DNA of 64,000 nt from a virus. Taxonomy: Duplodnaviria > Caudoviricetes. Of the stretch, positions 1 through 64,000 are shown piece by piece. The notes beneath the pieces are model-generated. The model saw only the letters and a list, made by a program, of their open reading frames with translations. It was not told where the DNA came from and did no database searches. Each line of letters starts with the position of its first letter. Positions within the stretch are counted from its first letter, which is position 1. Both the position numbers and the translations under genes were made by a program. The stretch covers positions 507 through 64,506 of IMG/VR virus record IMGVR_UViG_3300044825_000714, one strand, 5' to 3'.

Positions 1-364
1 GTGTTTGATAGCTGCATTCAAGAATGCGGGTTTTGACATGGCCAACTATTCTTCTGGTGGAGAAAGAGGCCGAGGCTGGGCGCTCAGCGAAGAAGCCAAA
101 CAAGCCATGTCGCGTGCAAAACAAGGACGCCGTCATTCCGAAGAACACAAAGCCGCGATAGGCGCGGCGCTCCGTGGCAAAAGTAGGAAGCCGCTTTCCG
201 AAGAGCGACGGGCGCAAATCGGGGTGTACGCAAAAGGCAAGGCTTGGTTTAATAACGGTGCAGCAACTGTTTTTTGTAAGCCAGAACTTGCACCAGAAGG
301 CTACGTGCCGGGGCGAATTGCGCCGTGGCTAAAACGCGAAAGGAAACAACGTGTCACAAATTAA
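1..364 (+). CDS. NUMOD3-repeat homing endonuclease, C-terminal part (5' end probably outside window)
   Basis: Repeated SEExK/R motifs (LSEEAKQAMS, HSEEHKAAIG, LSEERRAQIG) and a KAWFNNG...PEGYVPGR tail typical of HNH/GIY-YIG DNA-binding modules; catalytic domain not seen. Confidence 0.75.
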   Translation, partial: CLIAAFKNAGFDMANYSSGGERGRGWALSEEAKQAMSRAKQGRRHSEEHKAAIGAALRGKSRKPLSEERRAQIGVYAKGKAWFNNGAATVFCKPELAPEGYVPGRIAPWLKRERKQRVTN

Positions 365-1208
365 AGTTCAAGGCAACGCCTCGGGCACGGGCATCTTCAC
401 GATTACCTCGCCCAACAGCAACAACAACCAGACCCTGACGCTGCCGGACAGCACGGGGACGGTGCTGACAAAATCTGGCACCTACGTCGCGACTTCTGAT
501 TTAGGCTCAGGAACCGCAAACAGCAGCACTTATCTTCGTGGTGACCAGACGTGGGCGACGGTTACTTCGCTCCCCGGCGCACAAGCGCAGGTCTTTACTG
601 GCAACGGCACGTTCACCATCCCGACGGGCATAACCGCGATTAAGGTCACTGTTCAAGGCGGTGGTGGAGGCGGTGGCGGGTCTACCTATGCTAATTGCTC
701 TGTTGGATACGGAGGAAGTGGTGGTGGCGGCGGGTGTGCTATTACATGGCTTACCGGACTAACACCCGGCAATACGTTGAGTGTCACTGTTGGTGGTGCG
801 GGGTCAGCAGGTTCATCTAGTGCTGGTGCTGGCGGTACTGGTGGTACTTCTTCTGTTGCCTCTGGGACGCAGACAATTACAACGATTAGTGGCACCGGAG
901 GCAGCGGGGGCGCCGGGGGCGCTGGTGGTGCGTCGCAAGGGAATGGCGGTGCTGGTGGCGGGACTTCGGGCGGCACCATTTCTTTTACTGGGCAAAGTGG
1001 AAGAAGCGGTTTGTCTCTGCAAAATGCAGGAAGCTCCACGGGTGGTCACTCGCTTTTTGGCCTTGGGGGGCAACAAACAACAGCGAGTCGCACTGTGTCG
1101 TCTGTTGGAACTGGTTATGGTGCTGGCGGTACTGGTGCAGGTTCTAGTAATCAATCGAATTACGCTGGCGCGGCGGGCACTGCGGGCCTTGTTATTTTTG
1201 AATGGTGA
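351..1208 (+). CDS. Glycine-rich tail fibre / receptor-binding protein
   Basis: GTG start after AAGGA; TLTLPDSTGT and TYLRGDQTW fibre motifs; Gly-rich C-terminal domain ending GLVIFEW. Confidence 0.75.
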   Translation: MSQIKVQGNASGTGIFTITSPNSNNNQTLTLPDSTGTVLTKSGTYVATSDLGSGTANSSTYLRGDQTWATVTSLPGAQAQVFTGNGTFTIPTGITAIKVTVQGGGGGGGGSTYANCSVGYGGSGGGGGCAITWLTGLTPGNTLSVTVGGAGSAGSSSAGAGGTGGTSSVASGTQTITTISGTGGSGGAGGAGGASQGNGGAGGGTSGGTISFTGQSGRSGLSLQNAGSSTGGHSLFGLGGQQTTASRTVSSVGTGYGAGGTGAGSSNQSNYAGAAGTAGLVIFEW

Positions 1209-1213
1209 TCAGC

Positions 1214-1510
1214 ATGAACAAAAACTACTGCATGGTTAACGTCGAGACCAGCATTTGCGACAACATCTGTTTGTGGGACGGCAACCCTGACACTTGGACA
1301 CCGCCATCTGGCTACTTAATGCTTCCTCAAGCTACGACCCCCGCAAAGAATTGGGTGTGGATTGACAACGCGTGGGTGATAGCAAATGAGGGTGAGGGAC
1401 AGATCGGCTTTACGTGGGACGGCACCTACCTGACCACCAACGAACCCGAACCCGAGAATGCCGCCATTACCCCAGACGGCGGGGTCACAACCGGAGCCAA
1501 GACGCTGTGA
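1214..1510 (+). CDS. Small tail-fibre-associated protein
   Basis: Follows fibre gene; GQIGFTWDG motif common in fibre accessory proteins; alternative start at 1202. Confidence 0.6.
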   Translation: MNKNYCMVNVETSICDNICLWDGNPDTWTPPSGYLMLPQATTPAKNWVWIDNAWVIANEGEGQIGFTWDGTYLTTNEPEPENAAITPDGGVTTGAKTL

Positions 1511-1788
1511 CGGCAATGATCGCCCCCCGGTTCATCGTCACGCAAGACGGCACCTCGCTGAACGTGTTCCATGCCAACAAAGGGCAGGGCCTGCCGCGTC
1601 ACGAGCACGCCTACGCACACCTGACCATGTGCCACGCGGGAAGCTGCATCGTACGCAAGGAAGGCCGGGAGTTGGTGATGACCAAGGACACGCAGCCGGT
1701 GAATCTCGTGGGCAACGAGTGGCATGAAATCGAAGCACTTGAGGACGGCACGGTGTTCGTGAACGTCTTTGCAGAAGGGAAATACTAA
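1507..1788 (+). CDS. Cupin-fold protein
   Basis: LPRHEHAYAH...G and WHEIEALEDGTV cupin motifs; GTGA overlap with upstream stop. Confidence 0.8.
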   Translation: MTAMIAPRFIVTQDGTSLNVFHANKGQGLPRHEHAYAHLTMCHAGSCIVRKEGRELVMTKDTQPVNLVGNEWHEIEALEDGTVFVNVFAEGKY

Positions 1789-2910
1789 ATGTCCGTCGTA
1801 AAAGCAAACACCTACCAAGACGCCAGCGGCGGCAGCAACGCTGTCTTCAGTGGTGTCGCCTCGCCGCCCAACTCGATGGGGTTCAGGAATCGCATCATCA
1901 ATGGGGATATGCGGATCGACCAGAGGAATGCTGGGGCGAGTGTGACGCCTGCGGACGGGGCTTACACTTTAGACCGATGGTCTGTGTATCAGTTTGTTGC
2001 GTCGAAATTTTCTGTGCAGCAAAACGCAGGCGCTGTCACGCCACCAACGGGGTTTTCTAACTACCTTGGGGTGACTTCATTGTCCGCGTACACCGTGCTG
2101 TCTGGTGGGGCCAATACTGTCCAGCAAGCAATTGAGGGTTTTAATACTGCGGATTTAGCGTGGGGAACCGCAAATGCTCAAGCAGTCACTTTGTCATTTT
2201 GGGTTCGTTCAAGCCTGACAGGAACTTTTGGTGGTGCTATACAAAACTCTGCCGCCAATAGAAGCTACCCATTTTCTTTCACCATCAGTGCTGCAAGTAC
2301 TTGGGAATACAAGACCATCACCATTTCGGGCGACACAACCGGCACTTGGGTAGGTGCAACCAACGGCGTTGGGCTGAGAGTGTTTTTTGGTCTTGGCGTT
2401 GGCTCTACTTATAGCGGAACTGCGGGGGCATGGGCTGGCGCACAATATTTTTCAGCCACCGGCGCAACCAGCGTAGTCGGCACCAACGGAGCCACCTTCT
2501 ACATCACCGGCGTCCAGCTTGAAGCTGGCACTGTGGCCTCGCCGTTTGAGCGCAGGGACTACGGGCGTGAGTTGGCGATGTGTCAGCGGTATTACTGGAA
2601 AATGACTAGTGTTGTCGTAGATACGATTGTTACGGCTTCTGGGGTACTTGGAAGCGCGACCAACGCGCAGGTTTATTTTAAGTATCCCCAGACAATGCGG
2701 TCGTCTCCAACGTTTTCGCAGAACTTGATGAATATCAGCAACGGTGTAAATGGCCAGCCAATTTTAAGTTTCGGAGGGGCTTTTGGTTTGGATTCCGCAT
2801 TCTTGAGCTGCACCACTTCATCGATTGGCAGTGGCGCTGCGACGCAAGCCGCAATCATGTACATGAACAACAACGCCAGCGCATTTGTTGCTGCCAGCGC
2901 GGAGCTTTGA
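1789..2910 (+). CDS. Tail fibre / carbohydrate-binding virion protein
   Basis: RNRIINGDMRIDQR, TLSFWVRS and ITGVQLEAG...ELAMCQRYY motifs of phage fibre beta-sandwich proteins. Confidence 0.75.
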   Translation: MSVVKANTYQDASGGSNAVFSGVASPPNSMGFRNRIINGDMRIDQRNAGASVTPADGAYTLDRWSVYQFVASKFSVQQNAGAVTPPTGFSNYLGVTSLSAYTVLSGGANTVQQAIEGFNTADLAWGTANAQAVTLSFWVRSSLTGTFGGAIQNSAANRSYPFSFTISAASTWEYKTITISGDTTGTWVGATNGVGLRVFFGLGVGSTYSGTAGAWAGAQYFSATGATSVVGTNGATFYITGVQLEAGTVASPFERRDYGRELAMCQRYYWKMTSVVVDTIVTASGVLGSATNAQVYFKYPQTMRSSPTFSQNLMNISNGVNGQPILSFGGAFGLDSAFLSCTTSSIGSGAATQAAIMYMNNNASAFVAASAEL

Positions 2911-3170
2911 CTATGTATAAATTACCTGATGTCTTACTTCTTGGGGCTGTTCCGCCATGCGTCACTCGCCTTGCGGATGGCGCAGTCATCCCCTTCGACC
3001 CCGCCAACACCGATGCCAAGGAGTTCGCTAAGTGGCTTCAGGCTGGAAACAAGCCTGACCCCGCTGAAGAGGGTGGCGTGGTGACGGACGAGTGGGTTGC
3101 AGAGACCATCGCGAAGTTGATCCCTGCCGAAGGAAACCAGCCGCTGCCTGCGGATGAGCCGACGGAGTAA
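2907..3170 (+). CDS. Small fibre-associated protein (chaperone-like)
   Basis: IPFDPANTD...WL..GN motif directly after fibre gene. Confidence 0.6.
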   Translation: MTMYKLPDVLLLGAVPPCVTRLADGAVIPFDPANTDAKEFAKWLQAGNKPDPAEEGGVVTDEWVAETIAKLIPAEGNQPLPADEPTE

Positions 3171-3176
3171 ACCGGT

Positions 3177-3593
3177 ATGGAAGATACCCAGCACCAGATC
3201 GCCCTGCTGAAAGCGCAGGCGCGGGCGGAGTTGAACCGCCTCGAAGCCCAGAGCACCGCCAAGGATGTTGCGGGCAAAGCCATCGGCAAGCACGGGCTTG
3301 CGTACATCACGGCCATCGTCGTTGTGGGCGTAGGTGCCAGTCTGGCGCTGGAGGAGTCCAAGATCGCTGCGGTGATCGGTCTGGTGTCTGCCGCCCTGAC
3401 GGCGCTGATCTCCATGCTCAACGGAATTGCAGGTGCGTCTCCCAAACAGGACAAGCCCGAGTTCGAGATCATGAAGCAACTGATTGACAAGCTGGACCGG
3501 CTGGACCGCCAAGAGCAGCCCATGCGTGTGGATGTTGAAGGCACCAAGGTCACCGTCACCAAGGGCGACGACAAGGTCACGGCAGGGGGATGA
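3177..3593 (+). CDS. Two-TM membrane protein, lysis cassette
   Basis: Two hydrophobic segments (LAYITAIVVVGVGASLAL, IAAVIGLVSAALTALISML) upstream of holin and endolysin. Confidence 0.65.
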   Translation: MEDTQHQIALLKAQARAELNRLEAQSTAKDVAGKAIGKHGLAYITAIVVVGVGASLALEESKIAAVIGLVSAALTALISMLNGIAGASPKQDKPEFEIMKQLIDKLDRLDRQEQPMRVDVEGTKVTVTKGDDKVTAGG

Positions 3594-3594
3594 C

Positions 3595-4083
3595 ATGGAT
3601 TGGCTCAAACAAATTGCCCCCACTGTGGCGTCTGCGCTGGGCGGCCCTCTTGCGGGCATGGCAGTCGCTGCCATTTCTAAAGCCATCGGCGTCGAAGAGG
3701 ACAAGGTCAACGACCTGATCTCCAGCAACAAAATGTCCGCCGAGCAGATCGCGCAGTTGAAGATTGCCGAGATCGAACTCCAAAAGCAGGCCAACGAACT
3801 CGGTCTGAACTTCGAGAAGTTGGCGGTGGATGACAGGAAGAGCGCCCGTGAGATGCAGATGACGACGCGCTCGCTAGTGCCTCCAATTCTGGCTGGGACC
3901 ATTACGCTGGGCTTCTTCGGCATCCTGATCCTGCTGCTGCTGGGCAAGGTCGAGGGCGACAACAACACCATCCTGATCATGCTGGGCTCGCTTTCTACCG
4001 CATGGACTGGGATCATTGCTTACTATTTTGGTTCTAGCGCAGGTTCGCAAGCCAAGACGGAACTCATGGCCGGTAAAAAATGA
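3595..4083 (+). CDS. Holin-like protein (3TM type)
   Basis: MDWLKQIAPTVASALGGPLAG N-terminus, DRKSAREMQ, two C-terminal TM segments, YYFGSS; ATGA overlap with endolysin. Confidence 0.7.
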   Translation: MDWLKQIAPTVASALGGPLAGMAVAAISKAIGVEEDKVNDLISSNKMSAEQIAQLKIAEIELQKQANELGLNFEKLAVDDRKSAREMQMTTRSLVPPILAGTITLGFFGILILLLLGKVEGDNNTILIMLGSLSTAWTGIIAYYFGSSAGSQAKTELMAGKK

Positions 4084-4688
4084 CCATCCTCGCCCTGACT
4101 GAGACCCTGACCAAACTCAAGATCGACCCGTCGTGGGCCGAGCCGCTGGCGGAAGTCTTCCATCGCTACGAGATCAACACCCCGGCGCGGCAGGCTGCGT
4201 TCATTGGGCAGTGTGCGCATGAGTCCATGAACTTCAAGGTGCTGGAGGAGAACCTCAACTACTCCGCCGAGGCGCTGATGCGTACGTGGCCGAGCCGTTT
4301 CCCGACGCTGGAGTTCGCCCAGCAGTACGCCCGCAACCCTGAAAAAATCGCCAACCGGGTCTATGGTGGGCGCATGGGCAACGGCACGGAAGAGACTGGG
4401 GACGGCTGGCTGTATCACGGCAGGGGGCTGATTCAGCTTACCGGCAAGGACAACTACATGCTGGCCTCGGACGCCCTGAACCAAGACTTCATTCACTCCC
4501 CGGATTACTTGCTGGTGCCGCGCTGGGCCGCGCTGTCTGCTGGGTGGTATTGGAACAAGCGCAACCTCAATAAAGAGGCCGACGCCAAGGACTTCGTCGG
4601 GATGACCAAAAAGATCAACGGCGGTACGATTGGGCTTGACGACCGGATTGCGCACATCAAGCATGCGCAAGAGGTGCTGACCGCTTAA
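4080..4688 (+). CDS. Endolysin, glycoside hydrolase family 19
   Basis: AAFIGQCAHES, YHGRGLIQLTGKDNY and TKKINGG GH19 motifs. Confidence 0.92.
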   Translation: MTILALTETLTKLKIDPSWAEPLAEVFHRYEINTPARQAAFIGQCAHESMNFKVLEENLNYSAEALMRTWPSRFPTLEFAQQYARNPEKIANRVYGGRMGNGTEETGDGWLYHGRGLIQLTGKDNYMLASDALNQDFIHSPDYLLVPRWAALSAGWYWNKRNLNKEADAKDFVGMTKKINGGTIGLDDRIAHIKHAQEVLTA

Positions 4689-4697
4689 AGGCCATCC

Positions 4698-7043
4698 ATG
4701 CCGCTTCAGAAAATCCTTTTCAAACCCGGAGTCAACCGCGAGAACACGCGGTATACGACCGAAGGCGGGTGGTACGACTGCGACAAGGTTCGCTTTCGCC
4801 AAGGCACGCCAGAAAAGGTGGGCGGTTGGGAACGCATCTCTGCCTACACCTACGAAGGCGTGTGTCGTTCGCTGTGGACTTGGGGCACGATCACCAACCC
4901 CACGGTACTCACGGGCGTGGGCACCAACAAGAAGTTTTACATTGCAGAGGGCGGCGCGTACAACGACATCACGCCGATCCGCGACTATGAAGGGCCGCTA
5001 AGCAATCCGTTTGCTGCTACCACCGGGTCCACGACGATCACAGTCACTGACAACGCGCATGGATGCCAGACGGGCGACTACGTGACGTTCCTCGGGGCGC
5101 AAGCGCTGAGTACGCAGACTTTCACGCGGTCCTCGGCTACGGACTTTGTCCTGTCCACGGCGCTGGCGAACAACACCCCGGTACTGCTGTCTGTTTCTGC
5201 TGGCGGGTCTTTGCCGACCGGCTTGCTCACGGGGGTGCAGTATTTTGTGAAGGTGGTCTCGGGCACCACGATTAACTTTACCAACGTGGTGGACGGCGCG
5301 GCGATTAACACCACCACGGCGGGTTCGGGAACGTTCTCTCTGGAAGTGAACCAAGGCATCACCTCGGCGGTACTCAACCAGAACTTCGAAGTCACCGTCG
5401 TCAACACCAACAGCTACACGATTCAAAGCCCGGTGGCTGCGACGGCCTACGATGTGGGCGGGGGCGGCACGTCTGTCTACGCGGCTTACGAAGTTCCCAC
5501 GGGCAGCGAGATTGTCACACCGCTCAGTGGTTGGGGCGCTGGCACTTGGAGTTCCGGTCCGTGGGGCATCGGCACTACGACGCTGATCGGTGCGCGGCTT
5601 TGGTATCAGAACAACTTTGGTGAAGACCTCATCTTCGGGTATCGGGGCGGCGCTCTGTACTACTGGAATGCCAAGATTGGCGTGACGCCCGAAGTCTTCA
5701 CAGTGACGATTGCCTCTCCAGCGGTGGTGACGTTTGCCAGTTCAGAGTTGGTGGACGGCACAGCAGTGGTGCTGGAAACGACGGGCGCGCTGCCCACGGG
5801 CCTCACGGTGGGTACGGTCTACTACGTGCGCAACGCCTCGGGCAGCACCTGTAATCTATCGGCTACACCCAGCGGCGCGCTGATCAACACGTCGGGCTCT
5901 CAGTCTGGCACGCACTACGTGTCGCCTCGCGGCATCCCGGTCACGAGTTTGGCAGGCGCGTCGGACGTGCCGACGGTGGTCAACAACATGATCGTCTCGG
6001 ATGTGAGTCGGTTCGTGATTGCGTTTGGCTGCAACCCGCTGGGCGAGACAGTCGTGGACCCGATGCTCATTCGTTGGTCGGATCAGGAATCGGTGGTGGA
6101 CTGGACGCCTTCGTCCACAAACCAAGCGGGCGGCGTGCGGCTGTCGCACGGCTCGGAGATTCGTACAGGCGTTCAGTCCCGGCAAGAAGTGCTGGTCTAC
6201 ACCGACGCGGCGCTGTACTCGCTGCAATACCTTGGGCCTCCGTTTGTTTGGGGTGCGCAGCTTCTGGGCGATAACATCTCGATTGCCGGAGTGAACACCG
6301 CCATCGTTGCGTCGGGCGTTGCGTACTGGATGGGCGTGGACAAGTTCTACCGCTACGATGGGCGCGTTCAGACCCTGCGTTGTGATCTTCGCCAGTACAT
6401 CTACAACGATATCAACCTCGACCAGCAGGACTTGTTCTTCGCGGGGACCAACGAGGGCTTCAACGAGGTCTGGTGGTTTTACTGCTCATCTGGCTCCACC
6501 GTGGTGGATCGCTACGTCGTCTACAACTACGCCGAGGACATCTGGTACTACGGCACGATGGGGCGCACTGCATGGGTGGACTCGGGGCTGAACCAGTATC
6601 CGGTGGGTGCGACGTACGCCAACAATCTTGTGTATCACGAGCTTGGCGTGGACGACAACGTCTCTGGGACCCCCGTGGCGATTGACTCGTACATCACCTC
6701 GTCGCAGTTCGACATTGGTGACGGCCACGCGTTTGGCTTTATCTGGCGTTTGATTCCAGACATCACATTCCGTGGCTCGACTGCGGCCAGCCCCCAAGTC
6801 ACCATGACGCTGCTGCCCCTGCAAAACTCAGGCTCAGGCTACAACTCGCCGCCTTCTGTCGGCGGGGTGGACAACGCCTCTGTGGTGCGCAGCGCCACGG
6901 TCCCGATAGAACAGTTCACGGGGCAGGTCTACATCCGGGTGCGTGGGCGGCAGATGTCGTTCAAGGTGGCGGGCAACCAGCTTGGCCTTCAGTGGCAGCT
7001 TGGCGCGCCGCGTATCGACATCAAGCCTGATGGGAGGAGATGA
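4698..7043 (+). CDS. Tail nozzle / DNA stabilisation protein (P22 gp10 / tubular B-like)
   Basis: 781 aa beta-rich; IRWSDQE and WTP..TNQAG motifs; inserted repeated GxLPTGL..G..Y[YF]V domains; lies before ejection genes. Confidence 0.7.
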   Translation: MPLQKILFKPGVNRENTRYTTEGGWYDCDKVRFRQGTPEKVGGWERISAYTYEGVCRSLWTWGTITNPTVLTGVGTNKKFYIAEGGAYNDITPIRDYEGPLSNPFAATTGSTTITVTDNAHGCQTGDYVTFLGAQALSTQTFTRSSATDFVLSTALANNTPVLLSVSAGGSLPTGLLTGVQYFVKVVSGTTINFTNVVDGAAINTTTAGSGTFSLEVNQGITSAVLNQNFEVTVVNTNSYTIQSPVAATAYDVGGGGTSVYAAYEVPTGSEIVTPLSGWGAGTWSSGPWGIGTTTLIGARLWYQNNFGEDLIFGYRGGALYYWNAKIGVTPEVFTVTIASPAVVTFASSELVDGTAVVLETTGALPTGLTVGTVYYVRNASGSTCNLSATPSGALINTSGSQSGTHYVSPRGIPVTSLAGASDVPTVVNNMIVSDVSRFVIAFGCNPLGETVVDPMLIRWSDQESVVDWTPSSTNQAGGVRLSHGSEIRTGVQSRQEVLVYTDAALYSLQYLGPPFVWGAQLLGDNISIAGVNTAIVASGVAYWMGVDKFYRYDGRVQTLRCDLRQYIYNDINLDQQDLFFAGTNEGFNEVWWFYCSSGSTVVDRYVVYNYAEDIWYYGTMGRTAWVDSGLNQYPVGATYANNLVYHELGVDDNVSGTPVAIDSYITSSQFDIGDGHAFGFIWRLIPDITFRGSTAASPQVTMTLLPLQNSGSGYNSPPSVGGVDNASVVRSATVPIEQFTGQVYIRVRGRQMSFKVAGNQLGLQWQLGAPRIDIKPDGRR

Positions 7044-7046
7044 CCC

Positions 7047-8438
7047 ATGACTCTGATCGTCACCTCGCAATACGAACTCAACCGCGTTACAGCGCCGCGC
7101 CTGCCTAACGCACCAGCGGAGTATCGCCAGCAGTATCACGATCAGTTCGCCGACGTTCTGCGTCTGTACTTCAACCGGCTGGACAACATTCTGGGGCAAC
7201 TGGTAGCTTCTATGGAAACAATCCCCGTATCAATCGGCGGCACCAACACGGACGCCTTCGGGCGATTGCGGGTCAGCCAGCCTTACACTCTCTTTGACAG
7301 CCAAAACCGCTACGCGGCAGACAATCAGTTTGATGTCTCCACCACCGGGACGGGCACCACGACGTTCCTCTCCAACGAGGCGGCGGTCAAGATGGAGGTC
7401 ACCGGGGCAGGTGTGGGGTCAGTGCTGCGCCAGTCCTACCGCTCGTTCCCGTATCAGCCGGGTAAGGGCCTACTGGTCTTGGCGACGTTTGTCATGGACA
7501 GCAGTCAGAGCTTGAACCTCACCCAGCGGGTGGGCTACTACAACGACGACAACGGCGTGTTCTTTCAGCGCGTGGACGGTACGTACTCTTTTGTTCTACG
7601 TTCTAGCTCCACCCCCACTCCGGGCACCCCCAGCGATGTTCGCACGGTCACGCAGGCTAACTGGAACGGCGACAAGCTGGATGGCACCGGGGCTTCTGGG
7701 CTGACGCTGGACCCCTCCAAGGCGCAGATTCTGTGGATGGACTTTGAGTGGCTGGGTGTTGGATCGGTGCGTTGCGGCTTCATCATTAATGGTGAGTACA
7801 TCGTCTGCCACACCTTTGAGAACGCCAACGATATCACCAGCGTATACATGACGACGGCTATCCTGCCGGTTCGTTACGAAATTAAGACTACAACGTCAGC
7901 GGTGGCAGCGTCCATGAAGGCGATCTGCTGCTCTGTGGTGTCTGAGGGTGGCTTTGAGCAAACCTCCATCGACCATGTGGCGCGGCGCACCACATCGTTT
8001 ACCAACATCGACACCGCCGCGTTCTATCCCATTGTGTCTATCCGTCTGGCGTCGGGCCGCACGGGCGCGGTGGTGTTGCCCAACCGAGTTCAATTCCTGC
8101 CTCTAACCAGCCAGAACTATGAAGTGGCGCTGATCAAAAATGCTACCCTGACTGGAGCGACTTGGGCGGCGACGGTGCCTTCGGATTCCAACGTGGATTT
8201 TGATGTTGCGGCCACCGCCATGACAGGCGGGACTATTGCCCAGACAGATTATGTAACCTCTACCGGTAGCGGCGGCACGGTAAATACCTCCATAGCTACC
8301 GGCTACAACTGGGACCTTCAGCTTGGGGTGTCGATTGCCGGGGTCAGCGACATTTACACGCTGGGCGTGCGCACGGTCTCCGGGGCAACCAAAGGAGACG
8401 GCGTTGGGTCCCTCTCCTTCTACGACCTGACGCAGTAA
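7047..8438 (+). CDS. Virion structural protein (short helical anchor plus beta-sandwich)
   Basis: N-terminal LRLYFNRLD anchor followed by DAFGRLRVS and DFEWLGVG motifs. Confidence 0.6.
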   Translation: MTLIVTSQYELNRVTAPRLPNAPAEYRQQYHDQFADVLRLYFNRLDNILGQLVASMETIPVSIGGTNTDAFGRLRVSQPYTLFDSQNRYAADNQFDVSTTGTGTTTFLSNEAAVKMEVTGAGVGSVLRQSYRSFPYQPGKGLLVLATFVMDSSQSLNLTQRVGYYNDDNGVFFQRVDGTYSFVLRSSSTPTPGTPSDVRTVTQANWNGDKLDGTGASGLTLDPSKAQILWMDFEWLGVGSVRCGFIINGEYIVCHTFENANDITSVYMTTAILPVRYEIKTTTSAVAASMKAICCSVVSEGGFEQTSIDHVARRTTSFTNIDTAAFYPIVSIRLASGRTGAVVLPNRVQFLPLTSQNYEVALIKNATLTGATWAATVPSDSNVDFDVAATAMTGGTIAQTDYVTSTGSGGTVNTSIATGYNWDLQLGVSIAGVSDIYTLGVRTVSGATKGDGVGSLSFYDLTQ

Positions 8439-8467
8439 TTGCCTCTGAAAACCCCCCATGTTAGACT
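8439..8467 (+). promoter_or_regulatory. Sigma70-type promoter for ejection-protein genes
   Basis: TTGCCT-17 bp-TAGACT with TG extension in the intergenic gap. Confidence 0.5.
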
Positions 8468-8495
8468 CAATTAACCCCTTTTCCGTGAGGCCCCA

Positions 8496-9785
8496 ATGAG
8501 CCTTCAACTTGCTGCACAACACCTTGCATCCAAGGGCCGTGGTCCGGACACCATGCTCGTCCACATGGCTCCGGGCGAAGTCAAAAGCCTACAAGCTCTG
8601 GCACGCGCCCATGGCGGCACGCTGACCACCAACCCAGATACCGGTCTGCCTGAAGCGGGCTTTTTGTCCGCGATCCTTCCGATTGTTGCTGGTGCTGCGC
8701 TAGGTCCCGCAGGCATGGGCTTGACCGCAATGCAGGCGGGGCTTGCAGCGGGGGCGCTAGGCACTGTTATGACCGGCAGTCTACAGAAAGGTCTGATGGC
8801 CGGTCTTGGCGCGTACGGCGGTGCGGGGATTGGCAACGTGATTGGTAACGCAGGCACTGCGGCGATTGAGGCTGGGGCTACTGGGGCTGCGCCAGCGCTT
8901 CCTCCGGTGACGGATGTAAGCACTATGGCGGCGCAAGCGCCAAGTGCTGGGCTAGTACCCACCGGAGCAGTTACACCGCCAGCTTATCCAGCGGGAACTC
9001 TAGGAAGCGGTATGTACGACCCAACCGGTGGGGGCGTTTTGAATACCGGCGCTACTACTCCTCTTCGGTATGCAGATGTGGCGGTGCCTACGGCCCCTAA
9101 TGTCACGCCTATGCCGACTGCATCTGTTACGCCGATGCGAGTTCCCAATGTTCCTAATCAGATGGACTTGATGAGCGACAAAGCTGCTGCGCTGCGCGAA
9201 GCGGGTCCGATGGGTCGGTTTACTAGGGGACTGAGCGAAATTTCTGAGAAACCGTCGCTACTCTTCAACAAAGAAAACATGCGGTACGGTCTCGCTGCCG
9301 CTGCGCCTCTTGCCGCCGCTGCGATGGAGCCTCCCAAAGCGCCTGTTTATCAAGGCAGCGGTCCCAACCCGTATGCGTATTCGTATGACCCCGGGACGCA
9401 GACCTATGCGCCTCTTCCCTCCTCATCTGCGGAGCGGCAGTACTTTGATCCGCAATTCCGTCGCATGGCCGAGGGCGGTATGGCGCGCGGTGGTATCTCG
9501 CATCTGGGTGACTATTCTGACGGCGGTCGTCTCCTGCGCGGCCCCGGTGATGGCGTGTCTGACTCCATCCCTGCAACGATTGCTGACAAGCGCCCCGCGC
9601 GTCTTGCTGATGGTGAGTTTGTGGTTCCCGCCCGCATCGTCTCTGAGTTGGGCAATGGCTCGACCGAAGCGGGTGCCCGTAAGCTGTACGCCATGATGGA
9701 CCGTGTTCAGAAGCGTCGCGCTAAAACTGTTGGTAAAGGAAAAGTGGCTGTGAACAGCCGTGCTGATAAATTGCTTCCGGCATGA
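8496..9785 (+). CDS. Internal virion / ejection protein 1
   Basis: GRGPDTMLVHM, TNPDTGLPEA, Gly/Ala hydrophobic stretch, GPGDGVSDSIPA...LADGEFVVPA. Confidence 0.65.
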   Translation: MSLQLAAQHLASKGRGPDTMLVHMAPGEVKSLQALARAHGGTLTTNPDTGLPEAGFLSAILPIVAGAALGPAGMGLTAMQAGLAAGALGTVMTGSLQKGLMAGLGAYGGAGIGNVIGNAGTAAIEAGATGAAPALPPVTDVSTMAAQAPSAGLVPTGAVTPPAYPAGTLGSGMYDPTGGGVLNTGATTPLRYADVAVPTAPNVTPMPTASVTPMRVPNVPNQMDLMSDKAAALREAGPMGRFTRGLSEISEKPSLLFNKENMRYGLAAAAPLAAAAMEPPKAPVYQGSGPNPYAYSYDPGTQTYAPLPSSSAERQYFDPQFRRMAEGGMARGGISHLGDYSDGGRLLRGPGDGVSDSIPATIADKRPARLADGEFVVPARIVSELGNGSTEAGARKLYAMMDRVQKRRAKTVGKGKVAVNSRADKLLPA

Positions 9786-10246
9786 CCGTTGTATATGCTG
9801 TTGAGGACCCGGGGTCCTTTATCGAAGAGTTCAAGGTGATTGCACCTGCGCACTATGACGAACTGTGTGTCACCAAAGACTTTCCGATGGACCCGGACCT
9901 TGAGGCGTACGGCAGGTTGTGGACAGCGGGAATGCTCAAGTGCATCACGGCGCGGACCGATGGAGCGTTGATTGGGTATGTGATCTTCATCGTCCAACCG
10001 CATTTGCACTACAGGACATGCAAGACAGCGTTTGAGGATTTGTATTTCCTCAAGAAAGAACATCGACTGGGGCGTACCGGTATCCGGCTCTTCCAGTTTG
10101 CAGAGGAGGCACTGCGTGCCGATGGCGTCAATCGCGTCATCTTCCACACGAAGGTGCACTTGGACAACTCGCGGCTGTTTGAGTACTTGGGCTACAAGCA
10201 CACGGACAAGCTGTATACGAAAATTTTGAGCACGGAGCCGCTATGA
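9782..10246 (+). CDS. GNAT-family acyltransferase
   Basis: LIGYV...LYFLKKEHRLGRTGIRL acyl-CoA-binding motif and LFEYLGY; ATGA-coupled on both sides. Confidence 0.8.
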   Translation: MTVVYAVEDPGSFIEEFKVIAPAHYDELCVTKDFPMDPDLEAYGRLWTAGMLKCITARTDGALIGYVIFIVQPHLHYRTCKTAFEDLYFLKKEHRLGRTGIRLFQFAEEALRADGVNRVIFHTKVHLDNSRLFEYLGYKHTDKLYTKILSTEPL

Positions 10247-12375
10247 GCTACTCTCGTCAACAGCTTTACGCCATGGGGGAACCCTTTGGCGAGTGCGCTA
10301 CCCGCAAAGAAGGCGGGCGAATCATCTACGGCGGTGGCGGTGGCGGCAGCGCTCCCCCGGCTACTCAAACGCAGGTTTCTGACCTGCCGGACTGGGCCAA
10401 ACCTTCTGCGCAAAAGCTGCTCGGTAAAGCCGAGGCACTCACTGAGGCCGGAAGATACCAGCCGTTCCAAGGCGAGCGCGTTGCCGGTTTTTCTCCGCTT
10501 CAGCAGCAAGCGTTCCAAGGCGCGGCGCGTATGGATACCGGCCCTCAAGGCTTTGCGCAGCAGGTTCCGCAGTACATGTCCCCGTACATGCAGAACGTCA
10601 TCGATCGCGAGAAGATGGAGGCCGCTCGTGCCTCGCAGATTCTGGGCATGCAGCAGCAGGCTAAGGCTACGCAAGCCGGTGCGTTTGGCGGTTATCGGGA
10701 AGGTATTGAGCGCGCTGAGCGTGAGCGGGGGCTGCGCACCCAGTTGGCTGACATCCAGACTCGTGGTTTGCAGTCGGCATACGACCGCGCCGCTGATCAG
10801 TTCCGTACCGGCATCACGCAGGGTCTGGCCGTGGGCCAGCAACAGGCGCAGCTTGGCGGCGTTCAACAGCAGCGTGAACAGAGCATCCTGTCTCAGCAGT
10901 ATCAGGACTTCCTGAACCAGCAGCGCTATCCGTACCAGCAGCTTGAGTTCATGTCCAACATCCTGCGCGGCACTCCGATGGGCACGGTCCAGACGCTGTA
11001 CGGCGGACAGCCTAACGTGTTTGGTCAAATTGCTGGTCTTGGCGCTGGCTTGTATGGCGCATTTGGTCGTGCCGAGGGTGGCATGGTCAACTCTTATGCC
11101 GAAGGCGGTGTCACCAGCGATGCAAACGTCGAAGATATCCTGAGCAAACTCAGCGACCAGCAGTTGATGCAGGCCAAACAGGTTGCTTTGGCTCAGCGCG
11201 ACGTAGAACGTGCGCAAATGATTGATGCTGAGTTGGCTGAGCGCGCTTCGTTGCGCGGCGGTCTGGGTGGCGCGTTCAACATGCTGCCGCAGGAGCAGCA
11301 GGATGCTGTGACCGAGATGGCTGGTGGCGGCATCGTGGCGTTTTCAAACGGCGGAGATATTGATCCGTTGTCTTTGATTGGAGGAAATCCTCCCGAAAGC
11401 CGGAGCGTGAACCCGTTGGATCTTGGCCGAATTGCTCGTGGTGGCAAGTCGATTGAAGAGTACTACAGCGAGCCGCCGCCCCCGACCCCCGGCATCCCTC
11501 GCATGGCTGCTGCGCAGCCCGCTGCGCAAACTTACACCCGAAGAATGGGCGCACTCGCTCCGTCTGAGCGTCCGTCTGAGCGTCCAGTCGATGTTGTCAA
11601 AGGTCCGGCCAAAACCAAACCCGTCAATGATGTTACTGCCGCTGCTAACGCAGTAGCGAATGCTGCTGCTCAGACCACGGGCGTGAGCCGCACGGGCATG
11701 AAAGAGGCTTTCGAGGAAGGTCTCAGGCTCGTGAAAGACGAGAGGGGTGAAGCTGACTCCAAGCGGATGACTGAACTGATCAACCGGATCAGTAAGTCTG
11801 ACGCGCCGGACAAGATGGACATGCTGGCCAACTTTGGCTTCAAGATGGCTGAGGCCGCTACTGAAGGCGGAACGCTCCTGTCTGCCGCGTCAAAAGGCGC
11901 GCAAGTTATTCCGCAGATGCGCGCACAGGCTAAGAAAGAAGCCAAGGAAGCCCAACGTCTCGGTATTACGCTGGAGATGGAGAAGCTCAAACTTGACGCT
12001 GCTAACCGCAAGGGCGACCGCACTGCTGCATTGCAGCACGCGCAGAACATCCGGATCATGGAAGGCCAAGAAGCTCAACTGGCTGAAAATATCCGCGCTA
12101 ACCGCGAACGTGAACGCCTGCAAGGACGCCAAATCGCTGCAACTGAAAAGCGCTACGCCGCACAGCAGGACCGGATGGCGCAGGCCATGCTGGCTACTCG
12201 TAGATCGAACGCGCAGAAAGCGCTGGCGCAAGCCACCAAGGATTGGGGCGATCCGCTTAAAAATCAGGAACTGAAGAAACAGTACCCCACCATGCAGGCA
12301 TACCAGAAGGCACTTTTTGATGCGCTGCAACTACAATCATTGCCAGAGATGCGAGTGCTTCCGGATGAGGATTGA
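10243..12375 (+). CDS. Internal virion / DNA-pilot ejection protein 2
   Basis: Short leader then GGGGGG; Gln-rich helical region with YMSPY, AGAFGG and QYQDFLNQQRYPYQQL motifs. Confidence 0.65.
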   Translation: MSYSRQQLYAMGEPFGECATRKEGGRIIYGGGGGGSAPPATQTQVSDLPDWAKPSAQKLLGKAEALTEAGRYQPFQGERVAGFSPLQQQAFQGAARMDTGPQGFAQQVPQYMSPYMQNVIDREKMEAARASQILGMQQQAKATQAGAFGGYREGIERAERERGLRTQLADIQTRGLQSAYDRAADQFRTGITQGLAVGQQQAQLGGVQQQREQSILSQQYQDFLNQQRYPYQQLEFMSNILRGTPMGTVQTLYGGQPNVFGQIAGLGAGLYGAFGRAEGGMVNSYAEGGVTSDANVEDILSKLSDQQLMQAKQVALAQRDVERAQMIDAELAERASLRGGLGGAFNMLPQEQQDAVTEMAGGGIVAFSNGGDIDPLSLIGGNPPESRSVNPLDLGRIARGGKSIEEYYSEPPPPTPGIPRMAAAQPAAQTYTRRMGALAPSERPSERPVDVVKGPAKTKPVNDVTAAANAVANAAAQTTGVSRTGMKEAFEEGLRLVKDERGEADSKRMTELINRISKSDAPDKMDMLANFGFKMAEAATEGGTLLSAASKGAQVIPQMRAQAKKEAKEAQRLGITLEMEKLKLDAANRKGDRTAALQHAQNIRIMEGQEAQLAENIRANRERERLQGRQIAATEKRYAAQQDRMAQAMLATRRSNAQKALAQATKDWGDPLKNQELKKQYPTMQAYQKALFDALQLQSLPEMRVLPDED

Positions 12376-12378
12376 CGT

Positions 12379-15300
12379 ATGGCCATTTATACCTACAAGG
12401 CTCCGGGCGGTAAAACGATCCGACTTGAAGGACCTGCGGGGTTAACACAGGCCGACGTAAATCTTTACGGCGACAACATGTTCAAGACGGAGCCTGTTGC
12501 GGCTCCGGTGCCCGCTCCCGCTCCCAAGGGTGAGTCTGGCTTTATCCCGTCCATCATGCGCGCTGGCTACCAGACCAGTGCACTGCTTGGCGACGTGCTA
12601 CCTGCCATGGCGGCAAAAGCTGTCGGGGCGGAAGAGTATGCCAAGCGGCAGATGGGCGAAGCTGCGGCAACAATGCAGCGCGCGCAGGAGTTGTACCCTG
12701 CGGAAGTCCCGTCGTACAAAGACATCAAAGGCGTAGGCGATGCGCTCACCTACGTAAAAGAAGCTATTGGCGAGATGATTCCCTCGATCATCCCGTCTGT
12801 TTTGACTGGTGGTCTGGCAGGGGTTGCGGCACGTCCGGCGGTGGCTGCAGCGACGGCTGCGGCTAAAGAATATGCCGAGAAGCAGGTTGTAGAGGCTTTT
12901 GCAAAAGGGCCGATGCAGCAAGCCGTGCTCGAAAAGATTAAAAAAGATGCTCTTGCAGAGGGCATGAAGGCGGCGCAGAGGACCGCGCTCAAGTACCAAG
13001 CTGCGGGCGCGCTCACGGGTTCTGCGGCGCAGAACGTCCCTGAAGTCTTCCAGAACATCTACGAAGAGACTGGGAAGATGGAGCTTGCTCCCGCGTTGGT
13101 GGCGGGTGGCTTCAATTCGGTGCTGGATGCAATCATGCCGATCCAGCTTCTGCGCAAAGTCAATACGGCTGGCATCCCCAGAGAACAGATTATCGGTGCG
13201 TGGTACAAGCGTGCTGGCAAAGGGGCGGTAACTGGCTTCTTAACTGAGGGCGGCACGGAAGCCGTCCAAGAAATGTCCAGCGCAGCGGCTGAGAAGTTTG
13301 TTGATCAGAACAAGGACTTCTTCACCGAGAAGAACTTTGAGCGCTTTATCAATTCTGGCTTGAAGGGTGGCTTTGGTGGCGCTGCGGTCACCGCTACGGC
13401 AGATGTCCTGACGGGCAAAGCGCCAGAGAAAGTCACGCCCCCGAGCGAGAAGGAAGAAGTCGAGACTGAGCGCGAACTGCCCCCGCCGCCCGCAGGTGAG
13501 AAGAAGGTAAGACTGTCCAAGCTGGAGAGACTGCGCGAAGACCTCGCCGCGACTCAGGCCAGACTAAACGAGAACCTTGCCAAAGGGCGCAGGGGGACGA
13601 TGATCACTCGGTCTGAAGGCAAGATCGAGCGGCTCAAACGAGAGATTGCGGATGAGGAAGCCAAGGCGGCTGCTGAAGGAGCACCAAGTGTTGCAGAACC
13701 TATCCCGGGAGCAGGTGGAGCAGGCTTTGAAATTCTTAGCCCAACCGATGCCGGAGTCAGTGCCCCCGCCCCTCAAGGACCTGAACTTACTGGAGTGGCA
13801 CCTGCTCCAGCAACTGCTGGAGAACTTGCTGGAGGAAAAGCAGCAGCACCCGCTACAGTAACTCCGCCTCCCGCACCTCCGCCTCCCGCGCCTCCGCCTC
13901 CAAAGCCCCCGGCCCAAACCGACGAAGAACGTCTCAACAAACTGCTTGATGACGATCTGTTTTCTCGTGGTAGTGCCGCAGCACCTAGCCGCGCCGCGCA
14001 GATCAATGAAATAGGCAAGAAGTTTGGCCTGACCCGTAACGCTGGCGAAACTGATGAGGCGTTTGGTACGCGCATCAAAAATGCAATTGCGTTTGAGAAG
14101 CAGCGTGAGCCTGCTCCGGGCGAGACTGTGCCTCTGTCCGCGCTTCCGACCGAAGTTGTTGCGGCGCAGGAAGTCAAACCGTCTAAACCGTACCGCCCTG
14201 CCAAAGAGCAGCGCGAACTCTACGAAGAAACGCGCCAAGAGTTCAACCAGTACGTCGAGCCAGACGATCAACTGCCTGAGTACGAAGCGCTGACCGACGA
14301 TGAGCGGCGCGAGTACTTTCAGAACTACATCCAACGTAACACGCAGGAAGAGCACGATCAGGCAGCAGATGCGCTGTCCAACTACATCGCTGCCAAGCGT
14401 TCGGAGAGCCGCTCTCGTGGCGACGTTGATCTTGTCCGTGCCCGTCAGTCGTATCAGGCAAACCGCGATTCGTTTGGTCGGCAGACTGGGCTGGCCTATA
14501 ACTTTCCGGCATGGGGCGATCTGTCCCCTGAGTCCCAGCGTGCCTACGCAGCGATCAACAAGACCGACTCTGTCCAAGAACAGCATCTCGCATTTAGTAC
14601 GCTGAAGAAACAAATCCAGCGTGAGAAGGCGGAACAATCCAGCCGCGAAGCGCTGGAGCAAGCCGAAACCGACGCCACGCGCCAGATGCTGGCAGCGGCA
14701 GAGCGCGCCCGGAAGTCTCAGCCCGCAGGTAAGGGGGACATTCTTCCGGACAACATTCTCCAGAAGCTGCTGGCAGGTGACATCACTGCTGTACTGGACT
14801 ACATCAAGAACGAAGGTAATGGCCTTGCGCTCAAGCGCGGCTACGACCTGTTCCGTGTCAGAGGTCCGGGTGGCAAGCCCGTGCTGCGTCGTGGTGTGGT
14901 CAACATCCGTGACTCCGTAGCGATGGGCATCTTCCGTAGTCTGGCCTCGCGTCTGCTGGACGTGAGCGGGCTGAAGGTCAACGTCGTCTTTGACGAAAAC
15001 ATGGTCTACGGAGATGTCGCCAAGTACGACGCCGCGACCAATACTCTCTACGTCGGCCCGAATGGTCTGGACGAAGCCACAGTCCTGCATGAACTAACTC
15101 ATGCGGCGACGGTCAAGATTATCCACCAGTACTTCACCGACAAATCCAAGCTGGCTCCGCATGTCGTCAAGGCAGTGGAGCAGATGCAGAACATCGCGTC
15201 CGCAGCGCAGGCGCGGCTCGGCTCCAAGTACCTTAGCGCGTTTGAGAACCTGTACGAGTTCGTGGCCTACGCCATGACCGACATGGACTTCCAGTATGAC

Positions 15301-18300
15301 TTGGCGCAGATTCAAGTCTCCAAGCTGGCAACGGCCACCGAGAAAACTACCGAGACATTCTCTCCTATCCAGACTGAACTGGAGGCGCAACGCGAAGGCA
15401 AAGAAGGCGCGAAGCAGTACGACGGGTTCATGGATAACCTGTGGAACTCGTTCGTGGGCACGATGGCCTACATGTACAAGCTGTTCCGCCCCGGGCAGAC
15501 TGCGACCAAGATTCTGATGCCGACCGAGAAGTCTCGGCTTACGACCGCCAAGACGCAGCGTCAAGCAAAGCGGGAAGAAATCAGAGAAGAGATCGAGACT
15601 AAGAAGGTTGGCGAGGAAGAAGTCAAGGGCCTCACTGACAAAGAAAAAGCAGAGCTTGGCCTAGCGGAAAAGGAAGCGTTTGCTCCCGAGACTTTGTTTG
15701 ATAACCCCGAACAAATGCAAGAGGCCAAGATCAAGCCTCTACCCGGGGAGCTAAAGACCAAGGCTGGGATTACTAACCTCAAGCGCGAAATCCTGCGTGA
15801 ACCCGGCTATAAGGGTAACCTTCTGCTGGAGGCTGCGGCTGCGTTTGAAGTCCTGCTGGCAGCACCAGAAGGCGGCATTCAGCGGCTGGCTGGGCGTGAG
15901 GGCATCGGGGCTGAACTACCGTCTAGAGGCGCGGCGGCTGCTCCTACCGCTGGACCAAGAACCGACGAAGAAATTGCCGCCGAAGCCCTCAAGCAAGTTG
16001 AGATCAAAGAGCATGGGCTGAAGTCTCTGCGACAACTGCTGTTCTCCCGCCGTGGGTACGAGTGGTTCGTCAAGCAGTTCCAGAACGAGCGTCGTGTGGT
16101 CAAGCAAATCTCTGAGCGCGCTGAGCGCTTTGGGATGCTCCAGCGCGTGGGCGCAGGCATTAACGATGTTTGGGGCCAACTGACCCGCTCGACTGGCATG
16201 GCGGTTGACCTATACAACGTGCACGTGCGCGGGCTGTCGGAAGATGCTGACCGCGCTATCGAGGCGTACGCCAAGAAGAAAGGCATCCCGGTCAAGGAAG
16301 CGCTGTCTCGGTTGCACTTGATCTTTGAAGCGCGGCATGAGCCTGAGCGTCGGCAGGTGAAGTACCTGTTGCGCGTACCGCTGGACAACGATACCAAAAA
16401 CATCAACCTCGATGGACGAGCGTACACCCCTCAAGCGGCACGTGAAGAAATTCTGCGGAGGCTGGCTGATAACGATCTGAAGGGACGCACCCCCCAAGAC
16501 TATCGAGCCATGCTCGATCAAATTATTGCCGCCGGGTTGTTTGACAAAGCTGCGCCTGCCGCAGAACTTGACCCAAACAACTCCAAGTACAACGTCATTG
16601 CAGACCGCCCCGCATCGGAGATTGCTGCAATTAAAAACACGTTTGATCTTCCGGCAGATCGAGCTGAGATCGACGCGATTGACGCGGCGCTCAAGAAGCT
16701 GACCGAGAAGACCAAAGACCTGAACCGCGTGGCCAACTACTGGTCGCAGCCCGTGAATAACGTGGCGGAGTTCTACGGCTTCAAGAACTACGTGCCGTTC
16801 AAGGGTCGCAAGGGACTGGAGACTAGCGACCCCGAGATTGATTTGGGTAGCCAACGTCTGGGCGGCGAACTGCAAGATGCCCAGAACGCATTTGAAGGAC
16901 GCCTGACCGAATCCGAAAACCCGCTGCTTCAGATCAAAGCTGATGCAGCTACTGCCGCCATGCGCGCCGGACGCCGGGAACTGACGCTCGCCATCAAGAA
17001 CGCCGTCGAGCAAGGTATTCTCAAGGGTGATGTCGTCAAAACGATTGACTTCAAAGACCGCTACCTCAACACCGAACTGAAAAAAGAGTTTGGCGGTGAA
17101 AACAGCATCTTCCACTACAACAACGATGGCACCGTAGACATCATTAAGCTCGATGACAAGAACCAGCGTGAGGCAATTCGCCGCACGTACCGTGAGTCTT
17201 CGCCAATTCTTGATGTAGTCAACCAAATCACCAGTGGTATTGGTCAGAGCCACACCCGCTACAACCCGGCGTTTGCGCCGATGAACTATGTGCGTGACGC
17301 GCTCACAAACGCATTTACTCTGGGTGCCGAGATGGGTCCGGCTGCTGCTGGGCGCTTCCTGACCACGATTGCGCAGGACACGGTGTCCGGCGGATTCAAA
17401 AGCGCATTTCAGTTCTCCCGTCTGTATTCGGACGGCAAGTTCAACGAGCTTGAGCGCCTTGCCAGCAGGGACCCGTACTTTGCTGACATGCTGGAGTACG
17501 TCACTCTGGGTGGGCGCGTTTCGTACCTGCAAGGCGTAGCTGCCAAAGGCGCGCTAGATGGTCTGATGAAGGAAGTGGGCCGCAGCGGTGTGCTGCGCAC
17601 CAAAGATCAGATTGACAAGTTCTTCGACATCTACAACGACATCTTCGAACTGTCGGCCCGTACTTCCGCGTTCCGCACGATGAAGCAGCAGTTCCTCGCC
17701 AAAGGTGAGAGTCCGCAGGAGGCGGCGGTGCATGCTGCCGAATACGCCAAGAACTTCGCCAACTTCGAACAAGTCGGTCGCTGGGGCAAGGGCGCTGGTG
17801 CGCTGTTCATGTTCTTCCGTCCCGCCGCCACTGGCGCGGTGCGCGCTATCGATGCATTGCGTCCGGTCTTCGGGTTCAATGAAGATAAGTTCCGTGAAGA
17901 GGCCAAAGCTGAAGGTCGTACCGACGAACAGATTGATCGTGCAGTTGCCCAGATAAAGGTTGAACAGCGCAACGCCAGAGTCATGTCTGCGACGTTGGCT
18001 GGCTTCGGTGTCGCCATGTACATGCTGGCGGCAGCAATGTCTGGTGATGATGAAGAGAAGCGCAATAAAGTCGCTACGGATGACATGGCGCGCTGGACCC
18101 GTTTCGCACGGTTCCACATCCCCGGCACGGACATGATCATTCAGATTCCCTGGGGCTTCGGTCTGGGCGCGTTTGGTGCTGCCGGGGCGCAGATCGCTGC
18201 GGTTATGGGGGGCAACGCCACTATCAAGGACGCTCTGTCCAACATGACCACCATCGGTCTGGACTCGTTCCTGCCGCTGCCGTTCTCCCGCATCAGCCCG

Positions 18301-18999
18301 ATTGACAACTTCCCTGCGTTCATGATCGACTCGGTGACGCCCAGCATGGCGCGTCCGTTCCTTGAGTACGTGATGAACCTCGATGGTCTGGGCCGCGAGA
18401 TTTACAACAATCGGCAGTCGCGCTACGGCGACGCCTACACGGGCGGTGACAACATCCCCGAGATGTACAAGCTGGCAGCGCGTAAGCTGTTCGAACTGAC
18501 GGACGGGGCGGTGGACTGGAGCCCCAACACGATGTACTTCTTTGCCAGTAACTTCTTTGATGGCGGGGCCAAGATCGCAAGTACGGGGGTCAACCTTGCG
18601 CTCACGATGTCAGGCGAGAAGGACTTCGACCCCAAGAACGACACGCTGTTCCTGAGCAGCTTCATCGGCACCAAGTCCAACGTTGATGCCCGAGAGTTCA
18701 GCAAGGCAGAAGACTACATCAAGGGATTGGACAAGCGCATCAAATCGCTGGAGTCCAACCCAGACGCTCTGGCGCGGTTCGTGGAGAACAATCCTGAGCA
18801 GTACATGCTCGTGAAGTTCTACAACCAAGAAGTCAACGGCGCGCTCAAGAAGATTCGTGCCGCTGCTAACCAAGTCCGAGCCGACCCCGACATGTCCATC
18901 AAGGAGCGCAAGGCGCAGCTTCAGGAACTGATCCAGATGCAGAACACTGTCAAGCGCCGCCTCCTTGAAGGCTTTGAGACGCTAGGCTACGAACGCTAG
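12379..18999 (+). CDS. Giant internal virion / ejection protein (2206 aa) with zincin-like motif
   Basis: Last late gene; TVLHELTHAAT followed by EFVAYA; hydrophobic C-terminal region resembling polyvalent-protein LPD38 domains. Confidence 0.75.
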   Translation: MAIYTYKAPGGKTIRLEGPAGLTQADVNLYGDNMFKTEPVAAPVPAPAPKGESGFIPSIMRAGYQTSALLGDVLPAMAAKAVGAEEYAKRQMGEAAATMQRAQELYPAEVPSYKDIKGVGDALTYVKEAIGEMIPSIIPSVLTGGLAGVAARPAVAAATAAAKEYAEKQVVEAFAKGPMQQAVLEKIKKDALAEGMKAAQRTALKYQAAGALTGSAAQNVPEVFQNIYEETGKMELAPALVAGGFNSVLDAIMPIQLLRKVNTAGIPREQIIGAWYKRAGKGAVTGFLTEGGTEAVQEMSSAAAEKFVDQNKDFFTEKNFERFINSGLKGGFGGAAVTATADVLTGKAPEKVTPPSEKEEVETERELPPPPAGEKKVRLSKLERLREDLAATQARLNENLAKGRRGTMITRSEGKIERLKREIADEEAKAAAEGAPSVAEPIPGAGGAGFEILSPTDAGVSAPAPQGPELTGVAPAPATAGELAGGKAAAPATVTPPPAPPPPAPPPPKPPAQTDEERLNKLLDDDLFSRGSAAAPSRAAQINEIGKKFGLTRNAGETDEAFGTRIKNAIAFEKQREPAPGETVPLSALPTEVVAAQEVKPSKPYRPAKEQRELYEETRQEFNQYVEPDDQLPEYEALTDDERREYFQNYIQRNTQEEHDQAADALSNYIAAKRSESRSRGDVDLVRARQSYQANRDSFGRQTGLAYNFPAWGDLSPESQRAYAAINKTDSVQEQHLAFSTLKKQIQREKAEQSSREALEQAETDATRQMLAAAERARKSQPAGKGDILPDNILQKLLAGDITAVLDYIKNEGNGLALKRGYDLFRVRGPGGKPVLRRGVVNIRDSVAMGIFRSLASRLLDVSGLKVNVVFDENMVYGDVAKYDAATNTLYVGPNGLDEATVLHELTHAATVKIIHQYFTDKSKLAPHVVKAVEQMQNIASAAQARLGSKYLSAFENLYEFVAYAMTDMDFQYDLAQIQVSKLATATEKTTETFSPIQTELEAQREGKEGAKQYDGFMDNLWNSFVGTMAYMYKLFRPGQTATKILMPTEKSRLTTAKTQRQAKREEIREEIETKKVGEEEVKGLTDKEKAELGLAEKEAFAPETLFDNPEQMQEAKIKPLPGELKTKAGITNLKREILREPGYKGNLLLEAAAAFEVLLAAPEGGIQRLAGREGIGAELPSRGAAAAPTAGPRTDEEIAAEALKQVEIKEHGLKSLRQLLFSRRGYEWFVKQFQNERRVVKQISERAERFGMLQRVGAGINDVWGQLTRSTGMAVDLYNVHVRGLSEDADRAIEAYAKKKGIPVKEALSRLHLIFEARHEPERRQVKYLLRVPLDNDTKNINLDGRAYTPQAAREEILRRLADNDLKGRTPQDYRAMLDQIIAAGLFDKAAPAAELDPNNSKYNVIADRPASEIAAIKNTFDLPADRAEIDAIDAALKKLTEKTKDLNRVANYWSQPVNNVAEFYGFKNYVPFKGRKGLETSDPEIDLGSQRLGGELQDAQNAFEGRLTESENPLLQIKADAATAAMRAGRRELTLAIKNAVEQGILKGDVVKTIDFKDRYLNTELKKEFGGENSIFHYNNDGTVDIIKLDDKNQREAIRRTYRESSPILDVVNQITSGIGQSHTRYNPAFAPMNYVRDALTNAFTLGAEMGPAAAGRFLTTIAQDTVSGGFKSAFQFSRLYSDGKFNELERLASRDPYFADMLEYVTLGGRVSYLQGVAAKGALDGLMKEVGRSGVLRTKDQIDKFFDIYNDIFELSARTSAFRTMKQQFLAKGESPQEAAVHAAEYAKNFANFEQVGRWGKGAGALFMFFRPAATGAVRAIDALRPVFGFNEDKFREEAKAEGRTDEQIDRAVAQIKVEQRNARVMSATLAGFGVAMYMLAAAMSGDDEEKRNKVATDDMARWTRFARFHIPGTDMIIQIPWGFGLGAFGAAGAQIAAVMGGNATIKDALSNMTTIGLDSFLPLPFSRISPIDNFPAFMIDSVTPSMARPFLEYVMNLDGLGREIYNNRQSRYGDAYTGGDNIPEMYKLAARKLFELTDGAVDWSPNTMYFFASNFFDGGAKIASTGVNLALTMSGEKDFDPKNDTLFLSSFIGTKSNVDAREFSKAEDYIKGLDKRIKSLESNPDALARFVENNPEQYMLVKFYNQEVNGALKKIRAAANQVRADPDMSIKERKAQLQELIQMQNTVKRRLLEGFETLGYER
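13688..13861 (+). CDS. Nested +1-frame small helical protein (57 aa)
   Basis: AAGGAG-6 nt-GTG start; GC3-rich codons in the nested frame while the host frame becomes A/T-ending and low complexity. Confidence 0.65.
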   Translation: MLQNLSREQVEQALKFLAQPMPESVPPPLKDLNLLEWHLLQQLLENLLEEKQQHPLQ

Positions 19000-19220
19000 G
19001 CGATACGCCAAGCCCGCACACCGAGGACATCGTCCTCTGTGCGGGTGTATACCTTCATCTTGTAGCCCTGCTTCTTCGCCGCCGTGTCGATCACGTAGGA
19101 CATGTAAGCGGGTTGCATTGTCGGGATGAAGAAGCTGTCCCCGACCCCCATGCCGGGGAACGGGAATATCCAGACAGGCTCGTCATACGACAGGTTCTGC
19201 GGGGGCGGCTTCTTGCTCAT
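18996..19220 (-). CDS. Small putative DNA-binding protein
   Basis: FPFPGMGVGDSFFIP...GVRAWR motif seen in small phage proteins; overlaps primase 3' end. Confidence 0.6.
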   Translation of the reverse strand: MSKKPPPQNLSYDEPVWIFPFPGMGVGDSFFIPTMQPAYMSYVIDTAAKKQGYKMKVYTRTEDDVLGVRAWRIA

Positions 19221-22038
19221 TTTGGAAGAGATGCGAAACGTCCATCGCAATTTCGTACGCTTGCACGTTGGTTGACCCTAGCGCATCGCGCCAGCCAGCC
19301 GCCATCTGTTTGCGCACTTTCTCGCGCAGAATGCCCGCCTTGGACAGCCGGGTCTCAAACTGCTTGATGTCCATCTTGATGTCTTTGAGGTACTGCTTCA
19401 TCGCAGAAGTCGAGACGTAGATCAGGCCGTTATCCACCTCAGCACGGATCAGCAGCGGGCCACGGGGTTCAGTCGTGACCTTGCCCTCGCGCACTACCAG
19501 ACAACTCTGGATGTTCTTGTTGATGAAGTCACCCAGCGTGTCGGAGCGGTTGTTCTCGTCATCGGCGCGCTTGCCAGCAATCACGTCGTCAAAGTGCTTG
19601 CCCACCACGTCAAAGATGCGGTCAAGGTCGAACGACACGATGCCCAACTGATTGATGATCTCGCCTGCGACCCGAGGCAGTGAGATTAGGTTAGACAGAA
19701 AGCGGTACTCGGCATTGGCCGAATAGTGTTCAGCCACACGCAGATATTCTTTCTTGGCGCGCGTGCGTATCTCCTCGACCCCAAGCCTGAAGAGTTCCTT
19801 AACGTAGATGGGACCGGCGTGGCCGTAGTTGAACTTCAGGGGATCAAACATCTCCACACCGCGTTCCATGGTCAGTTCGTACCCCGGCACACTTGGCTTG
19901 CCCACTTCCGGCTCCAGCAGACGGACGTTCTCGGCAGCGTTGTTGGCCTTGTGCTCAGACAGAATGCTGCGCATCGGCTTGTTGGTCGTCATGATGGCGA
20001 TCAGCCGAGAGTTGTACGCCGCTTCGCGTTCCTGATTGTTAGAAGCCATCAGACGAATCTTCGATTTGCCTGAGCTAATGTTGTACAGAAGTGGGGAGAC
20101 GACATCGGATTTGAGGTTCCCCTGTTCGTCCAAGCCATACACGATGTTCTTACTGGTGATCATCCGCTGCACCAGACCGTTGCCCGTGCCCTCGTAGACC
20201 GACAACTGCTCCGGGTTGCCCCAGATACTGAGCGCGCCGTACAACGCCCCGGTCTTGCCGGTGCCGGGGCCTTCGCTGTACAGCGAGAGAGTTACGCCGT
20301 TGACGTTACTCAACTCCATCAGTGGCGACGCGAACCCGCACAGGACGGTGAACGCATGCAGTTCGTAGCCCGGATCGTTGAACATCTGAATGCACTGCTG
20401 CCATATCTCGTAGTTGCCCTTTTCGTGGATGTGGCGCACAACGCCCTTGGACATGGGAGACGGCGGGCAGTACCGCTCTTCGCCAGCGGTTATCTCTCGG
20501 GTGCCGATAACAAAAGACTTGAGGTCTTCAGTCCAGCCTTGCTGAACGCGCATGGTGTCCGCGCGCCCGGTCTCCATCAGGTAAGCAGTCCATTTCATGA
20601 GGTAACTCGCTAGTCTGGGGGCCACATTTGGCTCAAACACAACTCCGTTAGATGCCAGCGTGGCGCGCAGCTTGTCTAACGACGCAACGTCCCGCAGTGG
20701 TAGGAGAAACTCCCGGCTGGCGTCTTGTGGCAGGCGCAGATACATCAACAAGCATTCGCCATCGTGCGGGCTGTAGATGCGCTTGATCGGGAAGACATCG
20801 TTCGGAGTAAGTAGCTCCGGGTCGTCTTGGATCAGCTTTCCCTTTTTGTCTCGTCGGGGAGGTGGGGTGTAGTAGATGCCTCCGTTGACTCCACGGCTGT
20901 AGGGTAGGAGGAAGTCTGGGAAGAAAACATCTTCGGGACCCTGCGGACTCCGAATTGGTTCCTCTTCATCTTCGGCTTCTGCGACGAACTGAGCTTCGGC
21001 GGTTTTGAGTACTTTTCCAAGGTCAATCGGTCCTGTAATTTGTCCACGGTAGGGGCACCCTTCGCATCCAGCGCGGTTCTCTTTAGCGAACGCTTCACAC
21101 CCGTGCGCCCAGTTGGCTTCGCGCAGAGACTGCGCTGCCTTCAGTTCTGTCTCGTCGTACGAATAGCCGGGGTAGTCCTCAGACATCTGGTGGATAGCCG
21201 TCGCCCCATCCCGGCAACGCACCGCCACGGAGATGCCCGCGTACCATAACGGTTCAGGGCACTCTGAAGCGTTCTCTAAGATGTACTTGATCTGCGCACA
21301 GCCATCGCCCTCCAGACTCGTGGTGGCGATCCTGCCAAAGTCATACTCAAAGTTGCCGTTGCGCTTGTCGTAGATGGCCTTGGTGTCTTCGTCCAGACCG
21401 CGCTCCACATCGCGCAGATCAAACTTCTTCTGTACGTTGCCCAGCGCAGGCTTGAGTTCTTCAAAGTCGTAGGTGTAGACCTCGGTCAGCATCGTCGATG
21501 CCGTAGGAGGGTCATACCGGTAGTTCATCGTTCCCGGCACGCGCATCAACCGCGCAGAGTCGGCAGGCACAGCCTCGTCGATGATCATGCCCTTCTCGAC
21601 GCACAACTGCTTGAACTTCTCCGCGTAGAGCGTCCAGTCTTCGGCGGGCAGCGCCTCGTTGAGAATCCAGTACGCGTGGATGCCCCCTCCCGAGTCAATC
21701 AGTACGGGCATCGGCCAGTCGATCTCTTGGCAGAATCGCTGGAGGTCTTCTACCGCTGCCTGCTTCGACTCGTAGCGGTTCTTGCCATGCTCTACGTCAA
21801 GGTCGAGAAAGAATGACTTCACGTACAGGCACTCAGCCTGTCGTCGGCGGTTGCCGGAGTACGTCCCCGGCGTGAAGTACACGTTGTACTTCTGTTTGAT
21901 GAAATTTTGCGCTACGGTCAGCGCAGCTTCGATGTCGGAGGGGAACCTCGGAATCGTTGTACCGTCATCGGGCCGGATAGCCGCGATACACAAATTCCCC
22001 TGCGTCGGAAATACTTTCTCGAAAAATTCTTTGTTCAT
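19183..22038 (-). CDS. Primase-helicase (AEP/RepB-type primase plus DUF927-type helicase)
   Basis: FFLDLD, SGGGIHAYW, ARLMRVPGT primase motifs; CEGCP zinc site; Walker A GPGTGKT and GLDE. Confidence 0.88.
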   Translation of the reverse strand: MNKEFFEKVFPTQGNLCIAAIRPDDGTTIPRFPSDIEAALTVAQNFIKQKYNVYFTPGTYSGNRRRQAECLYVKSFFLDLDVEHGKNRYESKQAAVEDLQRFCQEIDWPMPVLIDSGGGIHAYWILNEALPAEDWTLYAEKFKQLCVEKGMIIDEAVPADSARLMRVPGTMNYRYDPPTASTMLTEVYTYDFEELKPALGNVQKKFDLRDVERGLDEDTKAIYDKRNGNFEYDFGRIATTSLEGDGCAQIKYILENASECPEPLWYAGISVAVRCRDGATAIHQMSEDYPGYSYDETELKAAQSLREANWAHGCEAFAKENRAGCEGCPYRGQITGPIDLGKVLKTAEAQFVAEAEDEEEPIRSPQGPEDVFFPDFLLPYSRGVNGGIYYTPPPRRDKKGKLIQDDPELLTPNDVFPIKRIYSPHDGECLLMYLRLPQDASREFLLPLRDVASLDKLRATLASNGVVFEPNVAPRLASYLMKWTAYLMETGRADTMRVQQGWTEDLKSFVIGTREITAGEERYCPPSPMSKGVVRHIHEKGNYEIWQQCIQMFNDPGYELHAFTVLCGFASPLMELSNVNGVTLSLYSEGPGTGKTGALYGALSIWGNPEQLSVYEGTGNGLVQRMITSKNIVYGLDEQGNLKSDVVSPLLYNISSGKSKIRLMASNNQEREAAYNSRLIAIMTTNKPMRSILSEHKANNAAENVRLLEPEVGKPSVPGYELTMERGVEMFDPLKFNYGHAGPIYVKELFRLGVEEIRTRAKKEYLRVAEHYSANAEYRFLSNLISLPRVAGEIINQLGIVSFDLDRIFDVVGKHFDDVIAGKRADDENNRSDTLGDFINKNIQSCLVVREGKVTTEPRGPLLIRAEVDNGLIYVSTSAMKQYLKDIKMDIKQFETRLSKAGILREKVRKQMAAGWRDALGSTNVQAYEIAMDVSHLFQNEQEAAPAEPVV

Positions 22039-22050
22039 TTTCGCAGAGAC

Positions 22051-22075
22051 AAAAATAGCGGAGTCGCCCCCGCTA
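22051..22075 (-). terminator. Intrinsic terminator upstream of primase
   Basis: TAGCGGGG-GCGA-CTCCGCTA-TTTTT on the minus strand. Confidence 0.65.
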
Positions 22076-22091
22076 GGGTGAACTGACAGGG

Positions 22092-22433
22092 TCAGTCCTG
22101 CTTCTCTTTCGTTGCCGCCGTGACTATCGGTTTGTCCGACATCTCTCCCAGATACTCTCGCGCTTCAGCGAGAGTTCGCACGGGCAGCACCCCTTTGTTC
22201 ATATCGTCTTGTACGATGTCGATAAACACGTTGACCCGTTCGCGTTTGCTCGGACGAATCGCGCCGCCCCTGAACCATGTGTGCAGAGCCATGCGCGATA
22301 CGCCGAGAACTTGCGCTACGTAGGTGGCTGGAAGATTGGCCGCGATACAGGTGTTCGCAAGCTCAATCCCCAGTTTGTAGTCCGTGTTTCCGCGTACAGC
22401 CTCAATCAATTTTGCGCTGTACTTCGCCACCAT
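22092..22433 (-). CDS. HTH DNA-binding protein
   Basis: ATYVAQVLGVSRMALHTWFRG helix-turn-helix. Confidence 0.75.
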   Translation of the reverse strand: MVAKYSAKLIEAVRGNTDYKLGIELANTCIAANLPATYVAQVLGVSRMALHTWFRGGAIRPSKRERVNVFIDIVQDDMNKGVLPVRTLAEAREYLGEMSDKPIVTAATKEKQD

Positions 22434-23290
22434 TACGCTTTCGTCCACTTCTTGACGATGTCAGACACGTCCGAGACTTTCTCAGGCGCGGCCTTCTTAG
22501 TCTTGTGCACGGCGGGTTCCGGCACTTCTTCGTTGGAGCCAGCGGGTGCCTGCGGTTCTTCCTCAGCACCTTTGTCCGCTTTGTACACGGTCAGCTTCAC
22601 CGCAGTTTCCGCAGCGGCAGACTTGGCCTGACGCATGACGATCTCTTTGGTCTCCTCGGGCACTGCGGACTCCGGAGAGAACAGCAGGCGGGGGACGGGA
22701 GAGTTAATGTCGAACTGCATCCGGGTCACAACGCGCCCAGCGGACACATTGTTATTGGCCAGCATCTGGATGTAGGGGCGGAACGGCCAGCGACCATTCT
22801 CTTCCTTGCCAAAGCAGGACGTAGCAGGCAGCACAAGCTGGTACACATCGCCGTTCGGATCACCGGGCAGAATGACCGCAGTGCGCCACGACAGACGGCA
22901 GGCCGTGCCCTGACCACCTTGACCAGAACCCTTGACCGAGTTCGGGCACTCAGCGCAAGACGCCGCAGGGGGGTTCGCCACATCTGCGTCGGGGGTCTTG
23001 GAGTCGGACGACCAGCAGGTCGGAGCCAGTTTGACGCCTTTCTTGTACGACGACGCGTAGAAGGTGCGCGAGGCATCGTGGGCCATCTTCACAAAGATGA
23101 TGCCCATGTCGTTGTTAGTGTTCACCGATTGCTCTTTACCGCCAACAATCTTGCGGAAGACGCGGCCCTCGATGGAGATGCGTTTGTTCTGCTTCGTGTT
23201 GCCAGCAACGGCAAGGGTATCTTCATCAAGCCCCTCAGCGCCGAGAGCGGCAAGAGCGGAAGGGTTCAGGGTTGCGAGTTCGTTAGCCAT
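22433..23290 (-). CDS. Putative ssDNA-binding / recombination protein
   Basis: RISIEGRVFR, CWSSD, CAECP..KGSG...ACR motifs; charged tail; replication-module position. Confidence 0.55.
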   Translation of the reverse strand: MANELATLNPSALAALGAEGLDEDTLAVAGNTKQNKRISIEGRVFRKIVGGKEQSVNTNNDMGIIFVKMAHDASRTFYASSYKKGVKLAPTCWSSDSKTPDADVANPPAASCAECPNSVKGSGQGGQGTACRLSWRTAVILPGDPNGDVYQLVLPATSCFGKEENGRWPFRPYIQMLANNNVSAGRVVTRMQFDINSPVPRLLFSPESAVPEETKEIVMRQAKSAAAETAVKLTVYKADKGAEEEPQAPAGSNEEVPEPAVHKTKKAAPEKVSDVSDIVKKWTKA

Positions 23291-23297
23291 AATTTCC

Positions 23298-23711
23298 TCA
23301 GACTGTAGTTGCACTGGTTGACGGAGCCTTGCGCACGACGATGTCGTACTCACGCAGGCTATTCACACCGGGCGGCAGACCTTCTCCGCTACGCTCGGCC
23401 ATGAATTCTTTGAAGTTGCGCTGATGGATACGGCGCTCCAGCAAGTCAATCGAGCCTTCGGTCTCGACGAACTTTTTGAAGTTGTCCCAGTCAGTGCAGA
23501 AGTATCGGTCTTTCACTTGGCGGGTCACAGTGCCGTGATTGGTACGGAACCCGTTGGTGTTGGTTTGGTTGCAGATGTCGAGCAACGCACTCTCCAGCTT
23601 CTCGATGTCGGCTTTGAGCGCGTCGTCTTGCGCTTCGTATTCGGCCTTGAGCGTCTCACGCTTGCGGCGAATCGTCAAGTAGGTTTCCACTAGGGCTTCG
23701 GCGTCAGTCAT
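23298..23711 (-). CDS. Conserved replication-module protein
   Basis: Coiled coil plus RTNHGTV, DLLERRI and LPPGV motifs between helicase and SSB-like gene. Confidence 0.6.
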   Translation of the reverse strand: MTDAEALVETYLTIRRKRETLKAEYEAQDDALKADIEKLESALLDICNQTNTNGFRTNHGTVTRQVKDRYFCTDWDNFKKFVETEGSIDLLERRIHQRNFKEFMAERSGEGLPPGVNSLREYDIVVRKAPSTSATTV

Positions 23712-25278
23712 CACTGTTCTCCACTTCATCAACGAAAAGGTCCACTAATTTCGTGTGCATGTCCACCTTGTTCTGCAACATCTTGTACATGCGTTTCTCC
23801 ACCTCGGACCCTTGGAGGTGAACCACGGTCATCTTGTTCTGCTGTCCCACGCGGTCGATCCGTGCAATGCACTGCAAATACGTTTCGACTGACATCACAG
23901 GAGACCAGAACACGATAGTGTCAGCGGCGGTGAGCGTGACGCCATGCGACGCCGCCTGCGGTTGGATCAGTAGCACCCGAGGGTTGGCTACTGTCTGGAA
24001 GTTATTGAACACGCGCCCACGCTCCGATGCACTCACGTCACCTGAGATGATCTCGTTGGTTACGCCTTCTCCATCAAGATATTTCTTGACGACGTTGAGC
24101 GTGTGCTTGTACGGGATGAAGATGATGATCTTGTTGCGCGTCTCGTCCAGCACTTCGCTGAGAACTTTTAGACGTGGCGTGATATCAAACTCCACCACGT
24201 TGGAGTCGTCGGTGTAGACCGCGCCGCCGGACAGTTGCAGTAGGCGGGACAGCGCCGCTGCCGCGTTGACCGTACTGATGGTCTCGCCCGCTGCCTCAAT
24301 CTGCATCTCTTTGACCAACTCGCGGTAGTACTTCGTTGCCTGCGGTGTGAGCGGAACATCTCTCGTAACAGACACCAGATCAGGCAGGTCCAAACACTGC
24401 GCCTTCTCGTACCGGATCGCGGGTTGCAGCGCGTTGAACACGGTAGCCTGCGAGTCAGCCTTGGGCACCCACTTGAACTTGCTGACTTGGCGCATGACCT
24501 TGTCTTTCCAAGCGGTCTTGAACTTGGGCACGCCCTGCGGGTTGATCATCTTGGCCAGACCAAATGCATCTTCAGGAGACTGCGCGGCGGGAGTGCCCGT
24601 CATCATCCACAGATACGTGTCGGCCTTGACGATTCGTGAAAGAGTTTTCCAGCGTACGGTGGACGGGTTCTTGTAGGCGTTGGCCTCGTCCACGATGATC
24701 AGATCAAAGTCGGCTTTCTTGATCGCCTCTTCAACGACACCCACGCCGTCAAAGTTGATGATCACGAACTCGTACATGCCGTTGATGATCTTCTCGCGCT
24801 TGGCAGCGGAGCCATGCGCCACGCCGCAGGAGCGGTGCATCGCGGACTTGAAGAGGTCTCCCTGCCACGCGCTGTACATGATCGACAGCGGACAGATCAC
24901 TAAACAACGCTTCACCCTACCCTGACGCATTAGGTAGTCAGCGGCCCAGATGGCAGCGGAGGTCTTGCCCGTGCCTGCTTCGTTGAAGCAGAACGCGCGC
25001 TTGTGCAGAGTCAGAAACCGAGCGGTGTCACGCTGATGGTCAAAGGGCTTGTACATCCCCGGCCAGTTGTAGTCACGCTCGATGGGTGAGGGAATTTTGA
25101 TCGAGGCAGGCGCGACACGCGAGAGACGTTGCATCTCATCGAGGCCCCAATACACGGCGACCTCCGCGACTTCGCCCATGTCCCGCAGTACCTCACTCTT
25201 GTCGATGTAGCTCTCGATGGTGTAGGCAACGCTGCTGGGGCAGACGAATTTCAGAACTGAATTCTCAACTATCTCCAT
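23704..25278 (-). CDS. SNF2-like superfamily 2 helicase
   Basis: NEAGTGKT, IIVDEA, MTGTP, HGVTLTAA, QCIARIDRVGQ. Confidence 0.92.
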   Translation of the reverse strand: MEIVENSVLKFVCPSSVAYTIESYIDKSEVLRDMGEVAEVAVYWGLDEMQRLSRVAPASIKIPSPIERDYNWPGMYKPFDHQRDTARFLTLHKRAFCFNEAGTGKTSAAIWAADYLMRQGRVKRCLVICPLSIMYSAWQGDLFKSAMHRSCGVAHGSAAKREKIINGMYEFVIINFDGVGVVEEAIKKADFDLIIVDEANAYKNPSTVRWKTLSRIVKADTYLWMMTGTPAAQSPEDAFGLAKMINPQGVPKFKTAWKDKVMRQVSKFKWVPKADSQATVFNALQPAIRYEKAQCLDLPDLVSVTRDVPLTPQATKYYRELVKEMQIEAAGETISTVNAAAALSRLLQLSGGAVYTDDSNVVEFDITPRLKVLSEVLDETRNKIIIFIPYKHTLNVVKKYLDGEGVTNEIISGDVSASERGRVFNNFQTVANPRVLLIQPQAASHGVTLTAADTIVFWSPVMSVETYLQCIARIDRVGQQNKMTVVHLQGSEVEKRMYKMLQNKVDMHTKLVDLFVDEVENSDD

Positions 25279-25303
25279 ACTGTCCTTCTACTGTTTTGGG
25301 GTT

Positions 25304-25439
25304 GCCAGCCCTGACGTGGGAGTAATGTCGTTCGGGGGAGAAAGCGCCCACCGGCTGGCTGATGCGGTTTGAGGCTGAAGCTGACCTCTTTTGGGATCTC
25401 TAGTACCCGTGGCCCACTCACACCTAACAGCCACGCATC
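25304..25439 (-). ncRNA. Candidate structured leader RNA / sRNA upstream of helicase
   Basis: Stems 25304-10/25353-59, 25316-20/25347-51 and 25361-66/25434-39; directly downstream of a promoter. Confidence 0.55.
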
Positions 25440-25441
25440 CA

Positions 25442-25469
25442 ATTATGCGGATGCCGATTCAAATGTCAA
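25442..25469 (-). promoter_or_regulatory. Sigma70-type promoter
   Basis: TTGACA-16 bp-CATAAT. Confidence 0.65.
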
Positions 25470-25780
25470 GTTCTCTTTCGCTCTTTTTTGCTGGTCTCCG
25501 ACACCAGCGCGCCCGACGCAGCACGACGGAACGAACGATTGGCACTCGGTGATTGAATGAACACACCATGCTTGTTGGAGCCGCCCTTGGACAGCGCCTT
25601 GCGGTGCGCAATGTCTTTGCCTTCTCGCGCATCGGCCTTGCCGTTGCCGTTGGCATCGCGTCCCTTCTTGTCCATGGCACGGCGCGCTCGTTGGCGCTCC
25701 ATGCGGTCGGCGTGTTCGCCCCGCGCCTTCTGCTGGGCATATTCAAGTTTGTACGGTCGCTTCTTGTTTACGTAGGGCAT
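25466..25780 (-). CDS. Small HNH-like protein
   Basis: GKDIAHRKALSKGGSN...SANRS HNH-type core. Confidence 0.7.
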   Translation of the reverse strand: MPYVNKKRPYKLEYAQQKARGEHADRMERQRARRAMDKKGRDANGNGKADAREGKDIAHRKALSKGGSNKHGVFIQSPSANRSFRRAASGALVSETSKKERKRT

Positions 25781-25946
25781 CTCGTTGCTCCTTCATGTGC
25801 TTGAGCGCGTTGAGCGTCATGCGGGTTTCTGTCAGCGCGGTGAGGCAGTGCTCCATCGCAGTGTCGAGGTCGTTCTCGATAGCTGCCCAGTGCATATCTT
25901 TCATGGCGCGCTCAGCGCTCATCGCGGGTTGTGCGTAGTCGATCAT
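25743..25946 (-). CDS. Hypothetical protein
   Basis: ATGA-coupled to exonuclease; helical. Confidence 0.55.
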   Translation of the reverse strand: MIDYAQPAMSAERAMKDMHWAAIENDLDTAMEHCLTALTETRMTLNALKHMKEQRDALRKQEATVQT

Positions 25947-26605
25947 CTTTCTTTATAGAACTCACAGGTTTGGACAGGACACCAGCCGCACAGCGGAGTT
26001 GGGTTGGGCATCCAGTGATCATTTTCGTGGGACAGACGCAGACGTTCAAGGTCAAACCAGAAGTCCTGCCAAAGTTTTTCCTCGTCAGCCCTCGCGTACT
26101 CGCTGGTTACAAAGTGTTCATGTGCCACAAACAGCAGGCCCGCCTTGAAGTGCTTGACCTCGGGGAAGTGTTTGAATCCCATGAGCGCCATAAGTTGCAA
26201 CTGCTTGGGGTCGGGATAACGATTACTACCCGTCTTGTAATCAACAATAAAGCCTTGATCGCCGTTGACTACAACAAGGTCTGCAACCCCTCGTACCCAG
26301 TAGTTCGGGTCTCTGAAGCCGCACGGCACTTTGTCTGCGGTCAGCGCCATCTCGTGCTCAGGGTACTTCGTGCCCTCCATCTCGCGTAGGGGATCGAGTT
26401 GCTTCTGGTACCGCTGGTAGTTTTTCAGTAAAGGGGTCCCATCCCGGACGTAGTCCTCCAGCGCCTTGTGTACTTCCGTGCCGTACAGCATCTGTTCTGT
26501 TTGCTTTTTGGTGAAGTTCTTTAGCACCTTCACCTGCTGATACTGCCGGGGGCAGTTCTTGTAGTCCTTGAGACCCGAGTACGACCACTGAATCTTGACT
26601 GTCAT
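25943..26605 (-). CDS. PD-(D/E)xK Cas4/RecB-like exonuclease
   Basis: WSYS...CP, GTEVH, GVADL, IVDYKTG, QLQL, CGWCP...C. Confidence 0.88.
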   Translation of the reverse strand: MTVKIQWSYSGLKDYKNCPRQYQQVKVLKNFTKKQTEQMLYGTEVHKALEDYVRDGTPLLKNYQRYQKQLDPLREMEGTKYPEHEMALTADKVPCGFRDPNYWVRGVADLVVVNGDQGFIVDYKTGSNRYPDPKQLQLMALMGFKHFPEVKHFKAGLLFVAHEHFVTSEYARADEEKLWQDFWFDLERLRLSHENDHWMPNPTPLCGWCPVQTCEFYKER

Positions 26606-27233
26606 GGAGAGACTTCCGTTCTTTCTTTGATCCGGTAGAACATACCATATTCAGGCGCTTTTCATTGAAGCCTTTGTCCTGCGTCCAAAATGCTGCACCG
26701 CGCAAAAACAGGAACCAGTATGGCTCGTTCCCAGCCATGCGTTGTAGATCGTTCTGCTTATGTACGATTAAAGTCCCAACATTGGACCGCCCACCAAAGA
26801 TATTCAGCGCAGCCACCGAGTCGATGTTGATCCCGCCCGTGCAGGCGGTCATCGGGGTCATGTTCTTTTGCACCGGGCCGAGGAAGACAGGCATCTCAAG
26901 ATCGGCAGAGTACGCAGCGGCTTGTTCCAGATAGTCAGCCAGCGTCGTCGCGTTCAGGCCGTTGTTGTGGTAGACGGACATCCGGCGCTTGCACTCGATA
27001 GCGAACGTCGCCTCGTAGGTGCGTACAACAAAGTCCACCTTCTTACCGCTCTTGGTGCGCACTTGCTCGTCGAATGCCCAGCCTTGTGCGTTAAGCAACT
27101 CTCGAATGAACTGTGAAGCTTTGTCTTCGGTGTCGTACTGCGCCGCGTTTTTAAGCGCCAAGTCGCGCATCGCGTAGTGGTACCCGTTGTGATCAATCCG
27201 ATAGGCTTCAGGGTCAAAATCAAACGTCGCCAT
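26358..27233 (-). CDS. Restriction-like PD-(D/E)xK nuclease (possible free-standing homing nuclease)
   Basis: EQVRTKSGKKVDFVV...FAIECKR and Q...Y motif; 3' part overlaps exonuclease by about 250 nt. Confidence 0.6.
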   Translation of the reverse strand: MATFDFDPEAYRIDHNGYHYAMRDLALKNAAQYDTEDKASQFIRELLNAQGWAFDEQVRTKSGKKVDFVVRTYEATFAIECKRRMSVYHNNGLNATTLADYLEQAAAYSADLEMPVFLGPVQKNMTPMTACTGGINIDSVAALNIFGGRSNVGTLIVHKQNDLQRMAGNEPYWFLFLRGAAFWTQDKGFNEKRLNMVCSTGSKKERKSLHDSQDSVVVLGSQGLQELPPAVSAGEGAKELHQKANRTDAVRHGSTQGAGGLRPGWDPFTEKLPAVPEATRSPTRDGGHEVP

Positions 27234-29100
27234 ACGTCGCTCCTACTTTGGCTTCACACGCAACGGGAAGACCCGTGGCCCACGCTGGAGCCTTGGACAT
27301 GATGCCAGTTATAAATGCCTTGGCTTCATCAGCCTCGTCGGCAGGGGCAACGATCACAGCCGCGTCATGCACAGTCAGCGCCACGCGTAGCTTCTCGTTG
27401 ATCTCCACCATCTGCGTACCAACGATGATCCGGGCCAGCGCCTGCACCACGTTCTCTACGACAGTCCCACCCCAGATACTAACGGGGCCTTTGCGAGAGT
27501 CATAGACGATTTGGTTTTTGCCGTCTTTGTCTTCCCGACGCAGTCCTGGGTAGCGGATGCGTAGACCGTTGGGCAGGATGATTCCCTCGTTGTCGTAATG
27601 AACACACCCATGTTGACCCAGCGGCAGCGGGGCTTTGATCTTGGAGTTCATCATCGTGTCGAGCATGGAGTCACACTCGCCCCACAGATCGACCACCTTG
27701 TGGTTCTTGTCCCGGTACACGCCTACGATCCGCTTGGATTCCTCCAAGTCGAGCTTCACGCTCACCGGCTGAGATGTAGCCAGCGTCCCCTGTAACTTCG
27801 CCGCGCCAGTGCCGTAGCCCAGTCCAAGTACGCATGTCTTGCCCACGAACCGCTCGGTCTCGTCGGCCTTGGTGATGGTGCGCCCGTAGACGGACGATGC
27901 AAAGATGGAGTACACATCCTCTTTGTTGGCGAACTGTTTCACCACATCTTCCTGCCCCGCCCACCATGCCAGCACCCGCGCCTCGATCTGCGATGAGTCT
28001 GAGTTGATGACCACGTAGCCCTCGGGGGGCACGATGGCGCGCTTGAGCGCCTTTTTCTTTTTGTCACGGCTCGGCAGGTTCTGGAAGTTCACCTTGTCCG
28101 TGCCCGACCAGCGCCCGGTGTGTGCTCCATAGTACTTCAGGGGCACCGGAATCGCTCCCTTGTGCCGCCGTCCAATGTCCATGAACCGCTCGATGCGCTT
28201 CTCTTCCAGAGTGGACTTGGTTCCAAGGCGCACCGCGCAGAGTTGTTGGATGAACGGGTCTTCGTGTTCACACAGTGCGAGGAAGCCCTCGTCCTTCTTG
28301 GCCAGCGCCCATGTCTCTTTGCCCGTGGTGGGAGAGACTTTCTTGGGAGGCTCGATGTTCAGGTCCAGTAATACTTGAGCAAATTGCTTGTTGCTCGACA
28401 GCTTGGCGCGAACATCTTCTTCGGTAGCGCACTCCAGCTTCTGCATGAGCGAGGACAGTAGCTCAGACTTCTCTTGACGTAGCGCGATCAGTCGCTCCTC
28501 CAGCGCACCCTCGTCCACGTACAACTGCGGATGCGTAAACATACGCAGCGTCATGTCGATCAGCTTGAGTTCTTCGCCGGGGAAGTCCGCGATCATCCGC
28601 GTGAGCAGCTTGTAGGTCAGCGTCACGTCGTTCTTGCAGTACTCGCCGTACCGAGCGAGTTCATCAGGGGTGAAGTCCAGACGGCGCTTGTTGATGGCGT
28701 TAAGCACTTCGTCGCCCTTGGCTCCGATCTCGTAGCGTTCAGCCAGCTTCGCCAGTGAACCGCCTACCTCCACGCCGTGCAGCGCACGGGCCATGCACAG
28801 CGTATCAAGGTACGCCATGGGAGTAATCCCAAAATGCCAGTGCAGAATCGCCCCGTCGAACAGGGTGTTGTGCGCCAGCATGAGCGCGTTCTTCCAGTCG
28901 TATTTCAGAAGGAACTTGCGTATCTCTTCATGGGACCCTGAGAACCAAACTGGCTCACCGGGTGTAACTCCATCGTCCACCTGCACGGACACACCGATGA
29001 CCTCAAAGTTGGGGTCACGGATGTACTCCTCCGTCGTCTGGGTCTTGAAGCCCAGCCCCTTGTCGGTGTAGTAAGTCTCCATGTCTACTGTAATAATCAC
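27220..29100 (-). CDS. polA: Family A DNA polymerase with 3'-5' exonuclease
   Basis: VDMET, AHNTLFD, YCKNDV exonuclease motifs; HTGRWSG, NFQNLP, DSSQIEAR, GKTCVLGLGYG, TVHDA. Confidence 0.93.
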   Translation of the reverse strand: MIITVDMETYYTDKGLGFKTQTTEEYIRDPNFEVIGVSVQVDDGVTPGEPVWFSGSHEEIRKFLLKYDWKNALMLAHNTLFDGAILHWHFGITPMAYLDTLCMARALHGVEVGGSLAKLAERYEIGAKGDEVLNAINKRRLDFTPDELARYGEYCKNDVTLTYKLLTRMIADFPGEELKLIDMTLRMFTHPQLYVDEGALEERLIALRQEKSELLSSLMQKLECATEEDVRAKLSSNKQFAQVLLDLNIEPPKKVSPTTGKETWALAKKDEGFLALCEHEDPFIQQLCAVRLGTKSTLEEKRIERFMDIGRRHKGAIPVPLKYYGAHTGRWSGTDKVNFQNLPSRDKKKKALKRAIVPPEGYVVINSDSSQIEARVLAWWAGQEDVVKQFANKEDVYSIFASSVYGRTITKADETERFVGKTCVLGLGYGTGAAKLQGTLATSQPVSVKLDLEESKRIVGVYRDKNHKVVDLWGECDSMLDTMMNSKIKAPLPLGQHGCVHYDNEGIILPNGLRIRYPGLRREDKDGKNQIVYDSRKGPVSIWGGTVVENVVQALARIIVGTQMVEINEKLRVALTVHDAAVIVAPADEADEAKAFITGIMSKAPAWATGLPVACEAKVGATYGDV

Positions 29101-29122
29101 GCTTCATCTTCCCCGGAAAGGT

Positions 29123-29209
29123 GGGGGTACTCGCTGCGTCTGGGCGGGTTCTGATCCCCGCGATTCAACTGTTAGCTTTCGCCAACTTCTCAGCATCCGC
29201 TTTCCCCCC
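29123..29209 (-). ncRNA. Candidate structured RNA upstream of polA
   Basis: GGGGG/CCCCC closing stem, GAA/AGUA loop, hairpins GUUGGC-GAAA-GCUAAC and GCGGG-GAUCAGAA-CCCGC. Confidence 0.6.
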
Positions 29210-29214
29210 GAAAC

Positions 29215-29631
29215 TCAAACGCTCTTGGCGATCTCGCGCTCCAGATACCACTGAGCTTTCTTCAGGTTCTCAAGGCGGTTGCCTTTGTGGTCTGCGCGGG
29301 TCACGTACTTTACGACGTTGCCGAGGTGGTAGTTCAAGCTCTTGGCCTCGATGAAGTCGATGGTCTCGATGCCTCCGGTCTTATAGTGCGGCGGGTGGTT
29401 GACCATGTCGGGTGCGACGGGCGCAGGGGCAGGGGTCTCCGCGCTTTGCAGTCGAATCTTCGGCGTCCCATCGGGTCGCAGAAACTTGCTCACTGCTTGC
29501 TTCATCTTCGAACGGATCACGTACACGTACTGAGCTTTCACGCCGAACTTCGCTGCCACGTCTGCGGGCTTTGCGTCGGGGTGTGCGGCCAGATACGCAC
29601 GGATCTTTGCTGCATTGGATTTTTTAGCCAC
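29215..29631 (-). CDS. DUF3310 (T7 gp1.7-like nucleotide kinase domain) protein with N-terminal HTH
   Basis: DMVNHPPHY..GGIETID, GNVVKYVTRA..KG, LKKAQWYL. Confidence 0.85.
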   Translation of the reverse strand: MAKKSNAAKIRAYLAAHPDAKPADVAAKFGVKAQYVYVIRSKMKQAVSKFLRPDGTPKIRLQSAETPAPAPVAPDMVNHPPHYKTGGIETIDFIEAKSLNYHLGNVVKYVTRADHKGNRLENLKKAQWYLEREIAKSV

Positions 29632-29650
29632 GATGATTCTCCTTACTAAA

Positions 29651-29797
29651 TTAAAACGGGGCTGGTTGAATTGGGATTGGTTTGGACTGTTTCAAGTACT
29701 CACGGTGCATCCTTTCTAGAATCTTGGCGTCCACGCGAGTGAACGGCCAGAGTTCGTTTGGTTTGGGTAACGGCTTCTTGGGTTGTTTGGCTTTCAA
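29651..29797 (-). CDS. Hypothetical protein (48 aa)
   Basis: TTGA overlap with upstream stop; fills gap in operon. Confidence 0.45.
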   Translation of the reverse strand: MKAKQPKKPLPKPNELWPFTRVDAKILERMHREYLKQSKPIPIQPAPF

Positions 29798-30054
29798 AGT
29801 TTCTGTCCTGCCCGAGAAAAAATGTTGAACTCCCTGACGTTTATGCGGTTGGGTATCTTGGATGACTTCTCTGACATGCCGGGGAAGTGACTGATGTCCC
29901 TGCCCTTCTCGCGTTCGCGCTCGATGACCAGCGTCTGGCTCTGGGATAACTTTGCTCCCGCAGTAAACAGCGAGTCTCTTGCGAATACGGACGGACGCGG
30001 GTTGTGCTTCCAATGAAACGGGCTGTCCTCGTGGCACTTGCACTTGTATTTCAT
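29794..30054 (-). CDS. Hypothetical protein
   Basis: AGGAGA RBS; ATGA coupling. Confidence 0.55.
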   Translation of the reverse strand: MKYKCKCHEDSPFHWKHNPRPSVFARDSLFTAGAKLSQSQTLVIEREREKGRDISHFPGMSEKSSKIPNRINVREFNIFSRAGQKL

Positions 30055-30299
30055 TTTTTTCTCCTACCTTCAGGTTTTGGACAGTTCGGCGGCGGGATGA
30101 CGACACACCACACAGCGATGACGCGCTTGCCGTCCTTGACCCAGCGGTCGATGTACGCATCGGGCATGGACTTCAATATCCTGTAGATGTGCGGCAGGTT
30201 GCCGTAGTCAAACGCATCATCGATCTGTCTGGCGGTCAGGCCGTCGGGGTTGTTTCTTAAAAGCTCTCTTGTTTTGTTTATGCGGACATTGCTACCCAT
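30051..30299 (-). CDS. Winged-HTH-like small protein
   Basis: LLRNNPDGLTARQI, DAYIDRW, VWCVVIPPPNCPKP. Confidence 0.6.
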   Translation of the reverse strand: MGSNVRINKTRELLRNNPDGLTARQIDDAFDYGNLPHIYRILKSMPDAYIDRWVKDGKRVIAVWCVVIPPPNCPKPEGRRKK

Positions 30300-30454
30300 G
30301 CCACACCCACCCAACACGAAACAACGATGAACCAGAATTTGATGTTCGCCCAGATGTCAGGCCAATCGTCCGGGGCAATCAGCATGGTCAGGGGAATGGC
30401 TAACAGCATGATGACGGTGATGGCTAACAGAAACAGGATGATGGCGAGGGTCAT
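30278..30454 (-). CDS. Small membrane protein
   Basis: Two hydrophobic segments; ATGA coupling. Confidence 0.5.
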   Translation of the reverse strand: MTLAIILFLLAITVIMLLAIPLTMLIAPDDWPDIWANIKFWFIVVSCWVGVAWVAMSA

Positions 30455-30666
30455 TCTCCGTGCTCCAGACATTGATGCAAGCATTGCAGCTTTGCGAGTT
30501 CAAACATCCACACAGCATGCTCGTGCGTCACATGGGACGACAAAGAGCACAGCTTCTCATCCTCGTAGAACAACACCACACATGGCTGATCGTCTTCAAT
30601 ACGCTCCAGCGCATGGGCCAGCATGGCCTTGGCACCCCAGTTGTTTCTGATCTGCTCAACTTTCAT
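30451..30666 (-). CDS. Hypothetical protein
   Basis: ATGA-coupled on both sides. Confidence 0.55.
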   Translation of the reverse strand: MKVEQIRNNWGAKAMLAHALERIEDDQPCVVLFYEDEKLCSLSSHVTHEHAVWMFELAKLQCLHQCLEHGE

Positions 30667-30887
30667 TCCTGCCCCCTTGCGCGTATCTGTTTGGCACACC
30701 AGTTCGCTGCGTTCCATCCCGGCTCCTCACACACCTTCGCACACGCCTCGCGCTCGGCTGCGGCGACAAGGGCGGCGAAGCGTTCAAGTTCTTCCTGCGT
30801 GACCGTCCAAAAACCGTTATGCCATGCGTCCACCTTGTCGGTATCGCAAGCCTCCCGCGCCATGCGGATGATGTCGTCGCGGGTCAT
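30663..30887 (-). CDS. Hypothetical phage protein (EREACA family)
   Basis: MTRDDIIRMAREA...LERFAALVAAAEREACAKVCE...IRARGQE. Confidence 0.7.
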   Translation of the reverse strand: MTRDDIIRMAREACDTDKVDAWHNGFWTVTQEELERFAALVAAAEREACAKVCEEPGWNAANWCAKQIRARGQE

Positions 30888-31063
30888 GCGTTCTCCTTTT
30901 GTTCGCTGGCGTTCATCCACAGCACTCCTGCGGCCATCAGGCCTAGCAGCGCACAAACAAAGCGCCCGTCATCAGTCCAGTTTCCGGGATTGAGATCCCA
31001 CGCAATGAACCCGCACAGCAGGTACGCGAGCAGCGGGCCAGCCAGCACGATCAGATACTTCAT
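30884..31063 (-). CDS. Small two-TM membrane protein (59 aa)
   Basis: MKYLIVLAGPLLAYLLCGFIAW...; ATGA coupling at both ends; below ORF-track cut-off. Confidence 0.55.
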   Translation of the reverse strand: MKYLIVLAGPLLAYLLCGFIAWDLNPGNWTDDGRFVCALLGLMAAGVLWMNASEQKENA

Positions 31064-31269
31064 GCGTTCTTCTCCCGCAGCTTGGCTGCTTTTGGCTCAT
31101 GCGTACAAGCGTCTTCGTACTCCAGCACGTCTTGCATCTTGTAGCGGATCAATCCACCAATCTTCAGGTATCGACACCCTTGTTTCAGTGACCTGTCGCG
31201 CTCCAGTGTGGCTTCGCTGATCTTCCATCGGAAGGCCAACTCCTCTTGTGTCATCAGTTGCTCGCTCAT
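31060..31269 (-). CDS. MerR/excisionase-type HTH protein
   Basis: LMTQEELAFRWKISEATLERDR...YLKIGGLIRY. Confidence 0.8.
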   Translation of the reverse strand: MSEQLMTQEELAFRWKISEATLERDRSLKQGCRYLKIGGLIRYKMQDVLEYEDACTHEPKAAKLREKNA

Positions 31270-31388
31270 TGCGGATTCTCCTCATCGTCAAACGCCATAT
31301 CCGGGTGCGGTATGTCGTCATGCACGATCACACCATTGACGGCCTCGATGAATTTGCCACAGACCACGCAGTAGTAACCTTCATCCAT
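31266..31388 (-). CDS. Small CxxC/His protein (40 aa)
   Basis: MDEGYYCVVCGKFI...HDDIPH; GGAGAAG RBS. Confidence 0.45.
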   Translation of the reverse strand: MDEGYYCVVCGKFIEAVNGVIVHDDIPHPDMAFDDEENPQ

Positions 31389-31545
31389 TGTTCTTCTCCT
31401 CTTTGATCGGCTCACTCACAATGCGTCCACAAATCTTGCAGTCTTTGTGGAAGTAGCCGTTGTAAATCCAGCCGCTACGCGCCCCAAGGTGGCCCGTCTT
31501 TTCACAAAGCCACATACAAAATCTGTATAGCCACGGTTGATTCAT
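31381..31545 (-). CDS. Small zinc-binding-like protein
   Basis: LC...GH and CKICG. Confidence 0.5.
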   Translation of the reverse strand: MNQPWLYRFCMWLCEKTGHLGARSGWIYNGYFHKDCKICGRIVSEPIKEEKNNG

Positions 31546-31997
31546 GCGTTCTTCTCCCGCAGCCTGTCTTCGATGGCACGGGCAAACTGCAAATGCCAAT
31601 CCTCGCATCCATCAATGTCGTCTGACAGCTTGAAAATTTCCTCCTGCGTCAGCCCCACCCACTCGCGGCGCGGCGGGATGAATTCGCCAACCTCAATGCC
31701 TACGCCATAAACGGCACCCGGCTCCTGTTCCGGCTGCTTTGGCTTAAACCGTGGAATGCCGCCCGGAGTTCTCCATGTCGGCTCCTGCTTCGGCAGATGC
31801 CGCGCATCGCAGGCAACACAGCCAGCGCCAGCACAGTGGCTACACGTTCCATCCTGCTCCGCCAGCCGCTCGCGCAGGGCGGCGATGGCAACCCGCGACC
31901 GGGTGTTTGCCCCTCGGCGTGTGACCGAGTCATACGGGCCTTGGCACCACATCTCCAGCGTCTCCAGCGCCTGCTGCATCAATTCGCGGTCAGTCAT
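31542..31997 (-). CDS. Hypothetical modular protein
   Basis: Starts MTDRELMQQALE, ends FARAIEDRLREKNA. Confidence 0.65.
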   Translation of the reverse strand: MTDRELMQQALETLEMWCQGPYDSVTRRGANTRSRVAIAALRERLAEQDGTCSHCAGAGCVACDARHLPKQEPTWRTPGGIPRFKPKQPEQEPGAVYGVGIEVGEFIPPRREWVGLTQEEIFKLSDDIDGCEDWHLQFARAIEDRLREKNA

Positions 31998-32233
31998 GGA
32001 TACATCCTTTCGTGGCAACGGGCGCAATAGCCGTCTGCGCCGCGCTCGCAAACCGCGCTCTTTAAACATGATTGGGGCTGCGCCAGCCGATCGCGCAGGG
32101 CGGTGATAGCCTGTTCGACATCGTATTGCTCGTTTGCAAAGTCGAATCCAATTTCCTGACGGCACTCAGCCATCCCGTACTTTGCAGACTCCAGCGCCTC
32201 CAGCGCCTGCTGCATTAACTCTCTATCCGTCAT
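31994..32233 (-). CDS. Hypothetical modular protein
   Basis: Starts MTDRELMQQALE, same N-terminal module as neighbour. Confidence 0.6.
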   Translation of the reverse strand: MTDRELMQQALEALESAKYGMAECRQEIGFDFANEQYDVEQAITALRDRLAQPQSCLKSAVCERGADGYCARCHERMYP

Positions 32234-32553
32234 GTCCCCCTCCCCGATCTTTGGGCGCAGGGCCACGTTGACTTGAGAACGTGCAGCACCAGCAGGTCGG
32301 CAGACAAATGCCGTACCGCCGGGTTGCTTGTTAGGTAGTTGCGCACCATGTCCCGCACCTGCCCCGCTGTCACGCCCTCCGGCGCGCACTGAGAGACGTT
32401 GTGGTGTGCGTCGGCCACGCCCATGACGTAGCCGATGGCAGCATTCTGTTCACCCATCGTCCCACCCATGCGCGACAGCAGCGTGTTGCCATCCCAGAAC
32501 TCAGCGTGTGCAGAGACACTAAGCAGAGACAAACACAGGACAAGCGCTTTCAT
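32230..32553 (-). CDS. Rap1a/Tai-like exported immunity-family protein
   Basis: Signal peptide ending AHA; GNTL, GYVMGVAD, C.P..VT.GQ, YL..NP..RH, C-terminal WPC. Confidence 0.75.
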   Translation of the reverse strand: MKALVLCLSLLSVSAHAEFWDGNTLLSRMGGTMGEQNAAIGYVMGVADAHHNVSQCAPEGVTAGQVRDMVRNYLTSNPAVRHLSADLLVLHVLKSTWPCAQRSGRGT

Positions 32554-32996
32554 GTCTTCCTATCCTCCTGTTCCCATTCAGCCTTCTCGGCCTCATACCT
32601 ACGCATGAACTCGTCCCACGTGATGGGCGGTGGGGCTTCCATCTTCAAGCCCGGGTACTCGTACCAGCCAGCCAGAACAAGCTGAACGTATCTAGTCTCC
32701 AGCCCAAACGCTTCAGCTACGGTGTCCCACACGCCTTCCGCGCTTGCGGCAGTGCCTGCGCTGAAGATCGCGTCGATAGGGGAGTCATGTTCCGGCAGCT
32801 CGTTGAACATTCGCACCCATATGCCGCGCATGTCGTCACGCACATCTAGCCAGTCGCGGGGCCGCGCTGCGTCAAAGTACCGGTGCAAGGCGTCACCAAT
32901 GTCGAGGTTTTCGTCCTCTTCCCAGTAATACCCAACGTAGTCCAGCAACTGCTCGGGGGGTATCTCCCAATAATTTTCAACCATGTCCGGAATCAC
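32550..32996 (-). CDS. Acidic hypothetical protein
   Basis: Asp/Glu- and Trp/Tyr-rich; coupled to neighbours. Confidence 0.55.
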   Translation of the reverse strand: MIPDMVENYWEIPPEQLLDYVGYYWEEDENLDIGDALHRYFDAARPRDWLDVRDDMRGIWVRMFNELPEHDSPIDAIFSAGTAASAEGVWDTVAEAFGLETRYVQLVLAGWYEYPGLKMEAPPPITWDEFMRRYEAEKAEWEQEDRKT

Positions 32997-33208
32997 TTCA
33001 CCCTCCGCATCTCACGCGGCTCCCATTGCGTGTCGGGGATATATTCCTTCTCAGGGGGAGGTGGGGTCATAGTTGCGCTGGGCGGGGTCCAGCCAAACCT
33101 ACGCCATGTGGCTTGCACATCAGCGCCACGCTGATACCTGAAGTCCGGGTGGGTGACATGGGTCGTCGGCTCCACGCGGGTCTGTTCACGCTTTCCACTG
33201 TTCTTCAT
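32993..33208 (-). CDS. Hypothetical protein
   Basis: FRY...ADVQATWRRFGWTPPS motif. Confidence 0.6.
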   Translation of the reverse strand: MKNSGKREQTRVEPTTHVTHPDFRYQRGADVQATWRRFGWTPPSATMTPPPPEKEYIPDTQWEPREMRRVK

Positions 33209-33503
33209 TTGACAATCTCCATTGAAGATACTGATTCAAATACTCAAGGTTGTGTTCATCAATCAACAGCGCCACGCCCCCCGCATGCTTGATTTGCGCC
33301 AAGTTCGATATCTGCAACTTGGTGGGCTTGCCGCCGTTGGCCTTGCACTCGATGCCAAAGAAAGTGCCGCGATAACAAGCGAGGATGTCAGGCACCCCCG
33401 CGTTACCGAACCCCGAGGCGACGGGCATTGTGTAATATGCTCCCGCCGTCTTCAAGATGTCAATCACTTTCTTCTTGACCTTGCGCTCTGGGGTGTCAGC
33501 CAT
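33186..33503 (-). CDS. VRR-NUC nuclease
   Basis: TPE..VK, GVPDI, FFGIECKA, PTKLQ, AGGVA. Confidence 0.88.
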   Translation of the reverse strand: MADTPERKVKKKVIDILKTAGAYYTMPVASGFGNAGVPDILACYRGTFFGIECKANGGKPTKLQISNLAQIKHAGGVALLIDEHNLEYLNQYLQWRLSNEEQWKA

Positions 33504-33861
33504 CGCCTGCTCCTTTGAGATACATGTCTTCTAGACATTTATTGCTCAACACCAAGATGTACATCTTGTCGTTTATACGCCAGCCGACCTCTGATTGTTT
33601 CGGATCAGGCGGTACGTAAACAGCGACCACTTGTACTCCTTCTTGATACGGCACGTAAGGGAACGCGTTGACCATCGTCACACCAGCTTTGACTTCTTTC
33701 GGTACTGTTTTGTCGTTGAAGTAACGATGTACGTTCTCCGACACGCACACTGTGTATGAGTCAGGTTCAACCCACACGGGGGTGCGATAGTACGCATCAA
33801 GCGTCGGGTGACGAATAGGTACAAACGATGAGCGGTTGATCATGTCGATGACAACACTCAT
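33496..33861 (-). CDS. Hypothetical protein
   Basis: Coupled ORF in early operon. Confidence 0.55.
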   Translation of the reverse strand: MSVVIDMINRSSFVPIRHPTLDAYYRTPVWVEPDSYTVCVSENVHRYFNDKTVPKEVKAGVTMVNAFPYVPYQEGVQVVAVYVPPDPKQSEVGWRINDKMYILVLSNKCLEDMYLKGAGDG

Positions 33862-34811
33862 GCCCGCTCCGGCAGCAGCGCCCACAGCATCGTGTCACCA
33901 GCGTAGCCCGTCGCCACTTCGATCTCGTTGTAGTAATGATCTCTGCGCGGCAGACCAAAGTCATTGCTCTCGTCATACCTACCTGCCTGCCCCTGCATGT
34001 ACGTGCGAATGATCGCCGCGTCCGTCTCCAGCCCGGTGCCGTCCAGAGATGTATAACGCTTCACCTCACCCTGAAGCTCTACCGTATGGTCGTTGCGACG
34101 CCCGTTGCTTTCGAACTTCACCTTGCCGATGAAGTAGTGCGTCTTGCCCGTAGCATGCTCAAATAGTCCAACTGCCGTGCAGCCACGCTCAAACAGCTTG
34201 ATCGACGCAGTAGCCTCCTCGTAGGTCTCCCGCTCCTTCATGAACTGCGCATAGGCGCGCTGCGCATCCATGCGGAGCATCTCGGGAAACGCTATCCCCT
34301 CAAGTACGGAACGCGCAACCGAGTCCACCATGTCATGCTCGATAACAAGTTTGGGCTTCGGGTGCCGCTCCATTCTGGCCTGCACACGGTGCATCGCGTA
34401 ACCTAATGCGCGCGCTTCGTGTTCGAACGCGTTCGCGTCAGTGATCATCTCTTTCTTCATGCGCAGTACTTTGATCAAGTCTTTGATCTTGTTGGCCGCA
34501 CGGGCGTTCCGGTCAGAGCGCGCATCGCTTCTGCTTTTCTTGACCGCGCGTGAGACATACTTGAAGTACCACTCCTTCTCGCCCACGCTGTACTCGTAGG
34601 CATACATCAGACGACCAGCCACCCAGCCATTGGGCGTGATCAGCCACACGTCGTTTATCGAGGGAGCCGCGCGCTGCACGACATCTGCCTTCAGGTTGAA
34701 GGCAGCGCACATATCAAACACACCACGCTTGAAGGCAGGGGCGCTGCCGTCAAGTGCTGCGGTCAACGACGCAAGGTCGGTGTACGGGGAACAGATGCTC
34801 TCGATGTTCAT
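33858..34811 (-). CDS. Hypothetical protein (317 aa)
   Basis: GGAGAAAG RBS; long ORF with phage-like codon use. Confidence 0.7.
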   Translation of the reverse strand: MNIESICSPYTDLASLTAALDGSAPAFKRGVFDMCAAFNLKADVVQRAAPSINDVWLITPNGWVAGRLMYAYEYSVGEKEWYFKYVSRAVKKSRSDARSDRNARAANKIKDLIKVLRMKKEMITDANAFEHEARALGYAMHRVQARMERHPKPKLVIEHDMVDSVARSVLEGIAFPEMLRMDAQRAYAQFMKERETYEEATASIKLFERGCTAVGLFEHATGKTHYFIGKVKFESNGRRNDHTVELQGEVKRYTSLDGTGLETDAAIIRTYMQGQAGRYDESNDFGLPRRDHYYNEIEVATGYAGDTMLWALLPERA

Positions 34812-34945
34812 TTACTTTCTCCGGTTAGTTTCTCTTCCAACGCGCGATCACGCTCGCAATCGCGCTGCTCTTCGGCTTGCTGCCACAAAATCTCTTCGGC
34901 TTCATCCCATGTGAAGCCCTCATCCATCAGGTCTTGCCTCCTCAT
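34808..34945 (-). CDS. Small acidic protein (45 aa)
   Basis: ATGA coupling at both ends. Confidence 0.45.
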   Translation of the reverse strand: MRRQDLMDEGFTWDEAEEILWQQAEEQRDCERDRALEEKLTGESK

Positions 34946-35310
34946 TTCAATTCCTCCGGCACGTCTACCTCGTCACCGAGTTGGCTTGCCACATAGCAGC
35001 GCATCGCTGCGATTAGGACGGTCGGCCCATCCATGCAGAACGTCCGGTTCAAGCCCCCGAGACTTGGCTTTCGTGCGCCGTACTGGTGGGCCTTGTCAGA
35101 AGCGGGTAGCCATTGCCACTCGATCTTTTCACGCTCAATGATCGGGCCGCCTTGTGCCCAGTCGTCAGAGAAGTGGAACATAGGCTCAATGAAGTCGTGA
35201 TACAGCAGCACAAACTGCTCTGCGTCTTCAAAACAGATCTCGTCGTTCATACCCTCACACTTCGCCACCGCCCAATCAAGGGCGGCCCCGGTCAGTTCAC
35301 TTGTCTTCAT
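34942..35310 (-). CDS. NinX-like (DUF2591) protein
   Basis: ELTGAALDWAVA, DWAQGGPIIERE, IAAMRCYVAS.LG. Confidence 0.8.
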   Translation of the reverse strand: MKTSELTGAALDWAVAKCEGMNDEICFEDAEQFVLLYHDFIEPMFHFSDDWAQGGPIIEREKIEWQWLPASDKAHQYGARKPSLGGLNRTFCMDGPTVLIAAMRCYVASQLGDEVDVPEELK

Positions 35311-36557
35311 TTCTCCACCACAACTTTCTGCCCAGCGGGCGGGGTCCAAGTCTTGTTCGCTGTCACCAACCACAGGGTCGGCACGTTGATGTCCCACTTG
35401 ATGTTGTTCTCCACGAACCCATCGGTGAACACGATCACACACTCAGCCTTGATCTCATGCTTGTTGATGTGACGGCTCACGCAGCCCACCTCGGTACCCC
35501 CGCCGCCCAGCGGCTTCAAGAGTTGCCCGATCTGGTCGTACTTCTCAGGCGTAAACAACTGCTCACCGTGGACCATCGTGTCCCACCACAGGACGCGCAC
35601 CGCCTCGGGCGTGACGACAGAACAGATAGATGCCAGTTCCGAGGCGAACTCGTTGATCTGCGCCTGACCAATCGATCCCGACGTATCAATCGCCACGACA
35701 ACCTCGCCTATCGTCTCAGCCTCGACTGAAGGCAAATACAAGTCATTGGGCAACTGACGACGGTTGAACTTGCGCCACGTGTATTCATCCTTGCCCGAGC
35801 ACGACGCGGACACGAACTCGGACAACTCCTTGCGCCAGTCAACGCTTGGCTCAAGCAACTCTTGGATCTGCCGGGGCAGCTTCAGACCCAGCCGCCCAGC
35901 CAGCAACGCACCTTCGCGCATCGCCCGGTCAATCTGGCTCTCCAGAGCTTGAGCTTCCTCGACAGAGCCGGGGCCACCGCTGATGTCGTGCTCGTCGAAC
36001 TGATAGGGATCAGCTTTGCCGCCGTTGCCGGGACCGGGCTGGCCTTGACCGCCACCGTCCTCACCGTCGCCATCTTGCGGTTCACCCTCGGATGAAGTCT
36101 TATCTTTCTCCTGCTCCTGCTGCTCTTGTTCAAGGATCGAGTACACCTGCCGCATGTTCATGTTGTGGAACCTCGGGTCGTGCAGTCCCCCCTTGGGCAG
36201 CGTGATGAACTTCTTGTCGTTGATCGACATGATCACGTCGTTGACCACATAGTCTGCCGCCATGTTGGCGAGTTGTTTGTTCTTGTTGAACAGATCACGA
36301 CTGTGCAGCAGATGACGGAACGCAATGTGCAAGTTCTCGTGCAGGATCAGGCCACGCAGATCAGAGTCCTCTGCGCAGACCGCCTCGATGAACGCCCTGC
36401 CGTACTTCTTGTTCACGCCGTCGGTGTACGCAGTCACTTGACTGTCCACGACCTCGGTCTCGCCCATCATCATCACGCCCGAATAGAACGCAGTCTCGGG
36501 GTGCTTCATCATGGACACGTGCGCACGCTTGATGCGCTGCTCGGTTGTCAGTTCCAT
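35307..36557 (-). CDS. Metallopeptidase-VWA protein (DUF2201 type)
   Basis: TAYTDG, LILHENLH, acidic linker, VAIDTSGS MIDAS, GGGGT, VFTDG. Confidence 0.88.
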   Translation of the reverse strand: MELTTEQRIKRAHVSMMKHPETAFYSGVMMMGETEVVDSQVTAYTDGVNKKYGRAFIEAVCAEDSDLRGLILHENLHIAFRHLLHSRDLFNKNKQLANMAADYVVNDVIMSINDKKFITLPKGGLHDPRFHNMNMRQVYSILEQEQQEQEKDKTSSEGEPQDGDGEDGGGQGQPGPGNGGKADPYQFDEHDISGGPGSVEEAQALESQIDRAMREGALLAGRLGLKLPRQIQELLEPSVDWRKELSEFVSASCSGKDEYTWRKFNRRQLPNDLYLPSVEAETIGEVVVAIDTSGSIGQAQINEFASELASICSVVTPEAVRVLWWDTMVHGEQLFTPEKYDQIGQLLKPLGGGGTEVGCVSRHINKHEIKAECVIVFTDGFVENNIKWDINVPTLWLVTANKTWTPPAGQKVVVEK

Positions 36558-36648
36558 CACTTCCTCCAGATAAAAACGTCCAGCAGTAGGACGATCAGAG
36601 CGGCAGCAAAGGCTGCCCGCTCCACCTTTTCGTACAGGGTTAGTTTTC

Positions 36649-36915
36649 TCACTCATCCCCCAAACCCACGACCCACTCAGTCATGGAAAGTTTCTTGGTA
36701 CGCAGCTTCATCTTCTTGGTGATGCGCACATGGCAATTGAATGCTTTGATCATCGCGTTACCCGACGGAGTGTTCTCGCGGGGGTCGGTCTGAATCAGCA
36801 TCCACTTCTGTTTCTGAAGCATGGCGAACCAAGCATCGTGGTCTATCACCAGCTTTACTGGCGGATACACAGCCTGCGCCTCCAACAATTCGGTGGGCAC
36901 TTCGCTCCATTTCAT
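36649..36915 (-). CDS. Hypothetical protein
   Basis: GAGG RBS; between AAA and VWA genes. Confidence 0.5.
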   Translation of the reverse strand: MKWSEVPTELLEAQAVYPPVKLVIDHDAWFAMLQKQKWMLIQTDPRENTPSGNAMIKAFNCHVRITKKMKLRTKKLSMTEWVVGLGDE

Positions 36916-36923
36916 CCCTCACC

Positions 36924-37994
36924 TCACAGCATGTAGTTGTTGGCTGCAGCCCAGTTGGTGATCTCTTGGTTGAAACGCGCCAGCTTGGGTTTGCTGCGCA
37001 GCATCATCGTAAAGAACAGCGACTGCACCTCGCCACGCGGGATGCGATTCACGAACTTCATATAAGCGTTCAGGTCATCCTGAGTCTTAAGATAGTCACA
37101 CGCCTCCAGCATCATCATGATCAGCGCCGAGGTGTCATCGGGCACGGGGGTTGTGTCCGGGGACTTGATGATGTCAGCAGTCAGGGTGAGCTTGCTCTCC
37201 AGCGCAATGAACGCAGCCATCGACTTCGCAGCAGCCTCACCGATGGTGCCGGCCAAGCCCACCGCCAGAGCGTTCTCCGTGATCTGAGACTTCCTCTTCA
37301 CAAACACATCGCACTTCGCCAGGGAGCGGGGCGACACGAACTGCCGACCCTTCTGGCTGGGCTTGAAGATGTACGGGTTGTCGTCCTGATCACCGTCCAG
37401 ATACGACGCGAACGCCTTGGGGTTCATCGCCGCCCACGCACGGATCGGACGCGCAATGCCCTGCTTGCTGGCCCAGTCGTTCCACTCATCAAAGTTGGGC
37501 TTGCGCATCTCCACCTTGCACACCCGGTTGCCAGCGTGGTCGAGCATCGCATCACCTACTCCATCGCTCGTATTGTTCGACGTGGCAAACACAATGCTTC
37601 CTTCAGGCAGGGGCACGTCGCCCACAGTCCGCTCCAGCATCAGCCGGGTGAAGATCACCTGCAGCAGCTTGGGTGCCTTCATGAACTCGTCGAGCATGAT
37701 CACCTTCTTCTTGCCGTTGCCCAGCTTGAAGAGACTGGAGACGTAGTACTCAAGGGACTTGGTCTCGTGGTTGGGGATCGACGCAGCAATGTCCATCATG
37801 TCCTTGACCGGGCAGTCAACGTAGATGAAGTCGTAGTCGTCCTCGCCCATCTCAGCGCGCAGGGTGTTCAGGATCGAGGACTTGCCCACGCCCGGTTCGC
37901 TGATGACGATGTGGGTGATCTGGTCGCCCATGATCTTGATCATGTCTTTGACTTCGCTGATGGACGCGGTCATGCGGAAATTTACTTTGCTCAT
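36924..37994 (-). CDS. MoxR-like AAA+ ATPase
   Basis: SEPGVGKS Walker A, MLDEF Walker B, ATSN sensor, SPRS. Confidence 0.85.
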   Translation of the reverse strand: MSKVNFRMTASISEVKDMIKIMGDQITHIVISEPGVGKSSILNTLRAEMGEDDYDFIYVDCPVKDMMDIAASIPNHETKSLEYYVSSLFKLGNGKKKVIMLDEFMKAPKLLQVIFTRLMLERTVGDVPLPEGSIVFATSNNTSDGVGDAMLDHAGNRVCKVEMRKPNFDEWNDWASKQGIARPIRAWAAMNPKAFASYLDGDQDDNPYIFKPSQKGRQFVSPRSLAKCDVFVKRKSQITENALAVGLAGTIGEAAAKSMAAFIALESKLTLTADIIKSPDTTPVPDDTSALIMMMLEACDYLKTQDDLNAYMKFVNRIPRGEVQSLFFTMMLRSKPKLARFNQEITNWAAANNYML

Positions 37995-38041
37995 GGCTTT
38001 CTCTCGGTTGGTTGATCAACGGTTCAGGGTGGGGTGAGGCT

Positions 38042-38242
38042 TTATCTCACCATGGAATTCACAAGCTCGTCCAGGGACTTCGCTGACGCTTTGATCTCGT
38101 AGCCCAGCTTCTTGATCTGGGCGAGAGTATCTTCGGTCAGGGTCTTCGTGCCTGCAATCGCAGCGAACGCTTTCGCGTTCTCGCACGATGGGTAGTACAC
38201 CCACTTGCCGTACTTCGGCTCGATGATGACTTCAATCTTCAT
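38042..38242 (-). CDS. Hypothetical early protein
   Basis: YG...YYP.C..A..FA.IAGTKTLT motif; GGAGAAAGC RBS. Confidence 0.7.
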   Translation of the reverse strand: MKIEVIIEPKYGKWVYYPSCENAKAFAAIAGTKTLTEDTLAQIKKLGYEIKASAKSLDELVNSMVR

Positions 38243-38472
38243 TTCGCTTTCTCCTTGTGTTTGCGCAGAGCTTCTCGCCCCGCATCGGTTAATCTATCCA
38301 CGGCGATCAGGTTCCCGTCCGAGCGCCGCACAGTCTTACCCGATGAGAGTAGTCCACGCCTGCGCAGTGACCAGTACGTGTTCCAACTCCCGGGCTTGTC
38401 GTTGTACATCTTGAATCCCCAGCCCTTCTCAAACATGCACAGCATGGAGATTTGTTTAGGGCTCAGGGTCAT
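38239..38472 (-). CDS. Hypothetical early protein
   Basis: SL.RRGL and LTDAGREAL winged-helix-like signature. Confidence 0.6.
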   Translation of the reverse strand: MTLSPKQISMLCMFEKGWGFKMYNDKPGSWNTYWSLRRRGLLSSGKTVRRSDGNLIAVDRLTDAGREALRKHKEKAK

Positions 38473-38473
38473 C

Positions 38474-38638
38474 TCATTTCATCTCCTCAACGGATTCAAC
38501 TTCCCATGTGGCATGGCCCGTGTCGGCTCGGTTGTCCAACTCTTTCCACGCTAGCTCTTCAGCCTCGTCTTGGGTTTCTGCCTGCACAGCGATCACGATG
38601 TAGCTCGTGCGGCGCAGTTCAACTTCAAAGGTCTTCAT
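38474..38638 (-). CDS. Small acidic protein (54 aa)
   Basis: MKTFEVEL...VQAETQDEAEELA; GAGGAG RBS. Confidence 0.55.
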   Translation of the reverse strand: MKTFEVELRRTSYIVIAVQAETQDEAEELAWKELDNRADTGHATWEVESVEEMK

Positions 38639-38641
38639 GGT

Positions 38642-39568
38642 TTACTCCTCGTCGGTAGTTAAAGTCAAAGGGGCGAACTTGCTCAAAATGTCATCGAGGC
38701 CATCCTTGACCTGAGCACGCGCCGAGGGCGACTCGCGCAGGTCGTCCAGCGTAATCCCGTCCAGCGTCTGCTCCAGCTTCATCCGGGCCTGTTCTAATTC
38801 TTGGTTGCCAGTCAGGTTGAAGTTACGCAGCAGGTCGATCATCCCCTTGGCCTGATTCACCGTGCTCTCGTAGATGCGCTTGCGCTTAACCTTCCCTTCA
38901 TCGTCAGCCTGAACCTCAATACAGGCGTTACGCAGTCGGCTGGCGTACTCGATGAGTTGGTCCGTCGCATCGCCCATCACACGCTCGATGATGTCCTTGG
39001 TCTGCTGCTCGTAGTGGTTCTTCAGATCATCAGCCAGCGCCTGAGCGATCCCGCCCGAGCGGAAGTCACCAGCGGGCACCGTGGTTGTGATCAACTTCAT
39101 ACGGAACTTGCGCCGCACATCTTTCACGTCAGGGTACTCTGAACGGTCAAACATGTCGCCCTGCTTGAACGCAGCGTCAGAGACAAGGCTCGGGTACGCC
39201 TGTTCGAACTCGTCCAAGAGCTTGCTGAACGTCGCTTCATGCTCGGCATACTCCTTCTTGAACTGCTCCAGTCGGAAGGTCGGCAGCAGGCGCATCGACC
39301 CGGCCCAGTCATAGGTGCATCGCTGCAGCCAGTTGTACACAGTCTGCCGATGGTTCAAAAGCGCTTTGTGTTGGGGGCAGTTGGCCAGCAGGTGCTTGGT
39401 GAACTTGCCAGCGTCTGCAGAGGCATTCTTCTGCAGCGTGACCTCGTTGGAGATCTGCTTGTCCTGCTTGGTCGCAGTCCAGACGTTGACCTCGGCGCTG
39501 ACGATGAGAGCGGAGGAAGACAGCGAGATCAGGTGCTGCGGGGCAGTGAGGGAGATTGGTGCGTTCAT
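38642..39568 (-). CDS. Conserved helical early protein (DUF3150-like)
   Basis: 308 aa; W...K.D, K.LL, FD.SEYP and FNLTG motifs; upstream of AAA/VWA pair. Confidence 0.65.
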   Translation of the reverse strand: MNAPISLTAPQHLISLSSSALIVSAEVNVWTATKQDKQISNEVTLQKNASADAGKFTKHLLANCPQHKALLNHRQTVYNWLQRCTYDWAGSMRLLPTFRLEQFKKEYAEHEATFSKLLDEFEQAYPSLVSDAAFKQGDMFDRSEYPDVKDVRRKFRMKLITTTVPAGDFRSGGIAQALADDLKNHYEQQTKDIIERVMGDATDQLIEYASRLRNACIEVQADDEGKVKRKRIYESTVNQAKGMIDLLRNFNLTGNQELEQARMKLEQTLDGITLDDLRESPSARAQVKDGLDDILSKFAPLTLTTDEE

Positions 39569-39610
39569 GGTTTACTTTCTTTAGGTTACGGGTCAGGGTT
39601 GGGTGAAGGG

Positions 39611-39847
39611 TTAGTTGACTGGTACGTATTTGCTGTTGATGCCACGGGCGAGGTCACGCGCACTCTCGGCGGTGAAGAACATCGCCCCCTGCTTGTGGGG
39701 AGTCAGGATGCACCATGACTCTCGTTGTTTGATTGATTGACCCTCCCCACACGGCATGCACAGGTGATACCCGGCGTTCGCCCGTTTGGGGCTGTACGGG
39801 TCGCCGCATGCGGCGCAGATCGGCTTGAGTCTTCGGTTGTGTCCCAT
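39611..39847 (-). CDS. Small zinc-finger protein
   Basis: CAACG...R...GY..C..CG and HKQG. Confidence 0.65.
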   Translation of the reverse strand: MGHNRRLKPICAACGDPYSPKRANAGYHLCMPCGEGQSIKQRESWCILTPHKQGAMFFTAESARDLARGINSKYVPVN

Positions 39848-39921
39848 AATGCTTTCTCCTTGGTTGATGATTGAGACGGGTTGGTTGCCAGGTGTTGCTT
39901 CAGGGTTGGGTGAAGCGTTGT

Positions 39922-40203
39922 TTAGGTGTAGTCCACACGCATCATGCGAATCTGATACGTTGCCTCGTACCCATCGCGTGCATCTCCCTCGCGCAGCGTC
40001 GCCATATCGCGCTGCGCGGTTTCTTCCTTGGTGTAGACGGACAGCGGCTTGCCGTTCATCGTGAGGATGAACACGAACCGGGGAGCGAGGGCGTTGGGGG
40101 AGGGGTGGCCGGACGCGGGGAAAGTCACCGCATCGCGGGGAGCCGAGGCATAGTTGCCCGGCTGCATCATCAACTCAAAAAACTGACGTTTGACTGCACT
40201 CAT
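39922..40203 (-). CDS. Hypothetical early protein
   Basis: AGGAG RBS downstream of promoter and palindrome. Confidence 0.55.
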   Translation of the reverse strand: MSAVKRQFFELMMQPGNYASAPRDAVTFPASGHPSPNALAPRFVFILTMNGKPLSVYTKEETAQRDMATLREGDARDGYEATYQIRMMRVDYT

Positions 40204-40290
40204 ACTGACTCCTGACTGGTTGATACTGCACTTCAGGGTGGCCTGAAGTCTTAACTAAGCTGGGTTGCATTGCGCTTTCCCAGCGTCTCC

Positions 40291-40319
40291 ATTGTACCGT
40301 AACTTGACACTTGGTGCAA
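40291..40319 (-). promoter_or_regulatory. Early sigma70 promoter
   Basis: TTGCAC-17 bp-TACAAT followed by a leader hairpin. Confidence 0.7.
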
Positions 40320-40337
40320 GGGTTTCACGCAAGTTTT

Positions 40338-40574
40338 TTATCTGGGTGGGCTGAGTTGGTTCAGCGCCTCGACCATCGCTTGCGCCTCGTGCCGGAACAG
40401 GCATGGGTACGTGATCTCTTCGTCGCCGCGCCCCACGACGTAGGTCGGGCCTGCGCCTTCTTCGTCTGTTCGGGCGAACCAGTAGACGGGCATCTGAAAT
40501 GCATCTGAAATGGCGGCTCCCCCTGACTCCTTGACTTTGGCCCCGGGAGGAGGGGGTAACTTTGCTTCATTCAT
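40338..40574 (-). CDS. Hypothetical early protein
   Basis: AGAGAAAGC upstream of ATG. Confidence 0.5.
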   Translation of the reverse strand: MNEAKLPPPPGAKVKESGGAAISDAFQMPVYWFARTDEEGAGPTYVVGRGDEEITYPCLFRHEAQAMVEALNQLSPPR

Positions 40575-40596
40575 GGTGTGTTGCTTTCTCTGGGGA

Positions 40597-40947
40597 TTAC
40601 AGAACGTCGTAGCCGGTGCAGAACCGGAACAACTCGACCTCGTCCATCGGGGCGGTGATCGTCAGCCCGTCGTACTCGTTGTCAACGTCGTGGAAGGCAT
40701 CGGCGTGCTCCCCTGCGGTTTCGAGGTTGACGAGGTAGGCGTCATCCACCCGGTACTCGATGTTGGCCAGATGTTTGTCCACCGCTTCAGGCAAGGCTGA
40801 GGCGTTGTTCGTGGGCTTGGTCCTCTGGGTTGCGAGGCGCAACGTCTTGCGCATGGGGCGGGGGAAGGCAGCGTGATGCGCTGTGGCATCGGTGGAGGAG
40901 GAGGAGGAGGTGGGGGGCCAAGAAGTGGAAACAAACGATGCGTTCAT
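40597..40947 (-). CDS. Hypothetical early protein (116 aa)
   Basis: GGAGAAAGC RBS fixes start at 40947 rather than 41352. Confidence 0.55.
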   Translation of the reverse strand: MNASFVSTSWPPTSSSSSTDATAHHAAFPRPMRKTLRLATQRTKPTNNASALPEAVDKHLANIEYRVDDAYLVNLETAGEHADAFHDVDNEYDGLTITAPMDEVELFRFCTGYDVL

Positions 40948-41037
40948 GATGCTTTCTCCGGTTGGGTTGGGATGTACTTCAGGGTACCCTGAAGCGTTAA
41001 ATTGTGGGGCTGTGTAGATGCTTTCCCCACAGAGGTC

Positions 41038-41066
41038 ATTGTACCACGGGCGGTTCTTCAAAGCAA
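41038..41066 (-). promoter_or_regulatory. Early sigma70 promoter
   Basis: TTGCTT-17 bp-TACAAT with TG extension. Confidence 0.7.
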
Positions 41067-41099
41067 GTCTTTGTGTAAAAAAGTTAGATGGGGAGCCGG

Positions 41100-41670
41100 C
41101 GGGAGCTGGAATCGCTGAGCGTAGAAAAAGCTTTTGCTTAAAGTTCGTTTGGGGGTGTTTTTGTAAGTTTCGCGTAAATCGAAGAAAGTATTCAAATTTC
41201 ACATTATGGTGAAAATATGTAAAGAGTGTCAGAATAGGGTTGGAACTGGAACAAAAATTGGAACTGTGGATAAGAGGAAAAGTGAAGAAAAAGATCAATG
41301 AAATCAATAGGATAGAGAGTAGTGTAGTGTGTATAAGTTGTTGATATTCCATATTCCAGCTTTTTTTAAAGAACGGCGGGTTGCGGACCGTCTTTTTTTT
41401 GCCTATTTTTTAAGCACCTGCAAAACAGCCCTTGCGATCACGAAACTCTCCAAAGTCCAGCTTTACACAAAACTGCTGGAATCTTGGAATTTTGGAATTT
41501 TTCAGGCAAAAACCTAATAAAATCAAGCACTTACGCGGTTCCAATTTTGGAATCGTGGTCAAAATGACTTGGAACGCTGGAACTTAGTCTTCACTAACTT
41601 CCAATGAGAAATTCCAAGATTCCAACTCGATTCCAATTCCGCTGGAACAAATTCCAATTGGCTGGAACGG
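41100..41670. other. AT-rich non-coding region with TGGAA iterons and IHF-consensus sites (candidate origin or packaging site)
   Basis: 20 copies of TGGAA/TTCCA counted by eye; WATCAANNNNTTR matches at 41334-41346 (-) and 41521-41533 (+). Confidence 0.65.
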
Positions 41671-41790
41671 CGGGACTTCAGGCTACCCTGAAGTGTTAAA
41701 TAACTTTCTTGTGCCAGGCATTGGCATCAGCAGGCTCACGCAGGCTCAAGTACGCGCGCGAAGACATATAACTGGCATCAAACAGGGCGC

Positions 41791-41828
41791 AAAAAAGCCC
41801 CGACCCAGCCGGAGCCAGATCGGGGCTT
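41791..41828 (-). terminator. Intrinsic terminator
   Basis: AAGCCCCGATCTGGCTCCGGCTGGGTCGGGGC-TTTTTT after paralog A. Confidence 0.8.
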
Positions 41829-41835
41829 GTAGTGA

Positions 41836-42453
41836 TTAGGTGTTATACACCTTCCAGAAGGCATCGACCGCCATCCGGAACTTCACAGGGTCGGCTGTCG
41901 AGTCCGACAGAGTGCGAGATTGCGCAACCTTCACTCGCTTGTCGAGTGCGGCAAAGGCATCTTTCAGGGCCTCCGCGAATACCTTGTTTTGGGCACGCTC
42001 TTTCGGAGCGTCTCCATTCACGATCCGCTTGCAGGCACTACGCAGGTCAGCCATGCAATTGCTGGCGTACTTAGAGAATTTCTCACGCCATTGTTTGACA
42101 ATGGAGTGCAGGGCCGGATTCTCTTCCTTGAGCTTGCCGTAGGATTGTGCTGTGTACGCCATGGCCACATTCACATCGATGCTGATGCCGCCATCTGCCG
42201 CAGGGATCAAGGTACCACCCTCACCCAGCCGGAAGGCTTGTGCTCCCCAGAGTTCGTGAGCACGAAGCTGGAAGCCAGCGAAGAGTTCAGCCTTCACTTC
42301 CGCCGGACAATCGTCGAGGAAGTCCGGGCACTGCTCCAGCACGAACTGAGCGATTGCCTTGCGGCCCTCACCGATCTGCGCGGTTTGATACCCGGCATCT
42401 TTGAGGGAGCGGGGAGCGACAGCCTGTTGCACAGGGGTTTGTTTTGCTTTCAT
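41836..42453 (-). CDS. Early protein, paralog A (205 aa)
   Basis: GGAGAAA RBS; own promoter and terminator; about 78% identical to 42671-43288 by manual alignment. Confidence 0.85.
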   Translation of the reverse strand: MKAKQTPVQQAVAPRSLKDAGYQTAQIGEGRKAIAQFVLEQCPDFLDDCPAEVKAELFAGFQLRAHELWGAQAFRLGEGGTLIPAADGGISIDVNVAMAYTAQSYGKLKEENPALHSIVKQWREKFSKYASNCMADLRSACKRIVNGDAPKERAQNKVFAEALKDAFAALDKRVKVAQSRTLSDSTADPVKFRMAVDAFWKVYNT

Positions 42454-42507
42454 GATTTCTCCATAAAGCAGGTTGATCCGGCCAGCACCTTGCTGTCCGG
42501 TAATTAT

Positions 42508-42537
42508 GTTATGCCACATCACAGGCGAGATAATCAA
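42508..42537 (-). promoter_or_regulatory. Early promoter
   Basis: TTGATT-18 bp-CATAAC. Confidence 0.55.
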
Positions 42538-42628
42538 GGTTTCAGGGGGACCTGAGACGTTAAATAGCCCGGCTGACTCGCGCCCGGGCGCGCGCGAAAA
42601 CACATAACTGGTATCAAAAAACGGGCAC

Positions 42629-42663
42629 AAAAAAACCCCGCATGGCGCGAACCATGCGGGGTT
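42629..42663 (-). terminator. Intrinsic terminator
   Basis: AACCCCGCATGG-TTCGCG-CCATGCGGGG-TTTTTTT after paralog B. Confidence 0.85.
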
Positions 42664-42670
42664 AGGGCGA

Positions 42671-43288
42671 TTAGCCGTTGTAGACTTTCCAGAACGCGTC
42701 AACCGCCATGCGGTATTTAACCGGGTCAGCAGTCGAGTCGGTCAACGTACGGGCCTGCGCTACTTTCACCCGTTTATCGAGTGACGCGAACGCATCCTTC
42801 AGCGCCTCAGCGAATGTCTTATTGGATGCCCGTTCACGCGGCGTGTCTTCGTTCAGGATACGCTTACACGCCGTTCTCAAGTCTGCCATGCAGTTGCTAG
42901 CGTACTTGCTGAAGCGGTCGCGCCAGACGCGAATCAGACCATGCAGCGCCGGGTTTTCATCCTTCAGTTTCCCGTAGGACTGCGCGGTATAGGCCATGGC
43001 GACGTTCACGTCGATATTGATCCCGCCGTTCGGGTCTTCAATCAGCGCGCCCGTATCGCCGTTGCGGTAGGTCTTGCTGCCCCAAAGTTCGTTCGCGCGC
43101 AGTTGAAAACCCGCGAACAATTCCTCTTTCACCTCTTTCGGGCAGTCGTCCAGAAACGTCGGGCATTGCTGCAGGACGTACTGCGCTACCGCTTTGCGGC
43201 CTTCGCCCAGTTGGGCGGTCTGGTAACCCGCATCCTTCAGAGAACGGGGGGACACTGCGGCCTGGATGGCCGTTTGCTTTGCTTTCAT
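42671..43288 (-). CDS. Early protein, paralog B (205 aa)
   Basis: AGGAGA RBS; collinear with paralog A. Confidence 0.85.
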   Translation of the reverse strand: MKAKQTAIQAAVSPRSLKDAGYQTAQLGEGRKAVAQYVLQQCPTFLDDCPKEVKEELFAGFQLRANELWGSKTYRNGDTGALIEDPNGGINIDVNVAMAYTAQSYGKLKDENPALHGLIRVWRDRFSKYASNCMADLRTACKRILNEDTPRERASNKTFAEALKDAFASLDKRVKVAQARTLTDSTADPVKYRMAVDAFWKVYNG

Positions 43289-43341
43289 TTCACTATCTCC
43301 TAGTGGGTTGACCCGGGTAGCGACCGCTACCCGGTAATGAT

Positions 43342-43371
43342 GTTATGCCCCATATCACCCGGGAAAGTCAA
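43342..43371 (-). promoter_or_regulatory. Early promoter
   Basis: TTGACT-18 bp-CATAAC. Confidence 0.6.
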
Positions 43372-43477
43372 AACTTCAGGGGGGACTGAAGCGTTAAATA
43401 GCGCGCTTGTCCGGCCTCGCGCCCGACGCACGCGGCGACACATAACTGGTATCAAAGGGAGCCGAAGCTCCCAATGA

Positions 43478-43585
43478 TCAGGCCTCGTTGTGCCAGCGCC
43501 AGCAGAGCAGACGCTTGGCCTTGATGGCCTCGTTGAGTGCCAGATGCACGTGGTGTCGCCAGAGGTTGATCTGTCCTACTGTCAT
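43478..43585 (-). CDS. Small early peptide (35 aa)
   Basis: GGAGAAAGC RBS; followed by GGGAGC-TTCG-GCTCCC-TTT hairpin. Confidence 0.45.
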   Translation of the reverse strand: MTVGQINLWRHHVHLALNEAIKAKRLLCWRWHNEA

Positions 43586-43623
43586 TGCTTTCTCCAGTTG
43601 ATGGGGGCCGAAGCCCCCGGGTT

Positions 43624-43926
43624 TCACATCTCGCCGGTATCCCGCAGGTAGGCCCCATTGAATGTTGCCTTGTAGAAACCGAAGCCTGAGATGTACTGCT
43701 CAGGGTCAGTGCCGTACCGCGCCCCGATATAGCCACCATTGGGGTCGGTGATGTAGAACAGCACACGGGGATGCTGCGTGGTTCCTGCAATAGCAGCCAT
43801 GCGCTGATAGCGTTGGTCAGCGTCAGGCGCTGAGTGTGCCCAGAACAAGAGCATGTAGGGCTTGAGTTGCACGCTGTTGGGCCACTCGCGCAGTTGCGCG
43901 TTAAGCAGTTCTTTGTATGTCTTCAT
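43624..43926 (-). CDS. Hypothetical early protein
   Basis: GGAGAA RBS; flanked by direct repeats. Confidence 0.6.
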   Translation of the reverse strand: MKTYKELLNAQLREWPNSVQLKPYMLLFWAHSAPDADQRYQRMAAIAGTTQHPRVLFYITDPNGGYIGARYGTDPEQYISGFGFYKATFNGAYLRDTGEM

Positions 43927-43967
43927 TTCATTCTCCAGTTGATGGGGGGCACAAGGCCCCCCGGGTT

Positions 43968-44036
43968 TCACATCATCAGGATGCAGGCTACTGCAACCAT
44001 CCAGACAAAGCAGGCGATGCCTGCGATGGTGCTCAT
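43968..44036 (-). CDS. 22-aa hydrophobic peptide
   Basis: GGAG RBS and ATGA overlap; MSTIAGIACFVWMVAVACILMM. Confidence 0.4.
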   Translation of the reverse strand: MSTIAGIACFVWMVAVACILMM

Positions 44037-44224
44037 TGCTCGCTCCAGCGTGCAGCGATCAACTTGCCGCGTTTACCTACCATGCCCAGCCCGTCGGGGT
44101 AGCAGGCCAGCCACTCACGCGCTTCGCGCTCCGTCTTGGCCCAGTGGGTTATCTCTTGTCCCTCCCACTCAATCGCTACCATGTAGCGGGTTAGCCAGAA
44201 CCAAAGGGTTTGGATCGTTTCCAT
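44033..44224 (-). CDS. First early gene, hypothetical
   Basis: GGAGAAAGC RBS after promoter and leader hairpin. Confidence 0.6.
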   Translation of the reverse strand: METIQTLWFWLTRYMVAIEWEGQEITHWAKTEREAREWLACYPDGLGMVGKRGKLIAARWSEQ

Positions 44225-44269
44225 TTGCTTTCTCCGGTTGTGATGCAGCACCGCGCTGCATCTGCATCT

Positions 44270-44299
44270 CTTATGCCCCGTACCCCCTTCAAGAGTCAA
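44270..44299 (-). promoter_or_regulatory. Early promoter
   Basis: TTGACT-18 bp-CATAAG. Confidence 0.55.
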
Positions 44300-44560
44300 G
44301 TTTCCACGGGGATCGGACCCCCCACCACCCAGATTCGCGCAAGGGTCCCCCCGCCGCCCCATACACCAAGACCTGCACAAATCACGCAACACTTTTACTA
44401 CTTTTAGCCTAATTACTTTACACATACCCCCCTCCCCCTTCGTTTTTCCGGACCACATTTATTTTTACTTCGCCCCAGAAACACCCCCCGGGTAGGAGTC
44501 CCACGAGTCAAAAATGCGTGGTATATTTCGCGCAATTCACGGAGTGCCTCCTTTCCTCCT

Positions 44561-45148
44561 ATGGACAACGCAAACATTGCGGAATATGTTCCTGACATCG
44601 ACCACGATGTCCCACTTCCGGCTAACGCCACGGAAGCAATGCCCGAGCTATCGCCACGCGAGGAGCTTGATATGCGGGCAAGGACAGTCAAGCTGCTGTC
44701 CGATTTGACAGGCAACCCAATAGAACCAAGTGAGAATGAGCGCGGAAATGCGCTGGATTTGGCGCGTCAGATGATGACCAACCCGGGACAAGCCCCTGCT
44801 TTGCAGAACTATTCCAATCCCACGATTGCCTATCTGGCCGGGATGGTTGCGCAGCACGACACACTGGTCGTCAAAGAGTTGGCGGACCTGAAGATTTATA
44901 TCGTCAACAAGCTGGTTGCCGAGACCGAACACCCCGACGGCAAGATTCGCATGCAGGCGCTGCGCAGTCTGGGCGAGATTGATGGTGTGGATGCGTTCAA
45001 GAAACGCTCTGAGATGACAGTCAAGCAGCAATCCATTGAAGAAGTGGAAAAAGAACTGCTTGAGACGCTGGAAAAGCTGGAAAAACGCACCGTCGATGTT
45101 CAGGCAAGGGTCATTGCAAGCCCTCCCAGCGATGAAAATCACGCCTGA
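44561..45148 (+). CDS. terS: Terminase small subunit (putative)
   Basis: Directly upstream of and overlapping TerL; RMQALRSLG helical motif. Confidence 0.65.
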   Translation: MDNANIAEYVPDIDHDVPLPANATEAMPELSPREELDMRARTVKLLSDLTGNPIEPSENERGNALDLARQMMTNPGQAPALQNYSNPTIAYLAGMVAQHDTLVVKELADLKIYIVNKLVAETEHPDGKIRMQALRSLGEIDGVDAFKKRSEMTVKQQSIEEVEKELLETLEKLEKRTVDVQARVIASPPSDENHA

Positions 45149-46646
45149 ACAGATTCAAACGCTGAAAAACCTGCTGCCGACCATGTCGGTGGAGGACAAA
45201 AAGCGCACGCTAGAGCTATTAAAGGCGTGGGACGCGGAGTCTGCTCAAATTTTAGGCAGGGATTCCCTGCTTTCCTTCGCTCAGCACGTCTATCAGGGCT
45301 ACAAGGTGGGTCCGCACCACCGCAGACTGGCCAAATTGTTCGAAGACATCGCTGCTGGACGCAAAAAACGGGTGATCGTGAACATCGCGCCCCGTCACGG
45401 CAAGTCAGAATTGATCTCGTACCTCGCTCCAGCGTGGTTTTTGGGCAAGTTTCCGCATAAAAAGGTCATCATGGCCTCCCACACTGCCGATTTGGCGGTG
45501 AACTTTGGTCGTCGGGTGCGAAATCTGGTCGGATCAGACTCGTACAAGGACATTTTTCCGCAGGTTGAGCTTCAGGCGGACTCCAAATCAGCTTCGCGCT
45601 GGGGAACCAACTTCCAAGGCGAGTATTTTGCGATTGGCGTGGGCGGTGCGTTGGCTGGGCGAGGGGCGGACCTGTTCATCATTGATGACCCACACTCTGA
45701 GCAGGAAGCCAAGTTGGGAAAACCGGATGTTTTCCTACCTGCGTGGGAGTGGTTCCAGTCTGGCCCTATTCAGCGTCTGATGCCCGGTGGCGCGATCATC
45801 GTGGTGATGACTCGGTGGTCCAAGTTGGACTTGACTGGGCAGATATTGAACCAGATGGCCCGCGAGGAGGGCGTCGAGCCGTGGGAGGTGATGGAGTTCC
45901 CGGCGATTTTGAACGACAAGCCGCTGTGGCCTGAGTTCTGGTCGCTGGAGGAATTGCTGGCCAAGAAGGCCGGGATGGACGTGCGCTATTGGGAAGCGCA
46001 GTACATGCAGAACCCGGTCTCCGAGGAGGGCGCTCTTATTAAGCGCGAATGGTGGCAGATTTGGGACAAGGATGAGCCGCCCCAGTGCGAGTTCACGATC
46101 ATGAGTCTGGACGCGGCGCAGGAGTCCAACAACCGCTCTGACTACAACGCCCTGACGACGTGGGGTGTCTTCATGAACGAGGAGACCAACGCGTACAACA
46201 TCATCCTCCTGAACGCGATCAAGCAGCGTCTGGAGTTCCCGGAGCTTAAGAAGTTAGTCCTTGAGGAGTACAAGGAGTGGCAGCCGGACGCGTTCGTGGT
46301 GGAGAAGAAGAGTAACGGCGCGGCGCTGTATCAGGAGCTTCGCAGGATGGGCGTGCCTGTCGGAGAGTTTACTCCCGGCAAGGGGCAGGATAAGATCAGC
46401 CGGGTTAATGCCGTCGCTGATATGTTTTCTTCAGGGATGGTGTGGGCACCCGACCGGCGTTGGGCGCGGGAGGTCATTGAGGAGTGCAACGACTTTCCCA
46501 GCGGGACGAACGACGACTTGGTGGACTCCACGACTCAGGCGCTCATGCGGTTTAGGCAGGGCGGGTTTATTCGACTTCCGTCCGATGAGCCGGAAGAGAT
46601 TCAATGGTTCAAAAGTCCGCGCAGAGAGCGGTACTACACGGTTTAA
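45132..46646 (+). CDS. terL: Terminase large subunit
   Basis: APRHGKS Walker A, GRGADLFIIDDP, MTRW, YMQNP, SLDAA, EKKSNG, DDLVDS. Confidence 0.95.
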   Translation: MKITPEQIQTLKNLLPTMSVEDKKRTLELLKAWDAESAQILGRDSLLSFAQHVYQGYKVGPHHRRLAKLFEDIAAGRKKRVIVNIAPRHGKSELISYLAPAWFLGKFPHKKVIMASHTADLAVNFGRRVRNLVGSDSYKDIFPQVELQADSKSASRWGTNFQGEYFAIGVGGALAGRGADLFIIDDPHSEQEAKLGKPDVFLPAWEWFQSGPIQRLMPGGAIIVVMTRWSKLDLTGQILNQMAREEGVEPWEVMEFPAILNDKPLWPEFWSLEELLAKKAGMDVRYWEAQYMQNPVSEEGALIKREWWQIWDKDEPPQCEFTIMSLDAAQESNNRSDYNALTTWGVFMNEETNAYNIILLNAIKQRLEFPELKKLVLEEYKEWQPDAFVVEKKSNGAALYQELRRMGVPVGEFTPGKGQDKISRVNAVADMFSSGMVWAPDRRWAREVIEECNDFPSGTNDDLVDSTTQALMRFRQGGFIRLPSDEPEEIQWFKSPRRERYYTV

Positions 46647-46655
46647 GGAGCCACC

Positions 46656-49157
46656 ATGGCAACAAGCGGAATTGACAAATCTCTTTACGGCGCACCCATG
46701 GGGCTGGAGGCAGTCATGCCCGAGCCACCGATTGAAATTGAGATCGAGAACCCGGACGAGGTCAACATTGGCCTAGGCGACATTGAGATCAGCCTGACCC
46801 CGGAGCCCAAGACGAACGACAAGGACTTCGACGCGAACCTCGCGGAGTACATGGACGAGTCCGCGCTTCAGAGGCTGGGCGAAGAGCTAGTAGAAGACTT
46901 CAGCAAAGACATCAACGACCGCAAGGAGTGGATGCAGACGTATGTCGAGGGTCTGAAGCTGCTGGGCCTGAAGTACGAAGAGCGTACCGAGCCGTGGAAT
47001 GGCGCGTGTGGCGTGTTCCACCCGATGCTCACCGAGTCCGTTGTGCGTTTCCAGTCCGAGGGCATCACGGAGACGTTCCCGGCTGCTGGCCCTGTCAAGA
47101 CGGTGATCATTGGCAAGGACACTCCGCAGAAGGAAGAAGCCGCGATGCGCGTGCGCGCGGATATGAACTACCAGCTTACCGAGGTGATGTACGAGTATCG
47201 CCCGGAGCACGAGAAGATGCTGTGGAACCTGCCGATTGCAGGGTCCGCGTTCAAGAAGGTGTACTACGACCCGAGTCTGGGGCGTCAGGCTGCGGTGTTC
47301 ATCCCCGCCGAGGACATCGTCGTGCCGTATGGCGCGAGCAACCTTGAGACCGCTGAGCGTGTGACGCACGTCATGCGTAAGACCGAGAACGAAGTGGCCA
47401 AGCTGATCGAGGCCGGGTTCTACCGCGACGTTGAACTGGGTGAGCCGACCTACCAGCTAGACGACATCGAGAAGCAGAAGGCCGAAGAGATGGGCATGAG
47501 CGCCATCGACGATGCGCGCTATCGCATGCTTGAGATGCACGTCAACCTAGACCTCAAAGGCTATGAAGACAAGGACAAGAAGGGGCGTCTTACGGGGATT
47601 GCGCTTCCTTACGTGGTTACTGTGGAGAAGGGTACTCGCAAGATTCTGGCGATCCGCAGGAATTGGTACGAGGAAGACGCTCTCAAGCTCAAGCGACAAC
47701 ACTTCGTCCATTATCAATACATTCCCGGGTTTGGTTTCTATGGCTATGGCCTCATCCACCTCATCGGGGGCTATGCCAAGAGCGCGACGATGCTTATCCG
47801 CCAGCTTGTTGACGCTGGCACTTTGTCTAACCTCCCCGGTGGTCTCAAATCGCGGGGTCTTCGCATCAAGGGAGATGACACCCCCATCGCTCCGGGAGAG
47901 TTCCGAGACGTAGACGTCCCGTCCGGTTCCATCCGCGACAACATTCTGCCGCTGCCGTACAAGGAGCCGAGCCAAGTTCTGATGTCGCTGTTCAACCAGA
48001 TCGTGCAGGAAGGCCGTGCGTTTGCGTCCGCTGGCGATATGAAGGTCAGCGATATGTCCAGCCAAGCGCCGGTGGGTACCACCTTGGCCATCCTTGAGCG
48101 CACGCTGAAGGTGATGGGCGCAGTTCAAGCGCGGATGCACTACACGATGAAGCAGGAGTTCAAGCTCCTGAAGACCATCATCGCTGACTACACCGCCGAG
48201 GACTACAGCTACGAGCCGGAGGAGGGTAGCCCCCGTGCCAAGCGCAGCGACTACGACATGGTGGAGGTGATCCCCGTGTCCGACCCGAACGCTGCCACGA
48301 TGGCGCAGAAGATCGTGCAGTACCAAGCGGTGTTCCAGCTTGCACAGAGTGCTCCGCAGTACTACGACATGCCCCTGCTGCACCGCCAGATGATTGAGGT
48401 GCTGGGTATCAAGAACGCGTCCAAGCTCGTGCCCATTGAAGAGGACATGGTGCCCACCGACCCGGTGCAGGAGAACCAGAACCTGCTGACCATGAAGCCG
48501 GTCAAGGCGTTCATCGAGCAGAACCATCAGGCGCACATTCAGACGCACATGGCTGCGATCCAGAACCCGAAGATTCAGCAGCTCATGCAGATGAATCCGC
48601 AGGCGCAGGCGATCATGGCCGCAGCCATGGCGCATATCAACGAGCACATCGCGCTGGAGTACCGCCGTCAGGTGGAAGAGCAGATTGGCGTTCTGCCCAG
48701 CGAAGAGCAGAACAAGCAGGTGCCCCCAGAGATGGCCGACCAGATCGCCATCGCAGCCGCTCAGGCCACTGCCCAGATCACTCAGCGCGATACGCAGCAG
48801 GCTCAGCAGGCCGCAGCCCAGCAGCAGATGCAGGACCCCGTGGTCCAGATGCAGATGCAGGAGTTGCAGCTCAAGCAGCAGGACCTCCAGCTGAAGGCCC
48901 AGAAGCAGCAGATCGAGGCCGCAGCCAAGGCCGATCAGATTCGGATCGAAGAAGCTCGCATCGCGGCTCAGAAAGAGATCGCTGCCATGCAGGTCGCGGC
49001 AAGTGCCGCTGCACAGAAAGACAAAGCGAATCGTCAGCAAGAGACGGAAGGAGCACGCATGGGCTTGGACGCTGCCAAACACCGCGCCCAGATGGCCATG
49101 CAAGCAGCGCAACGGGCCGCGCAACAAAGGCCCAAACCTAGGAAGGAGAACGATTGA
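46656..49157 (+). CDS. Portal protein (P22-like, long C-terminal helical barrel)
   Basis: 833 aa after TerL; GSAFKKVYYD, GFYGYGL motifs; Gln-rich coiled-coil tail. Confidence 0.85.
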   Translation: MATSGIDKSLYGAPMGLEAVMPEPPIEIEIENPDEVNIGLGDIEISLTPEPKTNDKDFDANLAEYMDESALQRLGEELVEDFSKDINDRKEWMQTYVEGLKLLGLKYEERTEPWNGACGVFHPMLTESVVRFQSEGITETFPAAGPVKTVIIGKDTPQKEEAAMRVRADMNYQLTEVMYEYRPEHEKMLWNLPIAGSAFKKVYYDPSLGRQAAVFIPAEDIVVPYGASNLETAERVTHVMRKTENEVAKLIEAGFYRDVELGEPTYQLDDIEKQKAEEMGMSAIDDARYRMLEMHVNLDLKGYEDKDKKGRLTGIALPYVVTVEKGTRKILAIRRNWYEEDALKLKRQHFVHYQYIPGFGFYGYGLIHLIGGYAKSATMLIRQLVDAGTLSNLPGGLKSRGLRIKGDDTPIAPGEFRDVDVPSGSIRDNILPLPYKEPSQVLMSLFNQIVQEGRAFASAGDMKVSDMSSQAPVGTTLAILERTLKVMGAVQARMHYTMKQEFKLLKTIIADYTAEDYSYEPEEGSPRAKRSDYDMVEVIPVSDPNAATMAQKIVQYQAVFQLAQSAPQYYDMPLLHRQMIEVLGIKNASKLVPIEEDMVPTDPVQENQNLLTMKPVKAFIEQNHQAHIQTHMAAIQNPKIQQLMQMNPQAQAIMAAAMAHINEHIALEYRRQVEEQIGVLPSEEQNKQVPPEMADQIAIAAAQATAQITQRDTQQAQQAAAQQQMQDPVVQMQMQELQLKQQDLQLKAQKQQIEAAAKADQIRIEEARIAAQKEIAAMQVAASAAAQKDKANRQQETEGARMGLDAAKHRAQMAMQAAQRAAQQRPKPRKEND

Positions 49158-49351
49158 ACGAGTACCGAGTTTTAGCTCTCGTACAGGCGGAGATTGAAAA
49201 AATTCGCCAAGAACAAACCGCGTTCTTGGCTGCTAGTCGCGCCGATACGTACGACGAGTACAAGAAAGTCTGCGGGGTAATCCGAGGTCTATACCTTGCA
49301 GACAACATCATTAACGACCTCGTGCAACGAATGGAAAAAGCCGATGACTGA
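49154..49351 (+). CDS. Small conserved head-module protein
   Basis: AAGGAG RBS; EYK..CG.IRGL motif. Confidence 0.65.
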   Translation: MNEYRVLALVQAEIEKIRQEQTAFLAASRADTYDEYKKVCGVIRGLYLADNIINDLVQRMEKADD

Positions 49352-49754
49352 ATTTGACGTGCAGGCGATTGACTTATCCGGGCTGCTGAACAAGCCTGCC
49401 GAGGAGAAGGCCAAGCAGCTTCCTGATCCCAAAACGTTCCACCTTCTGTGCGTTGTTCCGGAAGCGATGGAAGAGTACGCGGATAGCGACGTGGGCATCA
49501 TTAAGGACGCCAAGACGATGCACTACGAAGAGGTGCTGACTCCCGTGCTGTTTGTGGTCAAGGTCGGCCCCGACGCCTACAAGGACACCACCCGGTTCCC
49601 CAGTGGCCCGTCATGCAAACAAGGTGACTTTGTCATCGTGCGCCCCAATTCAGGCACCCGCTTGAAGATTCATGGCCGAGAGTTCCGCATCATTAATGAT
49701 GATTCGGTCGAAGCCGTCGTTGAAGACCCGCGTGGGATCACCCGCGCTGCTTAA
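49344..49754 (+). CDS. groES: GroES-like co-chaperonin
   Basis: GII mobile-loop motif, VVKVGPDAY, CKQGDFV, EFRIINDDSVEAVV. Confidence 0.8.
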   Translation: MTEFDVQAIDLSGLLNKPAEEKAKQLPDPKTFHLLCVVPEAMEEYADSDVGIIKDAKTMHYEEVLTPVLFVVKVGPDAYKDTTRFPSGPSCKQGDFVIVRPNSGTRLKIHGREFRIINDDSVEAVVEDPRGITRAA

Positions 49755-49757
49755 GGA

Positions 49758-50783
49758 GTGAACATGCCCCTGCCGAAGTTTGAAGGCGAAGAATTCGAGT
49801 TCCCGGACGAGAAGGAAGCCAAGGAAAAAGTCAAAGCCGCTGATGAGCAGCTAGACGACGATTTCAAGATTGAGATCGAAGACGACACCCCTCCCGAGGA
49901 TCGTGGTCGCAAACCCGCACCGCCTCCGGAAGACCCCACCGAAGAGGAACTCTCGTCCTACGACGAAAAAGTTCAGGCGCGTATCAAGAAGTTCACTCGT
50001 GGTTACCACGACGAGCGTCGCGCCAAGGAAGCTGCTCTGCGTGAGCGTGAAGCCGCTGAACTGTTTGCCAAGCAGGTCTACGAAGAGAACAAGCGCCTGC
50101 AAAAGCAGCTTGCCGAGGGCAGTCAGGTCTTCATCGAGCAGTCCAAAACCAGCGCGGCTACCGAACTTGAAATAGCCAAAAAGAAGTACAAAGAAGCTTA
50201 CGAGTCGGCAGATCCTGATGCTTTGGTGGAAGCGCAAGAGGCTATCGCCAAGGCTACGCTCAAATTAGAGCGTGCTGGGCAGATGAAGCCGATTGAGGAG
50301 AGCGAGTTCAAGCCTGCCGCTGCGCCCGCCGCCTCTCCCGAAGATAACATGACCCCTCGCACCAAGCAGTGGGTCAATTCCAACAAATCGTGGTTCGGCC
50401 AGCCCGGCTACGAAGATATGACTATGATGGCTATGGGGCTTGACAAAAAGCTACAGCAGCAATATGGTCCCGATTACGTTGGTAGTGAGGAATACTTCCG
50501 CACCATCGACAAAGTGATGCGCAAACGATTCCCCGAACACTTCGAAGACGAAGACGGGAGCTATGAGGAAGAACCGCCGCCTCGGAAAAGGGCAGAACCG
50601 GCAGACGAAGATGATTCTCCGCGCCGTGCAACAAAACCCGCTGCTGTTGTGGCCCCGGCTACTCGCAGCACACCGCCTAACCGCGTGAAGCTCAAGGCTT
50701 CTCAAGTTTCGCTGGCGCGCAAACTTGGGATTACCCCAGAGGCGTACGCTAAACAGGTTGCTCTACTTGGAAGGAATGAATAA
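49758..50783 (+). CDS. Capsid scaffolding protein
   Basis: Acidic coiled coil; C-terminal ARKLGITPEAYAK capsid-binding-type helix; position before capsid genes. Confidence 0.7.
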   Translation: MNMPLPKFEGEEFEFPDEKEAKEKVKAADEQLDDDFKIEIEDDTPPEDRGRKPAPPPEDPTEEELSSYDEKVQARIKKFTRGYHDERRAKEAALREREAAELFAKQVYEENKRLQKQLAEGSQVFIEQSKTSAATELEIAKKKYKEAYESADPDALVEAQEAIAKATLKLERAGQMKPIEESEFKPAAAPAASPEDNMTPRTKQWVNSNKSWFGQPGYEDMTMMAMGLDKKLQQQYGPDYVGSEEYFRTIDKVMRKRFPEHFEDEDGSYEEEPPPRKRAEPADEDDSPRRATKPAAVVAPATRSTPPNRVKLKASQVSLARKLGITPEAYAKQVALLGRNE

Positions 50784-51250
50784 TGGAACAGCAAGTTCAA
50801 CCCCAAAACCGGCTCAAGCGTGAACTGGAAGCCCGCGAGAAGACGCAAATGCGTCCTCAAGCATGGCGTCCGCCCGAGACGCTACCCGCTCCGGATGATC
50901 GTCCGGGCTGGAAGCATCGCTGGGTTCGTCTGAGCACGATGGGAACTTCTGATCCCAGCAACATCTCTTCCCGGTTGCGTGAAGGATACGAGCCCTGCAA
51001 AGCAGAGGACTATCCCGAACTCATGATGCACGCTACCACTGAAGGTCGCTTTAAGGGCGGCATTGAAGTGGGTGGACTGTTGCTCTGTCGCATCCCGACT
51101 GAGTTTTTGGATCAGCGTATGAAATACTACGAGGGTCAGAACAAAGCTCAGATGGAATCGGTGGACAACAATTTCCTTCGTGAAAATGATCCTCGTATGC
51201 CCCTTTTCTCTGAAAAGAAGACGAAGGTCACTTTCGGTTCAGGTTCTTAA
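50783..51250 (+). CDS. Conserved head-module protein
   Basis: WRPP..L, HRWVR, REGYEP, VGGLLLCRIP. Confidence 0.65.
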   Translation: MEQQVQPQNRLKRELEAREKTQMRPQAWRPPETLPAPDDRPGWKHRWVRLSTMGTSDPSNISSRLREGYEPCKAEDYPELMMHATTEGRFKGGIEVGGLLLCRIPTEFLDQRMKYYEGQNKAQMESVDNNFLRENDPRMPLFSEKKTKVTFGSGS

Positions 51251-51265
51251 ATCTAGGAGTCTTTA

Positions 51266-51970
51266 ATGGCTTATCCCACCATTGACAAGCCGTATGGCTT
51301 GAAGCCGATCAATCTGATCGGTGGTCAGGTGTTCGCCGGACAAACTCGCCAATACCAAATCGACCCCGCTGGGTTCGCTGGTAACATCTTCTACGGAGAT
51401 GTGGTGAAGTTGGTTTCGACGGGCTACGTTGAAAAAGATACCGGTCAGGCGACCGCAACGCCGCTGGGCATCTTCCAAGGTTGCTCTTACGTGAACGCGC
51501 AAGGGCAAACCATCTTCGCGCAGTACTACCCCACCGGGTACGCTGCCCCCACCGGCACCGTCATCACCGCCTACGTGCAGGATGACCCCGATCTGCTGTT
51601 CAAGGCAGTTCTGGTGTCTGGTCAAACCGAAGGTGGCAACGGCCTTGTTCCGGCTTATCTGAGCCGTAGCATTATCGGCACGAACGCTGAACTGGTGCAA
51701 AACGCCGGTTTGACCTCGACCGGTGATAGCCGTATCGGCGTGTACGCTACCACTAGCGCTACCACCGCTTCGCTGCCCATCCGCATCGTTGATGTGGTGC
51801 CTGATACCGCCAACTCGTCTGGTGATTTCGTGGAAGTGATTTGCAAGTGGAACGCTCCGTATGTGGTCTCTACCTCGACCACCACTGAGCCGACCCCGGG
51901 CACCTTCGCCACTGTGACCACCAGCACTGTGACTGGCGGCCATCAGTATCTCAACCCCGTTGGCGTCTGA
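51266..51970 (+). CDS. Capsid decoration / cement-like protein
   Basis: PYGLKP, IFYGDVV, GIFQGCSY, DDPD; strong codon bias; directly before MCP. Confidence 0.65.
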   Translation: MAYPTIDKPYGLKPINLIGGQVFAGQTRQYQIDPAGFAGNIFYGDVVKLVSTGYVEKDTGQATATPLGIFQGCSYVNAQGQTIFAQYYPTGYAAPTGTVITAYVQDDPDLLFKAVLVSGQTEGGNGLVPAYLSRSIIGTNAELVQNAGLTSTGDSRIGVYATTSATTASLPIRIVDVVPDTANSSGDFVEVICKWNAPYVVSTSTTTEPTPGTFATVTTSTVTGGHQYLNPVGV

Positions 51971-51986
51971 TAAGGAGTAATTAAAA

Positions 51987-52898
51987 ATGGCTATTTCACG
52001 CGCACAACTGCTGAAAGAGCTGCTCCCCGGTCTGAACGCCTTGTTCGGGATGGAGTACGCTCGCTACGGCGAAGAGCACAAAGAGATCTACGAAACCGAG
52101 ACCTCTGAGCGCTCGTTTGAAGAAGAAACCAAGCTGTCTGGCTTCTCCGCCGCTCCGGTGAAGAACGAAGGCTCTGCGATTGCTTATGACAACGCGCAGG
52201 AAGCTTGGAGCACCCGCTATACGCACGAAACCATTGCTCTGGGTTTCTCGATCACCGAAGAGGCGATTGAGGACAACCTGTACGACAGCCTGTCTGCTCG
52301 TTACACCAAGGCTCTGGCCCGCGCTATGGCGTATACCAAGCAGGTTAAAGCTGCTGCGGTTCTGAACAACGGCTTCTCCAACACCTACCCCGGTGGTGAT
52401 GGCGTCTCCCTGTTCAACGCAAACCACCCGCTGGTGTCCGGCGGCGTGAACAGCAACACCCCCTCCACCCAAGTTGACCTGAACGAGACTTCTCTGGAAG
52501 CCGCCGTTATTCAGATCGCCGCTTGGACGGACGAGCGTGGCCTGCTGATCGCTGCCAAGCCCAAGAAGATGATTGTTCCCCCGTCGCTGATGTTCGTTGC
52601 CAAGCGTCTGCTTGATACCGAACTGCGCGTGGCAACTGCTGATAACGACATCAACGCTATCAAGCAGATGGGTGCAATCCCCGAGGGTTACACCGTGAAC
52701 CACTTCCTGACCGACCCGAACGCATGGTTCCTGACCACTGACGTTCCCAACGGCATGAAGCACTTCGTGCGTACCCCGCTGCAGAATTCTATGGACGGGG
52801 ATTTTGACACGGGCAACGTCCGTTACAAGGCTCGCGAAAGGTATTCTTTTGGCTGGAGCGATCCGCTCGGGATGTGGGGTTCCTCTGGTTCGACCTAA
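51987..52898 (+). CDS. Major capsid protein (Mu gpT-related, HK97 fold)
   Basis: MAISRAQLLKELLPGLNALFG, GGDGVSL, YKARERYSFGWSD; optimal codons; strong terminator after. Confidence 0.9.
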   Translation: MAISRAQLLKELLPGLNALFGMEYARYGEEHKEIYETETSERSFEEETKLSGFSAAPVKNEGSAIAYDNAQEAWSTRYTHETIALGFSITEEAIEDNLYDSLSARYTKALARAMAYTKQVKAAAVLNNGFSNTYPGGDGVSLFNANHPLVSGGVNSNTPSTQVDLNETSLEAAVIQIAAWTDERGLLIAAKPKKMIVPPSLMFVAKRLLDTELRVATADNDINAIKQMGAIPEGYTVNHFLTDPNAWFLTTDVPNGMKHFVRTPLQNSMDGDFDTGNVRYKARERYSFGWSDPLGMWGSSGST

Positions 52899-52920
52899 AA
52901 ATCGAATACCAAAGGTATCA

Positions 52921-52947
52921 AAAAAGGGGACTTCGGTCCCCTTTTTT
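52921..52947 (+). terminator. Intrinsic (bidirectional-type) terminator
   Basis: AAAAA-GGGGAC-TTCG-GTCCCC-TTTTTT. Confidence 0.9.
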
Positions 52948-53005
52948 CTTTGGGGCTTGTGTTACTCGTTCAGCTTAGGGTACACTACGGGCAAAGGAGA
53001 AACCC

Positions 53006-53731
53006 ATGGCCCGAGGCATCTACAAGATCATCAATGTCGTCAACAACAAATTCTACGTGGGTAGCGCCGTAGACCTGAAGCGCCGCAAGGCGCGACACTT
53101 TTCGGAGTTGCGCAACAACCGCCACAACAACCGCCACCTGCAAGCCGCGTGGCTCAAATACGGGGAGCAGGCGTTTATCTTTGTCGTTGTGGAAGAACTG
53201 CCGGACGAAGCCGACTTGCTCGCTGCCGAAAACGTCTGGCTCAAAGAGCACGTAGGCAAGGACTACTGCTACAACCTTGGAGTAGACGCCACTGCACCGA
53301 TGCTTGGCGTTAGCGGAGAGCAGAGTCCGACATGGGGGTACAAACATTCCCCCGAAAATATTGAAGTCATTCGGGCCGCTTCCACTGGGCGTAAACAGGA
53401 CGCAGAAGTCATCCGTAAGAAGACCGAGCACCTCATCGGCAAACCCAAGTCCGCCGAAGTCCGCGCCAAAATCTCCGCTACCCTCTCAGGGGAGGGCAAC
53501 TTCTGGTACGGCAAGAAGCGTCCTGACCACGGGGCCAAAGTCAGCAAGGCGGTCGAAGCAATAAGCCCGGAGGGCGAGGTGCTTCGGTACGCCAGTATCG
53601 CTGCACTGCGGGAAGCTGCGGGTATCAAACCTCCTACGGCTAACCGGGCGCTTAAATCGGGCAAGCCACTAGCTCGTGGACCCTATAAAGGCTGGCGGTT
53701 CAAATATGTTGACCCCGCCATCCCCGGGTGA
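53006..53731 (+). CDS. Free-standing GIY-YIG homing endonuclease with NUMOD3 repeats
   Basis: GIYKIINVVNNKFYVGSA, R...H...L, HNNRHLQ, YN; KSAEVRAKIS and GEGNFWYGK; possible own promoter TTGTGT-18-TACACT at 52957-52986. Confidence 0.92.
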   Translation: MARGIYKIINVVNNKFYVGSAVDLKRRKARHFSELRNNRHNNRHLQAAWLKYGEQAFIFVVVEELPDEADLLAAENVWLKEHVGKDYCYNLGVDATAPMLGVSGEQSPTWGYKHSPENIEVIRAASTGRKQDAEVIRKKTEHLIGKPKSAEVRAKISATLSGEGNFWYGKKRPDHGAKVSKAVEAISPEGEVLRYASIAALREAAGIKPPTANRALKSGKPLARGPYKGWRFKYVDPAIPG

Positions 53732-53737
53732 TATATT
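53709..53737 (+). promoter_or_regulatory. Sigma70-type promoter
   Basis: TTGACC-17 bp-TATATT. Confidence 0.6.
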
Positions 53738-53744
53738 GGCCCCA

Positions 53745-53825
53745 TCCCGGGGTCCCCGGCGTTTCTGACAGTCCCGGCTGACGACATGCAGACAGAGCGC
53801 CCAAACGAACACTCGCATGTGAGGA
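53745..53825 (+). ncRNA. Candidate pseudoknotted leader RNA
   Basis: Stem 53758-67/53793-801; ACATGC 53784-89 pairs with GCATGT 53815-20 next to the RBS. Confidence 0.6.
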
Positions 53826-53828
53826 ATC

Positions 53829-54248
53829 ATGGCACGTACTACGTTCAACGGCCCGGTCGTTTCGCAAAACGGCTTCATTGGTGGCCACCAAGTCGCTTCC
53901 GCTAACGCTGTCAACGCTACTGGCACTGCTTCTGCTGCGCAGGTTGCGTCTGGCTACATCACTTCCACTTCGGCTGCGCCGACGACCATCACTCTGCCCA
54001 CCGGCACTGATCTGGGTGCGCTGATTGGTGCAACTCAAGGTACCACCCTTGACCTGTACATCGACAACACCGCTGGCGCGAGCACCGTGACTGTGGCTGT
54101 GAACACCAACGCAGTTCTGTCCAGCGCCGCTGTGGATACCGCTGGTTCGTTCGGTGATCTGACGATTGCTTCTGGCGCTACCGGCATCGGTCGCTTCACC
54201 CTGATGTTCTCCAGCCCCACCGCGTACACCTTCACCCGTACGGCTTAA
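53829..54248 (+). CDS. Virion structural protein (head fibre/decoration-like)
   Basis: MARTTFNGPV.S..GF N-terminus, TITLP; optimal codons. Confidence 0.65.
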   Translation: MARTTFNGPVVSQNGFIGGHQVASANAVNATGTASAAQVASGYITSTSAAPTTITLPTGTDLGALIGATQGTTLDLYIDNTAGASTVTVAVNTNAVLSSAAVDTAGSFGDLTIASGATGIGRFTLMFSSPTAYTFTRTA

Positions 54249-54260
54249 TAGGAGGCCGAC

Positions 54261-54539
54261 ATGGCCATGCAAACTGACATCCTAGCGACTTCGCTGGCTG
54301 CGTCAGGTACTGCGTTTGCGGGGCGTACTCGTGTTCGCGGTGCTCTGATTGAGCCGGGCGGTAGCGCGGGTACGCTTGTCTTCAAAGATGGTGGCGCTAG
54401 TGGCACCACGAAGTTCACCATCAACACGACGGCCAACGGGGAATCGTTCTCGGTGGTGATCCCATCGGACGGCATCCTGTTCACGACGGACGTGTACGTG
54501 GCGCTGACGAACGCCAAGGTGACGGTGTTCTATGGCTAA
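54261..54539 (+). CDS. Small beta-rich virion protein
   Basis: DGGASGT, IPSDGILF, C-terminal TVFYG. Confidence 0.65.
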   Translation: MAMQTDILATSLAASGTAFAGRTRVRGALIEPGGSAGTLVFKDGGASGTTKFTINTTANGESFSVVIPSDGILFTTDVYVALTNAKVTVFYG

Positions 54540-54777
54540 GTCCCCGGCATGGCAACGCAAAGAAGGCAAGAACCCCAAAGGTGGTCTGAACGCCAAGGGG
54601 CGCGCCTCTGCGAAGGCCCAAGGGATGAACCTAAAACCTCCGCAGCCCGAAGGCGGCAAGAGGCGCGACTCCTTCTGCGCTCGGATGAGTGGCATGAAGA
54701 AGAAGCTCACATCCGCGAAGACTGCGAACGACCCAAACTCCCGGATTAACAAAGCCCTACGCGCATGGAACTGTTGA
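54532..54777 (+). CDS. Small basic protein (DUF6321-like)
   Basis: AWQRKEGKNPKGGLNAKGRAS, SFCARM, SRINKALRAWNC. Confidence 0.7.
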   Translation: MAKSPAWQRKEGKNPKGGLNAKGRASAKAQGMNLKPPQPEGGKRRDSFCARMSGMKKKLTSAKTANDPNSRINKALRAWNC

Positions 54778-54786
54778 GGTCACGCG

Positions 54787-55035
54787 ATGGAGATGATGGT
54801 TTGGAACGTGATTCTCACGGCCATTGTGGCGCTGTTGGGGTTCATCGTGAAAGAAAAGTTTGCCGAGCTTCAACGCATCAGCATTCTGCTTAACCGCACC
54901 CGGGAAGAAGTGGCGCGTGATCACATCACACGCACGGAGTTCCGAGCGGACATGCAGCAGTTGATGGAGCGGTTCGACAGGATTGAACGCAAGATCGACG
55001 CGATGCGAGGAGCCAAGAATGCCCAGCAAGACTAG
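54787..55035 (+). CDS. Single-TM coiled-coil protein
   Basis: N-terminal TM segment then heptad repeat. Confidence 0.6.
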   Translation: MEMMVWNVILTAIVALLGFIVKEKFAELQRISILLNRTREEVARDHITRTEFRADMQQLMERFDRIERKIDAMRGAKNAQQD

Positions 55036-55501
55036 AGCGCAGCACAACTTGATGGCGATGGTCGCTAACGACCCCGCCGCTGCGAAGCGCGTGGGCATTC
55101 CTCAATCTGTCGGCAAAGAGTTCGTCAAAGCTGACAAGGGTCTGAAGTTTGGTAAAGGCAGTGGCAGCCGTGCCGATCTTCAGAAAATCAACCGCCCTGA
55201 CACCCGTCAAGGCAAGATGGAACTTTTTGCAAAAGGTGGTGACATGAAAGAATCCAAGAAGATGGTTGGTAAAGAGTTGGCCTTCATGAAGAAGAAGGGC
55301 GCTCCCAAGTCCATGATCAAGCACGAGATGGCCGAAGCCGGTATGAAGTACGGCGGCAAGACCAAGAAGATGGCTTCTGGTGGTCTGGCTGCTGGTCACA
55401 AAGCTGCTGACGGCGTTGCTTCCAAAGGCAAGACCAAGGCAATGCAGGTCAAGATGGGCGCTGCCAAACCGCTGGGCATGAAAAAGGGCGGCTACTGCTG
55501 A
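55019..55501 (+). CDS. Small basic protein with tag variant
   Basis: GAGGAG RBS; four [MF]xxGG motifs; KAADGVASKGKTK. Confidence 0.7.
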   Translation: MPSKTRAQHNLMAMVANDPAAAKRVGIPQSVGKEFVKADKGLKFGKGSGSRADLQKINRPDTRQGKMELFAKGGDMKESKKMVGKELAFMKKKGAPKSMIKHEMAEAGMKYGGKTKKMASGGLAAGHKAADGVASKGKTKAMQVKMGAAKPLGMKKGGYC

Positions 55502-55516
55502 TCTAAGGAGTCCATC

Positions 55517-55732
55517 ATGGACATGCTCGAAAAGAGAAAGCCTGCCGTTAAAGACGGCGTCTACGACCCCGACTCTGGCACTCCGCCTCCGCAAGACATT
55601 GATGGCGGCTCCGTGACCCCGTCCAAGCCGAAGCCCAAGGCGTCTAAGCCTAAAGCCATGGCCAAGGGTGGCTACGTCAAAGCTGCCGATGGCTGTGCCC
55701 AGCGCGGTAAAACCAAAGGACGGATGGTATGA
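55517..55732 (+). CDS. Small tagged protein
   Basis: Ends MAKGGYVKAADGCAQRGKTKGRMV. Confidence 0.7.
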   Translation: MDMLEKRKPAVKDGVYDPDSGTPPPQDIDGGSVTPSKPKPKASKPKAMAKGGYVKAADGCAQRGKTKGRMV

Positions 55733-55974
55733 GCCTACTTCTGGGTGCGCTTGCTGATGAGGACAAGCTGAAAAGCCTTGCGTCCAAGGGCATGATGGGA
55801 GCGATCCCGATGATGCTCACCCGGGACAGCCAGAAGGATTCTGCGGAAGCAGAACGTCAGAAAGCGATTGCTGCCTCTGCGCGTGGTGAGGGTATGAAAA
55901 AAGGCGGCATGACTGCCTCCAAACGCGCGGATGGTATTGCCCAACGCGGTAAAACTCGCGGAAGGATGGTGTGA
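55729..55974 (+). CDS. Small tagged protein
   Basis: Ends MKKGGMTASKRADGIAQRGKTRGRMV. Confidence 0.7.
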   Translation: MSLLLGALADEDKLKSLASKGMMGAIPMMLTRDSQKDSAEAERQKAIAASARGEGMKKGGMTASKRADGIAQRGKTRGRMV

Positions 55975-55975
55975 C

Positions 55976-56569
55976 GTGAAAAAAGCTAGACGATACGCCG
56001 AAGGCGATGTAGTCGATGTCGATGAAGGCGCGATCTCTGGACCGGCTCCGAAAGAGGCGGTAGCAGAAGAAGCGCGATTGGTTTCTTCTGAAAAAGAAGA
56101 AAAGCCGGAGACCTTCAAAGAGGCGTTTAGCAAAGCGCGCCGCGCTGGTGACAAGACGTTTGAATGGAACGGCAAAACTTACTCCACGAAAGTGGCAGGT
56201 GAGTCCAAGTCAGAAACCAAATCGACTGCACCAGCAGAGCGCAAGTCCGCCGCAAGTGCGGAGTCTAAGCCTGCCACTCGCACCACGAATTTTCCTTCTG
56301 GCTCGTTGGCCGGTAGGATTGCCAGATCGCAAGGCGCGGTTAGTACTGTTCCGGAACCCACCTCTTCGGCGGGGGAGAAGAGTGCCCGACAGCGTCAAGA
56401 GACCATGGACATGTTCTCTCGCATGGGTAAAAAACTCCAGCGATACATGGGCACTCAAGAGACTCGGGATCGTCTGAAAGCCGAAGGCTATGCCAAGGGT
56501 GGAATGACCGCTTCCAAGCGTGCTGATGGTATTGCCCAGCGCGGCAAGACTCGCGGGAAGGTGTACTGA
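55976..56569 (+). CDS. Tagged protein
   Basis: TFKEAF..AR..G.K.FEWNGK.Y domain; ends YAKGGMTASKRADGIAQRGKTRGKVY. Confidence 0.7.
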   Translation: MKKARRYAEGDVVDVDEGAISGPAPKEAVAEEARLVSSEKEEKPETFKEAFSKARRAGDKTFEWNGKTYSTKVAGESKSETKSTAPAERKSAASAESKPATRTTNFPSGSLAGRIARSQGAVSTVPEPTSSAGEKSARQRQETMDMFSRMGKKLQRYMGTQETRDRLKAEGYAKGGMTASKRADGIAQRGKTRGKVY

Positions 56570-56570
56570 C

Positions 56571-56846
56571 ATGATGGCCAGCCGTGGGATGGGCGCAATC
56601 CGTCCGAGCAAGATGCCCAAGGGGGTCAAAAAGCCCCGGCGGGATGACACCGACTTCACTCAGTACGCTGAGGGCGGGAAGGTGAACGCGGCTGGCAATT
56701 ACACGAAACCTGAACTCAGGAAACGCATCGTCAGCCAAGTTAAAGCCGCTGCCACTCACGGCACCGGGGCAGGCCAATGGTCGGCCCGTAAGGCTCAGCT
56801 TGTCGCTAAGAAGTACAAGGCCGCTGGCGGGGGATATCGTGACTAA
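56571..56846 (+). CDS. Small basic protein (DUF5872-like, first half)
   Basis: NYTKPELRKRI...GQWSARKAQL.AK.YK.AGGGY. Confidence 0.7.
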   Translation: MMASRGMGAIRPSKMPKGVKKPRRDDTDFTQYAEGGKVNAAGNYTKPELRKRIVSQVKAAATHGTGAGQWSARKAQLVAKKYKAAGGGYRD

Positions 56847-57156
56847 AGACGAGTTGCCTGAGCGCGATCAGCCAAAAGCTGACGGTGTGCGGTTGACCCC
56901 GCATTTCGTGGCACTTGACAAAAATTTTAAGGGCGCGGGCGGACGGCTTTCGTACACAAAAGAATTAGACAAAAACTCCAGCATTCAGGCGTATGTTGAT
57001 GCTATGGCTGGCAAACCCGAAGGGCAGTCCGCGTTCATCAAACCTCAGAAAGTTGGCGTGGAGTACCGTCGTTCGTTTGCCAAGGGTGGCATGACTGCCT
57101 CCAAACGAGCCGACGGAATTGCGCAGCGTGGTAAAACGCGGGGGAAGTTGGTGTGA
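56839..57156 (+). CDS. Tagged protein with amphipathic beta strands
   Basis: Ends VGVEYRRSFAKGGMTASKRADGIAQRGKTRGKLV. Confidence 0.7.
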   Translation: MTKDELPERDQPKADGVRLTPHFVALDKNFKGAGGRLSYTKELDKNSSIQAYVDAMAGKPEGQSAFIKPQKVGVEYRRSFAKGGMTASKRADGIAQRGKTRGKLV

Positions 57157-57386
57157 AAGCGCCGCAAAAGTCTCTTAAAGACTGGACCGCGCAAAAGTGG
57201 AGGACCAAGAGTGGCAAACCGTCTAGTAAAACTGGTGAGCGATATCTTCCAGAAGCTGCGATCAAAAGCCTCAGCCCTGCTGAGTACGCTGCGACAACTC
57301 GTGCAAAGCGTGCGGGGAAAGCTGCCGGGAAGCAGTTCGTAGCCCAGCCCAAAGGCATAGCTAAGAAAACAGCGAGGTTTCGATAA
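57153..57386 (+). CDS. Small basic protein (DUF5872-like, second half)
   Basis: QKSLKDWTAQKWRTKSGKPS.KTGERYLP. Confidence 0.7.
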   Translation: MKAPQKSLKDWTAQKWRTKSGKPSSKTGERYLPEAAIKSLSPAEYAATTRAKRAGKAAGKQFVAQPKGIAKKTARFR

Positions 57387-57652
57387 TGGCAAAGTTTCCT
57401 GACCTGACGGGTGACGGCAAGGTCACTCAAGCTGACATCCTCAAAGGCCGTGGCGTTGAGGGAATGAAGAAGGGTGGCAGCACCAAATGGATTCAGTCCG
57501 CCATCAAGAAGCCCGGGGCTCTGCGCTCCGCGCTTGGTGCCAAAGAAGGCAAGCCGATTCCTGCAAAGAAGCTGGCCGCTGCCGCAAAGAAGCCGGGGAA
57601 ACTTGGTCAGCGTGCGCGGCTTGCCCAAACCCTGAAGAAACTGGGGAAGTAA
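57386..57652 (+). CDS. Small basic protein with EF-hand-like loop
   Basis: DLTGDGKVTQAD then MKKGG and a Lys-rich domain. Confidence 0.7.
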   Translation: MAKFPDLTGDGKVTQADILKGRGVEGMKKGGSTKWIQSAIKKPGALRSALGAKEGKPIPAKKLAAAAKKPGKLGQRARLAQTLKKLGK

Positions 57653-58585
57653 ATGGCTCAGACATCCGGCTCCTCCGCATTCAACCTTGACCTGACCGAG
57701 TTGGTCGAGGAGGCGTTTGAGCGGGCGGGTTCGGAGCTTCGCACGGGTTACGACCTGCGTACCGCACGGCGGTCGCTCAACATCATGTTCGCGGATTGGG
57801 CCAACCGTGGCATCAATCTGTGGACGATTGAGCAGGGTCTGATTGACCTTGTCCCGGGCCAGAACACCTACGCACTGCCAACGGATACGGTTGATTTGCT
57901 GGAGCACGTCATCCGCACGGGCGCAAACGTGGCGGCGACTCAAGCCGACCTGACGATTACCCGGATCAGCGTCTCGACCTACGCCACGCTGCCCAACAAG
58001 CTACAGCAAGCCCGACCGATTCAGGTCTGGGTGCAGCGGTACAACGGCCAGCAGTCTCCGACGGGACTGACTCTGAGCGGCAGCATCAATGCTTCGGTAA
58101 ACCAGATTACCCTGAACTCCGTGGTGGGCCTGCCTGCTACTGGGTTCGTGAAGATCGACTCTGAGATCATCAACTACGGGTACATCACCGGTAACACTCT
58201 GTACAACTGCTTCCGGGGGCAGGACAACACAACTGCTGCGTCGCACAATAGTGGCGCGGCGGTCTATTGGCAGCAGCTTCCGGCAATTACGGTGTGGCCT
58301 ACCCCGGACAACTCTCAGGCGTATCAGTTCGTGTACTGGCGACTGCGCCGCACGCAGGATGCTGGTGGCGGTGTGAACGTCATGGATGTACCATTTAGGT
58401 TTATTCCGTGTATGGCTGCGGGGCTAGCGTACTACGTTGCTATGAAAGTGCCCGGTGGTGCTGAGCGTTTGGCGTTGTTGAAGGCGCAGTACGACGAGGC
58501 ATGGCAGCTTGCCGCTGATGAAGACCGTGAAAAGGCAGCCGTGCGGTTTGTGCCCCGGCAGCAGTTCATTGGGAGTTCTTACTGA
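57653..58585 (+). CDS. Head-tail adaptor / tail tubular A-like protein
   Basis: EEAFER.G, ARRSLN, WANRG.NLW, VWPTPD, GLAYY; inserted beta domain. Confidence 0.65.
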   Translation: MAQTSGSSAFNLDLTELVEEAFERAGSELRTGYDLRTARRSLNIMFADWANRGINLWTIEQGLIDLVPGQNTYALPTDTVDLLEHVIRTGANVAATQADLTITRISVSTYATLPNKLQQARPIQVWVQRYNGQQSPTGLTLSGSINASVNQITLNSVVGLPATGFVKIDSEIINYGYITGNTLYNCFRGQDNTTAASHNSGAAVYWQQLPAITVWPTPDNSQAYQFVYWRLRRTQDAGGGVNVMDVPFRFIPCMAAGLAYYVAMKVPGGAERLALLKAQYDEAWQLAADEDREKAAVRFVPRQQFIGSSY

Positions 58586-59007
58586 TGGGTAACCGGTTCG
58601 CCAGCGGTAAGTATGCAATTGCTCAGTGCGACCGCTGCGATCAGCGGTTCAAGCTGTCGTTGCTGCGCCGTGAGGTGATCAAGACCAAGAACTACGAGTT
58701 GTTGGTCTGCCCGGAGTGCTGGGACCCTGATCAGCCGCAGTTGCAGTTGGGCATGTATCCTGTGGACGACCCGCAGGGTTTGCGTAATCCCCGCCCAGAT
58801 CGCAGCTACCGGCTGTCTGGCACGAGTGGCTTGCAGATTCAGCCCGGAGGTGGCCCTCTGGGCACCGGGTCTGTGGAGGCGGGTAGCCGCATATTTCAAT
58901 GGGGCTGGGCACCGGTGGGTGGAGCCAGTTTGAACGACGCAGGTCTGACCCCTAACAACTTGGTTTTATCTGTGCAATTGGGTACAGTAACGGTATCCAC
59001 GACGTAA
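58585..59007 (+). CDS. Conserved CxxC...CxxC protein
   Basis: CDRC and VCPECWDPDQPQL, DPQ.LRNPRPD. Confidence 0.65.
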   Translation: MGNRFASGKYAIAQCDRCDQRFKLSLLRREVIKTKNYELLVCPECWDPDQPQLQLGMYPVDDPQGLRNPRPDRSYRLSGTSGLQIQPGGGPLGTGSVEAGSRIFQWGWAPVGGASLNDAGLTPNNLVLSVQLGTVTVSTT

Positions 59008-59010
59008 GGA

Positions 59011-59193
59011 GTGAACATGGACGCGATGAAGAAAGTGGCTAAGGCCGAAGTCAAAGCCCACGAGAAGCGCATGCACGGCGCTAAAGGCATGCGGGCGGGC
59101 GGCAAGACCAACGCCGACATGCTCAAGATGGGCCGTAATCTGGCTAAGGTTGCCAACCAGATGAATCCGGGCCGCAAACAACGAGGGGTCTGA
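59011..59193 (+). CDS. Small basic protein
   Basis: AAGGAG RBS; HEKRMH and MRAGG. Confidence 0.6.
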   Translation: MNMDAMKKVAKAEVKAHEKRMHGAKGMRAGGKTNADMLKMGRNLAKVANQMNPGRKQRGV

Positions 59194-59194
59194 T

Positions 59195-59446
59195 ATGCAC
59201 AGCCAAGACGAATTCAAATATTTCCCGGCGGATACCAAAGATCCGATTGGGAAGTACGTCCAGCCCAAGGTCTATGCATCTGTTGTGGTAGGTGAAGAGC
59301 CCGCCAAAGAAACGATGCGCAAGGCCAACGTGAGTGTGGCCAACACTCGTAGCCAAGACTACCCGCCGACCAAAACCAGCGGCGAAAAGATTCGCGGCAC
59401 CGGCGCGGCTACGAAGGGCACGATGTTCCGGGGTCCGTCGGCCTGA
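59195..59446 (+). CDS. Small protein with degenerate tag
   Basis: Ends RGTGAATKGTMFRGPSA. Confidence 0.6.
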   Translation: MHSQDEFKYFPADTKDPIGKYVQPKVYASVVVGEEPAKETMRKANVSVANTRSQDYPPTKTSGEKIRGTGAATKGTMFRGPSA

Positions 59447-59454
59447 GATAGACC

Positions 59455-60162
59455 ATGAACTACGCTTCGCTCGTCACTGCGATTCAGGATTACACTGAGA
59501 ATACGTTTCAGTATTCGACCACGCCGTCGATTATCAACACGTTCATTCAGCAGGCCGAGCAGCGTATTTTCAACTCGGTTCAGTTTCCTTCGCTTCGCAA
59601 GAACGTGACGGGCATCACAACTGCGGCCAACAAGTATCTCTCCGCTCCCACCGACTTTCTCGCGGTGTATTCTCTGGCGGTCGTGGATGGGTCTGGCAAC
59701 TACGAGTACCTGCTCAACAAGGATGTGAACTTCATCCGGCAGGCGTACCCAAATCCGAACGATCAAGCGATCCCCAAGTACTACGCGCTGTTTGGTCCCA
59801 CGACCACGGGCGGAGCCAACCCAGTGCTGACGGACGAGTTGTCGTTCATTCTGGGGCCGACCCCGGATGCGCAGTACACGGTGGAGCTTCACTACTTCTT
59901 CTATCCGGAGTCCATCACCGTGGCTGCGGATGGGCAGACTTGGCTGGGCGATAACTTTGACTCGGTGCTGCTGTACGGTTCGCTGGTTGAGGCGTATACG
60001 TACATGAAGGGCGAGACCGACATGATGGCCTTGTACGACGGCAAGTACAAGGAAGCGCTGGCTCTGGCGCAACGTCTGGGTGATGGCCTTGAGCGTAGCG
60101 ATGCGTACCGCAGTGGTCAGGCGCGTCTTGCACCGCTGCCGCAGAATAGCGGGGTCCGATAA
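59455..60162 (+). CDS. Neck / adaptor protein
   Basis: IQDYTEN, FIQQAEQRI, PKYYA, GPTPD, LLYGSLVEAY..MKG. Confidence 0.7.
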   Translation: MNYASLVTAIQDYTENTFQYSTTPSIINTFIQQAEQRIFNSVQFPSLRKNVTGITTAANKYLSAPTDFLAVYSLAVVDGSGNYEYLLNKDVNFIRQAYPNPNDQAIPKYYALFGPTTTGGANPVLTDELSFILGPTPDAQYTVELHYFFYPESITVAADGQTWLGDNFDSVLLYGSLVEAYTYMKGETDMMALYDGKYKEALALAQRLGDGLERSDAYRSGQARLAPLPQNSGVR

Positions 60163-60585
60163 ATGGCGTTTACGGGCAATTACTCCTGCAACACGCTGCG
60201 CTCTGGTCTTGCGAACGGGACGATTAACTTCGCCTCTGACACGTTTTATCTGGCGCTGTACACCAACTCAGCTACGCTGGATCAGACCACTACCGAGTAC
60301 ACCACGACTGGGGAAGCATCGGGCGGCAACTATGTTGCAGGTGGGCAGGTAGTCACAGCGACGATCTCTGAGCAGACGACTGCCAGCGGTAGCATCACGT
60401 ACATCAATTTCTCGGCTCCTGCGTGGACCGGCGCGATTACGGCGCGGGGGGCTCTGATCTACACACCCGGAGCCAACGGTGCTGTCTGCGTTCTGGACTT
60501 CGGTTCAGACAAAACCTCAACCAATTCTTTCACTGTGCAGATGCCCGCTAACACCAGCACGTCTGCTTTAATTCGGCTTGTTTAA
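60163..60585 (+). CDS. Tail structural protein
   Basis: F.LALYT, ITARGALIY, VLDFGSDKT. Confidence 0.65.
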   Translation: MAFTGNYSCNTLRSGLANGTINFASDTFYLALYTNSATLDQTTTEYTTTGEASGGNYVAGGQVVTATISEQTTASGSITYINFSAPAWTGAITARGALIYTPGANGAVCVLDFGSDKTSTNSFTVQMPANTSTSALIRLV

Positions 60586-60594
60586 GGAGCAACC

Positions 60595-61116
60595 ATGTTC
60601 AACGAAAAAGTTAAAGCTGGCGGCGTGTTCACTGTGCAGTGTCACGACCAAGACGGCAACCTGAAATGGCAGGCTGAGAAGCACAACCTCGTGGTCAACG
60701 TCGGCCTCAAGGACATGAACGACAAGTACTTCCTCGGTAGCGGCTACACCGCTGCGTGGTACATCGGTCTGTACGGCGCGGCTTCTTCCAACAACCCGGC
60801 GGCTGGCGACACCATGGCCTCGCACGCTGGCTGGACGGAGGTCACTGACTACAGCCAATCGACCCGCCCCGCTGCTACGTTCGCTGCGGCTACCACCGCT
60901 GACCCGTCTGTGATCACGAACTCGGCGTCTCCGGCTACGTTCAGCATCAACGGCACGACCGTTGTGGGCGGCGCGTTCCTGACCAGCGACAACACCAAGG
61001 GTGGCACGACCGGCATCCTGTTCTCGGCTTCGGACTTCCAGTCTCCCGGCGACCGCTCGGTTGTTAACGGCGATACGCTGACCGTCACCTACACCTTCAG
61101 CCTCGACGCTGCTTAA
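60595..61116 (+). CDS. Tail structural protein
   Basis: NLVVNVG, WYIGL, GDTLTVTY; optimal codons. Confidence 0.65.
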   Translation: MFNEKVKAGGVFTVQCHDQDGNLKWQAEKHNLVVNVGLKDMNDKYFLGSGYTAAWYIGLYGAASSNNPAAGDTMASHAGWTEVTDYSQSTRPAATFAAATTADPSVITNSASPATFSINGTTVVGGAFLTSDNTKGGTTGILFSASDFQSPGDRSVVNGDTLTVTYTFSLDAA

Positions 61117-61125
61117 GGAGGCCAC

Positions 61126-61305
61126 ATGGCTACCGCTTTCAAGAAGGGCGACGTTGTGAAGCTGACCACCGTAGTGCCGCAAGGCCCGGTGCTGGCTCTG
61201 CGTATGGACGACAGCGGCATCATCCAGTACCTCGTAGAGTGGGTGGATGCCAACGGTGTCACGCAACAACGCTGGTTCGACGAAGACCAACTGACGGGGG
61301 CCTGA
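61126..61305 (+). CDS. Small SH3-like protein (59 aa)
   Basis: AAGGAGG RBS; FKKGDVVKL...W...F.E.QL; below ORF-track cut-off. Confidence 0.6.
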   Translation: MATAFKKGDVVKLTTVVPQGPVLALRMDDSGIIQYLVEWVDANGVTQQRWFDEDQLTGA

Positions 61306-61306
61306 T

Positions 61307-61765
61307 ATGGCCTTCGTCCTTGCGGACCGAGTCCGCGAGACCACGACAACGACCGGCACCGGTTCGGTGACGCTGGCGGGAGCCGTCACGGGGTTTCAGA
61401 CCTTCGCGGCCATCGGCAACGGCAACATCACCTACTACACCATCGCGGGTCAGGGCACCTCTGAGTGGGAGGTGGGGATTGGCACGTATACGGCCTCGGG
61501 CACGACACTGTCTCGGGACACGGTGCTGGCGTCGAGCAACTCCGGGTCGCTGGTGAATTTCTCCGCTGGCACCAAGGACGTGTTTTGTGACTACCCCGCT
61601 GGCCGCGCTGTGATTGGTGGCATGGGGTACATCGAGAACGCCGCCACGATCACAACGTCTTCGACAATCAACACGGGTAACAACGCTATCAGTGGTGGGC
61701 CGGTGACGGTCAACAGCGGCGTTACGGTGACGGTGCCCTCCGGGTCTACTTGGACGGTTGTCTGA
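61307..61765 (+). CDS. Tail fibre anchor protein
   Basis: DRVRETTTTTGTG, EWEVGIG, FSAGTKDVF; C-terminal GP.TV..G.TVTV..G..WTVV. Confidence 0.7.
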   Translation: MAFVLADRVRETTTTTGTGSVTLAGAVTGFQTFAAIGNGNITYYTIAGQGTSEWEVGIGTYTASGTTLSRDTVLASSNSGSLVNFSAGTKDVFCDYPAGRAVIGGMGYIENAATITTSSTINTGNNAISGGPVTVNSGVTVTVPSGSTWTVV

Positions 61766-62850
61766 TGTTTGGCTTCTACGCGTTCTCTACTACCGCCTTC
61801 TCAGCGCTGGCGGGGAACGTGTTCACGGCTGCGGTTATTGAGTCCGCAACGGCAACGGATACCAACGTCGCCCAGATTTCTGTACCGGCTTCTGTCTCAG
61901 AGCTTGCTTCGGGGGTGGACGCCGTTGCGGCACGTATCACTTTTGGTACGGCAGTTTCGGAGTCTGCTACGGGCAGCGACGCGGTTGCATCTCTGGCGAC
62001 GTTTGGTGGTGTGATCGCTGAGTCCGCTACGGGCAGCGAGACCGTGGCTGCTGCGGCGACGTTTGTGAGCGCGGTGAATGAGATTGCGACGGGTACGGAT
62101 ACGGTTTCTTCTGTCCCGAACTACGCGGTGAGCGTAGCGGAGTCTGCTGCGGGTACAGATACTGTTCTGGCTGGCGCGGTGCTTACTTCAGCAATTGCTG
62201 AAACCGCCGAGGGCACGGACTTCACTTTTACCCAGCATGCCGTGTTTGGTGTGGTGGACGAAGGAGCAACGGGTACCGACACAGTTTCTGCCGCTGTGAC
62301 TTTCCCGGCGCGTGTGGCGGAGTCTGCTCAAGGCAGCGAAACAAATTCTGCGGCTGTAAACTTTGCGGTTAGTTTTGTAGCAGGTGTGACGGCGCAGGAT
62401 ACGGTTGCTTCGCTGCCCACCTACTCTGCCCAGATTGCTGAGACAGCTACCGGGTCGGATGCGACGATTCCGAGCCTTGTCTATTTTGGCTTTGTGGAAG
62501 AGACTGTGACAAGTACGGACACTGCCGCATCCCAAGTGGCATACGGGGCTTTAGTGGCTGAGGCGGCTACGGGCAGCGAGACCATGGTGGCTGCGGCCAC
62601 CTTCCCGGCGTTTGTAGATGAGAGCGCCCAAGCGGCGGAAGCTTTTGCTGTGATCGCGGCGTTTGCTGCCCTGATCCGAGAAAACGTAAACGCGGCGGAC
62701 CAGATTATGGCCCGCCTGAAGTGGGAACTGATTGCGGACGCGCAGTCTGCTGGGTGGACCGTTATTGATGACACGGGGCCTTCCTCGTGGCAAAATGTTT
62801 CAACTTCGGCTGACGCTGGCTGGCGCAACATCGACACGAAGGAGCCTTAA
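61765..62850 (+). CDS. Repeat-rich tail protein
   Basis: Tandem ~19-aa repeats V.E.ATG.[DE].V.A; Trp-spaced C-terminus. Confidence 0.7.
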   Translation: MFGFYAFSTTAFSALAGNVFTAAVIESATATDTNVAQISVPASVSELASGVDAVAARITFGTAVSESATGSDAVASLATFGGVIAESATGSETVAAAATFVSAVNEIATGTDTVSSVPNYAVSVAESAAGTDTVLAGAVLTSAIAETAEGTDFTFTQHAVFGVVDEGATGTDTVSAAVTFPARVAESAQGSETNSAAVNFAVSFVAGVTAQDTVASLPTYSAQIAETATGSDATIPSLVYFGFVEETVTSTDTAASQVAYGALVAEAATGSETMVAAATFPAFVDESAQAAEAFAVIAAFAALIRENVNAADQIMARLKWELIADAQSAGWTVIDDTGPSSWQNVSTSADAGWRNIDTKEP

Positions 62851-63441
62851 ATGCCATCCGCATATACCTCGCTGCTCGGGTTCGTGCAGCCCGTCACCGG
62901 GGAGTTAAACAACACCTGGGGCAACGCGGTTAACAACCAACTCACGCAGTTGGTTGAAGATTCTATTGCTGCTACGTCTACCGCCAGCGTGACCGCTGGT
63001 GACTGGACCCTGTCCACCACCGCTGGTGGTGCGCAAAACGAAGCACGCACGGCCATTCTGATTGCTACCGGCACGCCCGGTACGGCTCGGGTGGTCTACG
63101 CGCCCAAGTCCAGCAAGACCTATGTGGTCATCAACAACAGCGACAGCGTCCTGACGCTCAAAGGCGGCCCGGCTTCCCCCACGACGGGTATTGCGCTGCC
63201 TGCTGGTGGCTCGGTGTTGGCTGCGTGGGACAGCAATGTGGGCGACTTCGTAAAGGTCGCCGGAGGTGGCGGTGGCGCTACGGGTGGCGGTGCCAACCAA
63301 GTGTTTTTTGAGAACGACCAGACGGTGACCAACGACTACACCATCCCCGGCAACAAGAATGCCGGTACGTTTGGCCCGATTACTGTTGACAGCGGCATCA
63401 CGGTCACGGTCTCGTCCGGCGCTGTGTGGACTGTGGTTTAA
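62851..63441 (+). CDS. Tail fibre anchor protein
   Basis: TGE...TWG...N N-terminus; GGGATGGG..QVFFEN and WTVV C-terminus. Confidence 0.7.
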   Translation: MPSAYTSLLGFVQPVTGELNNTWGNAVNNQLTQLVEDSIAATSTASVTAGDWTLSTTAGGAQNEARTAILIATGTPGTARVVYAPKSSKTYVVINNSDSVLTLKGGPASPTTGIALPAGGSVLAAWDSNVGDFVKVAGGGGGATGGGANQVFFENDQTVTNDYTIPGNKNAGTFGPITVDSGITVTVSSGAVWTVV

Positions 63442-63452
63442 GGAGTAGAGAT

Positions 63453-64000
63453 ATGCCCATCACAATTTCTGGAACGACTGGTATTGCTGGAGTTGATGGC
63501 TCCGCAGGTACCCCTGCTGTGCAGGGTGGCGACTCTAACACCGGCATCTTCTTCCCCGCTGCGGACACGATTGCGTTTGCTGAAGGCGGCGCGGAGGTGG
63601 CGCGGTTTGATAGCTCGGGGAATCTGGGCATCGGGACGAGTTCGCCTAGCGACAGACTTACAGTAATTAGTGCTGGTACTCAGGTTGGCTCTACAAATTT
63701 CAGGCGTATTTCACGCATAGGTCTTGCTACGACTGATGCCAGTGTCTTAATTGGATACGATATTTCGGCAGGCTCGGGAATACTAGCGTCCACAAATGAC
63801 TTCCCTCTTGCATTTTGGACATCTAGTTCTGGAACTTATGCCGAACGCGCCCGCATCGACACCAGCGGGAATCTGTTGGTGGGGACGACGACCTCTTTTG
63901 CAAAATTTTCTATGGTCGGTGTTGGGGGTAACAACCAAAATACTTTGTACGGCGGTGGGTGGGGTAGCGGCGTTGGCGCATTCGCGCAATTGACGGCTGT
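63453..64000 (+). CDS. Tail fibre protein (runs off window end)
   Basis: AAGGAG RBS; NTGIFFPAADTIAF, RFDSSGNLGIGT and ERARIDTSGNLLVGT repeats; no stop before 64000. Confidence 0.8.
   Translation, partial: MPITISGTTGIAGVDGSAGTPAVQGGDSNTGIFFPAADTIAFAEGGAEVARFDSSGNLGIGTSSPSDRLTVISAGTQVGSTNFRRISRIGLATTDASVLIGYDISAGSGILASTNDFPLAFWTSSSGTYAERARIDTSGNLLVGTTTSFAKFSMVGVGGNNQNTLYGGGWGSGVGAFAQLTA

Follow-up and report, generated by a model that had tools for sequence, protein, structure and literature searches.

The question raised by this locus is what kind of RNA is encoded in a long gap between two genes of a freshwater phage, and why one of its loops complements the ribosome-binding sites used by the early genes of that same phage. 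The locus lies in a 64,000-nt stretch of viral DNA (referred to here as the window), which represents nearly the entire sequence of a complete 64.5-kb virus record, and whose phage sequence is detected mainly in freshwater and other aquatic metagenome runs. A preliminary description of this DNA had pointed to a promoter-like sequence driving a non-coding leader of ~160 nt, to a hairpin at the 3' end of this leader that displays a tract complementary to an extended ribosome site, and to the use of this site by early genes. From these features, it had proposed a phage small RNA (sRNA) that shuts off the translation of an early regulon. Every detail that this description reported as observed and that could be checked has proved to be correct. 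The leader is a member of a previously uncatalogued, pseudoknotted structured RNA family of freshwater phages, and the tract in its loop tracks the early start regions of each phage.

The RNA is encoded on the minus strand, in a 187-nt intergenic region (25279-25465) located within a long block of early and replication genes. In the direction of transcription, this region is preceded by a family-A DNA polymerase gene (27220-29100), a PD-(D/E)XK nuclease gene, and a 104-aa HNH-like open reading frame (ORF), and it is followed by an SNF2-family helicase gene (23704-25278) and then by a DUF927 primase-helicase-like gene. The features flanking the RNA are:

25466-25780, minus strand: HNH-like ORF of 104 aa, with no Pfam match and an HNH-like motif recognised by eye; a conserved neighbour of the RNA motif
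25442-25469, minus strand: sigma-70-type promoter, with the -35 element at 25469-25464, a 16-nt spacer, and the -10 element at 25447-25442
25288-25283, minus strand: ribosome site of the helicase gene, whose start codon is at 25278-25276
23704-25278, minus strand: SNF2-family helicase ORF of 524 aa

The promoter is near-consensus, matching 11 of the 12 consensus positions, and ranks best among the seven promoter-like matches found in 25300-45250, a number that is not above chance (8.5 expected). The transcription start predicted from it falls within a few nt of the first helix of the RNA (P1), which gives the helicase gene a predicted untranslated leader of ~157 nt on the minus strand, in good agreement with the promoter and the leader originally described. 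No terminator has been found in the window after the RNA motif, which runs directly into the helicase ribosome site, indicating that the RNA is the leader of the helicase mRNA and not a free-standing sRNA. The idea of a discrete sRNA in the window has accordingly been given up. Two small ORFs overlapping the leader (57 and 48 aa) were considered and rejected as genes, because the indels found in relatives are not multiples of three and because the sequence changes track base pairing. The leader region has no blastn match in cultured phages, where tblastn searches with the helicase find only distant relatives (at most 41% identity).

The RNA family was identified from 23 loci of IMG/VR relatives of the helicase, whose upstream regions show obvious compensatory changes. 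The structure was written by hand, and a covariance model built from eight sequences detects the motif at 14 of these 23 loci. Viral contigs were then scanned with two degenerate patterns, which yielded 58 and 61 stretches, of which 51 and 58, respectively, came from contigs not yet included; 43 of the 51 and 47 of the 58 match the covariance model at E<=0.01. The resulting family set comprises 76 distinct sequences in phage contigs, all of which (76/76) match the model. The window contains a single significant match, and the elements of its fold are:

25297-25437, minus strand: whole structured RNA motif (covariance-model match of 84.1 bits, E ~1e-22)
25434-25429 paired with 25414-25409, minus strand: P1 hairpin, closing a near-invariant loop of 14 nt (25428-25415)
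25424-25419, with a possible extension at 25417-25416, minus strand: 5' strand of the pseudoknot, inside the P1 loop
25371-25408, minus strand: variable P2 region, with one or two G/C-closed hairpins read by eye
25366-25361, with the extension at 25368-25367, minus strand: 3' strand of the pseudoknot
25304-25359, minus strand: P3-P4 arm, based on covariation and RNAalifold
25359-25353 paired with 25310-25304, minus strand: P3 helix of 7 bp, followed by a 1-nt bulge
25351-25347 paired with 25320-25316, minus strand: P4 helix of 5 bp
25315-25311, minus strand: internal loop of 5 nt between P3 and P4
25321-25346, minus strand: apical loop of P4, whose first 13 nt (25346-25334) constitute a pyrimidine-rich tract resembling an anti-Shine-Dalgarno sequence

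This fold is supported by covariation. Across the family, standard pairs occupy 96.1% of 1643 pair cells, compared with 75.7% in shuffles and 32-46% when the partners are slid, and 20 of the 23 pairs have changed on both sides, with 387 compensatory cells versus 117.5 in shuffles. Changes on both sides affect all the modelled pairs of P1 (5/5), P3 (7/7) and P4 (5/5), in which 91.0%, 95.8% and 97.0% of the cells are paired, respectively. The pseudoknot, which is of the H type and joins six bases of the P1 loop (25424-25419) to 25366-25361, is paired in 99.8% of its cells although it was absent from the model used to make the alignment. One of its pairs is U-A in 38 of the 76 sequences and C-G in 37 of them, and another is G-U in all 76. 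Since conserved G-U pairs are strand-specific, the fold belongs to the strand that is read in the sense of the genes. Moreover, from an unfitted MAFFT alignment, RNAalifold independently recovers P3, P4 and the long-range helix of the pseudoknot, adding two pairs to the latter. In strength, the covariation of this uncatalogued family equals that seen in an accepted RNA family.

Conservation is unevenly distributed along the motif. Nine positions of the 14-nt P1 loop are invariant in 12 sequences, and the P2 region, located between P1 and the 3' strand of the pseudoknot, is out of register across sequences. Every P4 loop of the family bears a pyrimidine tract resembling an anti-Shine-Dalgarno sequence, which in the window is the tract that had been assigned to the 3' hairpin (25334-25346), and the scaffold is far more conserved than this loop. 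An additional stable hairpin (P5, with a dG of -8 kcal/mol or lower) follows the motif in 72 of the 75 members scored, its commonest loop having five bases and a GNRA-like look; it is missing from the window and from one relative (L002). A role of P5 as an attenuator or terminator has been rejected, as five or more U residues in the 9-nt tail are found in only three of the 72 hairpins. The possibility that the P4 tract kisses the P1 loop in its 5' part was likewise dropped, because the variable position of that loop shows, by eye, no co-variation with the tract.

The structured RNA of the preliminary description therefore stands on the strong covariation among relatives, but not on the thermodynamics of the single sequence. 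When folded alone, the leader shows no excess stability (z = +1.27 and +1.66, with 200 shuffles each), with 182/200 and 189/200 of the shuffles folding at least as well, and in view of this null result thermodynamics is not used here as evidence for structure. As for previous records of the motif, Rfam 15, a check already named in that description, yields no match to the whole window at gathering thresholds, and at E up to 10 the only match in 25200-25520 is a spurious one on the plus strand, inside the helicase coding region. In addition, a full-text search of the literature, which covered articles without their supplements, returned no description of the motif.

The members of the family share a characteristic genomic context, always in the same sense as the neighbour genes. 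An HNH homologue is encoded just upstream in 69 of 81 unique instances and a helicase gene within 900 nt downstream in 63 of them; both neighbours are present in 62, neither in nine, and two show another order. The distance from the HNH stop codon to the motif ranges from 14 to 211 nt, with a median of 57. Among the exceptions, the motif is found between genes for a DNA polymerase and a PD-(D/E)XK nuclease, after a RusA gene, or ~670 nt upstream of a small-terminase gene. The motif is immediately preceded by a near-consensus promoter in the window and in two relatives (L029 and L083), and no promoter has been found directly upstream in any of six representatives from other branches (L010, L053, L036, L087, L116 and L113), which indicates that the promoter is a feature of the clade of the window and not of the family. 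In some promoterless relatives, the HNH stop codon lies only ~14 nt before the conserved loop, and in such relatives the motif sits inside the operon transcript.

A side observation concerns three relatives (L010, L011 and L023) that exhibit a -35-like hexamer 17 nt before the conserved loop, in such a way that the corresponding -10 element would fall inside the motif. The promoter scan does not call a promoter at this hexamer, and the compensatory pseudoknot changes between L010 and L011 argue that the 5' strand is transcribed.

Outside viral contigs, a pattern scan of named or binned organism genomes retrieved 20 stretches, with three strong matches and two weak ones (E 1.7e-4 and 6.3e-4). 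The three strong matches are found on contigs of 3-6 kb from metagenome-assembled genomes (MAGs), which may be mis-binned phage, and the scan returned no instance of the motif in a cultured genome.

With regard to the complementarity of the loop, a 9-mer corresponding to the extended early ribosome site occurs six times in the window versus 0.69 expected, and none of 100 shuffles reaches six copies. Five of these map to the minus strand (38246, 39851, 40951, 43587 and 44227), each 1-4 nt before a start codon, which confirms the 9-10-nt matches originally reported. The sixth maps to the plus strand (25337-25345), which means that the leader RNA, read from the minus strand, contains its complement. 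Exact copies of the 9-mer are absent from the late gene blocks on the plus strand of the window, consistent with the previous claim that late genes mostly use sites lacking the extension, and the 8-nt matches reported at 37996, 40583 and 34815 are also real and found in a ribosome-site context. In total, eight early sites of the window show 8-10 perfect pairs with the P4 loop tract, and the duplexes predicted between the loop and ten start regions of the early region range from -12 to -18 kcal/mol. The candidate targets are:

38245-38254, minus strand: 10-nt perfect complement, early-gene ribosome site of a 66-aa ORF (-17.9 kcal/mol)
39851-39859, minus strand: 9 nt, early-gene ribosome site of a 78-aa ORF (-15.9 kcal/mol)
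40951-40959, minus strand: 9 nt, early-gene ribosome site of a 116-aa ORF (-16.0 kcal/mol)
43587-43595, minus strand: 9 nt, ribosome site of a 35-aa ORF whose coding status is doubtful
44227-44235, minus strand: 9 nt, early-gene ribosome site of a 63-aa ORF
37996-38003, minus strand: 8 nt, ribosome site of a gene for a 356-aa AAA-ATPase-like protein
40583-40590, minus strand: 8 nt, 78-aa ORF
34815-34822, minus strand: 8 nt, ribosome site of a gene for a 317-aa protein

The relationship between loops and start regions was also analysed in the window and the records of 15 relatives, in which genes and start codons were called by a crude heuristic based on length and on Shine-Dalgarno sequences. 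For each start codon, the duplex energy was computed for the preceding 22 nt paired with the initial 14 nt of a P4 loop; one genome (G008) was excluded, as the sequence of its 7-nt loop recurs elsewhere in that genome. In 11 of 15 genomes, the start regions located upstream on the same strand pair better with the loop of their own phage than those of other genes (Mann-Whitney p<0.05), the value for the window being p=0.027; the four genomes lacking this enrichment have nine or fewer upstream genes each on the contig. When 11 loops and 11 genomes are arranged in a double-centred matrix, the diagonal is negative in all 11 cases, with a mean of -0.80 kcal/mol (permutation p<5e-5). This own-specific effect is small, ~0.8 kcal/mol averaged over ~30 start regions, and the genomes compared are related and hence represent few independent events. 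The true assignment of loops ranks first or second among 120 permutations in each of two clades (exact p 0.008-0.017), and all 301 composition-preserving shuffles of the loops (mean -0.05, sd 0.11) fall short of the observed value, as do reversed loops (+0.03). The start regions of the other strand (late genes) exhibit no own-specific effect (+0.16, p=0.90). Co-variation between loop and ribosome site in related phages, which the preliminary description had put forward as a check, is thus observed statistically: the loop tract tracks the early start regions of each phage.

The result is supported at the level of words: a different purine-rich hexamer, used by one clade in its early ribosome sites, appears in 39 of 504 start regions in eight genomes whose loops carry its complement, compared with 10 of 553 in the other eight, and a clade-specific ribosome-site word is present in orthologous early genes. 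Several observations qualify it. The loops of most other phages likewise form stronger duplexes with early start regions than with late ones, so that part of the effect is generic, and for the window itself the own-specific term for early regions minus the rest, taken within its clade, is nil (+0.05). The match of the flanking bases, judged by eye, is mixed, being good in G002, G006 and G014 and poor in G012. A first duplex matrix, made with whole loops against all genes, gave a weak signal with a possible GC confound and was superseded by the early/late split and the shuffles. A first k-mer count over all in-frame starts was discarded as too noisy.

The mechanism that these data support best, to be taken as a tentative proposal drawn from sequence comparison, is that the loop pairs with the early start regions of its own phage and represses them. 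The RNA is predicted to be transcribed in the same direction as the replication operon and, in the window, to start at its own promoter and form the leader at the 5' end of the helicase mRNA. According to the model, the scaffold would hold out the apical loop of P4, whose pyrimidine tract would mimic the anti-Shine-Dalgarno end of the 16S rRNA and base-pair with the region formed by the Shine-Dalgarno sequence and the spacer in the early mRNAs of the phage, either in trans or by long-range pairing within a polycistronic transcript. This pairing may block the binding of the 30S subunit or mark the duplex for cleavage, and the synthesis of early proteins would be shut down once the replication operon is transcribed. 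The early-regulon sRNA initially proposed survives here in part: the complementarity to the early start regions of the same phage has been upheld, but neither the discrete sRNA nor a simple antisense role has, as the latter leaves the scaffold unexplained. Plain antisense pairing explains neither the pseudoknot nor the conservation of the P5 hairpin, nor the many unpaired positions that do not vary, and a scaffold of such elaboration implies a further partner or activity. A more specific version, which is possible although rather less probable, regards the folded RNA as mimicking the anti-Shine-Dalgarno tail of 16S rRNA in a form adjusted to the extended early sites of its own phage. It would operate as an RNA-only translational switch from early to middle expression, and a second input, such as a ligand, a phage protein or a component of the ribosome, would reach it through the scaffold, so that the RNA would act in trans on a regulon in the manner of a riboswitch.

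Other explanations have to be weighed against repression of early start regions by the loop. It is conceivable, although we consider it rather unlikely, that the motif acts in cis on the downstream gene as a sensor or regulator, either riboswitch-like or a protein-binding operator used, for example, for autoregulation by the helicase or the HNH protein, with the tract as a part of the fold or of the expression platform. The position of the motif in the 5' untranslated region or between cistrons, in sense orientation and with a helicase gene within 900 nt downstream in 63/81 instances, is what such a regulator would show, and folds that bind ligands or proteins typically combine a pseudoknot and a conserved hairpin with many unpaired positions that do not vary; the scaffold is also conserved far beyond the loop. 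However, in 49 distinct pairs of loop and downstream start region, the loop does not co-vary with the start region (diagonal -0.22, p=0.21), and the mean duplex of the own pairs is weak (-5.6 kcal/mol). Since own pairs are weak and no better than crossed ones, sequestration of the helicase ribosome site in cis is unsupported. Furthermore, the hairpin that follows the motif is rarely a terminator (3/72 U-rich tails) and no usual expression platform is visible, the motif is also found before a PD-(D/E)XK nuclease gene, after RusA and ~670 nt upstream of a small-terminase gene, and the early-gene-specific complementarity would be left unexplained. This last objection also applies to an element for RNA processing or stability, such as a self-cleaving ribozyme, an RNase site separating cistrons, or a 5' fold protecting the helicase mRNA from 5'-end-dependent decay, which seems improbable. 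The motif is indeed intercistronic, right after the HNH stop codon (14-211 nt, median 57), and where a promoter precedes it (the window, L029 and L083), only 3-13 nt separate the end of the -10 element from it, so that the transcript should begin close to the motif. Its compact pseudoknotted fold with invariant junction nucleotides also has what we take to be the style of small ribozymes, but no Rfam ribozyme matches it even at E up to 10.

Two further explanations concern the tract itself. The tract might be a generic anti-Shine-Dalgarno mimic directed at the host, acting as a sponge for host ribosome sites or as an S1-binding enhancer, in which case its match to the phage genes would arise through the shared 16S tail of the host. 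Every loop carries such a tract, some loops presumably equal the terminal tail of 16S 3' ends, and the early start regions beat the late ones with the loops of most phages. There is little to recommend it, however, when the own-specific complementarity is considered, as this is seen for early and not for late genes of the same phage, which a shared host template would not predict; nor was any instance of the motif found in a cultured genome, its three strong matches in organism genomes being on MAG contigs of 3-6 kb. The complementarity could also be functionless, with the tract as a structural or spacer element and the match resulting from the purine richness of ribosome sites and from shared ancestry. 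Any pyrimidine tract pairs with a Shine-Dalgarno sequence followed by an A-rich spacer, the effect is small and comes from related genomes, and the 9-mer match in one window is post hoc. Even so, an absence of function is hardly to be expected from an own-specific signal that neither the 301 shuffles nor the reversed loops reproduce, that places the true assignment first or second of 120 within each clade, and that is absent in late genes.

The shut-off of early genes in time is a central problem in phage biology, and, to our knowledge, the well-studied solutions are proteins, such as RegB and RegA of T4. If the pairing proposed here is functional, this widespread family would govern an entire early regulon by a programmable regulator made of RNA only, built on an unusually elaborate scaffold, and would provide a naturally occurring template for decoys directed at ribosome sites. 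Should the loop hypothesis fail, the fold would still constitute a new candidate riboswitch, ribozyme or protein-binding RNA.

Among known RNAs, the closest analogues in function are the staphylococcal Rsa RNAs (RsaE-RoxS type), which display C-rich motifs in loops that occlude the Shine-Dalgarno regions of several mRNAs. The phage RNA resembles them in having an unpaired pyrimidine-rich motif in a hairpin loop that is complementary to multiple Shine-Dalgarno regions, with multiple targets. In contrast to them, each a discrete sRNA encoded on the chromosome, ending at a terminator of its own and simple in scaffold, it is an operon or leader element of phages with a conserved pseudoknotted fold of ~130 nt. 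Of the features expected of trans-acting sRNAs, an accessible complementary seed is found in the apical loop of P4 (eight sites, to -17.9 kcal/mol), and co-variation of seed and targets is observed with a small effect, among related genomes and with crude gene calls. The promoter of the window is not accompanied by the terminator that a transcription unit of its own would have.

Pistol-type ribozymes, which have been reported in phage-like contexts, begin with a hairpin, the loop of which pairs with a strand further downstream in a 6-bp pseudoknot; a helix interrupted by an asymmetric internal loop comes next. The phage RNA shares this general grammar only. The order of its elements is different, and the Rfam models do not match it at E up to 10.

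The T4 protein gp32 autoregulates at the pseudoknot of its leader. When compared with the T4 gene 32 operator and with the SAM-II and preQ1-II riboswitches, the phage RNA is similar in having a pseudoknotted fold with conserved unpaired nucleotides, in a leader or intercistronic position of an operon related to replication. Contrary to these elements, it has no Rfam match and no visible expression platform, and the downstream ribosome site lies outside the fold. Regarding riboswitches in general, the covariation-supported, aptamer-like fold is present, and an expression platform has not been detected (3/72 U-rich tails; p=0.21 for the downstream start). With no Rfam family and without the full set of classical features of either sRNAs or riboswitches, the RNA would best be placed as a base-pairing translational regulator on a new RNA fold.

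Another close functional parallel is found in the control of T4 early mRNAs. One account of T4, which names gp32 among its RNA-binding proteins, describes that RegB, together with S1, recognises, at its strong sites, a Shine-Dalgarno tetranucleotide plus an A-rich extension, and that it does so in early and not in middle or late transcripts (PMC3014915). As proposed for the phage RNA, RegB and RegA act on the translation-initiation regions of early mRNAs, and the extended, early-specific ribosome sites found here mirror the sites of RegB. Both T4 regulators are nonetheless proteins, a nuclease (RegB) and a repressor (RegA), whereas the candidate effector in the family described here is a base-pairing RNA loop.

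The conserved pseudoknotted RNA that forms the leader of the SNF2-helicase gene is not a uniform feature of these phages. In four related loci whose helicases are 52-53% identical (L017-L020), the motif is missing and the helicase start is abutted by the stop of the small HNH-like gene; gain or loss of the RNA has thus taken place within this phage group.

Another of the more distant relatives, L013 (helicase 61% identical), was inspected by eye upstream of its helicase match at position 899. In the region 600-900, what remains of the motif appears to be just its 3' half: a pyrimidine tract seemingly pairs with a Shine-Dalgarno-like purine tract, and is followed by the conserved linker and hairpin, while the P1/pseudoknot domain is absent. 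The covariance model of the motif gave no detection in this region.

The 70.7-kb record of locus L029 (G003) gave two motif matches, at 3099-3237 and 66976-67114. As their scores are identical and they lie ~63.9 kb apart, they were taken as the terminal redundancy of the assembly, not as two copies of the RNA, and the record was trimmed before the analyses.

Short repeats were noticed by eye between the motif and the helicase start. In four loci (L010, L011, L012 and L023), an element of ~11 nt is present in 2 or 3 copies between the terminal hairpin of the motif and the helicase start, about 100-190 nt past the motif start. A 5-nt word forms two repeats in the window, immediately ahead of the helicase start codon (25295-25279). 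Such a repeated element could be an operator or a portion of the initiation region.

Elsewhere in the window, the following features were recorded:

12379-18999, plus strand: ORF of 2206 aa in the structural block
35307-37994, minus strand: AAA-ATPase-like gene (356 aa, weak AAA matches) and adjoining DUF2201 metallopeptidase/VWA gene (449 aa)
41796-41816, minus strand: strong intrinsic-terminator-like hairpin with a U tract (9 pairs), inside the early block
42634-42663, minus strand: strong intrinsic-terminator-like hairpin with a U tract (13 pairs), inside the early block

The two hairpins suggest that several early transcription units exist upstream of the candidate target genes, that is, those whose ribosome sites are complementary to the P4 loop tract. 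The 356-aa AAA-ATPase-like gene is among these candidates. Together with the adjoining metallopeptidase/VWA gene, it looks like a MoxR-VWA-type pair located in the early region.
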